Position numbers and translations under genes: made by a program | Source: an uncultured delta proteobacterium | Lineage (GTDB): Bacteria > Myxococcota_A > Polyangia > Polyangiales > Polyangiaceae | Length of the DNA stretch: 64,000 bases | NCBI GenBank assembly: GCA_963696385.1 | Contig: CAVOKF010000007.1 | Coordinates: forward strand, 256,001 to 320,000 | Reading direction: 5' to 3' | In this document: positions 1 to 64,000 of the stretch, in pieces | How positions within the stretch are numbered: the first letter of the stretch is position 1 | Layout of the letters: each line of letters opens with the position of its first letter | Notes under the pieces: model-generated | The model's database searches: none | What the model was told of the DNA's origin: nothing | The model's input: the letters and a program-made list of their open reading frames with translations, nothing else

Positions 1-335
1 GAGCGCAGGTGAAGTTTCTGTCTTTGGAGCCCCTTTTGAGTCCGCTTTCGGACCTTGACCTTCGATTCATCGACTGGGCAATCGTAGGAGGTGAATCGGG
101 GCCACGTGCCCGCGCAATGTCGCCCGCGTGGGTCATCGAGATCCGCAGCCAATGCAGGGCGGCAGGGGTGCCCTTCTTCTTCAAGCAGTGGGGGGGCAAG
201 AACAAGAAGAAGGCAGGGCGGCTGCTGGACGGACGAACTTGGGACGAGATGCCCGTTTCGCCGACTGTGTCGGCTCCCGGCGCTCGCTCCTTGCCTCTCC
301 ATTCCGAGCGTCCTGTCGAAGCTCGTAGAGGGTGA
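1..335 (+). CDS. DUF5131 / phage Gp37-Gp68 family protein, C-terminal part (5' end outside the window)
   Basis: Family motifs [42 protein letters not shown]. Confidence 0.85.
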
Positions 336-708
336 GCCCAAGGTCGGAGTTCGGGAGACCTTCTCGTTTTCCGGCGCGCCCGCTTCCCGACGAAGACATG
401 CATGGTTCGCGTTTCCGGCGGCGGTACGCGAGAGGCGCGGGTGGCTTAGGTCGTCGCTTGGCCGTAACCGCGGTTTCCCGCTTCGTGCCGTTAAGCGGCA
501 GCCGTGCGCCCGTTTCCTCCCGCCCCCCTACGGACTCTCCACCTCGATTCGAAGGACGTGCGCGAGTCATGCGTCGACGGCCGCAAGGGACGCAGGGCAA
601 GCACGGACAGGGGTTCCCATGGCGGCGCAGGTGCGAAGACGGTTCGGAAGTAATCCCGTGAAATCGTCCGGCTATTGACGACGGAGGACAGACCTTGAAA
701 GAAACCGT

Positions 709-2544
709 ATGCCCAAACGTGGACGGACCCGCCCGGCGGCAGGGCTTGCTTCCCGGTTGAATCGGGTTCGGCGTATCCTGCTTGCCGTCGCGACCGGGAC
801 GTCTGTCGGAGGATGCATCCTCGCGCGTCCGGCGAGCCCGTCGGAGGCCTCGACAGAAGCGGCTGCGTCGCGTCCTACAGTGCAGTTCCCCGCTCCCGCC
901 GATCTGGAGCGATTGCCGAGTCTGCCTGCTCCCGCCGAGGCGTTCAGCACCGACGCGATTGCCGTCGATGACTGGGGTGTACCGGCTCCATCCGCGCAGG
1001 AGAGGGAGGGGCGCTCTCCCGACGCGCCTTGGCAAGACTATCTCCGGTCGACCGTCCTAGCCCATCGCGACACCCTGCGTGTCTCGCCCGAGCTTCGCTG
1101 CGCAGCAAGGGAGATCGCTCGCTTTCGAGTGGAAAAGGGGGGGCAACCGACCGAGCCTCTGCGCCGCTTCATGGTAGGACATTGCGGTGCGACGTCGCCG
1201 GACACGATGCCGATCGTCGTCGCCTTGACGGCGTCGTCTGCCCTCTCGGATCGGGGCGTCTACGAGCGGACGCGGCCGACGCTCGAGAAGCTCGTAGCCC
1301 ATGTCCTGGACTCTCCGCGCCGGCGCGCGATCGGACTTTCGAGCGGCCGAATGGGGTCGGAATTCGCCGTCGTCGCCCTCGTGGGAGGCGACGAAGTCGA
1401 CATGGGGGGTGAGCCGCGAACGATCGACGATAGCCGTCGCGTCGTCGTCGGCGGCAGCTTTCGAAGCGTCTTCGCCGATGCGGCGGCCTACATCAACCGC
1501 GGCGATTACGCGGTTGCCCCCTGCGAGCGGGATCCGACGGTTGCATTGCCACAATTTGCGTTTTCGTGTGCCATGGACAAGGCCGATCGGTCCGCGTGGA
1601 TGCAAGTCCTGGTTCGTCGCAGCGAGCGCATCTTGACCGAGAGCGTTGCGGATCTGCTGATCGAAGACCCGGCCAGCACGCCACTCGAGTACCGCGCGCG
1701 GAAGTTCGGACCGCCGGCGGAGGTGGACGACGCCCGAAGGCTCGGTCCTGCGCTGCTCGAAGCAATCAACCGTGTTCGCGCGGCAGGGCAGCTCGCGTCG
1801 CTCGTCCTGGAGCCGGCCGAGAGTGCGTTGAGCACGCAGCTCGCCGGCACGATGATCGACGCCGATATCCATGGGCGTGGAAGCGAAGCAGACGCGATCG
1901 CGCTTGGCCTTTTGGCCGGGTGGAAAGTGGGTGGAACGATTCGCGGCGGCAACCTTTTTGTCGGGCTCGCGGCACCCACTCGGGACGTGAACACATGGCT
2001 CGAAGTCGCGCTCGCGCGCCCCGTCGGACGCGTCGCTTTGCTGGACCCCGACGCCCGGCATGTTGCGATCGGTCCGGCGCTCCCGGGCAATGGGTCGAAG
2101 GCGATCGGGGCGGTCGTCACCACCTATTCGTTGTTCGAATCGTCGAATCACGACGCCGACGTATCTCGAATCGTCGCGCGAGTCGCTTCAGCCCGTGCGG
2201 CGCGCGGCGTAACCCCCTTGGCTCGTGTGGACGGAGGGCGTGAGCTCGTTGAGGGAGCGCAAACGGTTTTGGCGGGAACGCGCGAGCCCATGGCGGTGCT
2301 TCGGTTTGCGCTCCAAGGCCTTGCCCAACGGACCGGCGGGACCGTATCCGGCTACGTTGTCGAAGGAAACGACGTCGACACGATACCCATCCCGGACCCG
2401 TTGCTTCACATACCCAAGGGCAGTCTGGTCGTGCAGGTGACACATCACCGTGTGGCAGGCGCAGCATGGGGGCAATACGTCGTCTTTTTCTTGCTCGCGC
2501 GAACGACCGACGAGACCCAACTGCCAAACGTCGTTGGACTGTAA
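709..2544 (+). CDS. Hypothetical exported/lipoprotein (myxobacterial type, possibly CAP-like domains)
   Basis: 611-aa ORF; basic N-region, hydrophobic stretch and VGGC lipobox-like motif; ALLEAINRVRAAGQLASL resembles a CAP/SCP domain start. Confidence 0.55.
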   Translation: MPKRGRTRPAAGLASRLNRVRRILLAVATGTSVGGCILARPASPSEASTEAAASRPTVQFPAPADLERLPSLPAPAEAFSTDAIAVDDWGVPAPSAQEREGRSPDAPWQDYLRSTVLAHRDTLRVSPELRCAAREIARFRVEKGGQPTEPLRRFMVGHCGATSPDTMPIVVALTASSALSDRGVYERTRPTLEKLVAHVLDSPRRRAIGLSSGRMGSEFAVVALVGGDEVDMGGEPRTIDDSRRVVVGGSFRSVFADAAAYINRGDYAVAPCERDPTVALPQFAFSCAMDKADRSAWMQVLVRRSERILTESVADLLIEDPASTPLEYRARKFGPPAEVDDARRLGPALLEAINRVRAAGQLASLVLEPAESALSTQLAGTMIDADIHGRGSEADAIALGLLAGWKVGGTIRGGNLFVGLAAPTRDVNTWLEVALARPVGRVALLDPDARHVAIGPALPGNGSKAIGAVVTTYSLFESSNHDADVSRIVARVASARAARGVTPLARVDGGRELVEGAQTVLAGTREPMAVLRFALQGLAQRTGGTVSGYVVEGNDVDTIPIPDPLLHIPKGSLVVQVTHHRVAGAAWGQYVVFFLLARTTDETQLPNVVGL

Positions 2545-2659
2545 CGCGGCGGATCTCCGTTTGCGGCCCCGTCCCGCCCGAAAGCAATACCACCCTACGC
2601 GGCGAGAGGCATCGGAGCGCCACACGCGTCTTCGATTCGAAAGTTGACCGCAGCTTCCC

Positions 2660-2687
2660 TTGACGGTGCCGGGGGGATGATTACGTT
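2660..2687 (+). promoter_or_regulatory. Putative sigma70-type promoter of groESL
   Basis: TTGACG (2660-2665), 16-bp spacer, TACGTT (2682-2687), just upstream of the CIRCE. Confidence 0.5.
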
Positions 2688-2699
2688 CGCGGCCAAGTT

Positions 2700-2726
2700 T
2701 TAGCACTCTGGGTTGATGAGTGCCAG
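2700..2726 (+). promoter_or_regulatory. CIRCE element (HrcA operator)
   Basis: TTAGCACTC-N9-GAGTGCCAG versus consensus TTAGCACTC-N9-GAGTGCTAA, about 100 bp upstream of groES. Confidence 0.92.
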
Positions 2727-2824
2727 CGAACCTGCGGAATCGATTCGCGCGGGCGTCCATCGCGCGGTCGCGGTGACCCGCCCGCGCCCACGATCTCGCA
2801 TCCAACCGTCAACGAGGAGAGTCA

Positions 2825-4874
<2,050 letters not shown>

Positions 4875-4900
4875 GCCGACCCCCACACCCGGTGGTTTCG

Positions 4901-4928
4901 GGCGGGCTGCAGCCGCGAGCAGCCCGCC
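4901..4928 (+). terminator. GC-rich stem-loop after groEL (possible terminator or stabiliser)
   Basis: Perfect 10-bp stem GGCGGGCTGC/GCAGCCCGCC with 8-nt loop; no U-tract. Confidence 0.4.
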
Positions 4929-5064
4929 GCATCCGGGGTGCGGTGCCGGCCGCGGTCCCATACCGCGGCGCGCTCGCGATGGATCGTCCTGATTCGACGG
5001 CCGTCGCAGTGAGTATTGCCTTGCCCCGCAGCAGCGATAGATTCGGGCACGAGCGGTTGACCCG

Positions 5065-8000
5065 GTGAGTCCAACGAACAAATGGGATGTGCAGCGGCTC
5101 CAGACGCAAACGGAGCCCGCGTCGCACACACCCATGAACTCACCGAGCCGGAGCGTCATGGCGAAGCACTTCGCCCTCGTTCGACGACTCGGTCACGGCG
5201 GCTTCGGCGACGTCTATGAGGCGATCGACCTTCGCGACCAAGGAAGCGTCGCCCTGAAAGTCTTGCGCGATGCGCAGCCCCAATGGATCGAGCGATTCAA
5301 ACGGGAGTTTCGCACCATGCAGGGCATCAGCCACCCCAATCTCGTGCGACTCGACGAGCTTTTCTTCGACGACGAAGGCCCGGCATGGTTCTTCACGATG
5401 GAGCTCATCGACGGAACGGATCTGACGTCGTTCGTGCGATGTGCCGCTCCGACGATTCCCGACGAGAGCGCGAAACGTCGGGTCGAGCCGGTGAGCTGGG
5501 TCTCGACTGCGCGCGACGCCGATGCCGCGGCAGGCGCCATCGGGGCGTGCTTCGACGAGACTCGCCTTCGCGAGTCGTTGAGACAGCTGCTCGACGCATT
5601 GATCGTGCTGCACGGCGCGGGAATGGTGCACCGCGACATCAAGCCATCCAACGTGATGGCCACGGCCGAGGGACGAATCGTGCTGCTCGATTTCGGGCTG
5701 CTGATCGACCGCTTCGGCGAGTCCATGACGTCGGGCGTTCTCGGAACGCCCTCGTTCATGGCCCCCGAACAAGCGCGATTCAATTTCGAGGCGAACCCGG
5801 CCGCCGACATCTATTCGGTGGGCGTGCTGCTCTATCACCTTTTGACGGGGCGGTTGCCCTTCGAGGGCCGTGATCTTCAGTTCGTCCTCATGGGCAACCG
5901 CATGCTGACCCCTGCACCCCCCCAGGCCGTGGCAAGGGCCGTCCCCGAGGACCTCGCTCACCTGTGCCTGGCCATGCTGCGACTCGAAGCCTCGCGGCGG
6001 CCGACCGCCATCGAGGTAAAGCGTCTCCTGCTCGACGCGCAAGCGGTGCCGCGCGTCGGGTCGAGGAGTTCCCCCAGCTCGGAGCTCGTGGGGCGACAAG
6101 CGGAGCTCGATCGGTTGCGAGCCGCGCTCGAGACAGCCGCGAAGGGCGAGCTCGCCACCGTAATCGTGACCGGCGAATCCGGAATCGGCAAGTCGACGCT
6201 CATCCGGCACTTCATGCGGGAGCTTCGAGGCGAACGCGGCGACGTGACCCTGCTCGAGGGGCGGTGCTACGAGCGCGAGTCGGTCCCCTACAAGGCGATC
6301 GATGCCATCGTCGATGCGTTGAGCCGACGCTTGTCGCAACTGCCCGCCCACGAGGCTGCGCGGCTTCTGCCGGCCCGCAGCGCGGCGTTGGCTCAGATAT
6401 TTCCGGTCATGGGCCGGCTGGAGCCGGTCGCGCGCGAACACGCGACCTTCGCCCAGAACGGCGACCCGAGCGAGCTGCGGAAGCTGGCGTTTTCGGCGCT
6501 CCGCGAGCTCTTTACGCGAATCGCGCTGCGCGGACCCACGGTCGTCGCCATCGACGACTTGCAGTGGGCCGACGACGACGGGCTTCGCGCGCTCGACGAG
6601 AATCCTTCGTCTCCCCGATCCTCCGCCTTTGCTCGTCATCGGCGTCGTCCGGAGCGGCGAAGGGAGCGACGTGGCTCGCGAGCGATTGCGGCAGTCCGGC
6701 TTCGCGTCCTCGACCATCCTCGAGCTCGGCGGACTCAGCCTCGACGAAGGTCGCACCCTCGCAACTCGGCTGCTCGGGCCGCAACTGGGGCTCGTCGATC
6801 CAACGCGCATCGCGACCGAAGCGGCCGGGCACCCGCTCTTCGTCGAGGAGCTCGCGCGCCATGCCCTCACGGGCACGGTCGGCACCGACCGTCTGCACCT
6901 CGATGGCGCGCTCCGATCGCGCATCGAGCAGCTCGAGCCGCGAGCCCGCCGCACAGCCGAATTCGTGGCCCTGGCGGGCACGCCGCTCGCTCACGAGATT
7001 CTGGCAAGGTCGACGGGGAGCTCCGTTTCGGAGCTGAAGCAGTATGTCGCCGTCTTGCGATCCGCGAGCCTCGTCCGAACGAGCGGGGGGCGATGGGGCG
7101 ACGCCGTCGAGCCCTATCATGACCGCATTCGAGAGGCCGCCGTCGCCGAGCTCGGCTCCGAACAGCGCCGAGAGATGCACGAGGCTCTCGCGCTCGCCAT
7201 CGAGGGGACGTCGACCGCCGATCCCGAGGCGCTCGCGACCCACTGGAAGGAGGCTGGGCGGCCCGCCAAGGCCGCGGAATATGCCGCCGCCGCCGGCGCG
7301 CAGGCACTCAAAGCCTTCGCCTTTGATCGCGCCGCGCGCTGGTACCAACAGGCCCTCTCGCTTCTCCCGCAAGGGACCGCCCTGCACCGCGACCTCCGAG
7401 TTTGGCTCGGTGAGGCGCTCGCGGGAGCCGGACGAGGGGCGCTCGCCGCGGCTCACTTCGAGGCCGCCGCCCTGCAGGCGTCCCCCATCGATGCGCTGCA
7501 GTTGCGCAGACGGGCCGCCGACCAACTCTTGCGCAGCGGACGCATCGACGAGGGGATCGCCTTGCTTCGGACGGTCCTCGCGGCCATGGGGATCGCCATG
7601 GCCGAAGGCCCGAACGCGACCCTCGCTTCGCTGCTCTTTTACCGTGTCCGTCTCACCCTGCGGGGGTTGCGCTTTTCGGTTCGGGAGGAGACCGAGGTCG
7701 ATGCCGAGCTGCTCCGTCGCATCGACGCCTTGTGGTCGGTCGCGGCCGGGCTGAGCGTCGTCGACGTCGTGCGCAGCGCAGACTTCCACACGCGGGGCCT
7801 GCTGCTCGCGCTCGATGCCGGGGAGCCCGATCGGCTTTCACGGGCCCTGGCCATGGAGGCCGCGATGCGGGGCATCGAAGGGGGCCCGAGCCGCGCGCGA
7901 GCACCGGAGCTGCTCGAGATGGCCGAGCGACTCGCGCGCCGCAACGCACGCCCGGAAACCGAAGCGTGGATCGCGCTCACGAGCTCCGCGATCGCCATGC

Positions 8001-8873
8001 ACACGGGTCGTTTCGAGGACTCGCTGCGCTTCGCGACGGACGCGGAGGCGATGTTTCGCGAGCGCTGCGAGGGCCCGACGCGGAAAGTTGCCGACGCGCG
8101 AGCCTTCGGCCTGTGGGCGCTCGCGTTTCTTGGGCGCCTCGGTGAGCTCGCGCGCCGGATCCCGGCGCTGCTCCGCGACGCGATCGAACGGGACGACCTC
8201 TTCGCACAGATCGGCGTGGGCCTGGGCCCGACCCACGTGGCATGGCTGGCGCGAGACGACGCTCGGACCATGCGTCAAACCTGCGCGGACGCCATGCAGC
8301 GATGGACGCAGGCCGGCTTCCACTTCCAGCACCTGTGCGCGCTTTTCTCTCTCACTTCCGCCGATCTCTACGAGGGCGATGCCGCTGCCGCCTCCGCGCG
8401 CGTCGAGGCCGGGTGGGCGAGCGTGCGAAGGTCTCTCCAGCTCCGCACCCAGTTCGTGCGGATCGACTGTTGGTACCTGCGCGGGCGCGCCGCCGTCTCG
8501 CTGGCGTTCACCGACCCGAAAGCACACGCCCCTGCTCTGCGACGAGCGAGGGGCGCCGCGGCCCGCATTGAACGCGAGAAGATGGCCTGGTCGCAAGGAT
8601 TGCCCCACGCGCTGCACGCTGCGATAGCGCAAATCGGCGGCCATACCCCGGAGGCCGTGAAGTGGCTCGAGCTCGGCGAACGGGCTTTTCTTGCCGCGTC
8701 GATGCGCATGCATGCGGCGTCGTGCGCCTATCAGCGCGCGCTGCTCACGGGCGAGCAGGACCCGACGAGGGGTGAGGCCGTGCTGCGCGAAGAAGGGGTT
8801 CGTGATCCTGCCCGGTTCGCGAACGTGCTCGTGCCGATGCGCCGGATTCGAGCCTCCGACCGCAAGCGCCTGA
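5065..8873 (+). CDS. Ser/Thr protein kinase-AAA ATPase-TPR-like protein, with apparent +1 frameshifts at ~6601 and ~8847
   Basis: Kinase motifs GHGGFG, VALK, HRDIKPSN, DFG, APE; Walker A GESGIGKS and Walker B IDDLQW; continues in the +1 frame (GHPLFVEEL, HDRIRE); removing one base at each site gives one ORF ending at TGA 8873. Confidence 0.8.
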
Positions 8874-8972
8874 AGACGCCGCCGATCGCGACGAGAGCGG
8901 CAGCCTACGTCGCTCGAGACAGGAACGAAGTGGCTATTGCGCGCAAGGCGCGACCATGGTCAAGACGTCGGC

Positions 8973-10694
8973 ATGTCGACGCTTTCCCGGCGCGACCTTC
9001 TCGTCGCAACAGCCAGCGCGCTCGGGTCGGCGAGCTGCGCGCACGCGATCCCCGACTCCACGTGTGCCTCGAACTATGTGGCGCCCGACTCCGGGCCTTG
9101 CCCCTGCCCGGCTTCCGATGCCGGCGCGGCGTCGGCGCCTGCATCGGCCGCACCGTCCGGATGTGAGCTCTTCGCCTACGACGAGATTGAGCGCGAGTCG
9201 CCCCATGCCGTGTTTCATCCGACCGGCGAGGCGGACTTGGCGAGGTTGCTCCAGCAGATTTCCGCCGATCGAGGCGATCGGAGCGTGACCGTACGCGGCG
9301 GCGGCTTGTCGCTCGATAGCCAATCTCTCGGCAAGGACATCGTCCTCATCCTCGACCAGAAAGACCTCTGCACGATCGGGCTGCCCAAGCGCGACGAGAA
9401 GGGCTTTCACATGACCGTCGGGGCTGGCGCCCGATGGTGGGACGTCATCACTGCCCTTGGGCCGCTCGGCCTGATGCCCCCCTCGCTCCAGACCGGAGGC
9501 GACGCCACGGTAGGCGGCACGCTTTCGGCCGATTGCGTGTCGCGCATGTCGGCCATCGTTGGCAAAGAGGGATCTCACGTTCGCAGCTTCCGAATGGTCC
9601 TTGCGAACGGTGAGGTCGTGAGCGGGTGTCGCGACAGCGACGACCCTCAGCAGAAAGAGCTCTATCACGCCGTCATCGGCGGATTCGGCTACCTGGGCGT
9701 CGTCACCGAAGTGACCTTCGACCTCGTCGCTGCCCGAAAGGACGCGGGCGTCTGTGGCTTAGAGCCCCGCGTCTTTACGCGCGCGACGCGCTTTGCTCCG
9801 ACCGGCGATTGGGATGCGATCTTCCGTTCTCTGCAATCCAAAAGCAGGGACCGGCGGCTCTCGTACATGAGGCACAGAGAATCGCACCACGGCTTTTTGC
9901 CCCGCGATGGGCGCGCGCAGCCGGTCAGCACGCCGGAGTGGTCCGCCCTTTCGGTCGCTTGCTTTTTGGCCGGGTACAGCCTCGAAGCGAATCTGCTCGA
10001 ACAACGCTACACGCTCGACGCCCTCCGCCCGACCCCCGACGGCATCTACGCGAAGGACGGTTCCCTCAATGCTTTCGCCGAGCGAGTGGACAGTTTTTGG
10101 CAGACGGCAGCGGAGCTCGTCCTCGATTTCGGTTGGCCCCAGGGGGAGTTCGTCGACGACCTGTTCGGGTGGGCGTTCTTCTTCGGGAACTCCACCAAGA
10201 AGGCAAAGGCTGAAGCCCATGCTCTCGGCTACCGCCTGAACTGCATCCAGCAGTCGTTCGTCTTGCCGAGCGGTCCCGAAGATCGTCGGCCGGACACCCG
10301 ACCGGCGCAGCGGTTCATCGAGCTCATCCTTGCCCGGTCGCACGCCGCGGATCTCCGGCCCGGACCGATCGATTTTCTCTACGTGGGAAGCGAAGGCGAC
10401 ACCTCCGTGATGTCGGCAAGTCGCGGGCTTCCCGGCTTCGTCATCACTCTCGCCTTCGCCGACCGAAACCGTACGACGCTGAGCCCCCCGATCGACGATC
10501 TGCTGCGGGCGCTCAGCAGCGATTGCCGCTTGCTCGGCGGGCGGGTGCACCTCGTGAAGAACGTGGCCGCGGACCCCGGCGATTTGCGGGCGATGCACGG
10601 CGACGCGGCGCGGCAATTTCGTGAAATCAAAGCGAAGTACGACCCGCGGGGCATTTTTCGTAACGAGTTCTTCTCGAGAGTGTTCGAAGCATGA
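8973..10694 (+). CDS. FAD-linked oxidase (VAO/PCMH, ALO/DprE1-like) with Tat signal
   Basis: MSTLSRRDLL Tat motif; VRGGGLS, TVGGTLS, IGGFGYLGVVTEVT, GGRVHLVK, KYDPRGIFRN. Confidence 0.85.
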   Translation: MSTLSRRDLLVATASALGSASCAHAIPDSTCASNYVAPDSGPCPCPASDAGAASAPASAAPSGCELFAYDEIERESPHAVFHPTGEADLARLLQQISADRGDRSVTVRGGGLSLDSQSLGKDIVLILDQKDLCTIGLPKRDEKGFHMTVGAGARWWDVITALGPLGLMPPSLQTGGDATVGGTLSADCVSRMSAIVGKEGSHVRSFRMVLANGEVVSGCRDSDDPQQKELYHAVIGGFGYLGVVTEVTFDLVAARKDAGVCGLEPRVFTRATRFAPTGDWDAIFRSLQSKSRDRRLSYMRHRESHHGFLPRDGRAQPVSTPEWSALSVACFLAGYSLEANLLEQRYTLDALRPTPDGIYAKDGSLNAFAERVDSFWQTAAELVLDFGWPQGEFVDDLFGWAFFFGNSTKKAKAEAHALGYRLNCIQQSFVLPSGPEDRRPDTRPAQRFIELILARSHAADLRPGPIDFLYVGSEGDTSVMSASRGLPGFVITLAFADRNRTTLSPPIDDLLRALSSDCRLLGGRVHLVKNVAADPGDLRAMHGDAARQFREIKAKYDPRGIFRNEFFSRVFEA

Positions 10695-12220
10695 TTTCGA
10701 GCCCGAACACGCGAATCTGCAGCGTGCTGGGGGGCTTGGCTGTATTGGCCGCGGGTCCGTCCGCGACCGCGGCCGACGCCAACCCTGCGGCGGCCCCGCT
10801 TTCCGACCCCCCGCCTCCGCCCATCGTGACCGACTTGCGGCCTCTGCCCCTCTTCGGGGACAAGGACGGGATTCTCTATCTGCGCGATCCGCTCGACATC
10901 CTACGCCTGTATCCGCAAGCCCAGGTCGACCTCGACGGCCACGGGTCTCTCGGCGCGCACGTCAACACGCTGCCTGCCTCCCAGGCCGGCGTCGACCTCG
11001 CGCCGCGCTTCTTCGTGCGGCGCGCCCGTCTCGAGCTCGCGGGCGAAGCGTTTCTTCGGAGCACCTTCGACGTGGGGCTCGACCTCGTGGCGAACCCCGC
11101 CATCGACGGTTCCCGCGTCGACGGGAACCGCACCGTCGTGGCGCTCGCAAACGCGTGGGGCGAGCTCGAGGCTGGACGCGGCTTGCGGCTGATGGGCGGC
11201 GTCTTCCCGGCACCCTTCTCGCTCGAGAACCGCACCGCCACGAGCGACCTCGCCATGATGGAGCGCAACGTCGCGATCCGCGGGTTCGTCGTCCCCGGGG
11301 GGCCGGTGCTCGGTGCGGCCATCGGCGGGTCGACCCGGCGCGAGGTCATCGAGTGGAACGCCGGCGTCTTTACGTCCGAGACGCAATCCCCCGGTGACTT
11401 CGTACCGTACTTCGACGGCATCGGACGCGTCACGTGGCGGCCGTGGGTCCACGACGACGCGGGCGTACCGGAAAGGTTGCAGATCGGCGCGAGCTTGCGC
11501 GTCGGCTCTCGCGATCGCCGCGACGCCGACGACGACGCTCCCGCGATCGATAGCGGGCAGGGCTTTGCGATGTGGCGCCCGACGCGCATCGACGCCCTTG
11601 GGCGCACTCTGCACATCATTCCTTCGTCCACACAGTGGGCCGGGGGCGGCGAAGCGAGCTTGCTGCTTCGGGGCTGGGGTTTTCGCGGCGAGGCGTACTA
11701 CGTTTCCCGAGACACCCACGAAGCACTCGACGGCTTGCAGGCCGTGGACGTCGAGCGGGCCGGCAACCTCCACGGCATTGGCGCGTACGTCGAGGCGTCG
11801 TGGTGGCCTCTGCAGTGGTTTCGCCTCATCGACGGCCGACGGCCCGAGATCGGGGAGTACCCGCAGCGCACGCACCTCGAACTCGCCGAGCTTGGGCCCA
11901 AACCGGACCTCGAGGGGCTCGAGGTCGCGCTCCTCGTGGCGGATGTACATGCCCAGTACGACGCCGCATCACGCAGTGGTGTCCCGGACCCCACAGCCCC
12001 GCCTTCGCGGATCGAAATCGTGCAGCTCGGCGTGGCGGTCAATTTTTGGAGAACGAGAAACGTCCGCCTCAGCCTGAGCGCCAGCGGCTATTGGGCCCCC
12101 CATAGCGGCGAGCCCGGCAACCTTGCCGTCGTCCCTGGCACGCTGCCCTCAAGCATCCCGCCCAACCTGTCCATGCCGTTTTTCGTGGAAATGGGCGCAC
12201 GCACGACCTTCCTCTTCTGA
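10691..12220 (+). CDS. Outer-membrane porin (OprO/OprP-like beta-barrel)
   Basis: Signal peptide; FFVRRARLEL, PFSLENRT, MERN motifs; C-terminal Phe; ATGA overlap with the oxidase gene. Confidence 0.7.
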   Translation: MISSPNTRICSVLGGLAVLAAGPSATAADANPAAAPLSDPPPPPIVTDLRPLPLFGDKDGILYLRDPLDILRLYPQAQVDLDGHGSLGAHVNTLPASQAGVDLAPRFFVRRARLELAGEAFLRSTFDVGLDLVANPAIDGSRVDGNRTVVALANAWGELEAGRGLRLMGGVFPAPFSLENRTATSDLAMMERNVAIRGFVVPGGPVLGAAIGGSTRREVIEWNAGVFTSETQSPGDFVPYFDGIGRVTWRPWVHDDAGVPERLQIGASLRVGSRDRRDADDDAPAIDSGQGFAMWRPTRIDALGRTLHIIPSSTQWAGGGEASLLLRGWGFRGEAYYVSRDTHEALDGLQAVDVERAGNLHGIGAYVEASWWPLQWFRLIDGRRPEIGEYPQRTHLELAELGPKPDLEGLEVALLVADVHAQYDAASRSGVPDPTAPPSRIEIVQLGVAVNFWRTRNVRLSLSASGYWAPHSGEPGNLAVVPGTLPSSIPPNLSMPFFVEMGARTTFLF

Positions 12221-12294
12221 GCGGGGCGCCGACATCCCGGCCGGCTCGAACGTCGCCACCGCGGGGTCGCGATCGGGCGCGGCGCGCGGATTCC

Positions 12295-12897
12295 CTACGC
12301 ATCGGTGTCCCACTTCGCGATCCTGGCGATTTCCCTATGTCGGAAGCAGTCCACGACATGGTCATTGACCATGCCGACGGCCTGCATGTGCGCGTAGATG
12401 ATGGTCGACCCCACGAAGGTGAAGCCGCGGCTCTTCAGATCCTTGCTCATGGCGTCGGACTGGGCGCTGCGAGCGGGGATCTCGCCCGCGGTTTGCCGGC
12501 GATTGTGGACCGGGCGGCCGTCGACGAAGCGCCACTGGTACGCGTCGAAGCTGCCAAACTCCGCTTGCACATCGAGAAACGCCTTGGCGTTCTTGATCGC
12601 CGATTCAATCTTCGCTCGATTGCGCACGATTCCAGCATCGGCCAGCAACGCCCCGACTTTGCGCGTGTCGTAGCGGGCGACTTTCCGCGGGTCGAACTGG
12701 TCGAACGCGCGCCGGTACGCATCCCTCTTGCGCAGGATCGTTATCCAGCTGAGCCCAGCCTGGGCACCTTCAAGGACGAGAAACTCGAAAAGGGCGCGAT
12801 CGTCGCGTACGGGAACGCCCCACTCTTCGTCGTGGTAGGCGACGTACAACGGGTCGGTGCCTGACCAGGTGCAGCGTTTCTTCACGAGTGCAGTCAC
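12295..12897 (-). CDS. tag: DNA-3-methyladenine glycosylase I
   Basis: RCTW, YHDEEWG, LEGAQAGLSW, IVRNRAKI, GFTFVGSTIIYA, GMVNDH..C. Confidence 0.96.
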   Translation of the reverse strand: MTALVKKRCTWSGTDPLYVAYHDEEWGVPVRDDRALFEFLVLEGAQAGLSWITILRKRDAYRRAFDQFDPRKVARYDTRKVGALLADAGIVRNRAKIESAIKNAKAFLDVQAEFGSFDAYQWRFVDGRPVHNRRQTAGEIPARSAQSDAMSKDLKSRGFTFVGSTIIYAHMQAVGMVNDHVVDCFRHREIARIAKWDTDA

Positions 12898-13242
12898 CGT
12901 TCACCCCAACGAGCCGCGCCCTGGTCCAAGAGAGACCGTCTGCGGCGTTCGGTCTCGCCGACCCCACCTCTAGCGGCTCTTCTTCTTCGCGGCCAGTGCG
13001 GCGGCGGCACCGCCCCGCAGCACGCAAGCGGCGCGCCCGCGGGCGACGCATGCCTCGAGCCAGCTGTCGAGAGGCCCGGCGCCGAAGGTGCGTCGACCTT
13101 TTGGGGCCGAGCGCACTGCCCCTCTATCGATTGACAGCAGGAGGGCTCCGGGCCAAAAGGCGACATCGGTAGCACCGCCATCCTGCGCTCGCGCCGACCC
13201 CGAAAACCGAGTGCTCGTCAGAGATCGAGCAGGAGCTGTCCT

Positions 13243-14523
13243 ATGTCGACTCATCTTCGCCTCGCTGCAGCGTGCCGCACGGTCGCTCGGGGCATGCCCG
13301 TCGTCGTTATCGCGGCAATCGGCCCCGGTTTTGAACGCTCGTCCGTCGCCGGCGAGGCCTTGACCTCCGACCCGGCGGTGGACGCCGGCGCGATGATCAC
13401 GATCAGCGGCACGGTGACCGATCCTATTGACGGCCCGCAGGCCGGCATCACGATCACGCTGAGCGGCAGCGCCCAGGCTCAAGTCGTGACCAATTTTTCC
13501 GGCAGCTTCTCGTTCAGCGTCAAACCCGGCGGCTCGTATTCGCTCACGGCGGCCGGAACCAACAACTACTTCCAGCCGCCCTTTCAAACCTGCCTCACGG
13601 TGACCCCGAGCATCGTCAATCTCAACAACCTGAAGTCGAGCACCACCCTTCAGTTCGTCGGTTCCGGGACGGACCCGGTCACCAACTGTTCGCCCTCCGC
13701 GTCGACGGGCGCCATCTCGGGCTCGCTCACGCTTCAGGGTCGGGTCACCTCCGACGGGCTTCCCGTCGCTGGCGCCCGCGTTTACTTGAACGGCAGCGCC
13801 CAGGGCTACCGCACGTCCGACGAGACGGGGGCCTACACCTTCGCGGTGAATCCGGGTTCGTACTCGGTCGACGTCTCGGGCGCCTGTGCGTCGTTCACGC
13901 CCGACGTTTCGAATCTCAATAACCTCAAGGCGAACACGACGCAGAATTTCAAGGGCACGAGCTGCCCGCCCGCACCGCTCACGTACTGCCCTGCCTTCGA
14001 CGCGCTTTTCGGTCTCTCGGAGCCCGCGAGCTGCGACACGGTGTCCACGGACGATTGCGCGTTCGACCGGCTCGACTCCGCGGGTGGCTGGGCCGGCGAC
14101 GTGGCCAACGACTTTGACTTCACGACGGAGGCGACCGACTGCCGCCTCGGCGCGTGGAACAACCCGCCCATCGTCAACGACTTCACGGACGTGGGCTTCT
14201 TCCAGCAATCGCTCGCGCTGAACCTTTTCACCCTGCAACTGTTCGGGTGCGCGGAGGCCGGCAACCTCGACGGCCCACTCTCGTTGCAAGTCTCGCTCAT
14301 CCCGCCGGATCTCATTCGCGCGGGTCTGACGTTCACGACGGCCGACATCTCCGCCATGGAGGACGACTACGTCGCGGCGATCAACCAGGCGCTCGCGAGC
14401 AACGGGTCGCCCGCCCTCACGGCGACGCAGACAGCCGCCTTCCGTGCCCAGCTCGATTACGCGGCAAGCAAGGTTCCGGGCGTCATCTCGTCGTCGAAGC
14501 TTTCGTACAGCACGTGCCCGTAG
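13243..14523 (+). CDS. Secreted protein with two carboxypeptidase-regulatory-like beta domains and a C-terminal truncated-globin-like region
   Basis: Repeated ISGTVTD...GITITLSGSAQ / LQGRVTSDG.PVAGARVYLNGSAQ...G.Y; C-terminal helical region resembles group I trHb; start could be 13294. Confidence 0.6.
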   Translation: MSTHLRLAAACRTVARGMPVVVIAAIGPGFERSSVAGEALTSDPAVDAGAMITISGTVTDPIDGPQAGITITLSGSAQAQVVTNFSGSFSFSVKPGGSYSLTAAGTNNYFQPPFQTCLTVTPSIVNLNNLKSSTTLQFVGSGTDPVTNCSPSASTGAISGSLTLQGRVTSDGLPVAGARVYLNGSAQGYRTSDETGAYTFAVNPGSYSVDVSGACASFTPDVSNLNNLKANTTQNFKGTSCPPAPLTYCPAFDALFGLSEPASCDTVSTDDCAFDRLDSAGGWAGDVANDFDFTTEATDCRLGAWNNPPIVNDFTDVGFFQQSLALNLFTLQLFGCAEAGNLDGPLSLQVSLIPPDLIRAGLTFTTADISAMEDDYVAAINQALASNGSPALTATQTAAFRAQLDYAASKVPGVISSSKLSYSTCP

Positions 14524-14574
14524 CACGCACCCGTCCAGGTTCTCTGGTGGGATCGCCTTTAACGGGGCGCTGCA

Positions 14575-15046
14575 CTAAGCAAGCAGCAGCGACAGCCGTC
14601 CGCCGGCGTAGCCCGCGAGCGTCAGCTCGAGATCCAGGCGCATCCTCGGCTGGATGAGGACGTTGCCGACGGCGGGGGGCAATGCGGTCGATGGAGGCGA
14701 CAGAATCCCGCAAGCGCACATGCGTCCCTTCGAAAATGCCGGCCAGGATGTTCAACACCTCGCGAAGGTTGTCGAAGATCTCGTCGGGAAAGCTGCCCTT
14801 GCTCGCGGCGTCCGCGGCGACCGTGACTGGAATCAGCGCGAGGGCCGCGCCCATCGAGGCCGAGAGGGCCAGGTCGCAAATGCACACCGCCACGACCGCG
14901 CCCGAATCGTCGACGTAGGTTCCCGTGCACGCCTGGACGGAAGCGGGCATGGGCGCGCCCTTCTTCGGACCGACGGCCTTGCCGAAGAGATCCCGCAGGA
15001 CGCGGGCGACCGCGCTTGGAGCAGGGAGGGCAAGCCGTGCGGACAT
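14575..15046 (-). CDS. Conserved chemotaxis-operon protein (CheC/CheX-like), apparent +1 frameshift at ~14704
   Basis: YVDD..AV...DL.L..MGAAL.L.P, DNLREVLNI (ExxN motif); removing one base restores ...RLDLELTLAGYAGGRLSLLLA* ending at 14575. Confidence 0.6.
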
Positions 15047-15054
15047 CGGGGCAC

Positions 15055-15420
15055 TCAGCGCTTTAGGATGGGCCCCAGGACCTGTCGAAAGCTTTCGGAA
15101 TCGAAGGGCTTGGCAATGAGCGCTAGAGCTCCAGCCGCCTTCGCGCGCTCGCGCATCTCGGACGTCCCTTCGGACGTAATGAAGACGAAAGGGACCTTGT
15201 TCCCTTCGCGGGTGAGCGCGGACAAAAGATCGAACCCACTCATCTCCGGCATATTCCAGTCGGATAGCACGAGGTCCGGCGTCTTCACGCGAATCGCGGC
15301 GAGCGCCTCGGCCCCGTTGCAGGCTTCCTGGATGTCCTCGTCGGCGAAGTCCGCCTGCCGCAGCGTTCTCCGTACGATGAGCCGCATGGCCTTGGAGTCG
15401 TCTACCACCAGTATCTTCAC
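15055..15420 (-). CDS. cheY: CheY-like response regulator
   Basis: KILVVDDS, DLVLSDWNMPEMSG, FITSE, IAKPF. Confidence 0.9.
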   Translation of the reverse strand: MKILVVDDSKAMRLIVRRTLRQADFADEDIQEACNGAEALAAIRVKTPDLVLSDWNMPEMSGFDLLSALTREGNKVPFVFITSEGTSEMRERAKAAGALALIAKPFDSESFRQVLGPILKR

Positions 15421-15470
15421 GGTATGGCCCCCCCGTTTCGACGTTTCTGGGTGAGAGCGCCGACGTCACC

Positions 15471-15929
15471 CTACACGCGCGCCTCGCGCGAAAGCAGGGT
15501 CACGACGAACTCCTCTCCGTGCGAAGCAAACCAGACGGTTTGTACGGCCACGGCGTCGCAGATGGTTAGCGCGGCCCGGGCACTCTCGACGACGACGGGC
15601 AGCGAGAGCTGGGTGGGGCCCGGAAGAAGAGCCTTGATGTTCCCGCCCACCATGTTCGCGAGCTCGCCGAGCGCGTCGCGGACGTCATCCGACGAGGTGT
15701 CGGCGGGGCTGGTTTCGAACATGCTGGCGGCCGCCGCCCGGGCCAAGCCGACGGGACATTGGATCATCACGGCTCCCTCCCATGCGCCGCTGATCTGGAC
15801 GCACCCGGTGACGACCGTCGCAGGAAGTCGCGGTTCAGGCATCCCGGACCTTTCCTCGGCGTCCGTTTGAAGGACGTTGGTCCACACGGCACTCGTAATG
15901 TCCCGGATGTCTTGCTCTTCAACGCTCAT
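15471..15929 (-). CDS. cheX: Chemotaxis phosphatase CheX family
   Basis: VQISGAWEG, DALGELANMVGGNIK, LSLPVV. Confidence 0.88.
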   Translation of the reverse strand: MSVEEQDIRDITSAVWTNVLQTDAEERSGMPEPRLPATVVTGCVQISGAWEGAVMIQCPVGLARAAAASMFETSPADTSSDDVRDALGELANMVGGNIKALLPGPTQLSLPVVVESARAALTICDAVAVQTVWFASHGEEFVVTLLSREARV

Positions 15930-16777
15930 TTTCCTGCCTCTGCGCCGCCAGGTCGGTAGTAAACGGCCTTGTCGACTTGAACGCGTTTGAACGAATCATC
16001 CACCTTGAGAGTGGTTTCGGCCCCCCCGAGAAACAGGTAGCCGTCGGGAGCGAGAACCTGCCGGACTCGTGACAGAACACGTTGTTTGGTCGGCACGTCG
16101 AAGTAAATGAGAACGTTGCGGAGGAAAACGACGTCGAAGACAGGCATGGCCGGCCAAGGGTCGATCAGGTTCATCTGACGGACCTCGAACAGGTCTCGAA
16201 GGCTCTGCTTGATCTGCCAATGGACTCCTGTTCGATCGAAGTACTTGACGAGCAGCGGCGCCGGAAGGCCGCGGTTGACCTCAAGCTGGCTGAATACTCC
16301 CTTTTGGGCGCGAGTGACCATCGCGGACGCCAGGTCGGTTCCGATGATCCGCACGTCCCAGGGCGTGAGGTCCGGGAAGTGCTCCCGGAGCACCATCGCG
16401 ATGGTGTAGGCTTCCTGCCCCATGGAGCAGGCCGCGCTCCAGATCCGGATTCGGCGCGATCCCGCGCGCGTTTTGCGCAATTTGGGGAGGATCTCCGTCC
16501 GTAGCGCATCGAACGGGTGCAGATCGCGAAAAAAGCTCGTCTCGTTGGTCGTCATGGCTTCGACGACTTTGGAATGCAAACCGTTCGCCGGTTGCGCGCG
16601 GAGCCGGCCCACCATCTCGTCGATCGAGGCGAACCCCTCCGCTCGCGCAAGGGGCCCGAGCCGCGACTCGATCAGGTACTCTTTGCCCGCTTCGATGACG
16701 ATGGCGGATCGCCGGTAGACGAGCTCGCGCACATAGGCGAGGTCCGACGGGCTTACCACGAGGAGGTCCTTGGCCAT
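15926..16777 (-). CDS. cheR: Chemotaxis methyltransferase CheR
   Basis: MTTNETSFFRD, IWSAACSMGQEAYT, FDVVFLRNVLIYF, GYLFLGGAET. Confidence 0.95.
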   Translation of the reverse strand: MAKDLLVVSPSDLAYVRELVYRRSAIVIEAGKEYLIESRLGPLARAEGFASIDEMVGRLRAQPANGLHSKVVEAMTTNETSFFRDLHPFDALRTEILPKLRKTRAGSRRIRIWSAACSMGQEAYTIAMVLREHFPDLTPWDVRIIGTDLASAMVTRAQKGVFSQLEVNRGLPAPLLVKYFDRTGVHWQIKQSLRDLFEVRQMNLIDPWPAMPVFDVVFLRNVLIYFDVPTKQRVLSRVRQVLAPDGYLFLGGAETTLKVDDSFKRVQVDKAVYYRPGGAEAGK

Positions 16778-17865
16778 CGCAACTCGTCCGGGGGCGACCT
16801 CCGGGTGCCCCCGATCCGCCGCCACACCTCGTGGGCGACCGCGTCGAGGGGAACGACCGCGTCTGCAAGGCCTGCGTTTGCGATGTAACCCGGCATGCCC
16901 CACACGACGGACGTGGCCTCGTCCTGGACGACGACCTGCCCGCCGGCTTCGCGCACGTGCTCGCAGCCTCGAAGCCCGTCCTGCCCCATCCCCGTGAGCA
17001 CGACCGCCAATGTGTTCGCACCGTAGCACTCGACCGCCGAGCGAAAGAGCACGTCGACCGCCGGCCGGCACGAGTTCTCGTGCGGAGTTTTGAGCAGCTT
17101 GAGGCGTCGTGCAAAGCCTTCGCGATACACCACCATGTGGTAGTCGCCCGGCGCTATCCACAGATCGCCCGGCGCCAAGGTCTCACCGCCGCGGGCCTCT
17201 TTCACGCCGAGACTTGTGTGGGCGCGCAAGCGGTCCGCCAGCAGACGCGTGAAGACCGGAGGCATGTGCTGGACGATCACCACGGGGACGCTCGGATTCG
17301 GGGGGAACGACTCGAGCAGGGTCGTCAGCGCTTTCGGGCCGCCGGTGGAACAACCAATCATGAGTACTTCGACATGCGCCGCGGACGAGCGAGGCTTCGT
17401 CGCGACACCGCGCGCAGGCGCCGCGCTAGGCGTCGCGGTCGAGCGAAGCGAGCCGAGCGCAGAGGCTCCGAAGAGGAGAACCTTGCTGAGAAGCTGTTCT
17501 CGCAGCTGATGGCTAGCGGCCGCGATGCTCAATCCGCTGGGCTTCGTGACGTAGTCGCTGGCCCCCAGCGTGAGCGCCGTGAGTGTCGCCGCCGCCGCGC
17601 GCTCCGTGACAGCGCTGAACATGATGACGGGCAGCCGAGGATGCGTCTTGCGGATCGCAGCCAACGTCTCAAGGCCGTCCATCTCCGGCATCTCCACATC
17701 CAGGGTCACGACGTCGGGATTCACCTGTCCGATCTTGGCGAGCGCGATCTTGCCGTTCGCCGCCGTGCCTACGACTTCGCAGCTCGGATCGGAGCCGAGG
17801 ACGTCCGCGACGAGACGGCGAACGACGACGGAGTCGTCGACGATGAGAACGCGGATCTTAGGCAT
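16753..17865 (-). CDS. cheB: Chemotaxis methylesterase CheB (REC + esterase)
   Basis: VLIVDDS, DVEMP; IGCSTGGP, VQHMP, RPAVD, LTGMGQDG, VWGMP. Confidence 0.96.
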   Translation of the reverse strand: MPKIRVLIVDDSVVVRRLVADVLGSDPSCEVVGTAANGKIALAKIGQVNPDVVTLDVEMPEMDGLETLAAIRKTHPRLPVIMFSAVTERAAAATLTALTLGASDYVTKPSGLSIAAASHQLREQLLSKVLLFGASALGSLRSTATPSAAPARGVATKPRSSAAHVEVLMIGCSTGGPKALTTLLESFPPNPSVPVVIVQHMPPVFTRLLADRLRAHTSLGVKEARGGETLAPGDLWIAPGDYHMVVYREGFARRLKLLKTPHENSCRPAVDVLFRSAVECYGANTLAVVLTGMGQDGLRGCEHVREAGGQVVVQDEATSVVWGMPGYIANAGLADAVVPLDAVAHEVWRRIGGTRRSPPDELRWPRTSSW

Positions 17866-18241
17866 GGGTCGGAGTGCCGAGGCCCAGGATCCCGAGCTTG
17901 GCTCGAAGAATTTCCGTGGTAAACGGCTTCATCACGTACTCGTTGGCGCCCGCTTCCAGGGCGCGTGCCATCTGTGCGGCTTCCGCCTCCGTCGTCACCA
18001 TCATCACGCGAACGCCGTCGAACGCATGGTTTTGGCGCACCGCGAGAACGAAGTCGAGGCCGTTCATTCGCGGCATGTTCCAATCGACTAGAGCGAGGTC
18101 CACCGTGCCCAGCTCTTGCAGTCGCTCGAGAGCCTCCACGCCATCGCTGGCCTCGACGAGAGTTCGGAAGCCTTCCGACGCAAGAAACTTTTTCAGGATG
18201 GATCGCATGACCCGCGAGTCGTCGACGACGAGTGCTTTCAC
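17858..18241 (-). CDS. cheY: CheY response regulator
   Basis: GTG start at 18241; KALVVDDS, LVDWNMPRMNG, MVTTE, GANEYVMKPF. Confidence 0.9.
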   Translation of the reverse strand: MKALVVDDSRVMRSILKKFLASEGFRTLVEASDGVEALERLQELGTVDLALVDWNMPRMNGLDFVLAVRQNHAFDGVRVMMVTTEAEAAQMARALEAGANEYVMKPFTTEILRAKLGILGLGTPTHA

Positions 18242-18308
18242 CTCATATCTCCCTTCCGAGGCAAGAAGAACGACTCCCGCCCTCTTTCCGGCCGGAGGTC
18301 CGCGTTGC

Positions 18309-20622
18309 TCACAAATCGGACGACAGCCTTTGCAGGTCCCCGGCCATCCGCGACACCTCGCTCGAAGCCTTCTTGATGTCCTGCACTCCCGCGGAGGTGT
18401 CCTTCGCGGCTTGCGCGACCCCCGTGATGTTCTGTGCAATCTCGGAGCTGCCCTTCGCGGCCTCGGAGACGTTGCGACTGATCTCGTTCGTGGTCGCCGT
18501 CTGTTCTTCGACGGCGCTGGCGATCGTATTCTGAATGTCGTTGATCTGGTTGATGATGCCGCTGATCTGTCCAATGGCGGCGACGGCCCCTCGCGTGTCG
18601 GTCTGAATCGCCTCGATCTTCTGGCTGATGTCCTCGGTGGCCTTGGCCGTCTCCTTGGCGAGCTCCTTGACCTCGTTGGCAACGACCGCAAACCCTTTGC
18701 CCGCCTCGCCGGCCCTCGCGGCCTCAATCGTGGCATTGAGCGCGAGCAGGTTGGTCTGCTGGGCGATGGACGTGATGACCTTGATCACCTTGCCGATTTC
18801 GGCGCTGCTTTCTCCGAGCTTCGCGACGGTGGCGTTCGTGGTCTCCGCGACCTTCACTGCCGAGGTCGCGACGCGGGCTGCGTCGTTGGCGCTCTTGGCA
18901 ATCTCGCGAATGCTCGCGGTCATCTCCTCGGCGCCGGTCGCGACGGTCTGCACGTTCTTGTTCACCTGTTCGGCGGCGGCGGAGACGACGTTTGCCTGCG
19001 CCGACGTCTCCTCGGCGTTGGCCGCCATCGTGCTCGCGAGGGCGTCGAGCTCCGCTCCCGCGGCGCCGAGGGTCGTGGCGTTGCCTGCAATCTCTCGCTG
19101 GACCAGCGCGGCCCGCTCGCGGCGTCGCACGACCTCGGTGACGTCCGTGGCGTACTTGACGACCTTGCAGGGCTTTCCGTTGAGATCGAGGATCGGGTTG
19201 TAGGAGGCCTGAATGGTGACGACCTTGCCGCCTTTGCCGATGCGTTTGTACTCCGCAGCCTGGTACTCGCCGCGGTTCAGCTTCGCCCAGAACTCGCGAT
19301 AGTCGTTGCTCGACCGCGTCGCCTCGTCGACGAACATGCTGTGGTGCCGGCCCTTGATCTCGTCGAGCGAGTAGCCGAGGACTCTCAGGAAGTTGTCGTT
19401 CGCCGTAACGACCGTGCCGTCCAGCTTGAACTCGATCACCGCCTGGGACTTCGAGAATCGCCGCAATCTGTGCGACAAAGTCGGCCGTGGCGACCTTCTG
19501 CGCCGTGATGTCCGTGGCGTACTTGACGACCTTGAACGGCTTGCCCCGCAGATCGAGGATGGGGTTGTAGGACGCCTGGATCCAGACCTCCTTGCCGTTC
19601 TTGCCGATCCGCTTGTACTCCGCCGCCTGATACTCGCCGCGGTTCAGCTTCGCCCAGAACTCCCGGTACTCGTGACTCGATCGCGTGGCCTCGTCGACGA
19701 ACATGCTGTGGTGACGGCCTTGGATTTCGTCGAGCGAGTAGCCAAGCGCCCGGAGAAAGTTCTCATTCGCGCCGATGACCGTGCCGTCCATTTGGAACTC
19801 GATGACCGCCTGTGCCCTCGAGATGGCCGCGACTTGGCCCGCGTGGTCCTCGGTCTGGGTCACAATCTCCCAGGTCAGCATCATCGCGGCCGGCTTGCCC
19901 GTGGCGTCGTTCACCGACGTGACCAGAAGCGACAGACGCTCGGGGCCTAGCTGAACGATCGCGCGGTGCGGAAGGCTCTTCGGGTCGGACAAGATGCGTC
20001 GCTGGTGCGACGGGACCTTGTGGAACACGTCGATGCTGCTACCGATGATCTTCGATACGGGGATCGGGAGGTACTTCTCCAGAACCGATAGCGTGCTGCG
20101 CGACGCAGCGTTCATCTGACGGATGGTGAAATCCAGGTCGCACGTCAAGATGTTCACCGGCACGCTCTCGATCATCTGGGCGAGCTTGACGGCTTCGTCG
20201 CGCGCGCTGCCCCGATGCGTCGCGATCTCCAGGTGAATGCCCACGCCGCGGGACTCCTTTCCAGGGCCGCTCATGGGAGATGCCTGGATGGCGAGGAGCT
20301 CGTTGCCGACCCTCACCTCGACGGAGACCTCTCGACCCTGACGCAGACTGCGTCGCTCTTGCGCGGAGAATGCGTGGACGACGTCGAAAGGCTCTCCCAC
20401 AAGGCTGTCCGCGGCGATCTCGATAGCGTCACCGAGGCGCTCGAGAGCCTGGCGGGCTGCCCGGTTCACGTGGCGAACCGTGAGACTTGCATCGCAGTAC
20501 AATAGGCCCGCAGGCGATCCTTCGAAGAGGGCGTCGAGCGAAGCGTCGGTGTCGGGGCGTGCGGGCCCGGGCGGCACGACGCTGTTGCCATTGATTTTTC
20601 CGCGAGCGGTTTCCTCGTCCAT
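18309..20622 (-). CDS. Cytoplasmic multi-PAS methyl-accepting chemotaxis protein, apparent +1 frameshift at ~19456
   Basis: PAS repeats (IDVFHK..HQR; two QAVIEF..DG...ASYNPI) and MCP hairpin [34 protein letters not shown]; no TM segment seen; two ORFs offset by 1 nt. Confidence 0.88.
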
Positions 20623-20695
20623 AGTATTTTCCGTCCCTGTTGTTTTGTTTCACCCATCACTCGTTTGCGGCCGGCTGCAGCGCCGCCGACACGCT

Positions 20696-21151
20696 TCAAC
20701 CAACCGGACTGGAGGGCGCCGGTTCGGCGACCGCCCCTTCCGTATCCAGGACCAGCATCAGCCGGTCCTTCAACCTGTAGACCCCGGCGACGAGCTCTCG
20801 ACCGCTCGCGGCGAGCGTCTCGGGCAAGCGCCCCCGGCTTGCATCGTCGACCTCAACGACGTCGCCAATCTCGTCGACCAACAGGCTGACGGCGCCGTCG
20901 TCGGTGCGGACGACGACGTTCGTGGGCCACTGACCCGCGGGCCGCGGCGCAAGGCCGAGCCGAGCGCGCATGTCGAGCGCGGTCACAATCTGGCCGCGCA
21001 GGTTGATGAGGCCACTGATGATCGGGGATGCCAGAGGCACGGGCGTCATCTCCTGATACCGAATGACCTCCTGGACTCGCGTAACGTCCACGCCGAAGAA
21101 ACGATCGGCGACGAGAAACGTGCAGAATTGCCGGGTATCGCTCATGGTCAT
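20696..21151 (-). CDS. cheW: Chemotaxis coupling protein CheW
   Basis: QFCTF, VQEVIR, GLINLRGQIV, LLVDEIGDV. Confidence 0.94.
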   Translation of the reverse strand: MTMSDTRQFCTFLVADRFFGVDVTRVQEVIRYQEMTPVPLASPIISGLINLRGQIVTALDMRARLGLAPRPAGQWPTNVVVRTDDGAVSLLVDEIGDVVEVDDASRGRLPETLAASGRELVAGVYRLKDRLMLVLDTEGAVAEPAPSSPVG

Positions 21152-21156
21152 CGCCC

Positions 21157-23409
21157 TCAGGCCGCGTGGGTTCGTTCGAAGAACTCGGGGTCCGTGGCGC
21201 GAATGACTCCGTGAACGTCGAGCAGATCGGTGACCTTTCCTCCGATCACGGCAGACCCGATGACGCCGTGGCTTGCGGCCCGCATCTCTTCGGTAAACGA
21301 CTCCTCGACGATATCGAGGATTCGGTCCACGACGAGTCCGACGCTGCGCCCCAGCTCGGAGTAGACGATGACTTGGAGCGGGACATCGCCGTCGCCCGGG
21401 CCGTGGTCCATCGTGCCGCAAAGATCGATGAGCGGCAGGATGCGCCCCCGGTACTGCATGACATAACGGCCGCTCGATCGCTCGAGGCGCTCGCGCGGAA
21501 ACTCCTCGAGGCGAGCGACCATCGACAACGGAATGGCCATGCGGCCCGCTTCCCGGACGCGAAACAGCAGGACGGCTCGCCTTTTCTCCTCTTTGTGGCC
21601 TTGGTGGCCGGACTCCTTCCGGTCGTCGGCAAGATGGCGATCGCGGACCTCGGAGATGACGTTGGCTCTCTGGGCGATTCCAAGCACGTCCAGGATGAGC
21701 GCCACGCGTCCGTCGCCCATGATGGTCGCGCCAGCGAACACCGAGAGCCCCTTCAACTCCTTGCCCAGCGGCTTGACGACAATTTCCTCGGTATCGCTCA
21801 CGCCGTCGACGACCAGGCCGAACTGGCGATCGTCGGCCTGCAGAACGACAATATTGAGGGCTCCCGAATCCGCGAGATCTTTGTCGGGGAACCCCAGCGT
21901 CCGGTTGAGGAAAACGAGCGGCAGGATGTCGCCGCGAAGACGATACACAGGTGCGCCATGGACGTGCTCGAGGACCGTCCTGGCTTGCTCTCGCTCGAGG
22001 CGCACCAGCTCCAACAGGTTCACTTGCGGGATGGCGAAACGCTCGGTGTCGCTGGTCACGACGAGCGCGGGAATGATGGCCAGCGTGAGCGGAATCTTGA
22101 TCTTGAGCGTCGTGCCCTGACCGGCTTTGCTCTGGACGTCGACGGTGCCGCCGATTTTTTCGACGTTGGTCTTGACCACGTCCATGCCAACGCCCCGACC
22201 GGAGACGCTCGTGACCTTCTCGGCGGTCGAGAGCCCGGCCAAGAATATGAGGTTCAGGCTCTCGCGGTCGCTCATCCGGGCGGCCCGATCCTGCGCAACG
22301 AGCCCGCGCGCGACCGCCTTGTCCCGGATCTTCTCCGGGTCGATCCCCGCGCCATCGTCCGAGATCTCGATGTTGACCTGACCCCCTTCGTGGTAGGCGC
22401 GCAGAAGAAGCTTGCCGTAAGGAGGTTTCCCGCGCGCGATCCGCACCTCGGGAGTCTCGATACCGTGGTCGACGGAATTGCGGACCAAGTGCGTCAGCGG
22501 GTCTTTGATCGCTTCGATGATCGTACGATCGAGATCGGTCTCTTCGCCGATCATGTCGAGTTTGACTTGCTTGCCGCAGGTCACCGCGAGATCGCGAACC
22601 ACGCGCGGGAACTTGTTCCACACGTTGCCGATGGGCTGCATGCGCGTCTTCATCACGCCTTCCTGCAGCTCGGTGGCAATGAGGTTCAAGCGCTGCGAGG
22701 TGCCTACGAACGACGAGTCCTTGCTCTGTCCGGCGAACTGCAGAATCTGATTGCGCGCCAGAACGAGCTCGCCGACGAGGTTCATCAGCTTGTCGAGCAG
22801 CCCGACGTCGACGCGGATGCTCGTGTCCGAAGCGGCGGCGCGCATTTCACGCTGTGCATGCAAGGCCTCCGAGATGGCCGACGCGTTGTGGACGCTGCCT
22901 CGGGAAACGAGGATTTCGCCGATCTTGCGGGGGTCCTGCTTCTGCTGCTCGAGAGCCTCTTCGAGATCCTTCGGTCCGATGACTCCCGCCTCGATCAGGA
23001 TCTCTCCGATGGGCTGCACGCGCACCGCGCCAAAGGACTCGAGTCTCGCACGGAGAGAAGAGTAGTCCTCCGACCCCTCGCTCCGGGTCGACTCGACGCA
23101 TTTCAGAATGCGCCGGACGCCATCGACCATCGCCAAAAGCGTCGAAGTGATCTCCGGCGTCAGTGTCAACTTGCCGTCGCGGATCTTGCTGAGGACACCC
23201 TCGCCCCCGTGAGCGAGGTCCTCCAGCTTGGATAGTCCGAGAAAGCCCGATGTGCCCTTGATCGTGTGAATGGTACGGAAGATGGCCGCGACGCGATCGA
23301 TTGCACCGGGACTGCTTTCGAGCGCGACGAAGTCGCGATCGAGCCGGTCCAGATTCTCGGTGCTCTCCACCAAGAATTCGCGAAAGATCTCTTCGTCGCC
23401 GACCGCCAT
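21157..23409 (-). CDS. cheA: Histidine kinase CheA with two CheW-like domains
   Basis: Hpt IFRTIHTIKG; IRVDVGLLDKLMNLVGELV; HLVRNSVDHGIE; DDGAGID; SGRGVGMDVV; ATG at 23409. Confidence 0.96.
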   Translation of the reverse strand: MAVGDEEIFREFLVESTENLDRLDRDFVALESSPGAIDRVAAIFRTIHTIKGTSGFLGLSKLEDLAHGGEGVLSKIRDGKLTLTPEITSTLLAMVDGVRRILKCVESTRSEGSEDYSSLRARLESFGAVRVQPIGEILIEAGVIGPKDLEEALEQQKQDPRKIGEILVSRGSVHNASAISEALHAQREMRAAASDTSIRVDVGLLDKLMNLVGELVLARNQILQFAGQSKDSSFVGTSQRLNLIATELQEGVMKTRMQPIGNVWNKFPRVVRDLAVTCGKQVKLDMIGEETDLDRTIIEAIKDPLTHLVRNSVDHGIETPEVRIARGKPPYGKLLLRAYHEGGQVNIEISDDGAGIDPEKIRDKAVARGLVAQDRAARMSDRESLNLIFLAGLSTAEKVTSVSGRGVGMDVVKTNVEKIGGTVDVQSKAGQGTTLKIKIPLTLAIIPALVVTSDTERFAIPQVNLLELVRLEREQARTVLEHVHGAPVYRLRGDILPLVFLNRTLGFPDKDLADSGALNIVVLQADDRQFGLVVDGVSDTEEIVVKPLGKELKGLSVFAGATIMGDGRVALILDVLGIAQRANVISEVRDRHLADDRKESGHQGHKEEKRRAVLLFRVREAGRMAIPLSMVARLEEFPRERLERSSGRYVMQYRGRILPLIDLCGTMDHGPGDGDVPLQVIVYSELGRSVGLVVDRILDIVEESFTEEMRAASHGVIGSAVIGGKVTDLLDVHGVIRATDPEFFERTHAA

Positions 23410-23750
23410 GCGTCCGCCCCCCTTGGCCCCTTTGGGGAGCCCTTCAGTCCCCCCTCGTGACCGAGAAACCGCCATGGAGGACGGCTGCGTTCTGCCGGCA
23501 CATAAGCTTTTTCGTGCGCATCCACCCAAAAGAGGCGACCAATGTAAGCCAATGACGTTTCACCTGAAACGGTTGCGCGAAGCGTCCTCGCCCAACGTTG
23601 GGATGCGCGGCTCGCCGCGTGAGCTCGCTTCACACGAGGACGCCCGAGGCGTTGTCCAACGGGCACAAACGTGTTGCACAACGAACTATTGAACCTTCTC
23701 GGCCCGCATGCGACCGTCGCCCCCGTCCTTCAACGCGCAAAGGGGTTCCA

Positions 23751-24764
23751 ATGAAAAACGCTTTGTGGATGCACGTCGTCCTGGCGGCCGGGATTTCTAC
23801 GATCTCGGCACCCGCCCTGGCGTCCTCGGCCGTGGGCACCGTCTCGAGCTTCACCGGCAATCTCGCGAACTCGCCGTGCGGCAGCCCCGAGGGCCTTACC
23901 ATCGACTTCGAGGGCAATTTTTATATTGGATCCTCCCAGACGAAATCGACGGGCGACGTTTGCCAGGTATTGCCGAACGGATCGCTCGGCCACATTTACG
24001 CGATCCCCCCGGGGCCTGCCGGAGTCGTCTCTTTGCTCGGCCTGCTCTACGAGGGACCGCACAGGCTGTTTGCCCTCGACTTCGCGGATTCGTTCGAGAA
24101 CCCGACCCATACCAATGGCCGCGTGCTGTCCGTCGACACGGATAGCGGTGCGGTGACGACGGTCGCCTCCGGCTTTACGTTTCCGAACGGCATCGCGGAG
24201 GACTTGCGCGGCTATTATTACGTAGCCGACTCCTTCCAAGGTTCGGTCACGCGCATCTCCGCCGACGGCTCGAGCAAAACGTTGTGGTCCGCAAGCCCCC
24301 TGTTGCTGCCCGGCACCGGCTTTCCGCCTCTCGGCGCCAACGGCATCGCGTTCGACCTCTTCTTTCAGAACGTGTACGTGTCCAACACGTCGAATCACCA
24401 GATCATTCGCATCCCCGTCGAGTTGGACGGAAGCGCGGGCACCGAGGAGGTCTTCGCCGACGGCCCGACGATCGACGCGAAGCAAGGCACGACGAACGCC
24501 CTGGCTGGCGCGGATGGCATTGCATTCGACCTTTTCGGCAATCTGTACGTATGCGCCAACCAGGCCAACCAAATTCAGGTTATTTCGCCGAACGCAGAGC
24601 TCACGGCGCAATACACGAGTTCGACCGTGACGCTGGACAACCCCGCATCGCTCGTCTTCCTCGGCAATCGGCTGTTCTTCACGAACGCCTCGATCTTCGA
24701 CGGGGGCGTGAACTCGGCCGTCTTCGTGCTCCAGACACCGTCGTTCGGTCTGCCTCCTCTGTAG
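23751..24764 (+). CDS. Secreted SMP-30/gluconolactonase-family beta-propeller protein
   Basis: Signal peptide; PEGLTID, FPNGIA, GANGIAFD, ADGIAFD..GNLYV repeats. Confidence 0.85.
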   Translation: MKNALWMHVVLAAGISTISAPALASSAVGTVSSFTGNLANSPCGSPEGLTIDFEGNFYIGSSQTKSTGDVCQVLPNGSLGHIYAIPPGPAGVVSLLGLLYEGPHRLFALDFADSFENPTHTNGRVLSVDTDSGAVTTVASGFTFPNGIAEDLRGYYYVADSFQGSVTRISADGSSKTLWSASPLLLPGTGFPPLGANGIAFDLFFQNVYVSNTSNHQIIRIPVELDGSAGTEEVFADGPTIDAKQGTTNALAGADGIAFDLFGNLYVCANQANQIQVISPNAELTAQYTSSTVTLDNPASLVFLGNRLFFTNASIFDGGVNSAVFVLQTPSFGLPPL

Positions 24765-24919
24765 AGTCGGAGAGTATCCGATTCGATGACGCCCGCGCGA
24801 AGTTCGGCGCCCACATCCGGTTCAACGATCCGGTGGGGGCGTCGAATGGGGGCCGCCCTTGGGTCGCCCTTGGCGGATCCCTGCCAAGATGCAATGCTTG
24901 GACCGGGGAAGGTGACGCC

Positions 24920-25369
24920 ATGAACGGCGCGCTCGATGCAGAAGAGATTGAAGAGCTCTTGCTCGGCGAAGTGCTGGGTCGCGTGGGCTTCGTGGCGGAA
25001 GGCCGACCGTATATCGCTCCGGTGGCCTACGTGTACGACACGAAGTGTTCCTTCGTCTACGTCCATTCCACGACAGGATTCAAAGTGCGTGCAATGCGTG
25101 CCAATCCGGGTGTCTGCTTCGAGGTCGAGCGGGTTCGCGATATGGGCAACTGGCGCTCGGTCGTCGCCCAGGCCCGCTTCGAAGAGCTGCCGCCCGACCG
25201 CGAAGAGCTGGCCATGGCGGTTCTCGTCGCTCGCCTCGGCCCCGCAGACCCGGATCCGAAATACCTGGCGGATCGACGTGGTGCGATGCAAACGAAGCAC
25301 GGCGTCCGGCGATCCATCCTTTATCGTCTGCATTTGTTCGAGAAAGTCGGCCGATTCGAGCGAACCTAA
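24920..25369 (+). CDS. Pyridoxamine 5'-phosphate oxidase-like FMN-binding protein (NimA-like)
   Basis: GRVGF..GRPYIAPVAY, GFKVRAMRANPGVCFEVE, NWRSVV..A.FEEL. Confidence 0.85.
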   Translation: MNGALDAEEIEELLLGEVLGRVGFVAEGRPYIAPVAYVYDTKCSFVYVHSTTGFKVRAMRANPGVCFEVERVRDMGNWRSVVAQARFEELPPDREELAMAVLVARLGPADPDPKYLADRRGAMQTKHGVRRSILYRLHLFEKVGRFERT

Positions 25370-25538
25370 TCCAATGGAACAGGTCACGAGATGGGCATCC
25401 GCACGAGGCGAGGGTCCGTCGGGGAAGGCGGCCGGTCCTGGATACCCCACGGAACCGCCGGGTCGAGCGTGCTCCGGGCCATGCGGTGCCGCGCCATCGA
25501 CCTCAAGACGCGCCTCGCCCGGTTGAGAAGGGCGAACC

Positions 25539-27602
25539 ATGGACACCGTTGAGACGCTGCGCGCAGCGCTGGAGCATCATCGTCAAGGCCAGCTCGGCCA
25601 GGCCGAGCGCATGTGCCGCCAAGTTCTGGCCATTGCGCCCCATCGGTCTGACGCACTCTTCTTGCTCGGACAGCTCGCGCTCGAAACGAACCGCGCTCTG
25701 GAGGCCTCGAGACTTTTCGCGCGCGCGGTGGCTCTCGCACCGGCCCACGCGGCCGTTCGAGCCGGCCTCGGCGAAGCGTTTCGGCGGCTGGGTCGTCCGG
25801 ATGAGGCGGGCGCGGCCTTCTTCGCAGCGCTTGCGCTGCAGCCGGACTTGGCCGAAGCCGTCTTCCACCTGGGGCTGCTCTTTGAAGAGCTCGGGCGGGC
25901 CGACGACGCGCTCGGGTGCTTCCGGCGGGCCGCCGAGCTGCGGCCCGACTCGGCAGCGATCCAGGCGCGCGTCGCTGCGGCTCGCAACAAGGTCGCCGGA
26001 TCCGGAAAAGTCTCATGGCCCGTGGGTGCGGCCGCGGCGTCGGTCCTTGTCGAGGTCGCGACGGCGCTTCGAGCGCGCGGCGACCACGACGGCGCGGTTG
26101 GCCTGTGCCGCCGGGCGCTCGATCTTCGGCCTCGCTTTCCCGAGGCCCTCAGCGTGCTCGGCGCCGCCCAGACCGAACTCACGCTGGTCGACGAAGCCAT
26201 CGCGACGTTTCGGCGGGCGCTCACGCTGTCGCCCGATTCGGCCGAGTTGCACGCGAATCTGGGGACGGCACTCGCCGCGGCGGGGCTGATCGACGAGGCG
26301 ATCGAGTCGACACGCAAGGCCTTGGCCCTCTCCCCGGCCCCGCGCACGCGCGCCAATCTCGTATTTTTCCTGCAGTTTAGCGCGAGCGCGAGCGCGACCG
26401 ATATCTTGGCCGAAGCCCGCCCCTTTCAAACGCAGTTCGGCGCCGCCCTCGCGGCCGAGATTCGACCCCATGCCAACGAGCCGTCGCTGTCGAGACGCAT
26501 CCGCGTCGGTTACGTCTCCCCCGATTTTCGCGATCACTGCCAGACGCTCTTCACCGCTCCCCTGTTCACCCATCACGATCACGCTCGCTTCGAGATCTTC
26601 GGATACTCGAGCGTAGCGGCCCCCGATCTGGCCACGGCCCGACTCGCCGGGGCCTGCGACCGATGGCGACCCGTGCACGGTCTCGACGACCCGACGCTGG
26701 CCTCGCGCATTCGCCAAGACGGCATCGACATCCTCGTCGACCTGACGATGCACATGTCCCAAGGCCGACCACGCCTATTTGCGAGCAAGCCGGCCCCCGT
26801 GCAAGTGTGTTGGTTGGCGTATCCCGGAACGACGGGGCTCGACGCGATCGACGCTCGAATCAGTGACCCCTACCTCGACCCGCCCGACGCCGATCTCGAC
26901 GTGTACTCCGAGAAGACCGTTCGGCTGCCCGAGACGTTTTGGTGCTACGACCCGCTCATCGAGGGCCTGGACGCGGGTCCGCTTCCGGCAGCCGCTCGCG
27001 GCGCGATCACGTTCGGGTGCCTCAACAACCCGATGAAGATCAATCGGCACGTGCTCGCCCTCTGGGCACGGGTTCTTCGCGCCGTCGGCGGCTCGAGACT
27101 GGTGGTCATGGCGCCGCTCGGGACGACGCGCAAGCGCATCGGCGACGCCCTCGGCGAGGCGGGCATCGACCGCCGCCGGGTGGACTTCGTCAAGCGACGC
27201 GCTCGGCCCGATTACCTCGCGCTCTACCGAGACATCGATCTATGCCTCGACACGTTTCCGTACGGCGGTCATACGACGAGCCTCGACGCGCTCTGGATGG
27301 GGGTGCCGGTGATCACCCTGGTGGGCGATCGGGTGGTCGGGCGGGCGGGTTTATCCCAAGCCATGAACCTCGGTATGCCGGAGCTCGTCGCGAGAAGCGC
27401 TGACGAGTACGTCGCGAGAGCGAGCGATTGGGCGCAAGACGCGGGCCGCCTCGAGGCCACGCGTCAAACGTTGCGTGCCAGAATGCAGAGCTCGCCGCTG
27501 ATGGATGCCGCCCGCTTCGCTCGCCATCTCGAGGCTGCGTACCGCCAGCTGTGGGCCGACTGGGTCGGCGCTCAGTCGGCGAATTCGAGCCGGAGCGGAT
27601 GA
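25539..27602 (+). CDS. TPR-containing O-GlcNAc transferase-like protein (GT41/SPINDLY family)
   Basis: N-terminal TPRs; RVGYVSPDFRDH, DILVDL, KPAPVQVCWLAYPGTTG, FGCLNNPMK, LDTFPYGGHTTSLDALWMGVPV. Confidence 0.92.
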   Translation: MDTVETLRAALEHHRQGQLGQAERMCRQVLAIAPHRSDALFLLGQLALETNRALEASRLFARAVALAPAHAAVRAGLGEAFRRLGRPDEAGAAFFAALALQPDLAEAVFHLGLLFEELGRADDALGCFRRAAELRPDSAAIQARVAAARNKVAGSGKVSWPVGAAAASVLVEVATALRARGDHDGAVGLCRRALDLRPRFPEALSVLGAAQTELTLVDEAIATFRRALTLSPDSAELHANLGTALAAAGLIDEAIESTRKALALSPAPRTRANLVFFLQFSASASATDILAEARPFQTQFGAALAAEIRPHANEPSLSRRIRVGYVSPDFRDHCQTLFTAPLFTHHDHARFEIFGYSSVAAPDLATARLAGACDRWRPVHGLDDPTLASRIRQDGIDILVDLTMHMSQGRPRLFASKPAPVQVCWLAYPGTTGLDAIDARISDPYLDPPDADLDVYSEKTVRLPETFWCYDPLIEGLDAGPLPAAARGAITFGCLNNPMKINRHVLALWARVLRAVGGSRLVVMAPLGTTRKRIGDALGEAGIDRRRVDFVKRRARPDYLALYRDIDLCLDTFPYGGHTTSLDALWMGVPVITLVGDRVVGRAGLSQAMNLGMPELVARSADEYVARASDWAQDAGRLEATRQTLRARMQSSPLMDAARFARHLEAAYRQLWADWVGAQSANSSRSG

Positions 27603-27947
27603 GGATCGCTGCCACCTTCGCCCACGGGCGTGACCTGCTCAGGCGCCGCATTTCGCCCTGTCTCGGCCCCGCGTAGCGGTCCGGCGAAAACCTAAACGCG
27701 CATTCAGGTTCGGGCGCCCCGGTTGACTCGACAACGATCGGTGGGCCAGCGGTGTTGCGGCACACTTGCGCGCGACGCGAGTTGATCGGAAGCTTCGAGC
27801 CCGAGACGCCCAGGAGAGCCCATCGTACGAAGTACCGGCCGCAGACCTCACGAGGCCAAGGCCGCCGATCAGGGCCATTCGGGGAGTGAGTATGGACGAA
27901 GTTCTCGACGCCGATGCGAAAAACACTTCGACAGCCGACGTACAAGG

Positions 27948-28328
27948 GTGTCCACCACTCCGGACAGACGATCGTGGAGCGCCCGCGTAGCGCCTCCCAT
28001 TCGAAGGGAGAGCCTCCCAGTGCCACCCCGTTCCCGTAGCAAGCCTCCGGCCAAGATGGGCAGCGGGCCGCCCTCTGGACAGTTCAATAGAGAAGAACCG
28101 CCCACTCTGCCCTTCATTTCGCCGATAGGTGAAATTGAAGATCTAAAAAAAGAAATTGAAGATCTAAAAAGGGAGCTTGCCTCTGAACGCGAACGAGCGA
28201 CTTCGTGGAAGACCCTTGCGCAAAGTAGAGGCCGAAAAATTCGCGGCTTACAGGAGGCCAAGATATCCCTGACCGCACGAATCCGACGGCTGAAAACCAC
28301 CATCCCACCCGCGGCACCCGATAAGTGA
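27948..28328 (+). CDS. Hypothetical coiled-coil protein
   Basis: 126-aa ORF with heptad duplication EIEDLKK-EIEDLKR; locally AT-rich; start uncertain. Confidence 0.4.
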   Translation: MSTTPDRRSWSARVAPPIRRESLPVPPRSRSKPPAKMGSGPPSGQFNREEPPTLPFISPIGEIEDLKKEIEDLKRELASERERATSWKTLAQSRGRKIRGLQEAKISLTARIRRLKTTIPPAAPDK

Positions 28329-28386
28329 CGGCCCTCTGCTCGACTCCGTCGATCGAGCGATAGATCGGCGATTTCGTCCTGCTCCG

Positions 28387-29421
28387 TCAAAACGATCCGT
28401 GCACGCCGGCGAAGCCCGCACCCGCATAGGGCCTGACGGTCAGGCCGGCGGTCGGAGCCCCTGGCGACGAGGCCTTGGCCGTGCCGACGGCGACGGATGC
28501 GATCGCGATCGCCGCCCCAACGCCAGCGAAGCCGAAGAACGCGTTGGAGACAATCGCCAGCCGGTTGGCGGAGTCGAGGTCCTGCGAAGGCCGTCCCGGC
28601 GGGCAACTAAGGTTCGGACACTCGGCTCTTAGCGACGACTTGTCCGACCAGGAGATGGCCCCGCTGACGATTCCGACGAGGAGACCCGCCGTTGCCGCGC
28701 CAAGCCCCGCGTAGGTCAGGGAGCTCGGCGAATGGGATCGCTTCCCCGGCGCTTGCGCGACCCCAACCGCCTCCGGCGGCGCGGACACCGTGGCTCGCGT
28801 GACAGCGCCCGGATCGGCATCCGCCAGGAACATCCTGAGTTGTTTTCGCTCCCCTTCCACCAGGTCGAACTCCTGCCGTGCTTGCACCTGAGCGACTCGG
28901 GCGACGATGACATGATGCCCGGGGTCGATGCTTCGCTCGATCCCCAAGGTCGCAGCGGGCACGACGACGCCGTCGATCGAGACAACGGGCCCGAGGCCGG
29001 AGGCGCTGCTCACGACGGCGGTGAGAGTCGGAACTCGCCCTTCGAGCGCCCCGTCGAGCTCGTCGGCGCGCCGTCTGGCCTCGTTGAAGGGCTCCGGATC
29101 GCCGGGCTTGGGCAAGGTCTTCCGAATGGAGGCGATCATGTCGCGCGCCTCGACGAGCAGCCCGAGAGAGACCTGGGTCCGCGCGACCTCGAGACCGGTG
29201 GTCGGCACGTGCATGATGTCGTCGGCTGCCTGAAAGCACCTCAGCGCTTTCGACTCGTCCCCCTGCCCGCGTAGCTCGCGCCCCTCTTGCATCAGTGCAC
29301 GCGCCGTCTCGCGGTCACCCGCAGTGGGTTGAGCACGCGCCCACCCAGCGGCCAGCGTGACGGCGACTGTGCAAGCGACAACGAGTGCGCCTTTCGAAGT
29401 GGGAGTGCTAGAATCCATCAT
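28387..29421 (-). CDS. Myxobacterial exported helical/PEGA-like protein
   Basis: Signal peptide, ARALMQEG...LG.LVEAR, beta region IDPGHHVIVA, C-terminal hydrophobic segments ending GVHGSF; overlaps the kinase stop. Confidence 0.65.
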   Translation of the reverse strand: MMDSSTPTSKGALVVACTVAVTLAAGWARAQPTAGDRETARALMQEGRELRGQGDESKALRCFQAADDIMHVPTTGLEVARTQVSLGLLVEARDMIASIRKTLPKPGDPEPFNEARRRADELDGALEGRVPTLTAVVSSASGLGPVVSIDGVVVPAATLGIERSIDPGHHVIVARVAQVQARQEFDLVEGERKQLRMFLADADPGAVTRATVSAPPEAVGVAQAPGKRSHSPSSLTYAGLGAATAGLLVGIVSGAISWSDKSSLRAECPNLSCPPGRPSQDLDSANRLAIVSNAFFGFAGVGAAIAIASVAVGTAKASSPGAPTAGLTVRPYAGAGFAGVHGSF

Positions 29422-31060
29422 CGATCCTCGGCTTTCGTGCGGGGGTGAGACCGCTCGACACGGCTCCCGACGACGCCGCGGGTCGCGCGGAGGGCGGTTG
29501 CCGCAGCGCGGCCGTGGGAAACGCTCTGGGCAAGAGACTACCGGGCGGTGGACCCGCGTCGGAACCCCTTGCCGCGCTCGACCCCTGCGAAGACCCGGTC
29601 GCCGCCGATGTGACGAAGGCCAAACGCTCGCTGTCCGAGCCTGCCGCGGCTTGCGCCCCCTGCACCGCTGGGTTCTGGCTCACGGGCAATGCCTCGGCGG
29701 CCACGACCGGCGGTGACGCTCCATACGCCGACCGCACCGACCAGGCGCCGGACGCCGCAACCGACGGAGTGGCCGACGAGGCGCCGGACGCCGCAACGGA
29801 CGGAGTGGCCGACAACCGAAGAGCCGTGGCCGCCGCGGCGCCGACAAGCGACACCGCAAGCGCGGTCGAACGAAGCGACAGTCGGCGCCCTCCGGGAGAA
29901 CGCAACGGCAGCCCCACGGCAGCGGAGCCCAGGCTCCCGTTGGGGAGTGCCGGCTCGCCGGGAGTGGAGGAAATGGGGTCACCGGGGTCGCGGGCGGGGT
30001 TCGGAGCTTCGTGGTCGGTTCGGGCAGGGTGCGTGGGATCGCCCGTACGCCTCGGCGGCCGAAGGCTCTCTCGCTGGGCTGCGGCCTTCAGCCCGCGCTG
30101 CATGGCCTCTTTTCGAGCTGCCGCGCGCGTGACCAGGTGCGGCTCGAGAAACGTCGCCACGGCCGCGGTGTCGGCGACCCACTTCGCCGCGACCATGGCC
30201 GATTCGATCGCTTGCTGCATCGCGGCGGCCGTCTCGAAGCGCTTCTCCGGCTGCGCCTCGAGCGCGCGGCGCACGACGCTCGCCACCGCCTCGTGAACCG
30301 TCGTGAGCGGGGGCGGAGGCACCCCGCTGGTCAAAGCCGACAGAATCTGCACGTCGTTGTCGCGCTCGTAGGGAGCTTTGCCGCTGAGCGCCTCGTAGAG
30401 AATGGCGCCAATGGCCCAGAGGTCGGCGCGACGATCGTACGCGGTGCCCCACGCGAGCTCCGGAGCCATGTACCGCACCTTCCCCTTGATGGTCCCGGTA
30501 CTCGTGTTCCCGCTCAATCGATCGCGGGCCTTGGCGATGCCGAAGTCGATGAGCTTCGCGTCACCGCTCGGCCCCACGAGAATGTTGTGCGGGGACACAT
30601 CCCGGTGCACGACGCCGAGAAGCTGACCCTCCTGCCCACGAAGTTCATGCGCCGCGTGTAGCCCTCTGCAAACGTCGGCCATGATTCGCAGAATGATCGC
30701 GGGCGACCACTTGGCGCCGCTCGCCTTCAGGACCCGGTTGATCGTCGAAAGCGCGTCCCCATCGACGTATTCGATGACAAGATAGGTCACCCCCTGCTGC
30801 TCGCCCACGTCGAGAACTCGGGCCACGTTGTTGTGCTCAATACGCGACGTGATGCGCGCCTCCTCGAGAAACATCGTTTGAAACGACGCGTCGGCTGCAA
30901 ATTCAGGTAAGATCGTCTTGATTGCGACGATGCGTTCGAATCCGTGCTTGCCGGTCTGCCGAGCGATCCAAACGCTGGCCATACCACCGCGCGCGATCGG
31001 ACAAATGAGCTCGTAGCGATCGAGCACAAGTCCGGGCGCCAGCGTGGTCCAAGCCTCCAT
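29408..31060 (-). CDS. Membrane Ser/Thr protein kinase
   Basis: RYEL..PIARGGMASV, VAIK, VHRDVSPHN, DFGIAK, GKVRYMAPE; TM helix then Pro/Ala/Ser tail containing a 36-bp duplication. Confidence 0.93.
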   Translation of the reverse strand: MEAWTTLAPGLVLDRYELICPIARGGMASVWIARQTGKHGFERIVAIKTILPEFAADASFQTMFLEEARITSRIEHNNVARVLDVGEQQGVTYLVIEYVDGDALSTINRVLKASGAKWSPAIILRIMADVCRGLHAAHELRGQEGQLLGVVHRDVSPHNILVGPSGDAKLIDFGIAKARDRLSGNTSTGTIKGKVRYMAPELAWGTAYDRRADLWAIGAILYEALSGKAPYERDNDVQILSALTSGVPPPPLTTVHEAVASVVRRALEAQPEKRFETAAAMQQAIESAMVAAKWVADTAAVATFLEPHLVTRAAARKEAMQRGLKAAAQRESLRPPRRTGDPTHPARTDHEAPNPARDPGDPISSTPGEPALPNGSLGSAAVGLPLRSPGGRRLSLRSTALAVSLVGAAAATALRLSATPSVAASGASSATPSVAASGAWSVRSAYGASPPVVAAEALPVSQNPAVQGAQAAAGSDSERLAFVTSAATGSSQGSSAARGSDAGPPPGSLLPRAFPTAALRQPPSARPAASSGAVSSGLTPARKPRIDDGF

Positions 31061-31249
31061 GAGCCAGCCTAACTATCGCGCATACCGTTCGTTTGCGCGA
31101 GTCCATCCAATGGCGGCTTACATGTGCAGACAGGAGATCACGGATTCGCTGTATTCATACCCAAACCCCCAATCGCCTCCCGGCGATTGAAGGTCACCGC
31201 CCGGCTGATCCCTTTGTTCTGGGGCGGTGTCCTTAGGCCCGTTGCGTGC

Positions 31250-33115
31250 ATGGACGTATCTTGGCCTGTGCAGTTTGCGTTTCGGCTCGTGGCCGGCGTC
31301 GCGCTCGCGTGCGCGGCGGTTGCGTGCGCGTCCATCACCGGGCTCGACGCGTACACGAAGGGCGATTGCGCAGGCGATTGCGATGCGGGCGAAAAAGCGG
31401 ACGTCGCTGACTCCTGGTCGGACGCGGCCGATGGCGGGCTCGACGCCGTGGCGCCCGACGCCGTGACGCCCGACGCCGTGGCACCCGACGCCGTGGCACC
31501 CGACGCCGTGGCACCCGACGCCGTGGCACCCGACGCCGTGACGCCCGACGCCGTGGCGCCCGACGTGACCGTCAGCGGAGAGATCTTCGACGCCGCAGAC
31601 GAAAAGGGCGATTCGCCGGATGCTCGAGAGTCGTCTGTCGAGTGCGATGCCGACTCCTGTTCTCCGCCCGAATACGCGTGCGAACGGGGCGGCTGCAACG
31701 CCCCCGGCGGTTTGTGCAACGCCTCGGGCCAGCGGTGCAGTTGTACGACCAACGCCCAGTGCCCGAGCGGCTTGTGCGTCGCGGCTTTGGGCCAAAATGA
31801 CCTGTCGTGCGGCGCACGATGCACGGGCTCGGGCGTGGCCGATGGCTTTGGGTGCCTGCTGGCAAGCCCCGGGATTCCGACCGTCTCCAACTCGGCATTC
31901 GCTTACACGCCGCGCAACTTCGTTGCAGCGAATTATACGCCGCCGACGAGCGCGACGATCATCGATTGCGACACGACATACGACTCCACCGACCACACTT
32001 TCAGCGGCTTTTGCCCGGGCCGAACACCGCCCACCATCACGGCCAACGTGCCCCAAACCGGAGGCCCCGCGATCGACATTCTAGCCTTTGGTGGCCTCAC
32101 GATCGCCACGGGCGTCACGTTGACCATCGATTCGGGGGGCAATGCCGTCCTTTTCGCCGTCTACGGCGAAACCCAGATTCACGGCACCATTCACGCCGAC
32201 GGGAACGACGGGGTCTCTGGAACGACCACACCCGGGGCCTCGGGAGCGGGCGGAGACTTCAACTGCGGGGGCAGCGCCGGGACAAGCCAGCCAGCGGACG
32301 GCGCGTGCAGCGCGGGGGGAGGCGGGGCTGCGAGCGCCAGCGGCGGCGCGGGCGCGGGGGGCGTCGGCGGAAGCCCGGCGCCGGGAGGCGCGGCCAGGCC
32401 CGACACGGAAATCTCGCCGCTTTACGGCGGCTGTCCGGGCGGCACGAGCGGAAGCTGGGCCTGCCGAACATCGGGAGGCGGCGGGGGTGGCGCCCTGCAG
32501 ATATCGACGTCGGGGCTCCTGTGGTTCGATAGCGTCATCACGGCCAATGGCGGAAGCGGAGGAACCAGCACGTGCTTCGCCCAAGGCTGCGGACTCTTGG
32601 GCTACGGGGGCGGAGGGGGCGGGGGCGGCTCCGGGGGCGCGGTTCTGCTCGAAGCGCAAAGTGTCCAGACGATTGGGGCTGCCGTGTACGTCAACGGCGG
32701 TTCGGGCGGAAAACCCGACACGGCCGGCGGTGGCGGTACGGCCACGGGCGGCGCAGGGGGCGCCGGAGGGATGCTGCTCTCGACGACCGGGGCACCGGGA
32801 ACAGGGTCGAGCGCTCTTCGTTGCGGCCCCTATTCGGCGTGCGGAGGCGGAGGCGGAGGCTCTTACGGTTACTTCACCGTGAGACCCATCGACGCATCGC
32901 CTTGTTCGACGTCGCTATCGCCCGCACCGGCTCTCAACGCGAGCAAGACCGCGTGCCAGTGTGTTTCCGACTCGAATTGCGCGAGCGGCTTGTGTGTTGA
33001 CGAGGGTCAGTGCACGGGCTCATGCACCGGCGCCGGCGCGGCCGACATCGCCAATTGCCAGATCCTCACGTCGTTCGCCTGCAGCGGAAACGCAGGCGAC
33101 GCGTGTGGGTTCTGA
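31250..33115 (+). CDS. Cys/Gly-rich surface lipoprotein
   Basis: Lipobox VAC-ASITGLD; (DAV[A/T]P)8 linker; Cys-rich modules flanking a Gly-rich GGGGGGAL region. Confidence 0.7.
   Translation: MDVSWPVQFAFRLVAGVALACAAVACASITGLDAYTKGDCAGDCDAGEKADVADSWSDAADGGLDAVAPDAVTPDAVAPDAVAPDAVAPDAVAPDAVTPDAVAPDVTVSGEIFDAADEKGDSPDARESSVECDADSCSPPEYACERGGCNAPGGLCNASGQRCSCTTNAQCPSGLCVAALGQNDLSCGARCTGSGVADGFGCLLASPGIPTVSNSAFAYTPRNFVAANYTPPTSATIIDCDTTYDSTDHTFSGFCPGRTPPTITANVPQTGGPAIDILAFGGLTIATGVTLTIDSGGNAVLFAVYGETQIHGTIHADGNDGVSGTTTPGASGAGGDFNCGGSAGTSQPADGACSAGGGGAASASGGAGAGGVGGSPAPGGAARPDTEISPLYGGCPGGTSGSWACRTSGGGGGGALQISTSGLLWFDSVITANGGSGGTSTCFAQGCGLLGYGGGGGGGGSGGAVLLEAQSVQTIGAAVYVNGGSGGKPDTAGGGGTATGGAGGAGGMLLSTTGAPGTGSSALRCGPYSACGGGGGGSYGYFTVRPIDASPCSTSLSPAPALNASKTACQCVSDSNCASGLCVDEGQCTGSCTGAGAADIANCQILTSFACSGNAGDACGF
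31441..31565 (+). repeat. 15-bp tandem repeat x8 (CGACGCCGTGRCRCC), coding
   Basis: Directly visible; encodes DAVAP/DAVTP. Confidence 0.95.
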
Positions 33116-33229
33116 CGTCGCTGCGCCAGCGTGGGATACGCACCGACGGGTGCGGCGTGGCACCTATCCGGTGGCGGGCCGGCCCGGTAGAGTGGCTTGC
33201 GCGTTCGAATCGATCGATGGTGCACTGTC

Positions 33230-34357
33230 ATGGGTCTTCCGCCGCGGGCCAGGAAACTGAGGTTTCGAGCCTGGCTCGTCCTGCTGCTCGTGGGGTGCGA
33301 GCGCGACGGCGTCGTACTCGGGCTCGTCGACGCCTTTCCGGACGCGGCGACCGCGGGCGAACCGATGGAAGCCTCCGCACTTTCCGACAGCGACGGCGGC
33401 GAGACCAACGACAGTGGCGAGACCAACGACGGCGGCGCCCCCAGCTGCAACGGGGGCACGGCCGGAACGACCGCCTGCGGCGCCGCGGGCGACAACTGCT
33501 GCACGAGCATCGACGTGAGCGCAGGCACGTTCGACCGCGCCTACACGAACGCGGGGAACGGGGCCACCGGGTTGGCGAATCCCGCGACCTTGAGTGAATT
33601 TCGATTGGACAAGTACGACGTGACCGTAGGGCGATTCCGTCTCTTCGTCCGCGCGTGGACGGCGGGATTCACGCCGCCGCCGGCTTCGGGCAAGCACACC
33701 CATCTGAACGACGGAAGGGGTCTCGCCAACGTCGCCGCGGCGGGGATGTTTGAACCGGGATGGGCGGCCGACGACGACGCGAACGTCGCACCGACGACCA
33801 CCAACCTCGGCTGCGATCCGGCCGACGCAACCTGGACCGACGAGCCCGTGGGCAACGAGGATTTGCCCATCACGTGCGCCAACTGGTACGAAGCGTACGC
33901 GTTCTGCATTTGGGACGGCGGCTTTCTCCCGAGCGAGGCCGAATGGGAATATGCGGCCGCCGGGGGAAGCCAGCAGCGCGAATACCCCTGGGGCAGTGCG
34001 GCGCCAGGGACCGCCAGCCAGTACGCCATCTATGGCTGCTATTACCCCAACGGCTCCGGGGCTTGCCAGCCCACGTCCGTCAATATCGCACCCGTGGGAA
34101 CGGCGGCGCTCGGTGCAGGACTCTGGGGCCAACTCGATCTGACCGGCGAGGTCTATCAGTGGACTCTCGACACGTTCGCCGATTACGTGGACCCCTGTAA
34201 GGATTGCGCATCGCTCTCCGCCACACTGCCCGACCGGGTGCGCCGCGGCGGCGCTTTCGGTTACGACGAAACGGCGCTCACGCCGTCGCTCCGGTCCCAC
34301 ATCGCGCCCACGCACCGCGACGGCAACTTTGGCTTTCGCTGCGCCCGGGTGCCCTGA
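33230..34357 (+). CDS. Formylglycine-generating enzyme (SUMF1/FGE-sulfatase) domain lipoprotein
   Basis: LVGC lipobox; FRLDKYDVT, W.EA.AFC.W.G..LPSEAEWEYAA.GG, YPWG, DLTGEVYQW, GFRCAR. Confidence 0.9.
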   Translation: MGLPPRARKLRFRAWLVLLLVGCERDGVVLGLVDAFPDAATAGEPMEASALSDSDGGETNDSGETNDGGAPSCNGGTAGTTACGAAGDNCCTSIDVSAGTFDRAYTNAGNGATGLANPATLSEFRLDKYDVTVGRFRLFVRAWTAGFTPPPASGKHTHLNDGRGLANVAAAGMFEPGWAADDDANVAPTTTNLGCDPADATWTDEPVGNEDLPITCANWYEAYAFCIWDGGFLPSEAEWEYAAAGGSQQREYPWGSAAPGTASQYAIYGCYYPNGSGACQPTSVNIAPVGTAALGAGLWGQLDLTGEVYQWTLDTFADYVDPCKDCASLSATLPDRVRRGGAFGYDETALTPSLRSHIAPTHRDGNFGFRCARVP

Positions 34358-34464
34358 TTCGCTCCGCGTTCCGCGTTCCGCCGGCCCGCAACGGTCGCAA
34401 GGTCGGTCCAAGTCGACACGCCGACCCGCGCGATCGCGCCCTTGAGCCAGGCTAACGTACGGTC

Positions 34465-35316
34465 GTGGATCGGTCGCCTGTCGTCGAATCCCTTCGTCCT
34501 GCCGCGGGTCTCGCCTCTCATGCGCTCGGGGTCGGCCTGAGGGCACCCCACTACACCTACGTCTTCGAACAGGAGCCGGTCGTCGATTACTTCGAAATGA
34601 TCAGCGACAATTTTCTTGGCTCTGCGCGCACGCCGCGACGAATGCTCGAGCGCGTGCGCGCGCGCTACCCGGTCGTGCTTCACGGTGTCGGCTTGAACCT
34701 GCTCGGGCACACCCCGCTCGATGAGAAATATCTCGATGCCCTCTGCCGGCTCGCCGACGATGTCGACGCGCCGTTCGTCACGGACCATCTCTGCTGGACG
34801 GGTGCCCAGGGCGTGACTCATCATGACCTGTTGCCGACGCCGTACGCGCGCGATCTCGTCGAATTCGCGGCCGAGCGCGCGTGCCACGTGCAGCGCCGGC
34901 TAGGTCGTCCGTTCGGGCTCGAGAATCTTTCGAGCTACGTCGCGTTCCGGAGCTCCACGCTCACGGAATGGGATTTCTATTCCGCGGTCGTCCGTGAAGC
35001 CGGCTGCTGGTCGTTACTCGACGTGAACAACATTTACGTCTCCAGCCAGAACCACGGATTCGACCCGGACACCTATCTTGCGGCGGTCGACTTTTCACGC
35101 GTGCTCGAGGTCCATGTCGCCGGGCACACGCGCGAGCCGAGCGGGACGTTGGTCGACACGCACGACCATGGCGTCGCGCAGGCCGTCTGGGCTCTCTACT
35201 CGCGCGCTTGGAAGAGGGGCGGCCCGTTTCCCACGCTCATCGAATGGGACGCGCATATTCCGCCCATGACCGAGGTGTTGACCGAACTCGCGAAGGCGAC
35301 GGAGGCGCGACGATGA
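34465..35316 (+). CDS. DUF692 multinuclear non-heme iron-dependent oxidative enzyme (MNIO)
   Basis: GVGLR.PH, EMISDNF, LHGVGL, TDHLCW, DLLP.PY, LENLSSY, LLDVNNIYV, EVHVAGH, DTHD, LIEWD. Confidence 0.95.
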   Translation: MDRSPVVESLRPAAGLASHALGVGLRAPHYTYVFEQEPVVDYFEMISDNFLGSARTPRRMLERVRARYPVVLHGVGLNLLGHTPLDEKYLDALCRLADDVDAPFVTDHLCWTGAQGVTHHDLLPTPYARDLVEFAAERACHVQRRLGRPFGLENLSSYVAFRSSTLTEWDFYSAVVREAGCWSLLDVNNIYVSSQNHGFDPDTYLAAVDFSRVLEVHVAGHTREPSGTLVDTHDHGVAQAVWALYSRAWKRGGPFPTLIEWDAHIPPMTEVLTELAKATEARR

Positions 35317-36173
35317 CGCGTGAGGCCCCACGCTGGCTTGCCGATTTTCAAGCCCGCTTTGGTGACGTCATTCGCACACCCCTGGACCGGACGGGCGGAA
35401 CGCTCGCCGCGACGACGGCGGCCTACGACCCGGGTATCGTGGTCGATACTCTCGATAGCCCGACGGGCACGGGGGCCGATCGACTTGCGGTGTACAATCG
35501 CCAGTACTGGTTTCGGCTCTTCGACGTCGTTCAGCGCGCATTCCCGTTGACGTCGCGCCTGGTGGGTTATTGGGTATTCAACGACTACGTGGCGCGCTAC
35601 CTTCGCGTGCGGCTGCCGCGCGGCTGGGAACTCGATTGCGTGGCCGACGGGTTCGCCGCGTTTGTCGAGGACACGTTCGAGTGCGAAGACCCGGCCAAGC
35701 GGTGTGCGTGGGTCGAAGCCGCTTGCATCGACGACGCGTGGCGCACCGTCTTTCGGGCCCCCGAGATCCCGCCGTTTCGCCCGTCGGCCACTCACGCAAG
35801 CCGGCTGCTCGACGCCCGCCTCGTGCCCTCTCCGGCATGGAGGATCGTCCGGGAGCATCGTCCCCTTCTGGAGCTTCGCAAACGGCTCCTCCATGATTCG
35901 AGCCAAGATTGCGTCGAGGTGCCCCCGCTTTTGCCACGTGCACGTTGGTGGGCGCTCGTTCGTAGGGACCAGGGCATCTTGCACATTTCGCTCGAGCCTC
36001 GCGAAGCCGAGCTCTTGGTGCTCCTCGGCGAGACATCCGTCCGTGATGCCCTCGCACGAGTCGAGCGTGAGTGCGCACCCGAAGAGCGCGCACTTCTGCC
36101 CGCCCAGGCGCGCGGCTGGCTCGCGCGGAGCGTAGAGCTCGACTTCTGGAGCGGAGTCCGCGGCGACGGCTGA
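35313..36173 (+). CDS. DUF2063-family MNIO partner protein
   Basis: LADFQARF, DRLAVYNRQYWFRL, FP....G...F; ATGA overlap with the DUF692 stop. Confidence 0.85.
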   Translation: MTREAPRWLADFQARFGDVIRTPLDRTGGTLAATTAAYDPGIVVDTLDSPTGTGADRLAVYNRQYWFRLFDVVQRAFPLTSRLVGYWVFNDYVARYLRVRLPRGWELDCVADGFAAFVEDTFECEDPAKRCAWVEAACIDDAWRTVFRAPEIPPFRPSATHASRLLDARLVPSPAWRIVREHRPLLELRKRLLHDSSQDCVEVPPLLPRARWWALVRRDQGILHISLEPREAELLVLLGETSVRDALARVERECAPEERALLPAQARGWLARSVELDFWSGVRGDG

Positions 36174-36178
36174 CCCGC

Positions 36179-36589
36179 TCAGTCGCAGACGACGCAGCTA
36201 TACCCGGCGCAGGTGTTGGTCGCTCGACACGTGTGCTCGCTAAGCGTCTGGGTTTCGAGATCGTACGACATCCCACGGCACGAATTGGACCCGCCGCAGT
36301 GCGGTTGTATCTCCAGGATGCCGCTCACCGCATCGCACTGCGCCATAAACTCGCTTTCCGTCATGTTCGCTACGATCGTCGCCGACGTAACGCTCGGATC
36401 CGGCGACACTCCTGCGTCGCAAGCGATCGCCGGAATCGGCGTGTCGCCGTTCACGCTCGAAGCACCGGAATCGGAGCCTGCGCTGTTCGCGCTGCACCGA
36501 GAAGTCGCGACGCACAGAAGGCCACCGAGCGCCGCCGAAAGCAGCGCATGACTCGCCGGATGGTCAGTTTCGTCGGGCCACCAAGACAT
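36179..36589 (-). CDS. Cys-rich exported peptide/lipoprotein, candidate MNIO substrate
   Basis: Hydrophobic stretch ending in Cys, Ser/Gly linker, core with HCGGSNSCRG and HTCRATNTCAG; convergent with DUF2063 (5-bp gap); start uncertain. Confidence 0.7.
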   Translation of the reverse strand: MSWWPDETDHPASHALLSAALGGLLCVATSRCSANSAGSDSGASSVNGDTPIPAIACDAGVSPDPSVTSATIVANMTESEFMAQCDAVSGILEIQPHCGGSNSCRGMSYDLETQTLSEHTCRATNTCAGYSCVVCD

Positions 36590-36874
36590 GCTTTGGCCAC
36601 CATCCTAGACTCGCCGTATCCACAAATCCATCCTGAGCGCGTTTCGGCGGACACTGCGGGAAACGGCTGGCACCGGCCGCCGACGGGCCCCGGCCGGTGG
36701 CCAAGGCCACGCGCATGACGGACGTCATTTCCCGGCCCCACGCCGTCAGCCGCGCGAGCCATTCCGTTCGTCGGGACATCGCTGGGAGGGGGCCGCCCGG
36801 ACCGCCGGTATGCGGCGCAACCGCAAGCGCCTCCACGGCTCATGGCCAACCGGATCGTCTTCGGTAGACTGGCT

Positions 36875-38338
36875 TCACCGAAAATCTTGGAAACGTTTGA
36901 TATCTAAAATAATCGCGAATTGAATCAGCCAAACCACGGCCAGTGCGATGCGACCGCGAGACGGAAACAGCCGCTGCAGCGTCAGGCTCGCGACCAAACA
37001 AGCGGGCTGGGCCAGGAAAAGCCAGAGGCGCGCCGTCTCGGCTTTCGTGCGCCCGAACCATGCCAGCAACGCAATGGTCGTTGCCAGGGCTATGGCTACC
37101 ATCAGTGCGGTGGGTCGGCGCGAGCGGACCCGATCCTCAAGTCCCAGCACGGCGCCCACCATCAAGAGGACGGCCAGCGGTGCACCGATCCAGATTGCGA
37201 ATTCGAGGACATTCACCCATGCAAAATGCTGGATTTCATCGATTGTTCCCGTCCATCCTTTCCAGGCGACGTGGGCGCGAATCGCTACGTCGTATCGATG
37301 CCGGACATCGTAACCGAACATCGTGCTTGCCGCGGCCCAGCTCGTCCCCACTCCGACCGCTGCCGCGGCGCACATCCGAAGCGACGAAACGAAGATCGAA
37401 CGGCTGCGCATGGGGCGAGCGACAGCGCCCAAGATGATGCACGCGACGACCAGAGGCGTAGCCGCGATCAGACCGAACGAACAGAACGCCGCCAAGTAAC
37501 CGAGAATGCCGGAGAGGAACCCCATTCGAAGGTCGTCCCGCAGCGCGGCCCATGCCCCACAGGCCATGGCCGCGTTCACGAGCAAGGGGAAGAGAACCTG
37601 GTCGGTGTGCATGGTAATCAGTAGGAACGACGGAACCGCGGTCGATAGCGCACATGCCCAGATCGCACGTTCGACATCGGCGATGGCGCGGCCGAGGATG
37701 AACAGCGGGACAAGCGATAGCATCGAGAAGCCCGGCCAGGTGAACGTAGCGAATGTGGCAAACCACTCCAATCGTTCGTCCGGATCGGAAAATGGCAAAA
37801 GCGATCGACCGATGCGCTCTGTCAGCACGTAAAAGAGAAGCGTGCCCGGTGGCTTCGTGCGTTCGAACGGGCCCAATTGCCCACTCGATACGAGAGCCTC
37901 ATAGCGGTGCAGCACGTCGTGCATCGTCACACCGGACGCGGCGGTCCGTGCGAACTCCGAGTGCCCAGCGTGGAGTACGCGATCCCGGATCGCCAACAGT
38001 CCGCGACCTTCGATCAGCGCGAAACCGACGAGCATCCCGAGACCTGCTGCGGCCAGGACGCCGACGCGCCACCAAGGATCCGCCCGGTTGCGCACGACGG
38101 CCGCGAGCACGGCGAGCGCGGACAACGCGAGGACGCACCAGGCGCTCATGGGCCCGATAGGGCGTGCGATCGGTAAGTAAAACCAGCCCTCGATACTCTG
38201 AAACCAAGGCGCGCGTAGCGAGAGCATAAAGGCCTCGCAGGCCCCGGCGCCGCAAATGCCAAAGGCCACAGCCGCGGGACCTGCACGGGTCAACGATGAG
38301 TGCGACACGCCGAGAGGGTACGGCAAAAGCCAGTCCAT
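36875..38338 (-). CDS. Polytopic membrane protein, GT-C glycosyltransferase-like
   Basis: Many TM segments; TKPPG.LL, DQVLFP, ETARLWLF motifs; start uncertain (ORF extends to 38464). Confidence 0.55.
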   Translation of the reverse strand: MDWLLPYPLGVSHSSLTRAGPAAVAFGICGAGACEAFMLSLRAPWFQSIEGWFYLPIARPIGPMSAWCVLALSALAVLAAVVRNRADPWWRVGVLAAAGLGMLVGFALIEGRGLLAIRDRVLHAGHSEFARTAASGVTMHDVLHRYEALVSSGQLGPFERTKPPGTLLFYVLTERIGRSLLPFSDPDERLEWFATFATFTWPGFSMLSLVPLFILGRAIADVERAIWACALSTAVPSFLLITMHTDQVLFPLLVNAAMACGAWAALRDDLRMGFLSGILGYLAAFCSFGLIAATPLVVACIILGAVARPMRSRSIFVSSLRMCAAAAVGVGTSWAAASTMFGYDVRHRYDVAIRAHVAWKGWTGTIDEIQHFAWVNVLEFAIWIGAPLAVLLMVGAVLGLEDRVRSRRPTALMVAIALATTIALLAWFGRTKAETARLWLFLAQPACLVASLTLQRLFPSRGRIALAVVWLIQFAIILDIKRFQDFR

Positions 38339-38510
38339 GCGAGTTGGACGCAGGCCATGACCGTGGGCGCAGCCCTTCGTGGAAAGGGAACGAGCCCACT
38401 CGGCTACCGTGTCGCACGCTACCTGCACGCTCGGCTCCATTTCGGAGTCATGCACGCTCGGCACGTGGCGGAGTCGATCCCGCGGGTGATCCGCGGACGG
38501 CGCGCGTGGA

Positions 38511-40286
38511 TCAAGGATCGGGCGATTCGCTACGCCAACGGATCGAGCGCACGATCATGCCGAGCAACCGGTTATCCGGTTTGCCCTCCAAGACAGCGGG
38601 GCTTGCGGCGTCCGGGTGTTGCAGGCAGAGGACGTTCGCCTCTCGCATCACGCCGTCCGGCACGACGAATCGGTAGACGTCGAACGCCCGCTTTCGAATC
38701 GACAGATGGGCAATCTCCCGATCGTTCATCGATACGATCAGCCTCTGCTCCGGCAATTTTCCAGGGTAGAGATACGCGCCCAGATCCATCTCGAGGATGC
38801 CCGATCGGACTTGCGGCACTCGGAAACGGACCACGGAATCGCCCCGTCCCTTGGCCCAACGAAAGTCCCGCTCTCCGTCCGCCCACCCGGCCCCGAGATA
38901 CGGGTCGGCTTGCGCCGTTCCGAGAGCAAGCCCGTCGGCGGGCATCGGCGGGAATGGCCCCTCGGGCTTCAGGAATGCCGCAGCAAACTGAGGGTGCCGC
39001 CAGCTCCACAGGCGCTCGGGAGCGAGGTCGACGTTGTTGGGGGTCACATTCCAATTGTTGGCGTCCCACGAGAACGCGCCGATGCCGTTCATGACGATGC
39101 TCGCGACGCACAGCAGGGCGGCCACGGCGTCGAGGGCGACATCGGCGGGGCGTCTCCCTCGAAACAGGCTGCGGCGCGAAGCGTCGACGGCGAGGACGCC
39201 CAGAAGCAGAAACCAAGGCACCAGACTGGTCGTCAGGCGTGCCCCGTAGGAATGACCCCCCCACCAATGCCCGAACCCCGCGAGCATGAAAATGTGGCCA
39301 CCGATGACAAATGCGGCCAGTGCGGCCAGGGCACGAAAGCGGACGTGACGCCAGCAACGGATGAGGGTGAGCCCGATCGCGACAACGGCCGGCACGTAAA
39401 CGAACAAGCCGCGGCTAGGGCTGATGAGATTCCCGATCAGAGCTCCGCGCGGACCGGGAAAATGCAAGCGGCCGGTGGCAAAATAAGCTGGAACAAGCGT
39501 GTGGAAATGAGACCAAGAATAATAGAAAAATACCGACAACCAGAAGCCAAGAACGGCCACGTACGTCCAAATGGACTTCCGATCGATGCGAACGAGGTAG
39601 AGAATCGTGCCGACGAGGACGAGCGAGTTGGTCGGCCGCACCAGGTACGCGAGCGACTGCAGCGTCGCCAAAAGCGGCACGTGAAGAGACGTCGACTTCA
39701 CCCGAGAGCGCAAAAGCAGCAAGACGGCCAGGCCGACGAGCACGATGCCCCACGTATCGGACCACATCGAACGGGAGGCCGTGCTGAAGACCTGAGTGCC
39801 AAAGGTCGACACGCACGCGGCCACGAGGCTCCAGCCGGCGGGCAAAAGCAGCCGACTGGTGGCATACGCGAGCGCGGCGAATGCGGCCATGAGAAGCCCG
39901 GCCAACTTCCGATCCAAATCGAGCTCGCTCGCCGAATCGTACGATCCGTCCGGCGCAACGACGGACACCCCGCGAAAGTGCATCGCCGCGACAAACGGAA
40001 CGGAGAGCACCGAGCTGGCCGGCGGAAAGAAGTAATAGTCATGTCCGTTGGCATGTTCGATTCGGTAGTCGTGTTCGGGCAGCCCGTAGCGGTCCAGGGC
40101 GAAATCCCCGTGGCGAATCAAATTTTCCGCCAGAAGCATCGTGTAGCGCGAGTCCCCTGCCTGCTGGACGGGGGCGCAACGAAGCACGGAGAGGGTCAGA
40201 GCAAAAATCAGGGCCGCAAAAAAAACGTCTCGGCGCAGGGGCCCATTTCGGTTCACCGTGGGGCTCGAGTCCGTGGAGATCGCCAT
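38511..40286 (-). CDS. Polytopic membrane protein, GT-C glycosyltransferase-like, with a C-terminal beta domain
   Basis: GDSRY loop, YYFFP, RPTN, LISPSRGLFVYVP, WWGGHSYGARL; C-terminal GW...E..FRW...D.R.LG domain. Confidence 0.65.
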   Translation of the reverse strand: MAISTDSSPTVNRNGPLRRDVFFAALIFALTLSVLRCAPVQQAGDSRYTMLLAENLIRHGDFALDRYGLPEHDYRIEHANGHDYYFFPPASSVLSVPFVAAMHFRGVSVVAPDGSYDSASELDLDRKLAGLLMAAFAALAYATSRLLLPAGWSLVAACVSTFGTQVFSTASRSMWSDTWGIVLVGLAVLLLLRSRVKSTSLHVPLLATLQSLAYLVRPTNSLVLVGTILYLVRIDRKSIWTYVAVLGFWLSVFFYYSWSHFHTLVPAYFATGRLHFPGPRGALIGNLISPSRGLFVYVPAVVAIGLTLIRCWRHVRFRALAALAAFVIGGHIFMLAGFGHWWGGHSYGARLTTSLVPWFLLLGVLAVDASRRSLFRGRRPADVALDAVAALLCVASIVMNGIGAFSWDANNWNVTPNNVDLAPERLWSWRHPQFAAAFLKPEGPFPPMPADGLALGTAQADPYLGAGWADGERDFRWAKGRGDSVVRFRVPQVRSGILEMDLGAYLYPGKLPEQRLIVSMNDREIAHLSIRKRAFDVYRFVVPDGVMREANVLCLQHPDAASPAVLEGKPDNRLLGMIVRSIRWRSESPDP

Positions 40287-40472
40287 GGGACGGCGCCTAC
40301 GATCGTCCTCGGAGACGGCGAAAGCAAACCGAGTGGAGACACGGGCGCTGTACGCCGGCACCCTCCGTAAATAATGGAACGGGACTTGGCGCGCCGATGG
40401 ACGTTTCGTCGATACGGAAGAGCGCGATGACGCAGAGCGCGACGACAGGTCCGTAACTCACGGACGGCGCTT

Positions 40473-40961
40473 TTAGTGACGGATGTGTGGATGGGCGCCC
40501 GTGTGACGCTCGACTTCGACGGCCCACCGCGTTCCCGGGTACTCGTTCACCATCACCTCCGCTGCCCCGCGCGCCTCGGACAGCTTTCCCTCGCGCGCAA
40601 GCGACTTGATTTCGATCATGGCGCGTTCGGCCGAATCGGGACTCTTGGGAAATCGCCGGTCGCCATCGCGCGCCAAATCGAGCGCCTGCGCGGGATCGGA
40701 ATCCTCCATCGCTCGCAAGCGCTGCATGAGCGACGCTTCGCTGGAAGGCGGCGCTGCCGGAGGCGCGGGGGCCAGCGACCCCGTCGGGGTCGACCCCCAG
40801 GCGGAAACGATCGGCGCCGGCTCACTCTCCTCCGCTGCCGACGCGGGTTGGGCCTCGGCGATCGGAGCAGGGGGCGCACGCGGCAGGCGCCGCAAAAAAA
40901 ACAGGAGACCGAGCATCAACCCACAAGCCAGGACGATGCGGGTCACCGCCTTCTTCGGCAC
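40473..40961 (-). CDS. Hypothetical membrane-anchored helical (TPR-like) protein
   Basis: N-terminal TM, Pro/Ala linker, AL.LAR.GDRRFP...ER....I..L...G...EAR; 10 bp downstream of the GH5 gene. Confidence 0.55.
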   Translation of the reverse strand: MPKKAVTRIVLACGLMLGLLFFLRRLPRAPPAPIAEAQPASAAEESEPAPIVSAWGSTPTGSLAPAPPAAPPSSEASLMQRLRAMEDSDPAQALDLARDGDRRFPKSPDSAERAMIEIKSLAREGKLSEARGAAEVMVNEYPGTRWAVEVERHTGAHPHIRH

Positions 40962-40971
40962 GCCTCATCCC

Positions 40972-42456
40972 TCATTGGCAAAGCACGGCCGATTTGTCGG
41001 CGTTGTAGAGGTTTTGGATGGCCGTTTCCATGAGCGTTCCCCAGGTCGTCTGCTCGCTGTTGGTCGGATAATCCGCAGGGCCGGGATTGTCCGCATTGGC
41101 GTACTGCCACGCCCAGGCGCCCTTGTATCCTTCGGTGTAAAGCGTCGTATACAGGTTTGCGGAAGGAATGACGGTGCCCGTGCCGTTCGAATACGTATCA
41201 ATCGCCCAGAATTCGCCAATCACAACCGGTTTTCCGTCGGTCAGCCCCCAATGCGACACTTCATTCTGGAACGGCGAGACCTTCTCGGCCCCACCGGGGG
41301 TGCCCCAGTTGTCGTAATAATGAACCTGGTAGAAGTCGAGCGTGCCCTTGGATTTGCCTCCTGCCGCGAGGAGTGCGGCATCCGAGTAATAATTCGTTCC
41401 GACGACGTCGGAGTTCGCGAGAAACGTCCAGGCGCCGTTGGTCACGAGAGCGTTGGGGTCGGCGGTGTGAATGGCGTCGGCGAACCAGTTGACGCAGGTT
41501 TGAATGACGCTTTCGTCGACTTCCTCGCCCCCGGCGGCCGTCGTCCAGCCGTTTTGCGTCGTCATGCCTTCCGGCTCATTGAAGACTTCCCACGAATAAA
41601 GACCGTGATAGCCTTTGAGGGCGGTCACGAGCGGGGTGAGCACGTTCGTGATGTAGGCCTGACGATCCGTAGAGTTGGTCAGAAGATTCATGTTATTGGC
41701 GATGGGGATGGCGCTGTTGCCGCCGGTGAGCATGTCGAAGGACCAAATACTGATGTCGACGGCCACGTTCGCGGCATAGGCCGCGTCGAGAATGCTCTTC
41801 ACGCCAGCGATGTCCGTTTGAGAAATGGGGGTCGCTACGCCGTTCGTGTAGCCGGGAGTGACCGACCCGTCCGTGTGAAGCCACCAGCGAATGACCCGCC
41901 CGCCGGCGTTGTACACGTTCGTAAAGAGGGTCGTGAATTTGGCGATATCGGGATTGGGAATGTCGCTCGCATAGTTGATCCATGCGACGTTCACGCCGCT
42001 CGCAAACTGCGGCCTGCAGGCCGTGCCGCTGCCTGCGTCGCCTGGCGGAGCCCCGGACGACGCTGCCGAGGAGCTCGAACTGGAGGCGGAGCCGCTCGAA
42101 TGGCTGGAGCTGCTCGAGCCCGTGCTGTTCGAACCTTCGGAACTGCTCGAGCCCGTGCTGTTCGAACCTTCGGAACTGCTCGAGCCCGTGCTGTTCGAAC
42201 TTTCGGAACTGCTCGAACTGGAGCCGTTCGAGGGAGAACCAGAACCGCTCGAGCTGGAGCTCGTCGCGTTGGGGTTCGTACCCCCTGTCGAAGAGGACTC
42301 TGAGGATCCGTTCAAGGCTGAGACACTCGATTGCGACGCGCTCGTACTCGACGACGATTCCGAAGGCAGACCGTTCTCGTTCCCCGGCGACGGGGAACTG
42401 CACGCTGCGACGACGATGCCCCCGGTCAGGAAACCCATTCTGAGATAAGCGCGCAC
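40972..42456 (-). CDS. Glycoside hydrolase family 5 lipoprotein (GH5_10-like endo-beta-mannanase)
   Basis: AAC lipobox, Ser-rich linker; SGVNVAW.NY, RWWLHTDG, WEVFNEPEG (acid/base), YSD..L.AAGGK.KGTLDFYQVHYY, KPVVIGEF (nucleophile). Confidence 0.85.
   Translation of the reverse strand: MRAYLRMGFLTGGIVVAACSSPSPGNENGLPSESSSSTSASQSSVSALNGSSESSSTGGTNPNATSSSSSGSGSPSNGSSSSSSESSNSTGSSSSEGSNSTGSSSSEGSNSTGSSSSSHSSGSASSSSSSAASSGAPPGDAGSGTACRPQFASGVNVAWINYASDIPNPDIAKFTTLFTNVYNAGGRVIRWWLHTDGSVTPGYTNGVATPISQTDIAGVKSILDAAYAANVAVDISIWSFDMLTGGNSAIPIANNMNLLTNSTDRQAYITNVLTPLVTALKGYHGLYSWEVFNEPEGMTTQNGWTTAAGGEEVDESVIQTCVNWFADAIHTADPNALVTNGAWTFLANSDVVGTNYYSDAALLAAGGKSKGTLDFYQVHYYDNWGTPGGAEKVSPFQNEVSHWGLTDGKPVVIGEFWAIDTYSNGTGTVIPSANLYTTLYTEGYKGAWAWQYANADNPGPADYPTNSEQTTWGTLMETAIQNLYNADKSAVLCQ
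42110..42216 (-). repeat. 33-bp tandem repeat x3 in the Ser-rich linker
   Basis: CTGCTCGAGCCCGTGCTGTTCGAACCTTCGGAA units; encodes SSSSEGSNSTG. Confidence 0.9.
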
Positions 42457-42640
42457 TGGAAAGCTCTCTTCTCGGACCCTGTCGACTCCCGCGCACATGC
42501 GTGTTCGCGACCGCCCGGCAGCGCGTAGACTAGCAGCGCGCTCATCGGCCGCTCGAGAGCATTTTGGTTCCGTCCCGCCGGTTCTCGTCCGGTTCTTGTG
42601 GGGACGGATTAATACGCGGATTTCGAAGCGTGCCGTCGGC

Positions 42641-44566
42641 TTAGAATCGGGCGACCCAGCCGAACGTCGCGCCGCCCGCCGTGGGAGCGATCGTCGGCTG
42701 CAAATGCAGCATCCCGGGGTCCCGCTCCCAGACCGTCAAGAGCCGTTGAAGGGGCGTTTCGACCCAATAGGTGGCCGCGATGACGGCCGCGCCCAGCAGC
42801 ACTCCGGTGCCGCCGAACAGGCGGCCGTCGAGTCGCGCGTTGGGGCTCGTGGCCGTCGCCTCGTTGTAGACCCAGCCCGAGGCCGATCCCAGCATGACCA
42901 GGGCGCCGATTCCGCGCGTGATCCAGAGCCGTCGCGCTTCGCGCACAGAAAGCTCGTGGAACCGCTCCTCGGCCACGGCAAACGCCCGCGCGTAGTCCAT
43001 TCCCGTTCCCAGCGCGGCGCGGTAGTCGCGTGCCGCGATCTCGCCCCCCCAGGGTTCCAACAAGTCGTAGAGGCCCGCCCCGAGATACAGCGCGCCGACG
43101 CCAGCGGTCACTGCGCCCCAAACGTTGGCCGACGACCGCGTAAACCCCGGCAGCCTGTCTCCGAAGGACAGCTCCGAGCCCCCGGCGACGCCGAGGACGG
43201 CCCCTGCGCCCAGAAAGACCAGGCCCGAGAGCCTCCGTTGGCCGCGCTCCGCGCTCTCGATCTGACCGAGCAAGAGATCCATCCGCTCGGCGTCTTCCTG
43301 CGACACACCGTAAACAGGAGGTGGCGCGGCGGTCGCTTCCGCCACGTACGAGGCGACGGCACGCGGGCCGAACGGGCGGGTGAAGAGCGTCTGGAAGATC
43401 TCCGCCGGTCCTCGGATGGCTCCGCGCGCGCGGATTGGTTGGAGCGACGCGAGCGTCAGCTCCGTCGCCGCCTCGGGAACGGCGAAGACCTGCAGGGCCG
43501 ATCCGCCGCCGGACGCGGCGCGCTCGACGACTGCGCCGTCGGTCCACTCATCCGGAAGCGTCAGGACGAGTGGAAGCCCCGCTTCCTCGTTGGCGTCGAG
43601 AAGGGGCATGGCGTCTTTGTCGAGCCACCGAACGCGCATCGGCGCGGCGTCGGAGAGACGGAACGTCCGCGCTCCGGTGCGGCCGCGGGCGGCGAGGATC
43701 GGTTGATCGTCGTGACCGCCCGGTCCCCGCGAGAACACGTGCGGACGCATGTTGGGGTTCCGAACGTCCGCGGTCGCGGTGGCGACGAATGCCGCGAGCT
43801 CCAGGTAGCTTACGACGCCGTCGCCGTTCGCGTCGGCGGCGCCCAGCAAGCCGGACCGTACGACGTGGCTGAAGACCCCCGACTGGATCTCGGACCACTC
43901 GAACGAAACCCCCTCGGCGCTCGTCGAGAGGAACACACCCACGTTCGGGAGTCGAGCCGCGAGCGACCGCGCCGCGTCTTCGGGCGTGGCGTAGTAACGG
44001 CCGCCCGGCCGTCGTTCGCCGAGCATGAAGAACGAGTTGCAGCTGTCCAAAATGACGTGCCCTCGTGAGAACGGAATCGCGCGGAGCCATTGCTCCAGAT
44101 CCGCAGACGTGAAGCGCGCATCGGCCAGTTCGATGAAGCCCATGCCTTCATCGGCGTCGCCGTGACCGGCAAACACGAAGTACACGTCGGTCTCACTGCC
44201 GGCGTTGGCGGCGGCCCGAACGCGCTCCGCCAGCTCGCGTCCGACGCGCAGCAGCTCGGCACGCGTGGGGGCCACGGCCCACGCATGCGCTTCGGGGAAA
44301 AGCCGCGCGGTGTCGTCGTCGAAGTCGGCCAGCAGCGTGACATTCTGCGGGGCGACCGTTCGGAAAATGGCGGAACATTTCGCCGCATCGTCGTCTGCGT
44401 AGTGCAGATCGGGGCGCCGATGGCCCAGGCTGCGGTTGTTGCCGATGACGACCGCGAACGCCTCGTGGCGTGCCGGCGCGTCCGCGCGGCTCGGGATCGG
44501 CGTCAGCAGAGCCGCGAGGGCGGCCAGAGCGGCGAGAAGAGAGCCCAGCAGTCGCCGACCGTTCAT
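42641..44566 (-). CDS. Exported caspase-family (peptidase C14) protein with C-terminal membrane segments
   Basis: Signal peptide; AVVIGNN, LHYADDDA, FAGHG (His), ILDSC (Cys), GAADANGDGVVS. Confidence 0.9.
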   Translation of the reverse strand: MNGRRLLGSLLAALAALAALLTPIPSRADAPARHEAFAVVIGNNRSLGHRRPDLHYADDDAAKCSAIFRTVAPQNVTLLADFDDDTARLFPEAHAWAVAPTRAELLRVGRELAERVRAAANAGSETDVYFVFAGHGDADEGMGFIELADARFTSADLEQWLRAIPFSRGHVILDSCNSFFMLGERRPGGRYYATPEDAARSLAARLPNVGVFLSTSAEGVSFEWSEIQSGVFSHVVRSGLLGAADANGDGVVSYLELAAFVATATADVRNPNMRPHVFSRGPGGHDDQPILAARGRTGARTFRLSDAAPMRVRWLDKDAMPLLDANEEAGLPLVLTLPDEWTDGAVVERAASGGGSALQVFAVPEAATELTLASLQPIRARGAIRGPAEIFQTLFTRPFGPRAVASYVAEATAAPPPVYGVSQEDAERMDLLLGQIESAERGQRRLSGLVFLGAGAVLGVAGGSELSFGDRLPGFTRSSANVWGAVTAGVGALYLGAGLYDLLEPWGGEIAARDYRAALGTGMDYARAFAVAEERFHELSVREARRLWITRGIGALVMLGSASGWVYNEATATSPNARLDGRLFGGTGVLLGAAVIAATYWVETPLQRLLTVWERDPGMLHLQPTIAPTAGGATFGWVARF

Positions 44567-45414
44567 GGTGCGGCTCCGTCGGCGTGGCGCACCTCGACCA
44601 TCGTCTCGCGCACTTCTGCCCCGGGAAGCCGGCGGGCCATGCGAGCCGCACTGAGCTCGGTGCCCTCGAGCGACTCGACGTCGGACACATGCGCGGGGGC
44701 CGGCGTGATCACGGCGACGATGCGCAGGGGGCCTGGGCTTACGTCCTCGAGGACAACCGTCGTGTCGAGGACCCGCTCACCGAGCGAAGGCGGCAGCGTC
44801 GTCGAAGCGGGGTTGTCCTCGGAACGCGTGAACCTCGGCGAAATCCAGTGGATGGCGCCCCGCGCGTCGACCGCGAAAAGCAGAAGGAAGGCCGGGATCT
44901 CCCCCAGGTTGCGGAAGCCGGCGGTGAGGGGCGTCGTGTCGTCGAACGTCGCCCCGGCCCCCAGAGGACGAAGGTTTCCCCGGGCCGTATAGGGCTGCAC
45001 GCCGACATCGCGTCCGATCGTGGCTTGAACCGGCCCCCCGCGAGGCTGCCAGGTTTCCGTCGTCCGCGGAACGCGCAGTCCCACGTAAGCCAGGAGGACG
45101 ACTCCGCAAGCGGCCACCGAACCTGCCGCGACGAACCGTCCGAAGGGCCCCGGCCGCGCTCGGTTTTCCGTCGTCGTCGCCCTGTGACGCTCCAGACGAT
45201 CCACGCGTTCCATCACCGCACGGATGTGCGCTTGAACATCGAAGTCCTGGACCGTGGCCGCTTTGATGTCGCCCAGGGCGGTTCGCAGCGCCCGGTCCTG
45301 CTCCCGGCAACGGGGGCACATGGCGACATGCGCCTCGACGCGCCGGGTCTCTTCCAACGAAAGCGAGCTATCGACAAAGCGCACGAATTGGTCGCGGGTC
45401 GGACAGGGCATCAT
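44563..45414 (-). CDS. Zinc-finger (zf-HC2) anti-sigma factor with TM helix and extracytoplasmic domain
   Basis: HVAMCPRC (HxxxCxxC), one TM, WQPRG; ATGA overlaps with both neighbours. Confidence 0.85.
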   Translation of the reverse strand: MMPCPTRDQFVRFVDSSLSLEETRRVEAHVAMCPRCREQDRALRTALGDIKAATVQDFDVQAHIRAVMERVDRLERHRATTTENRARPGPFGRFVAAGSVAACGVVLLAYVGLRVPRTTETWQPRGGPVQATIGRDVGVQPYTARGNLRPLGAGATFDDTTPLTAGFRNLGEIPAFLLLFAVDARGAIHWISPRFTRSEDNPASTTLPPSLGERVLDTTVVLEDVSPGPLRIVAVITPAPAHVSDVESLEGTELSAARMARRLPGAEVRETMVEVRHADGAAP

Positions 45415-45998
45415 CGATGTTCCTCCAAAAGATCCCGAAGCAAACGCAGCCCGTGGTGAACCCGCGAGCGCAGCGTCGACTCGCCGATGCGCAAGATGGC
45501 GGCCATCTCGTCGTATCGGAGCTCCTGCCCGTACCGCAGGACCAACGCCTCGCGCATCCTCTCGGGAAGCCGAGAGAGCGCGTGGTGGACGCGGTGCCTT
45601 CTCTCCTCCACGAGGAGCTGGTCGATCTGTTTGGCAGTGGGCGGTTCGGCGGCCTCCGATGCGGCCCGCATCCGGTGCCGCTGCACCACGCCACGCATCC
45701 TCGAATGGTTGCGACAGCGATTGCGCGCCGCCGTAATCAGCCAGACGATGAACTTGCCCTCGGCCCGATACTGCGATCGCTGCGCCCAGATCGTGACCCA
45801 GGTCTCTTGCGCCATTTCGGCGCCCCACTCGCCGTCGCCGACGAACCTGGAGCAGACTTGCACCAGGCGCTCGGCGTGGCGTTCGACGAGCACGGCGAAC
45901 GCTTCGCGCACTCCGGCCTGCGCGAGCGTCATCAGTTCGTCATCGTCTCGATCGGGCAAGGGGCCACGCTCGAGCGGCACCAGATGCGGAGAAGACAT
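45411..45998 (-). CDS. ECF RNA polymerase sigma factor
   Basis: DDELM..AQAG..EAF..LVERH, QETW, F..WL...ARNRCRN, L.RLPE.MRE.L.LRY..EL.Y.E.A, T..SR. Confidence 0.92.
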   Translation of the reverse strand: MSSPHLVPLERGPLPDRDDDELMTLAQAGVREAFAVLVERHAERLVQVCSRFVGDGEWGAEMAQETWVTIWAQRSQYRAEGKFIVWLITAARNRCRNHSRMRGVVQRHRMRAASEAAEPPTAKQIDQLLVEERRHRVHHALSRLPERMREALVLRYGQELRYDEMAAILRIGESTLRSRVHHGLRLLRDLLEEHR

Positions 45999-46168
45999 AG
46001 GCTTGTACAGAACACGGCTCGGACCGTGACGTTGACGGGTTTGCCCGTTAGGCTATTGGGGGCACCTGCCGGATCGTTTCCAGTCGCCGCATTCCGGCTT
46101 CGGCGGACGTTTGAACCCCGCTTAACTGCTTGCGATGTCCTTGCGCGGCTTGTAAGGTGGTCAGGCCA

Positions 46169-47350
46169 ATGAGACCTATTGCGAGCGTAGCGGTCTTGGT
46201 GGGGCTGGCCGCCTGCTCCACGAGTCCGCCGAGTGGGCCCTCGGGTGACGTGTCCAATGGCGACGCCGGGGGCGCGACGTCGAACGGCGCGGGCACGATG
46301 ACTCAGGTCACGATGGCCGCCGCGAGCAGCTCGAGCGGGACCAGCTCAACCGGCGCGATGTCGTCCTCCACCCCCGGTACGACGAGCGGCACGACCAGTA
46401 CGACGACGGGCACGGCGACCGCGACGGCAACGGCATCCGGCACGACGGGGCAAGACGCGAGCGTGGCGGGCGGAGCCGACGGGGGCGCGCCCGAGGCGGG
46501 CACGGGCGCATCCGTGAACGAAGCCGGCAGCGACGACGATTCCGGTTACGTAAATCTGTTCAACGGCACGGATCTGACCGGGTTTCTCGTGTACGAGCAG
46601 ACCACGACGACCTCGGCGGGCACGCTTCTGACGGGTACGGCGGCCGAGGCGATCTTTCAGCCCGAGGCCGGCGACGCGGGCGTGCCCGTGATCCACGTCT
46701 ACGGCGACCTGCCGAACCAGAGCAAGCAGGAGCTCTACATGCTCGAAACGGTCGCGTCCTACGCCCACTACAATTTGTATTGGGAGTACCAGTGGGGCAC
46801 GAAGAAATTCCAGAACCAGACGGACGGAACGGCGTCCGCCACCAATTTGACGCTGTATCCGCGTGACGCCGGGCTGATGTGGGCGCTCAACGGCGACCTG
46901 ACGCAAGTCTGGCCCTCGTCGGTCGAATTTCAAAACAAGTGGGGCACGACCGGAGACATTTTCGCGCTCTATTCGCAGGTCGAGTCGTACGGAATGCCCG
47001 GAAGCGCGACGAATTTGACGACCTATGAGCCACCCGATGCCGGGGGTGTCGAGACGCTCGTCAACGGTTCCAACGGATACGTGCAGCACCACCGCAGCGC
47101 CGATTGGGAGCTGACGACGAACCTCATCGACGGTGGGGTCTCCACCGATGGCGCGGGCACGGGCTGGAACGAGTGTCTTCTGGAGGCCAACGGCGGCGCC
47201 GCCCTCTATTACGTCAACGGACACCTCGTGAACCAGACCGTGTCGGTCATGGACGCCACGGGCAAAGCGGTCACGTCGGGGGCGGTCGCCTGGCAAGCCG
47301 AATCCGCCGAAGTCTATTATCGCAATATGAGAATCCAAGTCCTTCCATAG
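46169..47350 (+). CDS. DUF1080 (3-keto-disaccharide hydrolase-like) lipoprotein
   Basis: LAAC lipobox, Thr/Ser linker; LFNGTDLTG, EYQWG..K, RDAG, WP.SVEFQ, GWNE, YVNG, WQAESAEVYYRN. Confidence 0.85.
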   Translation: MRPIASVAVLVGLAACSTSPPSGPSGDVSNGDAGGATSNGAGTMTQVTMAAASSSSGTSSTGAMSSSTPGTTSGTTSTTTGTATATATASGTTGQDASVAGGADGGAPEAGTGASVNEAGSDDDSGYVNLFNGTDLTGFLVYEQTTTTSAGTLLTGTAAEAIFQPEAGDAGVPVIHVYGDLPNQSKQELYMLETVASYAHYNLYWEYQWGTKKFQNQTDGTASATNLTLYPRDAGLMWALNGDLTQVWPSSVEFQNKWGTTGDIFALYSQVESYGMPGSATNLTTYEPPDAGGVETLVNGSNGYVQHHRSADWELTTNLIDGGVSTDGAGTGWNECLLEANGGAALYYVNGHLVNQTVSVMDATGKAVTSGAVAWQAESAEVYYRNMRIQVLP

Positions 47351-47359
47351 GTTTTGCTT

Positions 47360-48487
47360 ATGAAGAATTCCCGCCGCGACACCGTATCCATGGCCCTGTC
47401 CGTTGCGACCCTTTGTGGGGCGCTGGCCGGCCTCAGCGCGCTCATGGCGGCCTGTACGCCCGCGGGATCCAACTACATTGGCCTCCCAGCAGGCTCCGGG
47501 GACGACAGCGGCGTCACGAGCGGGTCGACGACCGGATCCGGATCGACCTCGGGCAACACGAGCGGATCGACCTCCGGCACGGCGAGCGGATCCACCTCCA
47601 GCACGGCGAGCGGATCGACCTCCGGCAACACGAGCGGATCCACCTCCAGCACGGCGAGCGGCTCCACCGGCGGCACGACGGCCCCCGGCGGCGACGGCGG
47701 CACGACGACCGGCCCGAGCGAGGACGGTGGCGCGACCGCCGAAGTGGATGCGACGACGGGCGGGGGCGGCGGCGAGGACGGTGGCGACACGACTGCGGCC
47801 AGCGGCGATTCGGGGTGCAATTGGATCCAAAACGCCGACGGGACATGGATGTTCGACCCGGCGGCGCCCAACAAGATCGTCATTTTCGACGGCTCGAGCC
47901 TCGCCGATTTCCACAAGGAGAACCAGCCGGGCGTGCCGATCGATTGGACGCTGAACGCGGACGGAACGATGACGGTGCTTCCCTCCGGAACCGGAGTGGC
48001 CGTGCTCGTCCAGACCAACCAGAAATTCAACGATCTGTGCGTTCACGTCGAGTACATGACGCCGATGTATCCATCGACCGTCACGGGCCAGCAGCGCGGC
48101 AACAGCGGCGTCTACTGCAAGAGCGCGTACGAAATGCAGATCCTCGATTCGTACGGCGATCCGCCCGAGAACGACACCTGCGGAGCCGTGTACAGCATTG
48201 CGAAGCCCCTGGTGGTCGCTTGCAACATGGAGTTGGTCTGGAATACGTACGAGATCGAATTCAAGGGGTCGGTGTGGAATGACGCCGGCGTCAAGACCAA
48301 GGACGCCGAGTACGTCAAATGTGCGCTCAATGGGCAGATCGTCCAACTGGACGTGGATCTGGACCCGGCCGCAGGTTACACGCCGGCGGGCATTCCTGAC
48401 GCGCCCGGCCCTCAGCCTCTCGGGCTTCAGGACCATCTCTGCTATGTGAGTTTCAGAAATATCTGGGTGCGGGAACCCCAGTATTAA
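47360..48487 (+). CDS. DUF1080 (3-keto-disaccharide hydrolase-like) lipoprotein
   Basis: MAAC lipobox, Ser/Thr/Gly repeats; IFDG, HVEY, GQQRGNSGVY, YEMQILDS, GAVY, WNTYEI, LQDH..VSFRNIW. Confidence 0.9.
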   Translation: MKNSRRDTVSMALSVATLCGALAGLSALMAACTPAGSNYIGLPAGSGDDSGVTSGSTTGSGSTSGNTSGSTSGTASGSTSSTASGSTSGNTSGSTSSTASGSTGGTTAPGGDGGTTTGPSEDGGATAEVDATTGGGGGEDGGDTTAASGDSGCNWIQNADGTWMFDPAAPNKIVIFDGSSLADFHKENQPGVPIDWTLNADGTMTVLPSGTGVAVLVQTNQKFNDLCVHVEYMTPMYPSTVTGQQRGNSGVYCKSAYEMQILDSYGDPPENDTCGAVYSIAKPLVVACNMELVWNTYEIEFKGSVWNDAGVKTKDAEYVKCALNGQIVQLDVDLDPAAGYTPAGIPDAPGPQPLGLQDHLCYVSFRNIWVREPQY

Positions 48488-48551
48488 GGCCATCCGCCCA
48501 TCTCAAACGCCGAGAGGCCCGTCCCCGCGGACTCTCCACGCAAAGGGCCTC

Positions 48552-49913
48552 ATGCCGAAGCGACTCGTAGCCTTGTCGGTTTTTGCGGGCGTCGCCGGGG
48601 CGATCGCCGTCACGCCCGGCTGCAAGGACAAGCAGCCTTCCGAGTCGGCCGCCCAGACCGCGCCGGCCGCCCCCGTCCCGGCTCCCAAGAGGACGCTCAC
48701 CATCTGGTGGGCGCAGTGGGCGCCGGCCGACGGCCTGCAGGATCTGGCCGGCGAATTCGGCCGGAAGGAGTCGGTCGATGTGGTCGTCCACCAGATCCCG
48801 TGGGCCCATTTTCAAGACCAGGTATTCCAGGAGTTCGGCAAGGGCCAAACCGCGTTCGACATCGTGGTGGGCGATAGCCAGTGGCTGGGGCGCGGCGCGA
48901 CCAAGGGCCTTTACGTCGACCTGACGAACTGGCTGCCGGCGGCGGTCGACATCCAGTCGCTCCACCCGGTGGCCCTCAAGTACCTGGCGGAGTACCCGAC
49001 AGGGTCGCCTCACTACTACGGGGCGCCGGCCGAAACGGATGCCATGGGATGGGCGTACCGCAAGGACTGGTTCGAAGACCCGGCGGAGAAGGACGCCTTC
49101 AAGAAGCGGTTCAAGAAGGATCTCGCGGTGCCCCAAACCTGGGAAGAGCTCGAAACGATCGCCGAGTTTTTCACGCGGCCCGACAAGAAGCGATACGGGG
49201 ACGTACTGGTAACCGGACGCGGGTACGACGATATCGTCATGGGATTCGAGCAGCTGCTATACGCCTTCGGCGGGTCCTGGGGAGACGCGAAGACCCTGAA
49301 GGTCAAGGGGGCGCTCGATTCTCCGGATGCGGTCAAGGCTTTGGATTTCTTCAAGGGTCTGCTCAAGTACTCTCCGCCCGGCGGCAGCAAGCTCGGATAC
49401 GGCGAGGCGCTCGAACCCTTCGTGAACAACTCGACGGCGATGCTGATGAACTACTTCGCTTTCTTTCCCGACCTCGCCAAGAAGATGTCCGGAAAGGTGG
49501 GGTTCTTCGCCATGCCCAAAGAGGGCGATCGGCGGTTTTCGAGCCTGGGCGGACAGGGCTTCTCGATTTCCAGCAAAGTGCCGACTTCGCAACAGGATCT
49601 TGCCAAGAAGTTCATCGCTTGGTTTTTGCAAATCGACACCCAGAAACAGTGGGTGCGAAAGCCCGGTGGATTCACGGCAAACGCCGAGATCCTCAAGAGC
49701 GACGAATTCAAGAAAGCGAGCCCGTACAACGCCGCATTTGCGGAGTCGCTGGACATCGCGCAAGACTTCTGGAACGTGCCGGTTTACAACGAGCTCATCG
49801 CCGCGACCGCGCAGCAGCTCGGCGAAGCTCTCGACGGCAAGAAGTCCTCGAAGGACGCGCTCACCGCGATGGCGGTCGAGCACGAAAAAATCCTCCAGCA
49901 AGCGACGCCGTAG
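48552..49913 (+). CDS. Sugar ABC transporter substrate-binding lipoprotein (CUT1)
   Basis: PGC lipobox; WWAQWAPAD, DIVVGDSQW, YRKDWF, VPQTW.EL, LGGQG. Confidence 0.92.
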   Translation: MPKRLVALSVFAGVAGAIAVTPGCKDKQPSESAAQTAPAAPVPAPKRTLTIWWAQWAPADGLQDLAGEFGRKESVDVVVHQIPWAHFQDQVFQEFGKGQTAFDIVVGDSQWLGRGATKGLYVDLTNWLPAAVDIQSLHPVALKYLAEYPTGSPHYYGAPAETDAMGWAYRKDWFEDPAEKDAFKKRFKKDLAVPQTWEELETIAEFFTRPDKKRYGDVLVTGRGYDDIVMGFEQLLYAFGGSWGDAKTLKVKGALDSPDAVKALDFFKGLLKYSPPGGSKLGYGEALEPFVNNSTAMLMNYFAFFPDLAKKMSGKVGFFAMPKEGDRRFSSLGGQGFSISSKVPTSQQDLAKKFIAWFLQIDTQKQWVRKPGGFTANAEILKSDEFKKASPYNAAFAESLDIAQDFWNVPVYNELIAATAQQLGEALDGKKSSKDALTAMAVEHEKILQQATP

Positions 49914-49922
49914 AAGCGGCCG

Positions 49923-50837
49923 ATGAGCCGCAACGAGGACCGCGCCCGCGTGGGAGCCGCGCAATCCAACCGGATGGGCCGGGCCTTCGTGGCCCCGGCG
50001 CTGCTTCTGCTCTTGGCCATGAATCTGTTTCCGCTGATCTTCAACGTGTACTTGAGCTTCACGAACGCGGATCTGTCGGGCGGTGCGGTCACGATGGTGG
50101 GGGCCCACAACTACACCGTGCTGTTCAGCGAAGCGCGCTACGCGAACGCTTTGACGCTCACGGCGTGGTTCGTCCTGGTCTCCGTTTCGGTGGAGCTGGT
50201 CCTCGGGTTCGTTCTGGCGCTCGCCCTGCAGGGCCCCATCCCCGGAAAGCCCGTCGTTCTGACCCTCTTGCTGATCCCGATGATGCTTTGCCCGGTGGTC
50301 CTTTCGCTGTTTTGGAATCTGATCTTGAATGGAAACTACGGTGTGCTCAACCAGCTGCTGGCGCTCGCGCACCTGCCGCAACCTCAGTGGTTGACCGACG
50401 ACGACCTGAAGCTCGTTTCGATCCTGCTCGTCGACATCTGGATGTGGACCCCGTTCATGATGCTGATTTCGCTCGCTGGATTGAATGCGATTCCGAAGTA
50501 CATCTACGAGGCCGCGGAGATCGATCGCGCGAGCCGGTGGATGGTTTTCCGCACCATCACCTTGCCGATGTGCGCGCCGCTTTTGGGGCTTGCGGTGCTT
50601 CTCCGGGCCACCGATGCACTCAAGCAGTTCGACTTGGTCATGGCCATCACGGGTCCCAACGACGCATCGACCCAGACCCTGTCCGCGCGCATCTATCAGG
50701 TGGTCTTTCGTGACTACAAGGTCGGCCTCGGATCCGCGTACGGCGTGGTCATTCTGGTCGCCGTCATCGCCGTCGCGACGATCTTCGTGCGTTACCTCGA
50801 CCGCCTCAACGGGCGCCAAGGCAAGGTGGAGGCGTAG
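49923..50837 (+). CDS. Sugar ABC transporter permease
   Basis: FVAPAL, VG..NY, DIWMWTPF, IP..IYEAAEID (EAA loop), F..ITLP. Confidence 0.93.
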   Translation: MSRNEDRARVGAAQSNRMGRAFVAPALLLLLAMNLFPLIFNVYLSFTNADLSGGAVTMVGAHNYTVLFSEARYANALTLTAWFVLVSVSVELVLGFVLALALQGPIPGKPVVLTLLLIPMMLCPVVLSLFWNLILNGNYGVLNQLLALAHLPQPQWLTDDDLKLVSILLVDIWMWTPFMMLISLAGLNAIPKYIYEAAEIDRASRWMVFRTITLPMCAPLLGLAVLLRATDALKQFDLVMAITGPNDASTQTLSARIYQVVFRDYKVGLGSAYGVVILVAVIAVATIFVRYLDRLNGRQGKVEA

Positions 50838-50844
50838 CGTGCCC

Positions 50845-51720
50845 ATGAGGCTCGTCCGCACGGTCGTCGTCGCGTTTTTTTTTCTGATGGCGACCCTGCC
50901 TCTGGCTTGGTTGGCCTTGACCTCGGTCAAGACGTACGAGGACACGATCAGCGCGCACGCGAAGTTCGTGGCATGGCCGGGTGCGGGCAGTTCCAGCCCG
51001 AGCGACGCCGAGTCCGTTCGCTTTGCGCCCACGCTCGACGCCTACCGCAACCTGTCCAAGCCGTTCGCCGGAACGCCGAACGGCTTCTACTACTACCTCG
51101 GCAACAGCATCATCATCGGCATTCTCTCGACTCTGGCGGCTGTGTGTCTCGGGACCCTCTGCGCTTACGGATTTTCACGCTTTCGCATTCCCGCCAGCAA
51201 AGACTGGCTGTTCTTCATCCTGTCGACACGCTTTTTGCCGCCGCTCGCGGTGGTGGTGCCGGTGCTCGTCATGTACCGCTGGTTTTCCCTCGAGAACACG
51301 CACCTCGGACTCGTTTTGCTGTATACGAGCTTCAACCTGTCGCTCGCGGTGTGGCTCATGAAGGGATTCGTCGACGAGATTCCGCGGGCCTTCGAGGAGG
51401 CCGCCCTGGTGGATGGGTACTCACGACTGCGGACGTTCGTGCGCATCATCGTCCCTCAGGCGTCGACGGGGATGGCGGTGACGGGCGTGTTCTGCCTGAT
51501 TTCGTCGTGGAACGAGTTCGGTTTCGCGATGACGCTCAACAACACCGAAGCCAGGACCGTGCCGGTCTACTTTGCCGGCTTGCAAGGCAACATCGAAGGC
51601 GTTCCGTGGCCCCAGATCGCGGCGGGAATGATGATTTTCGTGGCGCCCATCGTGGTGTTTACGATACTGGTGCGCCGCCACCTGTTGCGCGGGGTGACGT
51701 TTGGGACCATCAAACAGTAG
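50845..51720 (+). CDS. Sugar ABC transporter permease
   Basis: NSIII, AYGFSR, LPP.AV..P, IP..FEEAALVDG, WNEF. Confidence 0.93.
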   Translation: MRLVRTVVVAFFFLMATLPLAWLALTSVKTYEDTISAHAKFVAWPGAGSSSPSDAESVRFAPTLDAYRNLSKPFAGTPNGFYYYLGNSIIIGILSTLAAVCLGTLCAYGFSRFRIPASKDWLFFILSTRFLPPLAVVVPVLVMYRWFSLENTHLGLVLLYTSFNLSLAVWLMKGFVDEIPRAFEEAALVDGYSRLRTFVRIIVPQASTGMAVTGVFCLISSWNEFGFAMTLNNTEARTVPVYFAGLQGNIEGVPWPQIAAGMMIFVAPIVVFTILVRRHLLRGVTFGTIKQ

Positions 51721-51739
51721 GCGCGGGGACCGAATCATC

Positions 51740-51952
51740 GTGGGTCTCGATCGTGCGGCGATCGGCGGACTGGCGTCCGGCCTTGCGATGTACGTGATGC
51801 CGCTTTGGCGCGAGGGACGTCTCCGCTGGGCGTTCTGGTTGACGCTGGTTTCTACCCTGCTGCACGTTTACACTTCCCACAGGCGGGGCAAGGTGGAAAC
51901 GTCCCGCCTGTCGGTGGCGAGCGCCGCGGAGCAGCCGGGTGCCGGGGCATGA
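51740..51952 (+). CDS. Small two-TM membrane protein inside the ABC operon
   Basis: 70-aa ORF with two hydrophobic segments filling the permease-ATPase gap. Confidence 0.5.
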   Translation: MGLDRAAIGGLASGLAMYVMPLWREGRLRWAFWLTLVSTLLHVYTSHRRGKVETSRLSVASAAEQPGAGA

Positions 51953-51989
51953 CGAGCCACCTCCGGACGACCGAACGACAGGGACGCCC

Positions 51990-53054
51990 GTGAGCTTTCT
52001 CGCCCTCGAACGCCTTCACAAGAGGTACGGCGACGGAACGCACGCCGTCCGCGGAATCGATCTGTCCGTCGAAAAGGGCGAGCTCATCGTGTTGCTGGGG
52101 CCTTCGGGGTGCGGAAAGACGACCACCTTGCGCATGGTTGCCGGGCTGGAGCTCGCCACAGGCGGAACCATCCGCTTGGACGGCAACGACGTCACCGAGC
52201 TGCGTCCGTCGCGACGCGACGTGGGGATGGTGTTCCAGTTCTACGCCCTGTATCCGCACCTCACCGTGCGCGACAACATCGCGTTTCCACTGCGCGCGGC
52301 GGGAGTGTCGCCGTCCGAGATACGGCGCCGCGTCGAAGCGGTCGCCAGGCGCATGGATCTCGGCAAGCGGCTCTCCAGCTATCCGAGACAGCTCTCCGGC
52401 GGCGATCAGCAGAAGGTGTCGCTCGCCCGCGCCATCGTCCGGCGACCGGCCCTCTACTTGATGGACGAGCCGCTCGGGACGCTCGACGCCGACCAGAGAC
52501 TCGTCATGCGGGAGCTCATTCGTGCCGAACAAATGGCATCGAAGGTCACGACCCTCTACGTGACCCACGACCAGGAAGAGGCGATGAGCCTTGCGGACCG
52601 AATCGTGGTGATGGACGGGGGGCGCATTCGTCAAGTCGGTACGCCGGCCGACGTCTACGATCGGCCCGCCGACCTGTTCGTGGCGGCGTTCGTCGGAAGT
52701 CCGAGCATGAACTTCATTTCAGGCCAGGTGGAAGGCGGTCCCGGCAAGGCGACGTTCGTGTCCCAGTCGGGACAGGTACACATCGACCTTCCCCTCGTCG
52801 AGCCGTGTGGACACGCCCTCTTGGGCATTCGTTGCGAGCACGTTTACGAGGCGCCCGACGGCCCCATGGTCGGCAACGTTCTGACCGAAGAGTATCTGGG
52901 GAACGCAAGTCACGTCCACGTGCAGACGGATGTGGGGCGGCTCATCCTGCGCGCCGCCCAGGGGCCTATGCGCCCGCGGGGCTCCGAAATGCGGCTGCGG
53001 CTGGATCCGGCGCAGATCTCGGTGTTCGACGCGGCAACGGAGAAGCGTCTGTGA
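51990..53054 (+). CDS. Sugar ABC transporter ATP-binding protein
   Basis: [36 protein letters not shown]. Confidence 0.95.
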
Positions 53055-54292
53055 GGTCCGGGGCTCTCGCGGGTGCGAGCGGATCGGCGGACGCCGGCGT
53101 GGCCGGGACATCGGCGGCTGCCGCGCCCGCGCCCGCCTCGCCGTTTCTAACCGTTTGCGGCCTGTCGAAGCGCTTCGGGCGCACCCAGGCGTTGGTCGAC
53201 GTCCACCTGGAGGCGCGCGCCGACGAACTGCTCGTCGTGCTCGGTCCGACCGGCGCGGGAAAGACGACGTTGCTCCGAGCCATCGCGGGGCTGGAGGCGC
53301 CCGAGGCCGGATCGATCCTCATGGCGGGGAAGGATGTCACGGCCCTGGCTCCGGCCGAGCGGGACGTGGCGCTGGTGTTCCAGAATTTCTCGCTTTACCC
53401 CCGGTGGACCGTCCGCCGAAACCTCGAGTTTCCGCTGCGGGCTCCCGGCCGGCGCGTGGCCGAGGCGGAAATTCAACGCCGCGTCGGCTGGGCCGCGGAT
53501 CTACTCGAGATCACGCGCCTTCTCGATCGGGAGGCGTCGCGGCTGTCGGGGGGCGAGATGCAGCGGGTGGCGATCGGCCGTGCGATCGTGCGCCGTCCCC
53601 GTCTGTTCTTGATGGACGAGCCGCTCACCAACCTGGACGCGAAGTTGCGCGAAGCCTTGCGCGTGGAACTGGTCGAACTGCGGCGGGAGCTACGGACGCC
53701 GATGGTCTTCGTCACCCACGACCAGGCCGAGGCCCTGTCGATGGCCGATCGAATCGTCGTGCTGTCCGAAGGACGCATGCTTCAGACCGGCACACCGCGC
53801 GAAATTTACGAACGGCCCGTCTCGCCCGTCGTGGCGCTGCAGCTGGGTCAGCCCGCCATCAATCTGATCCGGGTGCGTCGTGTCGAGGGCCATTGGGTGG
53901 CCGCCGACGGGACTTCGCTCATGCCCGCCGAATCCGCCGTAGACGGCGAGCGGCTGCTCGGCATTCGCCCCGAGAACATCGCCGTGGGCGGGTCCGAGAC
54001 CGGCGGCCCGGGTGCGCCCGGTCCGCGCGATGCCGTGGTCGAAATCGTCGAGTACGTCGGCCCGAGCACCACGCTCTTGTGCGCTTGGGCGGGCGCTCGT
54101 ATTCACATCGTCGTCCCGCGCCGCGGTGCGATTCGCCCCGGCGATCGCGTCATCCCGCGCATCGACGCGGCCCGAGCGGTGCTCTTCGACGTCGCTTCCG
54201 AACCGACTCACCGTCGCTCGCAGGGGGAGCCCCGGTCGCCGCCTTCGCCGCCCACGTTGCCCGTACTCCCGTCGAAAGGAGATTTCGCATGA
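53051..54292 (+). CDS. Sugar ABC transporter ATP-binding protein (second)
   Basis: [36 protein letters not shown] overlap. Confidence 0.93.
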
Positions 54293-55530
54293 ATGCACGA
54301 GCCTTTCAACCACAGTTCATGAAGATGAGCGTGCTCACGGCCGCGCTCCAGGAGCTCACGCCGCGCGCCGTGCGCGACGCGGACCCCGACAAGGCCATCG
54401 AGGACTGGTTGGATTTTGCGCGCGAGATGGATTGTCCCAATATCCAGATCTCGGCGGCCCTTCATCCCTCCGAGGCCGACGTCCCACCGGAAGCCATGCT
54501 GGATCCGGTGGCCAACACGCTCGATTTGCGCAAGCCGTTCGACAAGGCCCGCGCGAAGCGCGTCCTCGCCGCCATGGACGCGACCGGCGTCGGCGTCACG
54601 GACATCGCCTTCTTCGACAACTTGCTCCATGACGACAACGATTTGCGGAAGAAAAAGCACGATTTCGTCCTGCGCATGCTCGACGCCGCCGCCGCTCTCG
54701 GGCTCAAAGCGGTCTGCGGCTTCATCGGCCGCAACCAGAAGCTGTCGATGGACGGCAACCTGCTTTTCTTCGAGGAGGTATTCATCCCGTTGCTCAAGCA
54801 GGCGAAGGCGCGCGGCATCGAGTATCGAGTCGAACAGTGCCCGATGCCGGGCTGGACCATCGGCGACTCGTTTCACAACAATATCGGTTACACGCCCGCC
54901 TTGTGGATTGCTTTGCACAGGATTTGCGCAAAGCACGGCGTCGGCGACCAACTCCGCGTCCACTACGATCCTTCGCACGCGATCCTCATGGGTCAGGACA
55001 CGCGGTCGATTTTTCAGTACCTGAAAGACAGCGGGTACGATTTCATCGTCGGCGGCTTTCACGTCAAAGGGCAAGTCATCGATCCGAAGGGCGTCGCCGC
55101 CTGGGGCTACGGCGGGCAGACCGTCGAGCGGGGAGACTGGAAGGGGGGCCAGCCCTCGTCGAATCCGGCGGATCACGGCAATGCGTGGAAGAAGCAAACC
55201 GTGCTGTGCGAACACGAGCTTCCCGGGACGGCCAAGCACGACCCGCTCGGCTACTTGCAGAACCGCACCGTCGATTGGCTGGATCACCAGCTGGCCGCAC
55301 GCGAATTGCTGAAGCTCGACATCGCGAACACGGCGCTCGTCATCGAGCACGAATACCCTCGCGCCCGCATCCAGGACAAGGCGCGCCTGAAGCCGATTCT
55401 GCAGGGGTCGATCGCGTTTGCGCGCAAGATCGACGAGGCCGCCGCCTGCATGTTTGCACTTCACCACGAGGTGCTTCCCGCGCAAAACATTCCGGTTCAG
55501 GGGCGCGGGCGCGTTCCGTACTGGACCTAA
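54289..55530 (+). CDS. Sugar phosphate isomerase/epimerase (xylose isomerase-like TIM barrel)
   Basis: [42 protein letters not shown]. Confidence 0.85.
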
Positions 55531-55547
55531 CGAATAGGAGCCGGCTC

Positions 55548-56690
55548 ATGACGAAGCGAAAACTCAACGTCGCATTGATCGGTTACGACTTCATGGGCCG
55601 CGTGCATTCGAACGCCTGGCGCCAGGTCGCCCACTTCTTCAAGGACGTGCCCTTCGAGCCCGTGCTCAAGGTGGTGGTCGGACGAACCGAAGCCAAAGTG
55701 GTCGAGGCTCGCGACCGCCTGGGGTTCGAGCAATGCGCCACACGCTGGCAGAACGTGATGGATCGCCGGGACATCGACGTCGTCGACATCTGCACGCCGG
55801 GAGACGCTCATGCCGAGATTGCCGTCGCCGCGGCCAAGGCGCGAAAGGCGATTCTGTGCGAAAAGCCATTGGCCAATAGCGTCGCCGACGCCGAGAGGAT
55901 GCTCGCCGCCGTCAACGAGGCCGGCGTCGTCCACATGCTGTGCCACAACTACCGCCGTTGCCCTGCGGTGGTGTTGGCCAAGCAGATCCTCGACGAGGGA
56001 CAGATCGGCGAGATCCACCATTACCGCGGAGTGTATCTTCAGGACTGGGTCGTCGACCCCACCTTCCCGCTCGTCTGGCGCTTGGACAAATCCCGAGCCG
56101 GCTCCGGGTCGCTCGGCGACCTCGTGTCGCATACGCTCGACCTGTCGCGCTATCTGGTCGGCGAACCCATCGAGGTGTCCGGCTTGACGAAGACGTTCGT
56201 GCCCGAGCGGCCGCTGCCGGATGACCCCGCCCAACGGGGCAAGGTCACCGTCGACGACTCGGCGCAGGCCCTCGTGAAGTTCGCGAACGGGGCCGTCGGC
56301 TACTACGAGGGGACGCGGTTCGCGCCCGGCCGAAAAAACTACAATCGCTTCGAGATCAACGGATCCAAAGGAAGCGTCGCTTGGGATCTGGAACGGATGA
56401 ACGAACTCGACGTCTACATCGAGCAGGGCCCGCTCAGCGGCTTTCGCACGATCTCGGTGACGAACGCCAAGCACCCCTACATTTCCGCGTGGTGGCCGCC
56501 CGGCCACATCCTTGGCTTCGAGCACTCCTTCATCCATACGGTCTACGATTTCATCCGCGCGATCGCGGACGGAAAGCCACCGCGGCCGAACTTCGAGGAC
56601 GGCCTTCAAAATCAACGCGTTCTCGACGCCATCGAACGATCGGCGACCACCGGGCAATGGCAGAAGATCGCCGAAAGGACACTCGGATGA
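55548..56690 (+). CDS. Gfo/Idh/MocA NAD(P)-dependent oxidoreductase
   Basis: [39 protein letters not shown]. Confidence 0.94.
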
Positions 56691-58012
56691 CGATTCGAAT
56701 GAAATCGACCCTGGCGGCCACGGGCCTGGGCCTGGCGACGATCCTCTTCGGGACAGCCCCGGCCCGCGCGGACATCCCGTTGGGCGAATACGCCGGCTGG
56801 CACCTGAGCACCGATGGTCGCGTGAACCTCTTCATCAGCGTGGCGGAAGGCAACGGGGAACCCACGCAGGAACCCGATCTTCTGGGCGCGGGCACGGAAG
56901 ACACGTCGACCGCGGACAATGGGCTGCATTCCACGCGAATCCGGAACGGCTTTTTCATGAGCGTCCTGGGTTTCACCGGGTACAAGGAGATCAGCCAAGA
57001 CTTCAAAGTGACCGCGCGGATCGGGATATGGATGAACGCTTCGGGCACCCGCACCCAGAACTTCGCCGGGGAGGTCGATCCCCGAGAGCTGTACGCCAAA
57101 ATCGAGGGCCGCTGGGGCAGTGTGACGGCCGGGAGCGACTTCGAGATTTTTGCCAAAGGAGGGATGCTGGTCGACATGAAGATCGCGCACGAGTACGGGC
57201 TCGGGTATCCGTGCAGCATCCTGGATGCGTCGGGCGGCGCATGCGGGATGGTGGGATTCGGTGCGCCCTTTCCGGGGTGGAACCCCGGCTTCGTCTATGC
57301 GACGCCGAGCCTGGCCGGCTTCCAGCTCTCCCTCGGAGTCTACGATCCGGCAACCGTCGACAACGCCGCTCTGGATCGGGCGCCTTTGCCCCGGTTCGAC
57401 GGCGAACTGAAGTACGACTACAAAGACGCCATTCACGTATTCGGCAGTGGTTTTTGGCAGGTACTGCAAGGTACCTATCAGAATACGGCCAACGGGGGGG
57501 AGACGGACGTCAGTGTCAATGGGTGGGGCGTTCAGGCCGGCGCGATGGTGTCGCTCGGCCCGATCATGCTGGGAGGTGCCGCGTACGAGGGGGCCGGCAT
57601 CGACCCGATCTCCGCCCTGGACGACAGCTCGCTGACCGCGGATTCCTCCGGCGTTCTGCGCGATTCCCGCGGAGCGTTCGGGTTGGGAGCGGTTTTGATC
57701 GACCCCTTGAGATTGAAGATCGCCGGCGGCATGGGGGTGTTCCATCTCGACAAGAACAAGGACGACGCGGGCTTCATGGCCAGCAATGGATCGCCCACGA
57801 ATCCCTCGTTGGTCGAGCAGAATCTGGGATGGACCGTGGGGCTCTACCAGACGACGGCGCCCATCCACTTCGCTCTCGAATACTTTCGCGCGCAATCCAC
57901 CTGGTACCCTTACGGTGTGCCGAGCACCACCAATCCGATGCAGACGATCGGCGAAGTGATTCCGCAGCAGACCATCAACTTCATCAACGCCGGCATGACG
58001 GTCGCATGGTGA
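56687..58012 (+). CDS. Porin (Gram-negative, myxobacterial type), copy 1
   Basis: Signal peptide; TDGRVN.F, RIRNGF..S.LGF, RE.YAKIEG.WG, YPC...CGMVGFG; C-terminal Trp. Confidence 0.75.
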
Positions 58013-58105
58013 GAGGGGCGGGCTCGGGAGTTGCCGCGCCTCGGTGGCCACTCGGCGCGGGCGCCGCGGCTCGAGCCTCGGGCAAAAACTCGCCGTGAGG
58101 AACGG

Positions 58106-59431
58106 ATGTCGCCAGGAACGAGATCGAGGCTGGCAGCCGCCGGCCTGGCTCTGGCGATGGGGATTCTCGGACCGATCCGATCGGACGCCGAGATCCCGCT
58201 CGGGCAAGCTGCGGGCTGGCACTTCAGCACCGACGGTCGCGTCAATGCCTTCCTCAGCGTGGCGGCGGGCACCGGGCTTCCAGCTCAGGAGCAGGCCGTT
58301 CTGGGGGCAGGAACGGCCGACACCCCGACCTCCATGAATGGGCTGACCGCAACGCGAATCCGCAACGGATTGCTCACGAGCATTCTCGGCTTCACGGGAA
58401 CCAAGGAAGTCAGCCCGAACTTCAAAGTGACGGCACGGATCGCGCTGTGGATGAACATCTCCGGCAGTCGCACGCAGAACGTCGCCGGGGACGTGGATCC
58501 CAGAGAGGTGTATGCCAAGATCGAAGGCCGGTGGGGCAGTCTGCTGGCCGGCAGCGACAACGACCTGTCTCGAGGAGGAACGCTGGTCGACATGCGAATC
58601 GCCCATGAATACGGCCTCGGATATCCGTGCGCGACCCGGGATGCGTCGGGCACCGGGTGCGGCATGGTGGGTTTCGGCGCGCCCTTTCCGTGGTTCGATC
58701 CCGGCTTCGTCTATTCGACGCCCGATCTGAGGGGCCTGCAGCTTTCCCTTGGAATCTACGATCCCGCGACGGTCGACAACGGCAAGCTGGATCGCACCCC
58801 TCTGCCCCGAGTCGAGGGGGAAGCGAATTTCGACTTCCGTGAGAGGATCCACGTATTTGCCAGTGGCTTTTGGCAAGTGATGGAAGGAACCGTCCAAGAA
58901 GTGGATGCGGCCGGGATGCAGGTGGCGGAGGATCTTCACACCAACGCCTGGGGCGCTCAGGCCGGCGGGATGGTGACCTTTGGGCCCATCCAGCTGGGAG
59001 GCGCCGCATGCGGGGGGACCGGTTACAGCCCGCTCGCCGCTCAGAGTGCACTGACCGCCGACACCCATGGAGTGTTGCGCCATTCGCGGGGCGCTTTTGG
59101 GCTGGGAGCCGTGTCGATCGACGCCTTGAGGCTGAAAGTGGCGGGCGGTCTGGGGGTCTGGCACCTCGACAAGAACAAGGACGAGGTGGGCACCATGAGC
59201 TCCACCGGAGCCCCCACGAACCCCCAGCTGCTCGAACAGAACTTCGGGTGGACCGTGGGCCTGTACCAGACGACCGGTCCCGTGCACTTCGCCCTCGAGT
59301 ACTTCCGCGCGGACTCGACGTGGTACCCTTTGGGCGTGGCGAGTGCGACCGATCCGATGGTCACGGTCGGCGTCTTGACTCCCCATCAGGCGGTGAACTT
59401 CGCCAACGCCGGCCTGACTGTCGTGTGGTGA
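58106..59431 (+). CDS. Porin, copy 2 (tandem paralog)
   Basis: Colinear similarity to 56687-58012 over its whole length. Confidence 0.75.
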   Translation: MSPGTRSRLAAAGLALAMGILGPIRSDAEIPLGQAAGWHFSTDGRVNAFLSVAAGTGLPAQEQAVLGAGTADTPTSMNGLTATRIRNGLLTSILGFTGTKEVSPNFKVTARIALWMNISGSRTQNVAGDVDPREVYAKIEGRWGSLLAGSDNDLSRGGTLVDMRIAHEYGLGYPCATRDASGTGCGMVGFGAPFPWFDPGFVYSTPDLRGLQLSLGIYDPATVDNGKLDRTPLPRVEGEANFDFRERIHVFASGFWQVMEGTVQEVDAAGMQVAEDLHTNAWGAQAGGMVTFGPIQLGGAACGGTGYSPLAAQSALTADTHGVLRHSRGAFGLGAVSIDALRLKVAGGLGVWHLDKNKDEVGTMSSTGAPTNPQLLEQNFGWTVGLYQTTGPVHFALEYFRADSTWYPLGVASATDPMVTVGVLTPHQAVNFANAGLTVVW

Positions 59432-59442
59432 TCGTCCACGGC

Positions 59443-61137
59443 ATGAAGCTTCGGGTTTCGATCCATCTCGGGCTCTTGCCTCGCGCGGCGTTCGCGATCC
59501 TTGCCGTGGCAGCCGTGGCGCTCGGCGGGTGCAGGACGAAATCCGCCCACGGCGGCACCGATCGGGGGGCCGCCCTTCCGGACCCGGACGGCGGCGGAGA
59601 ACTGGTCGCGATTTCCGTCCCCGAGGGTGGAGCCGGTGCTCATGCCGCCGCCCCGATCCTGCACGCGGTCGCGCTCATCACGCCGGTGATGAACATCCCC
59701 GAGTGGGCGCCGCACGATGGGTCGAGGGCGAGCGACGAGCGCAAGGGCGCCGTGCGCCTGGGCTATCTCCGCAAAGGCGACAGGGTCGCGGTCAAGCCGC
59801 AGATGGTGAGAAAGCCGAACTGCCCGGAGGGCTGGTACGAGCTGCTGGCCCCGCCGGGGAGCCCTGCGGGGACCACGGGCGGGTTCGTGTGCGGCAAGCA
59901 CGCCACCCTCGATCCCGACGACAAGGAGCTCGCCAGCTCGCCACGCGCGCCGAACATGACCGGACCCTTGCCGTACGACTACGGACTGAACCTCGTCGAC
60001 GGCGCCCCCCTGTACCGACGCCCACCGCTGCGCCGGGAGCGCAAGCAGTACGAAAGCGGACTCGCTGTGGGGCGCGCGTACCGCAAGAAGGACGGAGACG
60101 ACGGTGCCGCCGCGCCCGAAGCCACGGGTTCGCACGACGAGGACCCTTCGGCCTGGTACCTCGCGCACAAGGGCCGTTCGCAGATCTCGATGGACGATTT
60201 GAAGGGCGAGACGTCCCTCATCGTGCAGCGCATGGTCAAGGGCTTCTACCTGGGGCTCGACAAGGAGGTCCACGCCTTCTCCGGCACCTTCTGGCGGACG
60301 ACGCGCGGCATGTTCGTGCCGAAGGAGCACGTCTTGGTGCACGACCCGAAGGTCGAGTTCGAGGGCGTGTGGCTCAACGCGCCGGGAGAGACGCGCCACC
60401 TGCCGCTCGGCTGGATCACCAACCCGCACCCTTGGAAGTACGCCCTCGACGACGACTCGAAGATGCACCGGCGCGAGCACGTCGACCGCTTCACCATCGT
60501 GCAGCTCACGGGCAAAAAGGGCACCTTCGAAGACAAGACGTACTGGGAAACGGCCGAAGGCTGGTGGATGCGTGCGATGGACGGCACGATGACGAACCCC
60601 GGCCCCCCGCCCAAGAGCCTCGCCTCCGGCGAGAGATGGATCGACGTGAACCTCGGGCTGCAGAGCCTCGTCGCGTTCGAGGGCGACAAACCGGTGTTTG
60701 CGACGATCGTCTCGACCGGCCGGCACAACGACGACCCCGTCCAGGACCATCGCACTCGCCCGGGCGAGTTCCGTGTTCGCGAGAAGCACATCTCGGCGAC
60801 GATGGACAACGACACCGCGACGGACGGGCCGTACTCGATCGAGGACGTCCCCTGGATCATGTACTTCGACGGGAGCACGGCGCTGCACGGCGCATTCTGG
60901 CACTCACGCTTCGGCCACGAGCGCAGCCACGGCTGCGTGAACATGACGCCGCACGATGCTCATGAGCTGTTCGGCTGGGTGGGCCCGAAGCTGCCGGAGG
61001 GCTGGCACGGCGTGCGCGCCACGGATGCGAATGCGGGGACACGCGTCGTCGTTCACGACAACGACAAGACCGCCGAGGAATCGAAAAAGGACGACGACGC
61101 CAAGGACCCGGGCGCGAAGGACGCATCGGCTCGGTAG
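59443..61137 (+). CDS. L,D-transpeptidase (YkuD) family lipoprotein
   Basis: LGGC lipobox; WIDVNL..Q.L.A.EG..PV.AT.VSTG; ALHGAFWH..FG...SHGCVN. Confidence 0.92.
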   Translation: MKLRVSIHLGLLPRAAFAILAVAAVALGGCRTKSAHGGTDRGAALPDPDGGGELVAISVPEGGAGAHAAAPILHAVALITPVMNIPEWAPHDGSRASDERKGAVRLGYLRKGDRVAVKPQMVRKPNCPEGWYELLAPPGSPAGTTGGFVCGKHATLDPDDKELASSPRAPNMTGPLPYDYGLNLVDGAPLYRRPPLRRERKQYESGLAVGRAYRKKDGDDGAAAPEATGSHDEDPSAWYLAHKGRSQISMDDLKGETSLIVQRMVKGFYLGLDKEVHAFSGTFWRTTRGMFVPKEHVLVHDPKVEFEGVWLNAPGETRHLPLGWITNPHPWKYALDDDSKMHRREHVDRFTIVQLTGKKGTFEDKTYWETAEGWWMRAMDGTMTNPGPPPKSLASGERWIDVNLGLQSLVAFEGDKPVFATIVSTGRHNDDPVQDHRTRPGEFRVREKHISATMDNDTATDGPYSIEDVPWIMYFDGSTALHGAFWHSRFGHERSHGCVNMTPHDAHELFGWVGPKLPEGWHGVRATDANAGTRVVVHDNDKTAEESKKDDDAKDPGAKDASAR

Positions 61138-61165
61138 GGGGCCGAGGCCGGGCTGCGCCCGTAGC

Positions 61166-61196
61166 GAAAAGAAAGCTGCCGCCTCTTTCGAGGCGG
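61166..61196 (-). terminator. Intrinsic terminator (minus strand, after the SDR gene)
   Basis: Stem CCGCCTC-TTTC-GAGGCGG next to an A-rich run (U-rich on the minus strand), between convergent genes. Confidence 0.6.
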
Positions 61197-61229
61197 GCGC
61201 CGCGCGTCCCAGCGTTCAGCTCGTTGCTC

Positions 61230-61997
61230 TCACCGCTGCCGCGCCGCGACCTCCGCCTCGAAGGCCTCCGGGTCGCGCTGGTACCGAGCGATGGTCTCCG
61301 CGATGAAGGGGCTGGTGTACGCCTCGGGCTTGGGGTTCTCGATGACGGCGACGATGGCCTTGGCGGCCGCCCCGACGGGCTGCGCGCCAGGCAGGTTGCG
61401 GTTGTCCACACCGCCGCCGAGCGAGTTGCGGCCGAAGTCCGTCGCGACGACGCCGGGCAGCACCACCGTGACGTGGATGCCGGGATGCGTCGCGTAGAGC
61501 TCGACGCGAAGCGACGCGCTCAGCATGTTCATGGCGCTCTTGACCGCGCCGTAGGCCGCCCGCGCGGGGGCGAGCGGCGCACGCGAGAGGCCGCTCGAGA
61601 CGTTGACAATCTGACCCTCCTTGCGCGACTTGAAGTGCGGCAGCACGGCCTGGATACCGTAGAGGACGCTCTTCATGTTGTCGCGCCACATCGCGTCCAT
61701 GTCGTCGTCGGTGAGCTCGGCGACGGCACGCGAGATGCCGCGCCCGGCGTTGTTGACCCAGACATCGACGTGCCCGAAGCGGTCCAGGGCCGCGCTGCAC
61801 AAGCAATCGACGTCGCTGCGCTTCGTGACGTCCGTGACGACCGCGAGCGCGCCCTCGCCGATCTCCGCGGCGAGTGTGTCGAGCTCCGCCTTCCTGCGCG
61901 CCGCGAGGACGACCTTGGCGCCCCTGGCCGCGAGCTGCTTCGCGAGCTCGGCCCCAATGCCCGCGCTGGCGCCCGTGATGACGACGACCTTGTCCAT
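61230..61997 (-). CDS. SDR-family oxidoreductase
   Basis: ITGASAGIG, VWVNNAG, VNVSS, YGAVK (YxxxK), PG.VATDF. Confidence 0.94.
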   Translation of the reverse strand: MDKVVVITGASAGIGAELAKQLAARGAKVVLAARRKAELDTLAAEIGEGALAVVTDVTKRSDVDCLCSAALDRFGHVDVWVNNAGRGISRAVAELTDDDMDAMWRDNMKSVLYGIQAVLPHFKSRKEGQIVNVSSGLSRAPLAPARAAYGAVKSAMNMLSASLRVELYATHPGIHVTVVLPGVVATDFGRNSLGGGVDNRNLPGAQPVGAAAKAIVAVIENPKPEAYTSPFIAETIARYQRDPEAFEAEVAARQR

Positions 61998-62147
61998 GCA
62001 GGACACGCTACCACTGGGGGTCGGCGAGCGTCACCGGGGGCTCGAACGGCCTCGAGAGCGGGTCGCTCACGAGGCTCGCCGCGCGGCAGCGCGCACTCGC
62101 TCGCTCGGGGGCGCGAACTGAAATGGGGAATCACCGACATCGGCTCG

Positions 62148-62471
62148 CTATCGCTCGAAGCCGAGCGACCGTTCGACGCGGGCGACACGCAAGGTGTACG
62201 CCCGATACCACTTCTCGCGGCCGAGGATCTGAGCCGCTCGATGATCGGCATGCCGACGCCACTCGGCGATGGCCTCGAGGCTATCCCAGTAGGAAACGGT
62301 GATGCCGAACCCATCGGCCCCGCGCGCCGTCTCGACCCCGAGAAAGCCCGGTTGGCTCGACGCCAAGGCGACCATGGCATCCGCCGTATCCGCGTAACCG
62401 ACCGGGTCTTCAGCGGTCCGATTCGACGTGAAGATCACAGCCCAATAGGGTGGCTCACGGGTAAAGGCCAT
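62148..62471 (-). CDS. Antibiotic biosynthesis monooxygenase (ABM) family protein
   Basis: PYWAVIFTS, QPGFLGVE.AR, GITVSYW, H..AQ..GRE.WY. Confidence 0.9.
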   Translation of the reverse strand: MAFTREPPYWAVIFTSNRTAEDPVGYADTADAMVALASSQPGFLGVETARGADGFGITVSYWDSLEAIAEWRRHADHRAAQILGREKWYRAYTLRVARVERSLGFER

Positions 62472-62573
62472 GGCGGAGCCGTATCCGGTCAGTCCCGGCG
62501 AGCGCAAGGACCGAACTCGCGAACGTGCTACCTTGTTGACGTCGACGGGGGCACTCTTGGGGATCGCGACGCG

Positions 62574-63488
62574 ATGCAAGGGGCTTTAGGCTTCGCAGGT
62601 ACGGTCGTGGCGATAGGCTGCTTGGGTTGCGGGGCGAGGACAGGCCTAAACGACGTATCTGCGTTGGGTGCCGGTATCGCCTCTGCATTCAACGCGGATG
62701 CCGATGTTGCGACCGTTCCGACCCCTGCGCCCGACTACATCTGGTACGTGCTCGACGAGACCACCGGAGCGACAGCCCACGACTCTTCTTCGCACCATTT
62801 CGACATCACCGTGCCGGGCATCGGCTGGAATCAGGGCGGCGTCTTCGACGGAATGACCACCTGCGGCGACACGACCGTGGGCCCCGAGTACCGGTCGCCG
62901 CCGATCACGATCTCGGCCTGGCTTACTCCCGCGGCGCGAACGGACTTACCCGAGAGCTATGCGCTGCAGCCATTCCCGCCCAACGCCTTCAGCGACGATG
63001 TGCCGGGTGTGGGTGGTTACGGCATCGGTCTGAACGTATGGGACACAGGCTCTGCATTGGAAGCCGAAGGCGTTTCGCCCTGTACCCAAGCGGGGCTCTG
63101 CGTTGCCAACGGGACCCAAAACACCGCGGCTGCCGCGGCCGGCGGCGGCTTCTCGTGCACCAGCGCGGCGAGCTGCAATCAAGGGTTCGACGCGGGAAGC
63201 GAGTACTTGGTGACGCTCACGGTCGGCGGCCCGCCGCAAGGGACAATGACCCCGACGGCCCAGGTCTACGTCAACGGTGCGCTCTTCGATCAGGACACGG
63301 CGTACATCCCGCAGGCCGATTCGATGCCGCCGATCTACCTCGGCTGTCACAACCTGGATACCGGCTATGGGACGACGCGCTTTTTCGACGGGCGCATTCG
63401 GGACGTTCGCGTGTACTTGCGGCAACTCGCCCCTGACGAGGTGAAGCAATTGTATGTCAACGGTCCGACGCTGCACGCCCCTCCCTAG
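62574..63488 (+). CDS. LamG/concanavalin A-like domain lipoprotein
   Basis: LGC-GARTGL lipobox; LDETTG.TA.DSS, TISAW, VYVNG, FDGRI.DVRVY.R.L...EV..LY. Confidence 0.8.
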   Translation: MQGALGFAGTVVAIGCLGCGARTGLNDVSALGAGIASAFNADADVATVPTPAPDYIWYVLDETTGATAHDSSSHHFDITVPGIGWNQGGVFDGMTTCGDTTVGPEYRSPPITISAWLTPAARTDLPESYALQPFPPNAFSDDVPGVGGYGIGLNVWDTGSALEAEGVSPCTQAGLCVANGTQNTAAAAAGGGFSCTSAASCNQGFDAGSEYLVTLTVGGPPQGTMTPTAQVYVNGALFDQDTAYIPQADSMPPIYLGCHNLDTGYGTTRFFDGRIRDVRVYLRQLAPDEVKQLYVNGPTLHAPP

Positions 63489-63489
63489 C

Positions 63490-63615
<126 letters not shown>

Positions 63616-63627
63616 TGCGCGGGCCCC

Positions 63628-64000
63628 TCAGGCCTTGGGCGTGAGCCTTGGCGCGCGAGCCGTCTTGAGTCGCACGCAGACCTCGGCGAGCCGATCGCGG
63701 TTACGATTGATGAGGACATCGGCGACGTCTTTCAAGGCTTGGATGCTGTCCGGGGAGGCGTTGTCCAGATCTTGATTGGCCTCGGGCAAATCCGTCTGAA
63801 GGCGCGCATAGCGCAACGTCGGGCCCTTCCTCGGGAGGAGCTCTCGCAATTGGTAGTCGACGGTATCGGAGACGCCGTCGAGCAAGATGTCGAAGAGCGG
63901 AAGCGCCCACCCGGCGAGGCCCCAGTGCGCAGCCTTGTCGCCGGGGATCCGCCGGTCGAGGTTTCCCGTGCCGAGCGACACGAGCAGGATGTCATCGAAC
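63628..64000 (-). CDS. Patatin-like phospholipase, C-terminal part (5' end outside the window)
   Basis: LLVSLGTG, WG..GW..P..DI..DG.SD.VDYQL, Y.RLQ, LDNAS...I.AL. Confidence 0.8.
   Translation of the reverse strand, partial: FDDILLVSLGTGNLDRRIPGDKAAHWGLAGWALPLFDILLDGVSDTVDYQLRELLPRKGPTLRYARLQTDLPEANQDLDNASPDSIQALKDVADVLINRNRDRLAEVCVRLKTARAPRLTPKA

Follow-up and report, generated by a model that had tools for sequence, protein, structure and literature searches.

The locus and its maturase pair

The window, by which we mean the whole 64,000-nucleotide stretch of DNA analyzed here, carries a compact cassette of three genes, in which an MNIO (DUF692) maturase gene and a coupled DUF2063 gene face a third gene, on the opposite strand, for a Cys-rich putative lipoprotein that we regard as the candidate precursor. 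The features are as follows.

34453..34458, plus strand: TAACGT, candidate -10 element of a putative leaderless-type promoter, 6 nt before the MNIO start
34465..35316, plus strand: MNIO (DUF692) maturase gene, BufB-like, 283 aa, GTG start, assigned by PF05114 and NF050167 scores
35313..36173, plus strand: DUF2063 partner gene (BufC-like), 286 aa, ATGA-coupled to the MNIO gene, assigned by PF09836
36174..36178, no strand: 5-bp gap between the facing stop codons of the DUF2063 and precursor genes
36179..36589, minus strand: precursor lipoprotein gene, 136 aa, recognized from its ORF, homologue family and alignment
36494..36556, minus strand: signal peptide (ASxALLxAALGGLL) up to and including lipobox Cys32, with a non-canonical T-S-R-C in this copy
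36182..36421, minus strand: folded core, precursor residues 57-136, with eight conserved Cys (alignment and model)
36278..36298, minus strand: first CxxxNxC loop (C98-C104), candidate MNIO targets, aligning to the BufA2 CysI/CysII loop
36209..36229, minus strand: second CxxxNxC loop (C121-C127), candidate MNIO targets, aligning to the BufA2 CysIV/CysV loop
36602..36607, minus strand: TAGGAT, putative -10 element, 12 nt upstream of the ATG of the precursor gene

In profile searches the MNIO scores 312.6 bits on PF05114 (cut-off 25) and its partner 47 bits on PF09836 (cut-off 27.2), and the two genes overlap in an ATGA; the translationally coupled DUF692-DUF2063 pair proposed by the first-pass annotation is thus real. 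The His/Asp/Glu motifs that it had noted in the DUF692 protein are likewise intact and align with those of solved MNIOs (structures 3bww and 8hci for the metal-ligand motifs), and residues H73, D107, H108, E153, D186, N189, H217, D231, H233 and E260 are each kept in 62-63 of 63 aligned MNIOs. The top-scoring of all MNIO models is the BufB equivalog NF050167, at 308.7 bits, which misses its cut-off of 310 by 1.3 bits; HvfB gives 223.6 bits (cut-off 360), ApyH 81.5, MbnB 52.9 (cut-off 325) and ChrH 33.5 (cut-off 600). The DUF2063 protein matches HvfC weakly (E 0.0065), and its profile found no match among solved structures. DUF2063-type partners accompany signal-peptide precursors according to the available text of the published bufferin survey (PMC12452194), and in the window the DUF2063 gene directly follows the MNIO gene and the precursor begins with an N-terminal signal segment.

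The source genome has a single copy of the precursor gene, that in the window, and two MNIOs besides the one described; it also has a canonical bufferin locus, ordered bufA-B-C and equipped with an ECF sigma factor and DoxX, and a stand-alone BufA2-like gene on contig C7. The closest named relatives are Polyangiaceae MAGs. Three metatranscriptomes of the same study yielded only short pieces, from other organisms. An upstream gene with an FGE-sulfatase domain came into question as a further component, given the known Buf1-cytochrome-FGE fusions, and was rejected: it has 39 copies in the genome and appears once among 140 flanking proteins of relatives.

The precursor family and its kinship with BufA2

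The opposite-strand ORF of about 136 aa had been placed 5 bp past the DUF2063 gene, and this is exactly the stop-to-stop gap; HCGGSNSCRG, HTCRATNTCAG and the terminal YSCVVCD are all found in the 136-aa protein. It is not a chance ORF: of 304 candidates, 200 match it at E<=1e-3, the family has 160 representatives when clustered at 50%, and its core Cys are nearly invariant. The window precursor matched no Pfam family, and a search against plasmids gave no match. Its ten Cys stand at positions 26, 32, 57, 85, 98, 104, 121, 127, 132 and 135. Among 120 aligned precursors C98, C121, C127 and C132 are present in all 120, C85 and C135 in 119 and C104 in 118; the core, previously credited with seven Cys, in fact has eight that are conserved, the eighth being C57 (118/119). 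Both Asn of the two CxxxNxC loops and D110 are invariant, and H119 is kept in 116 of the 120. The same 120 sequences share one layout, in which the signal ASxALLxAALGGLL is followed by Cys32, a variable Ser/Gly/Thr/Asp tether and the eight-Cys core.

The suggestion of a lipobox Cys holds for the family and is less secure for the window copy. Cys32 is conserved in 111/112 aligned precursors, and a lipobox Cys occurs in 131/131 short and 51/51 long forms with a scored signal motif (signal peptides being judged by motif, that is, a hydrophobic segment plus Cys). The residue before it in the 131 short members is Ala in 93, Gly in 26, Ser in 7, Thr in 3 and Arg in 2, and the window protein, with T-S-R-C, is one of the two with Arg. 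This residue is common to the window copy and its closest relative and is therefore not a sequencing slip, and it makes lipidation likelier for the family than for the window copy. Lipid anchoring, though predicted for most of the family, cannot be claimed as new, since the available texts put the share of Buf2 precursors predicted to be lipoproteins at about 16% (PMC12452194) and demonstrate lipidated MNIO products (PMC13056109). The RiPP-lipoproteins described in the latter text, DybA of the chryseobasin type and NedA of the oxazolin type, are MNIO substrates that carry a signal-peptidase-II lipobox and are lipidated after their modification in the cytoplasm; unlike them, the window precursor has neither CPxCGxG nor EGKCG, and its MNIO is not ChrH-like.

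The model of the short form (pLDDT 68.6) has a helix (residues 78-87) and strands (67-72, 91-95, 105-110, 115-119 and 129-134) that are confident and loops that are weaker; it places C85 in the helix, C132 in the last strand and both CxxxNxC motifs in loops. Across 131 members, which are related to one another, a C57-like Cys and C135 are both present in 109 and both absent in 12, with 9 and 1 having one alone, and this tendency to be kept or lost together suggests a C57-C135 disulfide. Structural disulfides C57-C135 and C85-C132 in the core are thus probable. A fold search with the short-form model found no Foldseek match at E<=0.001 (best VIA Z 3.6) and was uninformative, and a search of the core against the Atlas gave no usable match. 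The three-chain complex prediction scored 0.00, with the fold of the DUF2063 partner uncertain, and counts neither for nor against the partnership.

What, then, is the precursor related to? The resemblance to bufferins proposed at first reading is real and distant: judged by profile comparison, the precursor is a remote relative of BufA2 (bufferin-2), far under the family cut-off. The window protein itself reaches 17.6 of the 60 bits required by the BufA2 model NF050166, and 47 of 60 family members match this model at E<=0.1 (best E 1e-5). When the core was compared with 11 natural BufA2-type proteins taken from genomes, 9 of which exceed the cut-off, the two loops aligned at an hhalign probability of 91% and E 1e-6. 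Inspection by eye puts BufA2 CysIII opposite the invariant D110 and shows C132 where BufA2 has an aromatic residue. Moreover, a 'CxxxGG' helix that ends BufA2 precedes the loops in the precursor family, so that the latter is probably a circularly permuted BufA2 relative; tests of circular permutation (natural-tandem and block) gave weak results (P 0.0015, probability 16%).

Bufferins are known for MNIO-installed 5-thiooxazoles (-4 Da per Cys, absorbing near 305 nm), copper binding, induction and protection. In the available part of bioRxiv 2024.03.18.585515, the four central Cys of Buf2 lose 4 Da each, one disulfide forms, CysI and CysVI stay unmodified, and bufferins protect against copper. 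Because CysI is unmodified in Buf2, the count of four targets likely carries over to our family while the exact identity of the Cys does not. The Caulobacter vibrioides system (bufA2B2C2) and the window family share a BufB-like MNIO with a DUF2063 partner and an exported, folded, Cys-rich precursor with two CxxxNxC loops; DoxX is dispensable in both, some Buf2 precursors are likewise predicted lipoproteins, and tandem precursors and duplicated domains occur. In contrast, BufA2 has six (or twelve) Cys, CysI-CysVI, as against eight in our core, in which CysIII is missing and C132, C57 and C135 are new; bufA comes first in a same-strand bufABC, an order that the survey's available text gives as strict (PMC12452194), whereas the window precursor lies downstream on the opposite strand; and control there is by SigF, with a promoter of the ECF type driving copper induction in Caulobacter (bioRxiv 2024.03.18.585515), whereas the window family has putative TAnnnT promoters. 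As the BufA2 profile, the Cys pattern and the gene order all differ, we do not file the cassette as a bufferin member.

These departures leave some room for a different chemistry or metal, for example a C127-x4-C132 cross-link or the binding of Ag, Hg or Zn. The MNIO belongs to a distinct clade just under the BufB cut-off, the Cys spacing is altered around the invariant D110 and the nearly invariant H119, MNIO chemistry is varied, and some bufferin fusions sit in mercury clusters according to the available parts of PMC12452194 and PMC13056109. We nevertheless consider this rather improbable, given that BufB is by far the closest model, that both loops, each with its Asn, are invariant just as they are in BufA2, and that copper genes are the recurrent metal neighbors in relatives. 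C127-x4-C132 does spell CxxxxC, the name of a precursor family with a signal peptide, a position upstream of the MNIO and DoxX and Lactamase_B_2 neighbors (PMC12452194; cluster X of PMC13056109, as far as the two available texts go); compared by description only, gene order and neighbors differ. Methanobactin (MbnA/B/C), another point of reference, shares the MNIO fold and metal ligands, the copper theme and an MbnP beside some relatives of the cassette, but the window system makes a folded exported protein rather than a short secreted peptide, has a DUF2063 partner in place of MbnC, and scores poorly on MbnB.

Linkage, layouts and promoters

The association of the peptide's homologues with DUF692 loci, on which the first-pass proposal depended, is borne out: they are tied to one MNIO/DUF2063 clade. 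Among 201 genomes of the order the precursor family is found in 44 and a close MNIO (E<=1e-90) in 39, with both in 38 and neither in 156, so that the precursor family is present in 38 of the 39 genomes with a close MNIO but in just 6 of the 162 others. In the sole MNIO-only genome the contig ends inside DUF2063. Of the six genomes with the precursor but no close MNIO, three do have an MNIO directly beside it, though a more divergent one; in a fourth a frameshifted MNIO lies 4 kb away, in a fifth the contig ends at a facing DUF2063, and in the complete genome G142 the precursor is present with no MNIO within the 12 kb examined.

The tail-to-tail arrangement likewise recurs. In 57 genome loci a precursor lies no more than 4.5 kb from a full MNIO, two duplicates having been dropped and 11 precursor loci set aside that had no full MNIO in the DNA covered; six pairs among the 57 are more than 93% alike, and the searches were seeded with close relatives and favor the convergent clade. 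The short form is convergent in 45 and divergent in 2, and a cytochrome form is canonical in 8 and downstream in 2. A metagenome scan with the fusion alignment, taken over the best 80 of 123 loci with near-duplicates merged, gave 18 convergent, 7 divergent, 9 downstream and 2 canonical short forms and 8 with no system gene in view, together with 16 canonical fusions and 7 with no system gene in view; in six more genomes five fusions are canonical and one is downstream. That short forms are always convergent is thereby ruled out. The adjacency is kept across four layouts, which argues against passive synteny alone: the partnership of MNIO and precursor outlasts the repeated reshuffling of the genes.

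In the MNIO tree, rooted on two distant paralogues from the source genome, the convergent loci form one clade (FastTree 0.94, 99 rows; SH-aLRT 77, 49 rows) nested among fusion loci, with short forms at several other places. To judge from this tree, the convergent layout is one inherited rearrangement; the idea of a divergent subfamily with a tail-to-tail precursor therefore stands as regards the conservation of the layout, yet describes a single inherited clade and one layout out of four. It is conceivable that the fusion came first, followed by heme loss and inversion, which with so distant a root we offer as a mere suggestion.

The stop-to-stop gap is at most 29 bp in 41 of 44 convergent loci, and in 20 of the 44 the genes overlap; gaps this short, 5 bp in the window, have no room for an intrinsic terminator. 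A strict scan for sigma-70 promoters and terminators found nothing relevant. A TAnnnT element does lie 5-9 nt before the in-frame MNIO start in 29/37 related genes (shuffled mean 0.5, maximum 3, in 500 shuffles) and 5-14 nt ahead of where the precursor gene starts in 29/39 (shuffled mean 0.9, maximum 5, of 500), this wider interval having been picked after the data were seen; at 5-9 nt the precursor count is only 12/39. A weaker excess is seen genome-wide (141 versus 74 of 2117 long ORFs). Such elements near the start mark leaderless messages in other phyla, and their presence before both outer genes suggests two separate housekeeping-type promoters.

A putative separate promoter on the opposite strand is what one might expect if the precursor were an unmodified disulfide or metal-thiolate lipoprotein that just accompanies the MNIO pair and the true substrate were encoded elsewhere, for instance by the BufA2-like gene on contig C7. 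The even count of core Cys and the stand-alone position of that gene fit this idea, and overlapping 3' ends (20/44) could lock the genes together mechanically. Linkage persists, however, in four layouts and in fusion forms, there is no other conserved gene near the MNIO, and the precursor domain is itself BufA2-related, all of which makes the idea very improbable.

No conserved extra gene was found beside the convergent loci, and the cassette is a portable, self-contained three-gene unit. Among 140 flanking proteins of about 40 convergent loci there is no DoxX, MbnP, DUF1775, YtkA or DUF3570, while a sigma-70 region 2, an SCO1/SenC, a CusB-like/RND pair and a lysyl-oxidase domain appear once each; the proteins were cut to 330 aa and in part scanned at E<=1e-10, so that weak matches could be missed. 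The noted absence of an adjacent DoxX is thus a property of the convergent loci at large, and yet hardly a divergent trait, as C. vibrioides buf2 is also without DoxX in the available text of bioRxiv 2024.03.18.585515.

Cytochrome fusions, copper context and function

Many relatives of the precursor run from the last Cys strand straight into a class I cytochrome c. Pfam cytochrome matches were found in 19/19 long proteins examined, and in an alignment of 58 fusion sequences CxxCH is invariant and the Met of NMP is kept in at least 90%. The fusion model (pLDDT 82.6, pTM 0.73) shows the class I cytochrome fold, with a best match at Z 8.4 and an rmsd of 2.1 over 71 residues; against the Atlas it retrieves generic cytochromes only. 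The branch is sizeable (33 matches in one search; 51 fusion proteins with a scored signal) and includes the cultured Cystobacter fuscus, whose fusion, WP_095990895.1, and listed MNIO, WP_095990896.1, bear consecutive accessions and are thus presumably adjacent. The available text of PMC12452194 describes a similar joining of a bufferin-type domain to cytochrome c (Buf1|Cytochrom_C, Buf1|Cytochrom_C|FGE-sulfatase), but there the domain is DUF2282 (Buf1) and instances are few, whereas here it is BufA2-related and the fusions make up a major branch; the Buf2 fusions given in that text are with MerC only.

Of the 31 listed fusion loci, 26 were scanned, and copper-type neighbors (MbnP, DUF1775 or YtkA-like) stand at 11: MbnP at 5 loci, of which one also has a di-heme peroxidase, DUF1775 at 2 and YtkA-like proteins at 4. 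Two pairs among the 11 come from one genome each, and two loci have no MNIO in view. DUF3570 and RegB/RegA-like pairs are further neighbors, and the one MbnP scored on NCBIfam reached 198 bits against 140. Apart from enzyme homology, nothing but these copper-type neighbors points to copper, and they concern relatives rather than the window. The DUF1775 protein YcnI binds copper, according to the available part of 10.1101/2021.06.11.448128. With this and the role of YtkA in mind, we read the MbnP, DUF1775, YtkA-like, DUF3570 and RegB/RegA-like neighbors as pointing to uptake or assembly and not efflux.

Taken together, these observations lead us to propose, with a probability of roughly 0.62, that this bufferin-like cassette of the class Polyangia yields a copper-binding thiooxazole lipoprotein. 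Two facing promoters would give one message for MNIO and DUF2063 and a separate one for the precursor. In the cytoplasm, by analogy with BufB and BufA2, the MNIO and its partner would oxidize precursor Cys by four electrons to 5-thiooxazoles, C98, C104, C121 and C127 being the likeliest targets, with an expected shift of -16 Da. The precursor would then leave the cytoplasm through Sec, receive a lipid at C32 in most members, and close the two disulfides C85-C132 and C57-C135; held on its Ser/Gly/Thr/Asp tether on the outer side of a membrane, it would bind and buffer copper. This proposal draws on the linkage in 38/39 versus 6/162 genomes, with a linked MNIO or DUF2063 in five of the six exceptions, on an MNIO closest to BufB with intact metal-ligand motifs, on the two loops that align to BufA2 together with the NF050166 matches of most members, on the adjacency kept through four layouts, and on the copper-type neighbors at 11 of the 26 scanned fusion loci of relatives. 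Against it count the low BufA2 score of the window precursor, which has no Cys counterpart for CysIII; convergent loci almost without copper neighbors; promoters that look housekeeping-type and not of the ECF type; a source genome that already has a canonical bufferin locus; the dependence among related genomes, the convergent loci being a single clade; and finally the G142 precursor and the Arg at -1 of the window lipobox.

The fusions could also be read to mean that the precursor is modified likewise but that its copper site serves delivery or redox rather than buffering. Ancestrally, copper would be wired to the fused His/Met cytochrome c for copper reduction or oxidation or for cuproenzyme metallation, and the short form would be a trimmed carrier with a separate redox partner. 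The position of the cytochrome directly behind the last Cys strand, the neighbors read as uptake or assembly (with DUF3570 and RegB/RegA-like proteins among them) and the basal place of the fusion loci relative to the convergent clade speak for this. On the other hand, the source genome has the short form only, with no fusion, and a search of it for MbnP gave no match; the root lies on two distant paralogues, and the clade that has 0.94 in FastTree has only 77 in SH-aLRT; and 15 of the 26 scanned fusion loci have no such neighbor. On balance we hold this to be unlikely. Equally doubtful as a whole is a fuller scenario in which the family began as a heme-c lipoprotein whose MNIO-made thiooxazole copper site, wired to the cytochrome, was a redox cofactor (copper reductase/oxidase or metallochaperone) and not a sponge, the window cassette being a derived, heme-less version, constitutively and separately transcribed, in which overlapping antisense 3' ends may couple the levels of precursor and maturase.

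Returning to the bufferin-like reading, the cassette family is a real, conserved and apparently undescribed variant of the bufferin theme, and what surprises us is the rearranged scaffold and the heme-fused branch more than the reversed gene or the lipid anchor. The family was not found in the available texts of PMC12452194, bioRxiv 2024.03.18.585515, PMC13056109, PMC12636315 and PMC8692599, and searches on DUF692 with Polyangiaceae or MNIO with c-type cytochrome returned no literature, within a scope that mostly left out subscription papers. As its available text describes, the survey in PMC12452194 confined itself to genes that precede the MNIO and, where a signal peptide was present, to precursors shorter than 200 aa, limits that shut out the short convergent form as well as the longer fusions with heme; among the table rows listed there, 8 of 11 Polyangia rows have MNIOs and none has a bufferin or oxazolin precursor. 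The screen for lipoproteins in PMC13056109, which by its available text took all ORFs of 50-160 aa near MNIOs, could hold the window family. The cassette thus offers a candidate substrate family for a myxobacterial MNIO clade that surveys were built to miss, and a natural test of how a BufB-type enzyme would choose its Cys in a rearranged scaffold, while the heme fusion of C. fuscus makes redox work by MNIO-made copper sites testable.

Gene overlap, cassette copies and domain variants among relatives

A 3' overlap of 22 bp recurs among the relatives of the cassette, at the locus L066 (5790-5815) and at ten other loci, and in L066 the codon for the precursor's conserved tyrosine lies antisense to the DUF2063 stop codon, an arrangement that may lock the genes together. 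In L010, L017, L020, L022, L023, L056 and L065, one MNIO pair is faced by two to three arrayed precursor genes, which differ in the length of the tether, the variable linker after the lipobox cysteine. The locus L064 carries the whole cassette twice on one contig, in inverted orientation (5167-7055 and 14514-16399) and with one MNIO copy split, and the MNIO of L080 (105-891), in another genome, is frameshifted; both cases could be assembly errors.

The precursor proteins themselves vary in domain content. Lipoproteins P0130, P0205, P0221, P0233, P0249, P0262 and P0263 carry the Cys domain in two or three tandem copies and have no cytochrome. In longer fusions (P0235, P0237 and P0252; loci L082-L084) a MopE-like metal-binding motif and an EF-hand-like segment are inserted ahead of or inside the Cys domain, with cytochrome c following downstream. 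Within the set L130, L133, L142, L145 and L167, several loci are adjoined by RegB/RegA (ActS/ActR)-like two-component genes, which score under the family cut-offs, and others by DUF3570 genes together with DUF2271 genes.

Other bufferin and MNIO genes in the same genome

The genome of the window (G000) holds further genes of these kinds:
L001:6130-11254, bufferin locus of canonical type (at about 986-991 kb of G000:C5)
G000:C7:862535-862681, stand-alone BufA2-like lipoprotein gene
G000:C3:617255-618013, third, more distant MNIO

The L001 precursor is a lipoprotein with two CxxxNxCxGxGGC repeats that scores 41.9 bits on the BufA2 model NF050166 (cut-off 60), and its gene has a candidate ECF promoter as well as an AGGA that resembles an SD sequence; the maturase is a BufB above cut-off (344.8 against 310 on NF050167), and an HvfC-like partner, an ECF sigma factor and a divergent DoxX complete the locus. 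MNIO is absent from the called neighbours of the stand-alone gene. Elsewhere on C5, ARAGORN called a 96-nt tRNA with anticodon TTA ('tRNA-Stop', 931663-931758); it may be a variant form of tRNA-Sec or an artefact, or result from a sequencing error.

Surroundings of the cassette

Two features of the window flank the cassette:
33197-34357, gene with an FGE-sulfatase domain, upstream of the MNIO at a distance of 107 bp
36875-40361, two genes for multi-pass membrane proteins of 529 and 616 aa

The former, one of 39 such genes in the genome, was judged unrelated to the cassette. No family match was found for either membrane protein; by their sequences they may be glycosyltransferases. Further off, genes named from their translations only are presumably groES/groEL (2825-4871), a chemotaxis cluster (15058-23409) and an ECF sigma/anti-sigma/caspase-like trio (42641-45998).
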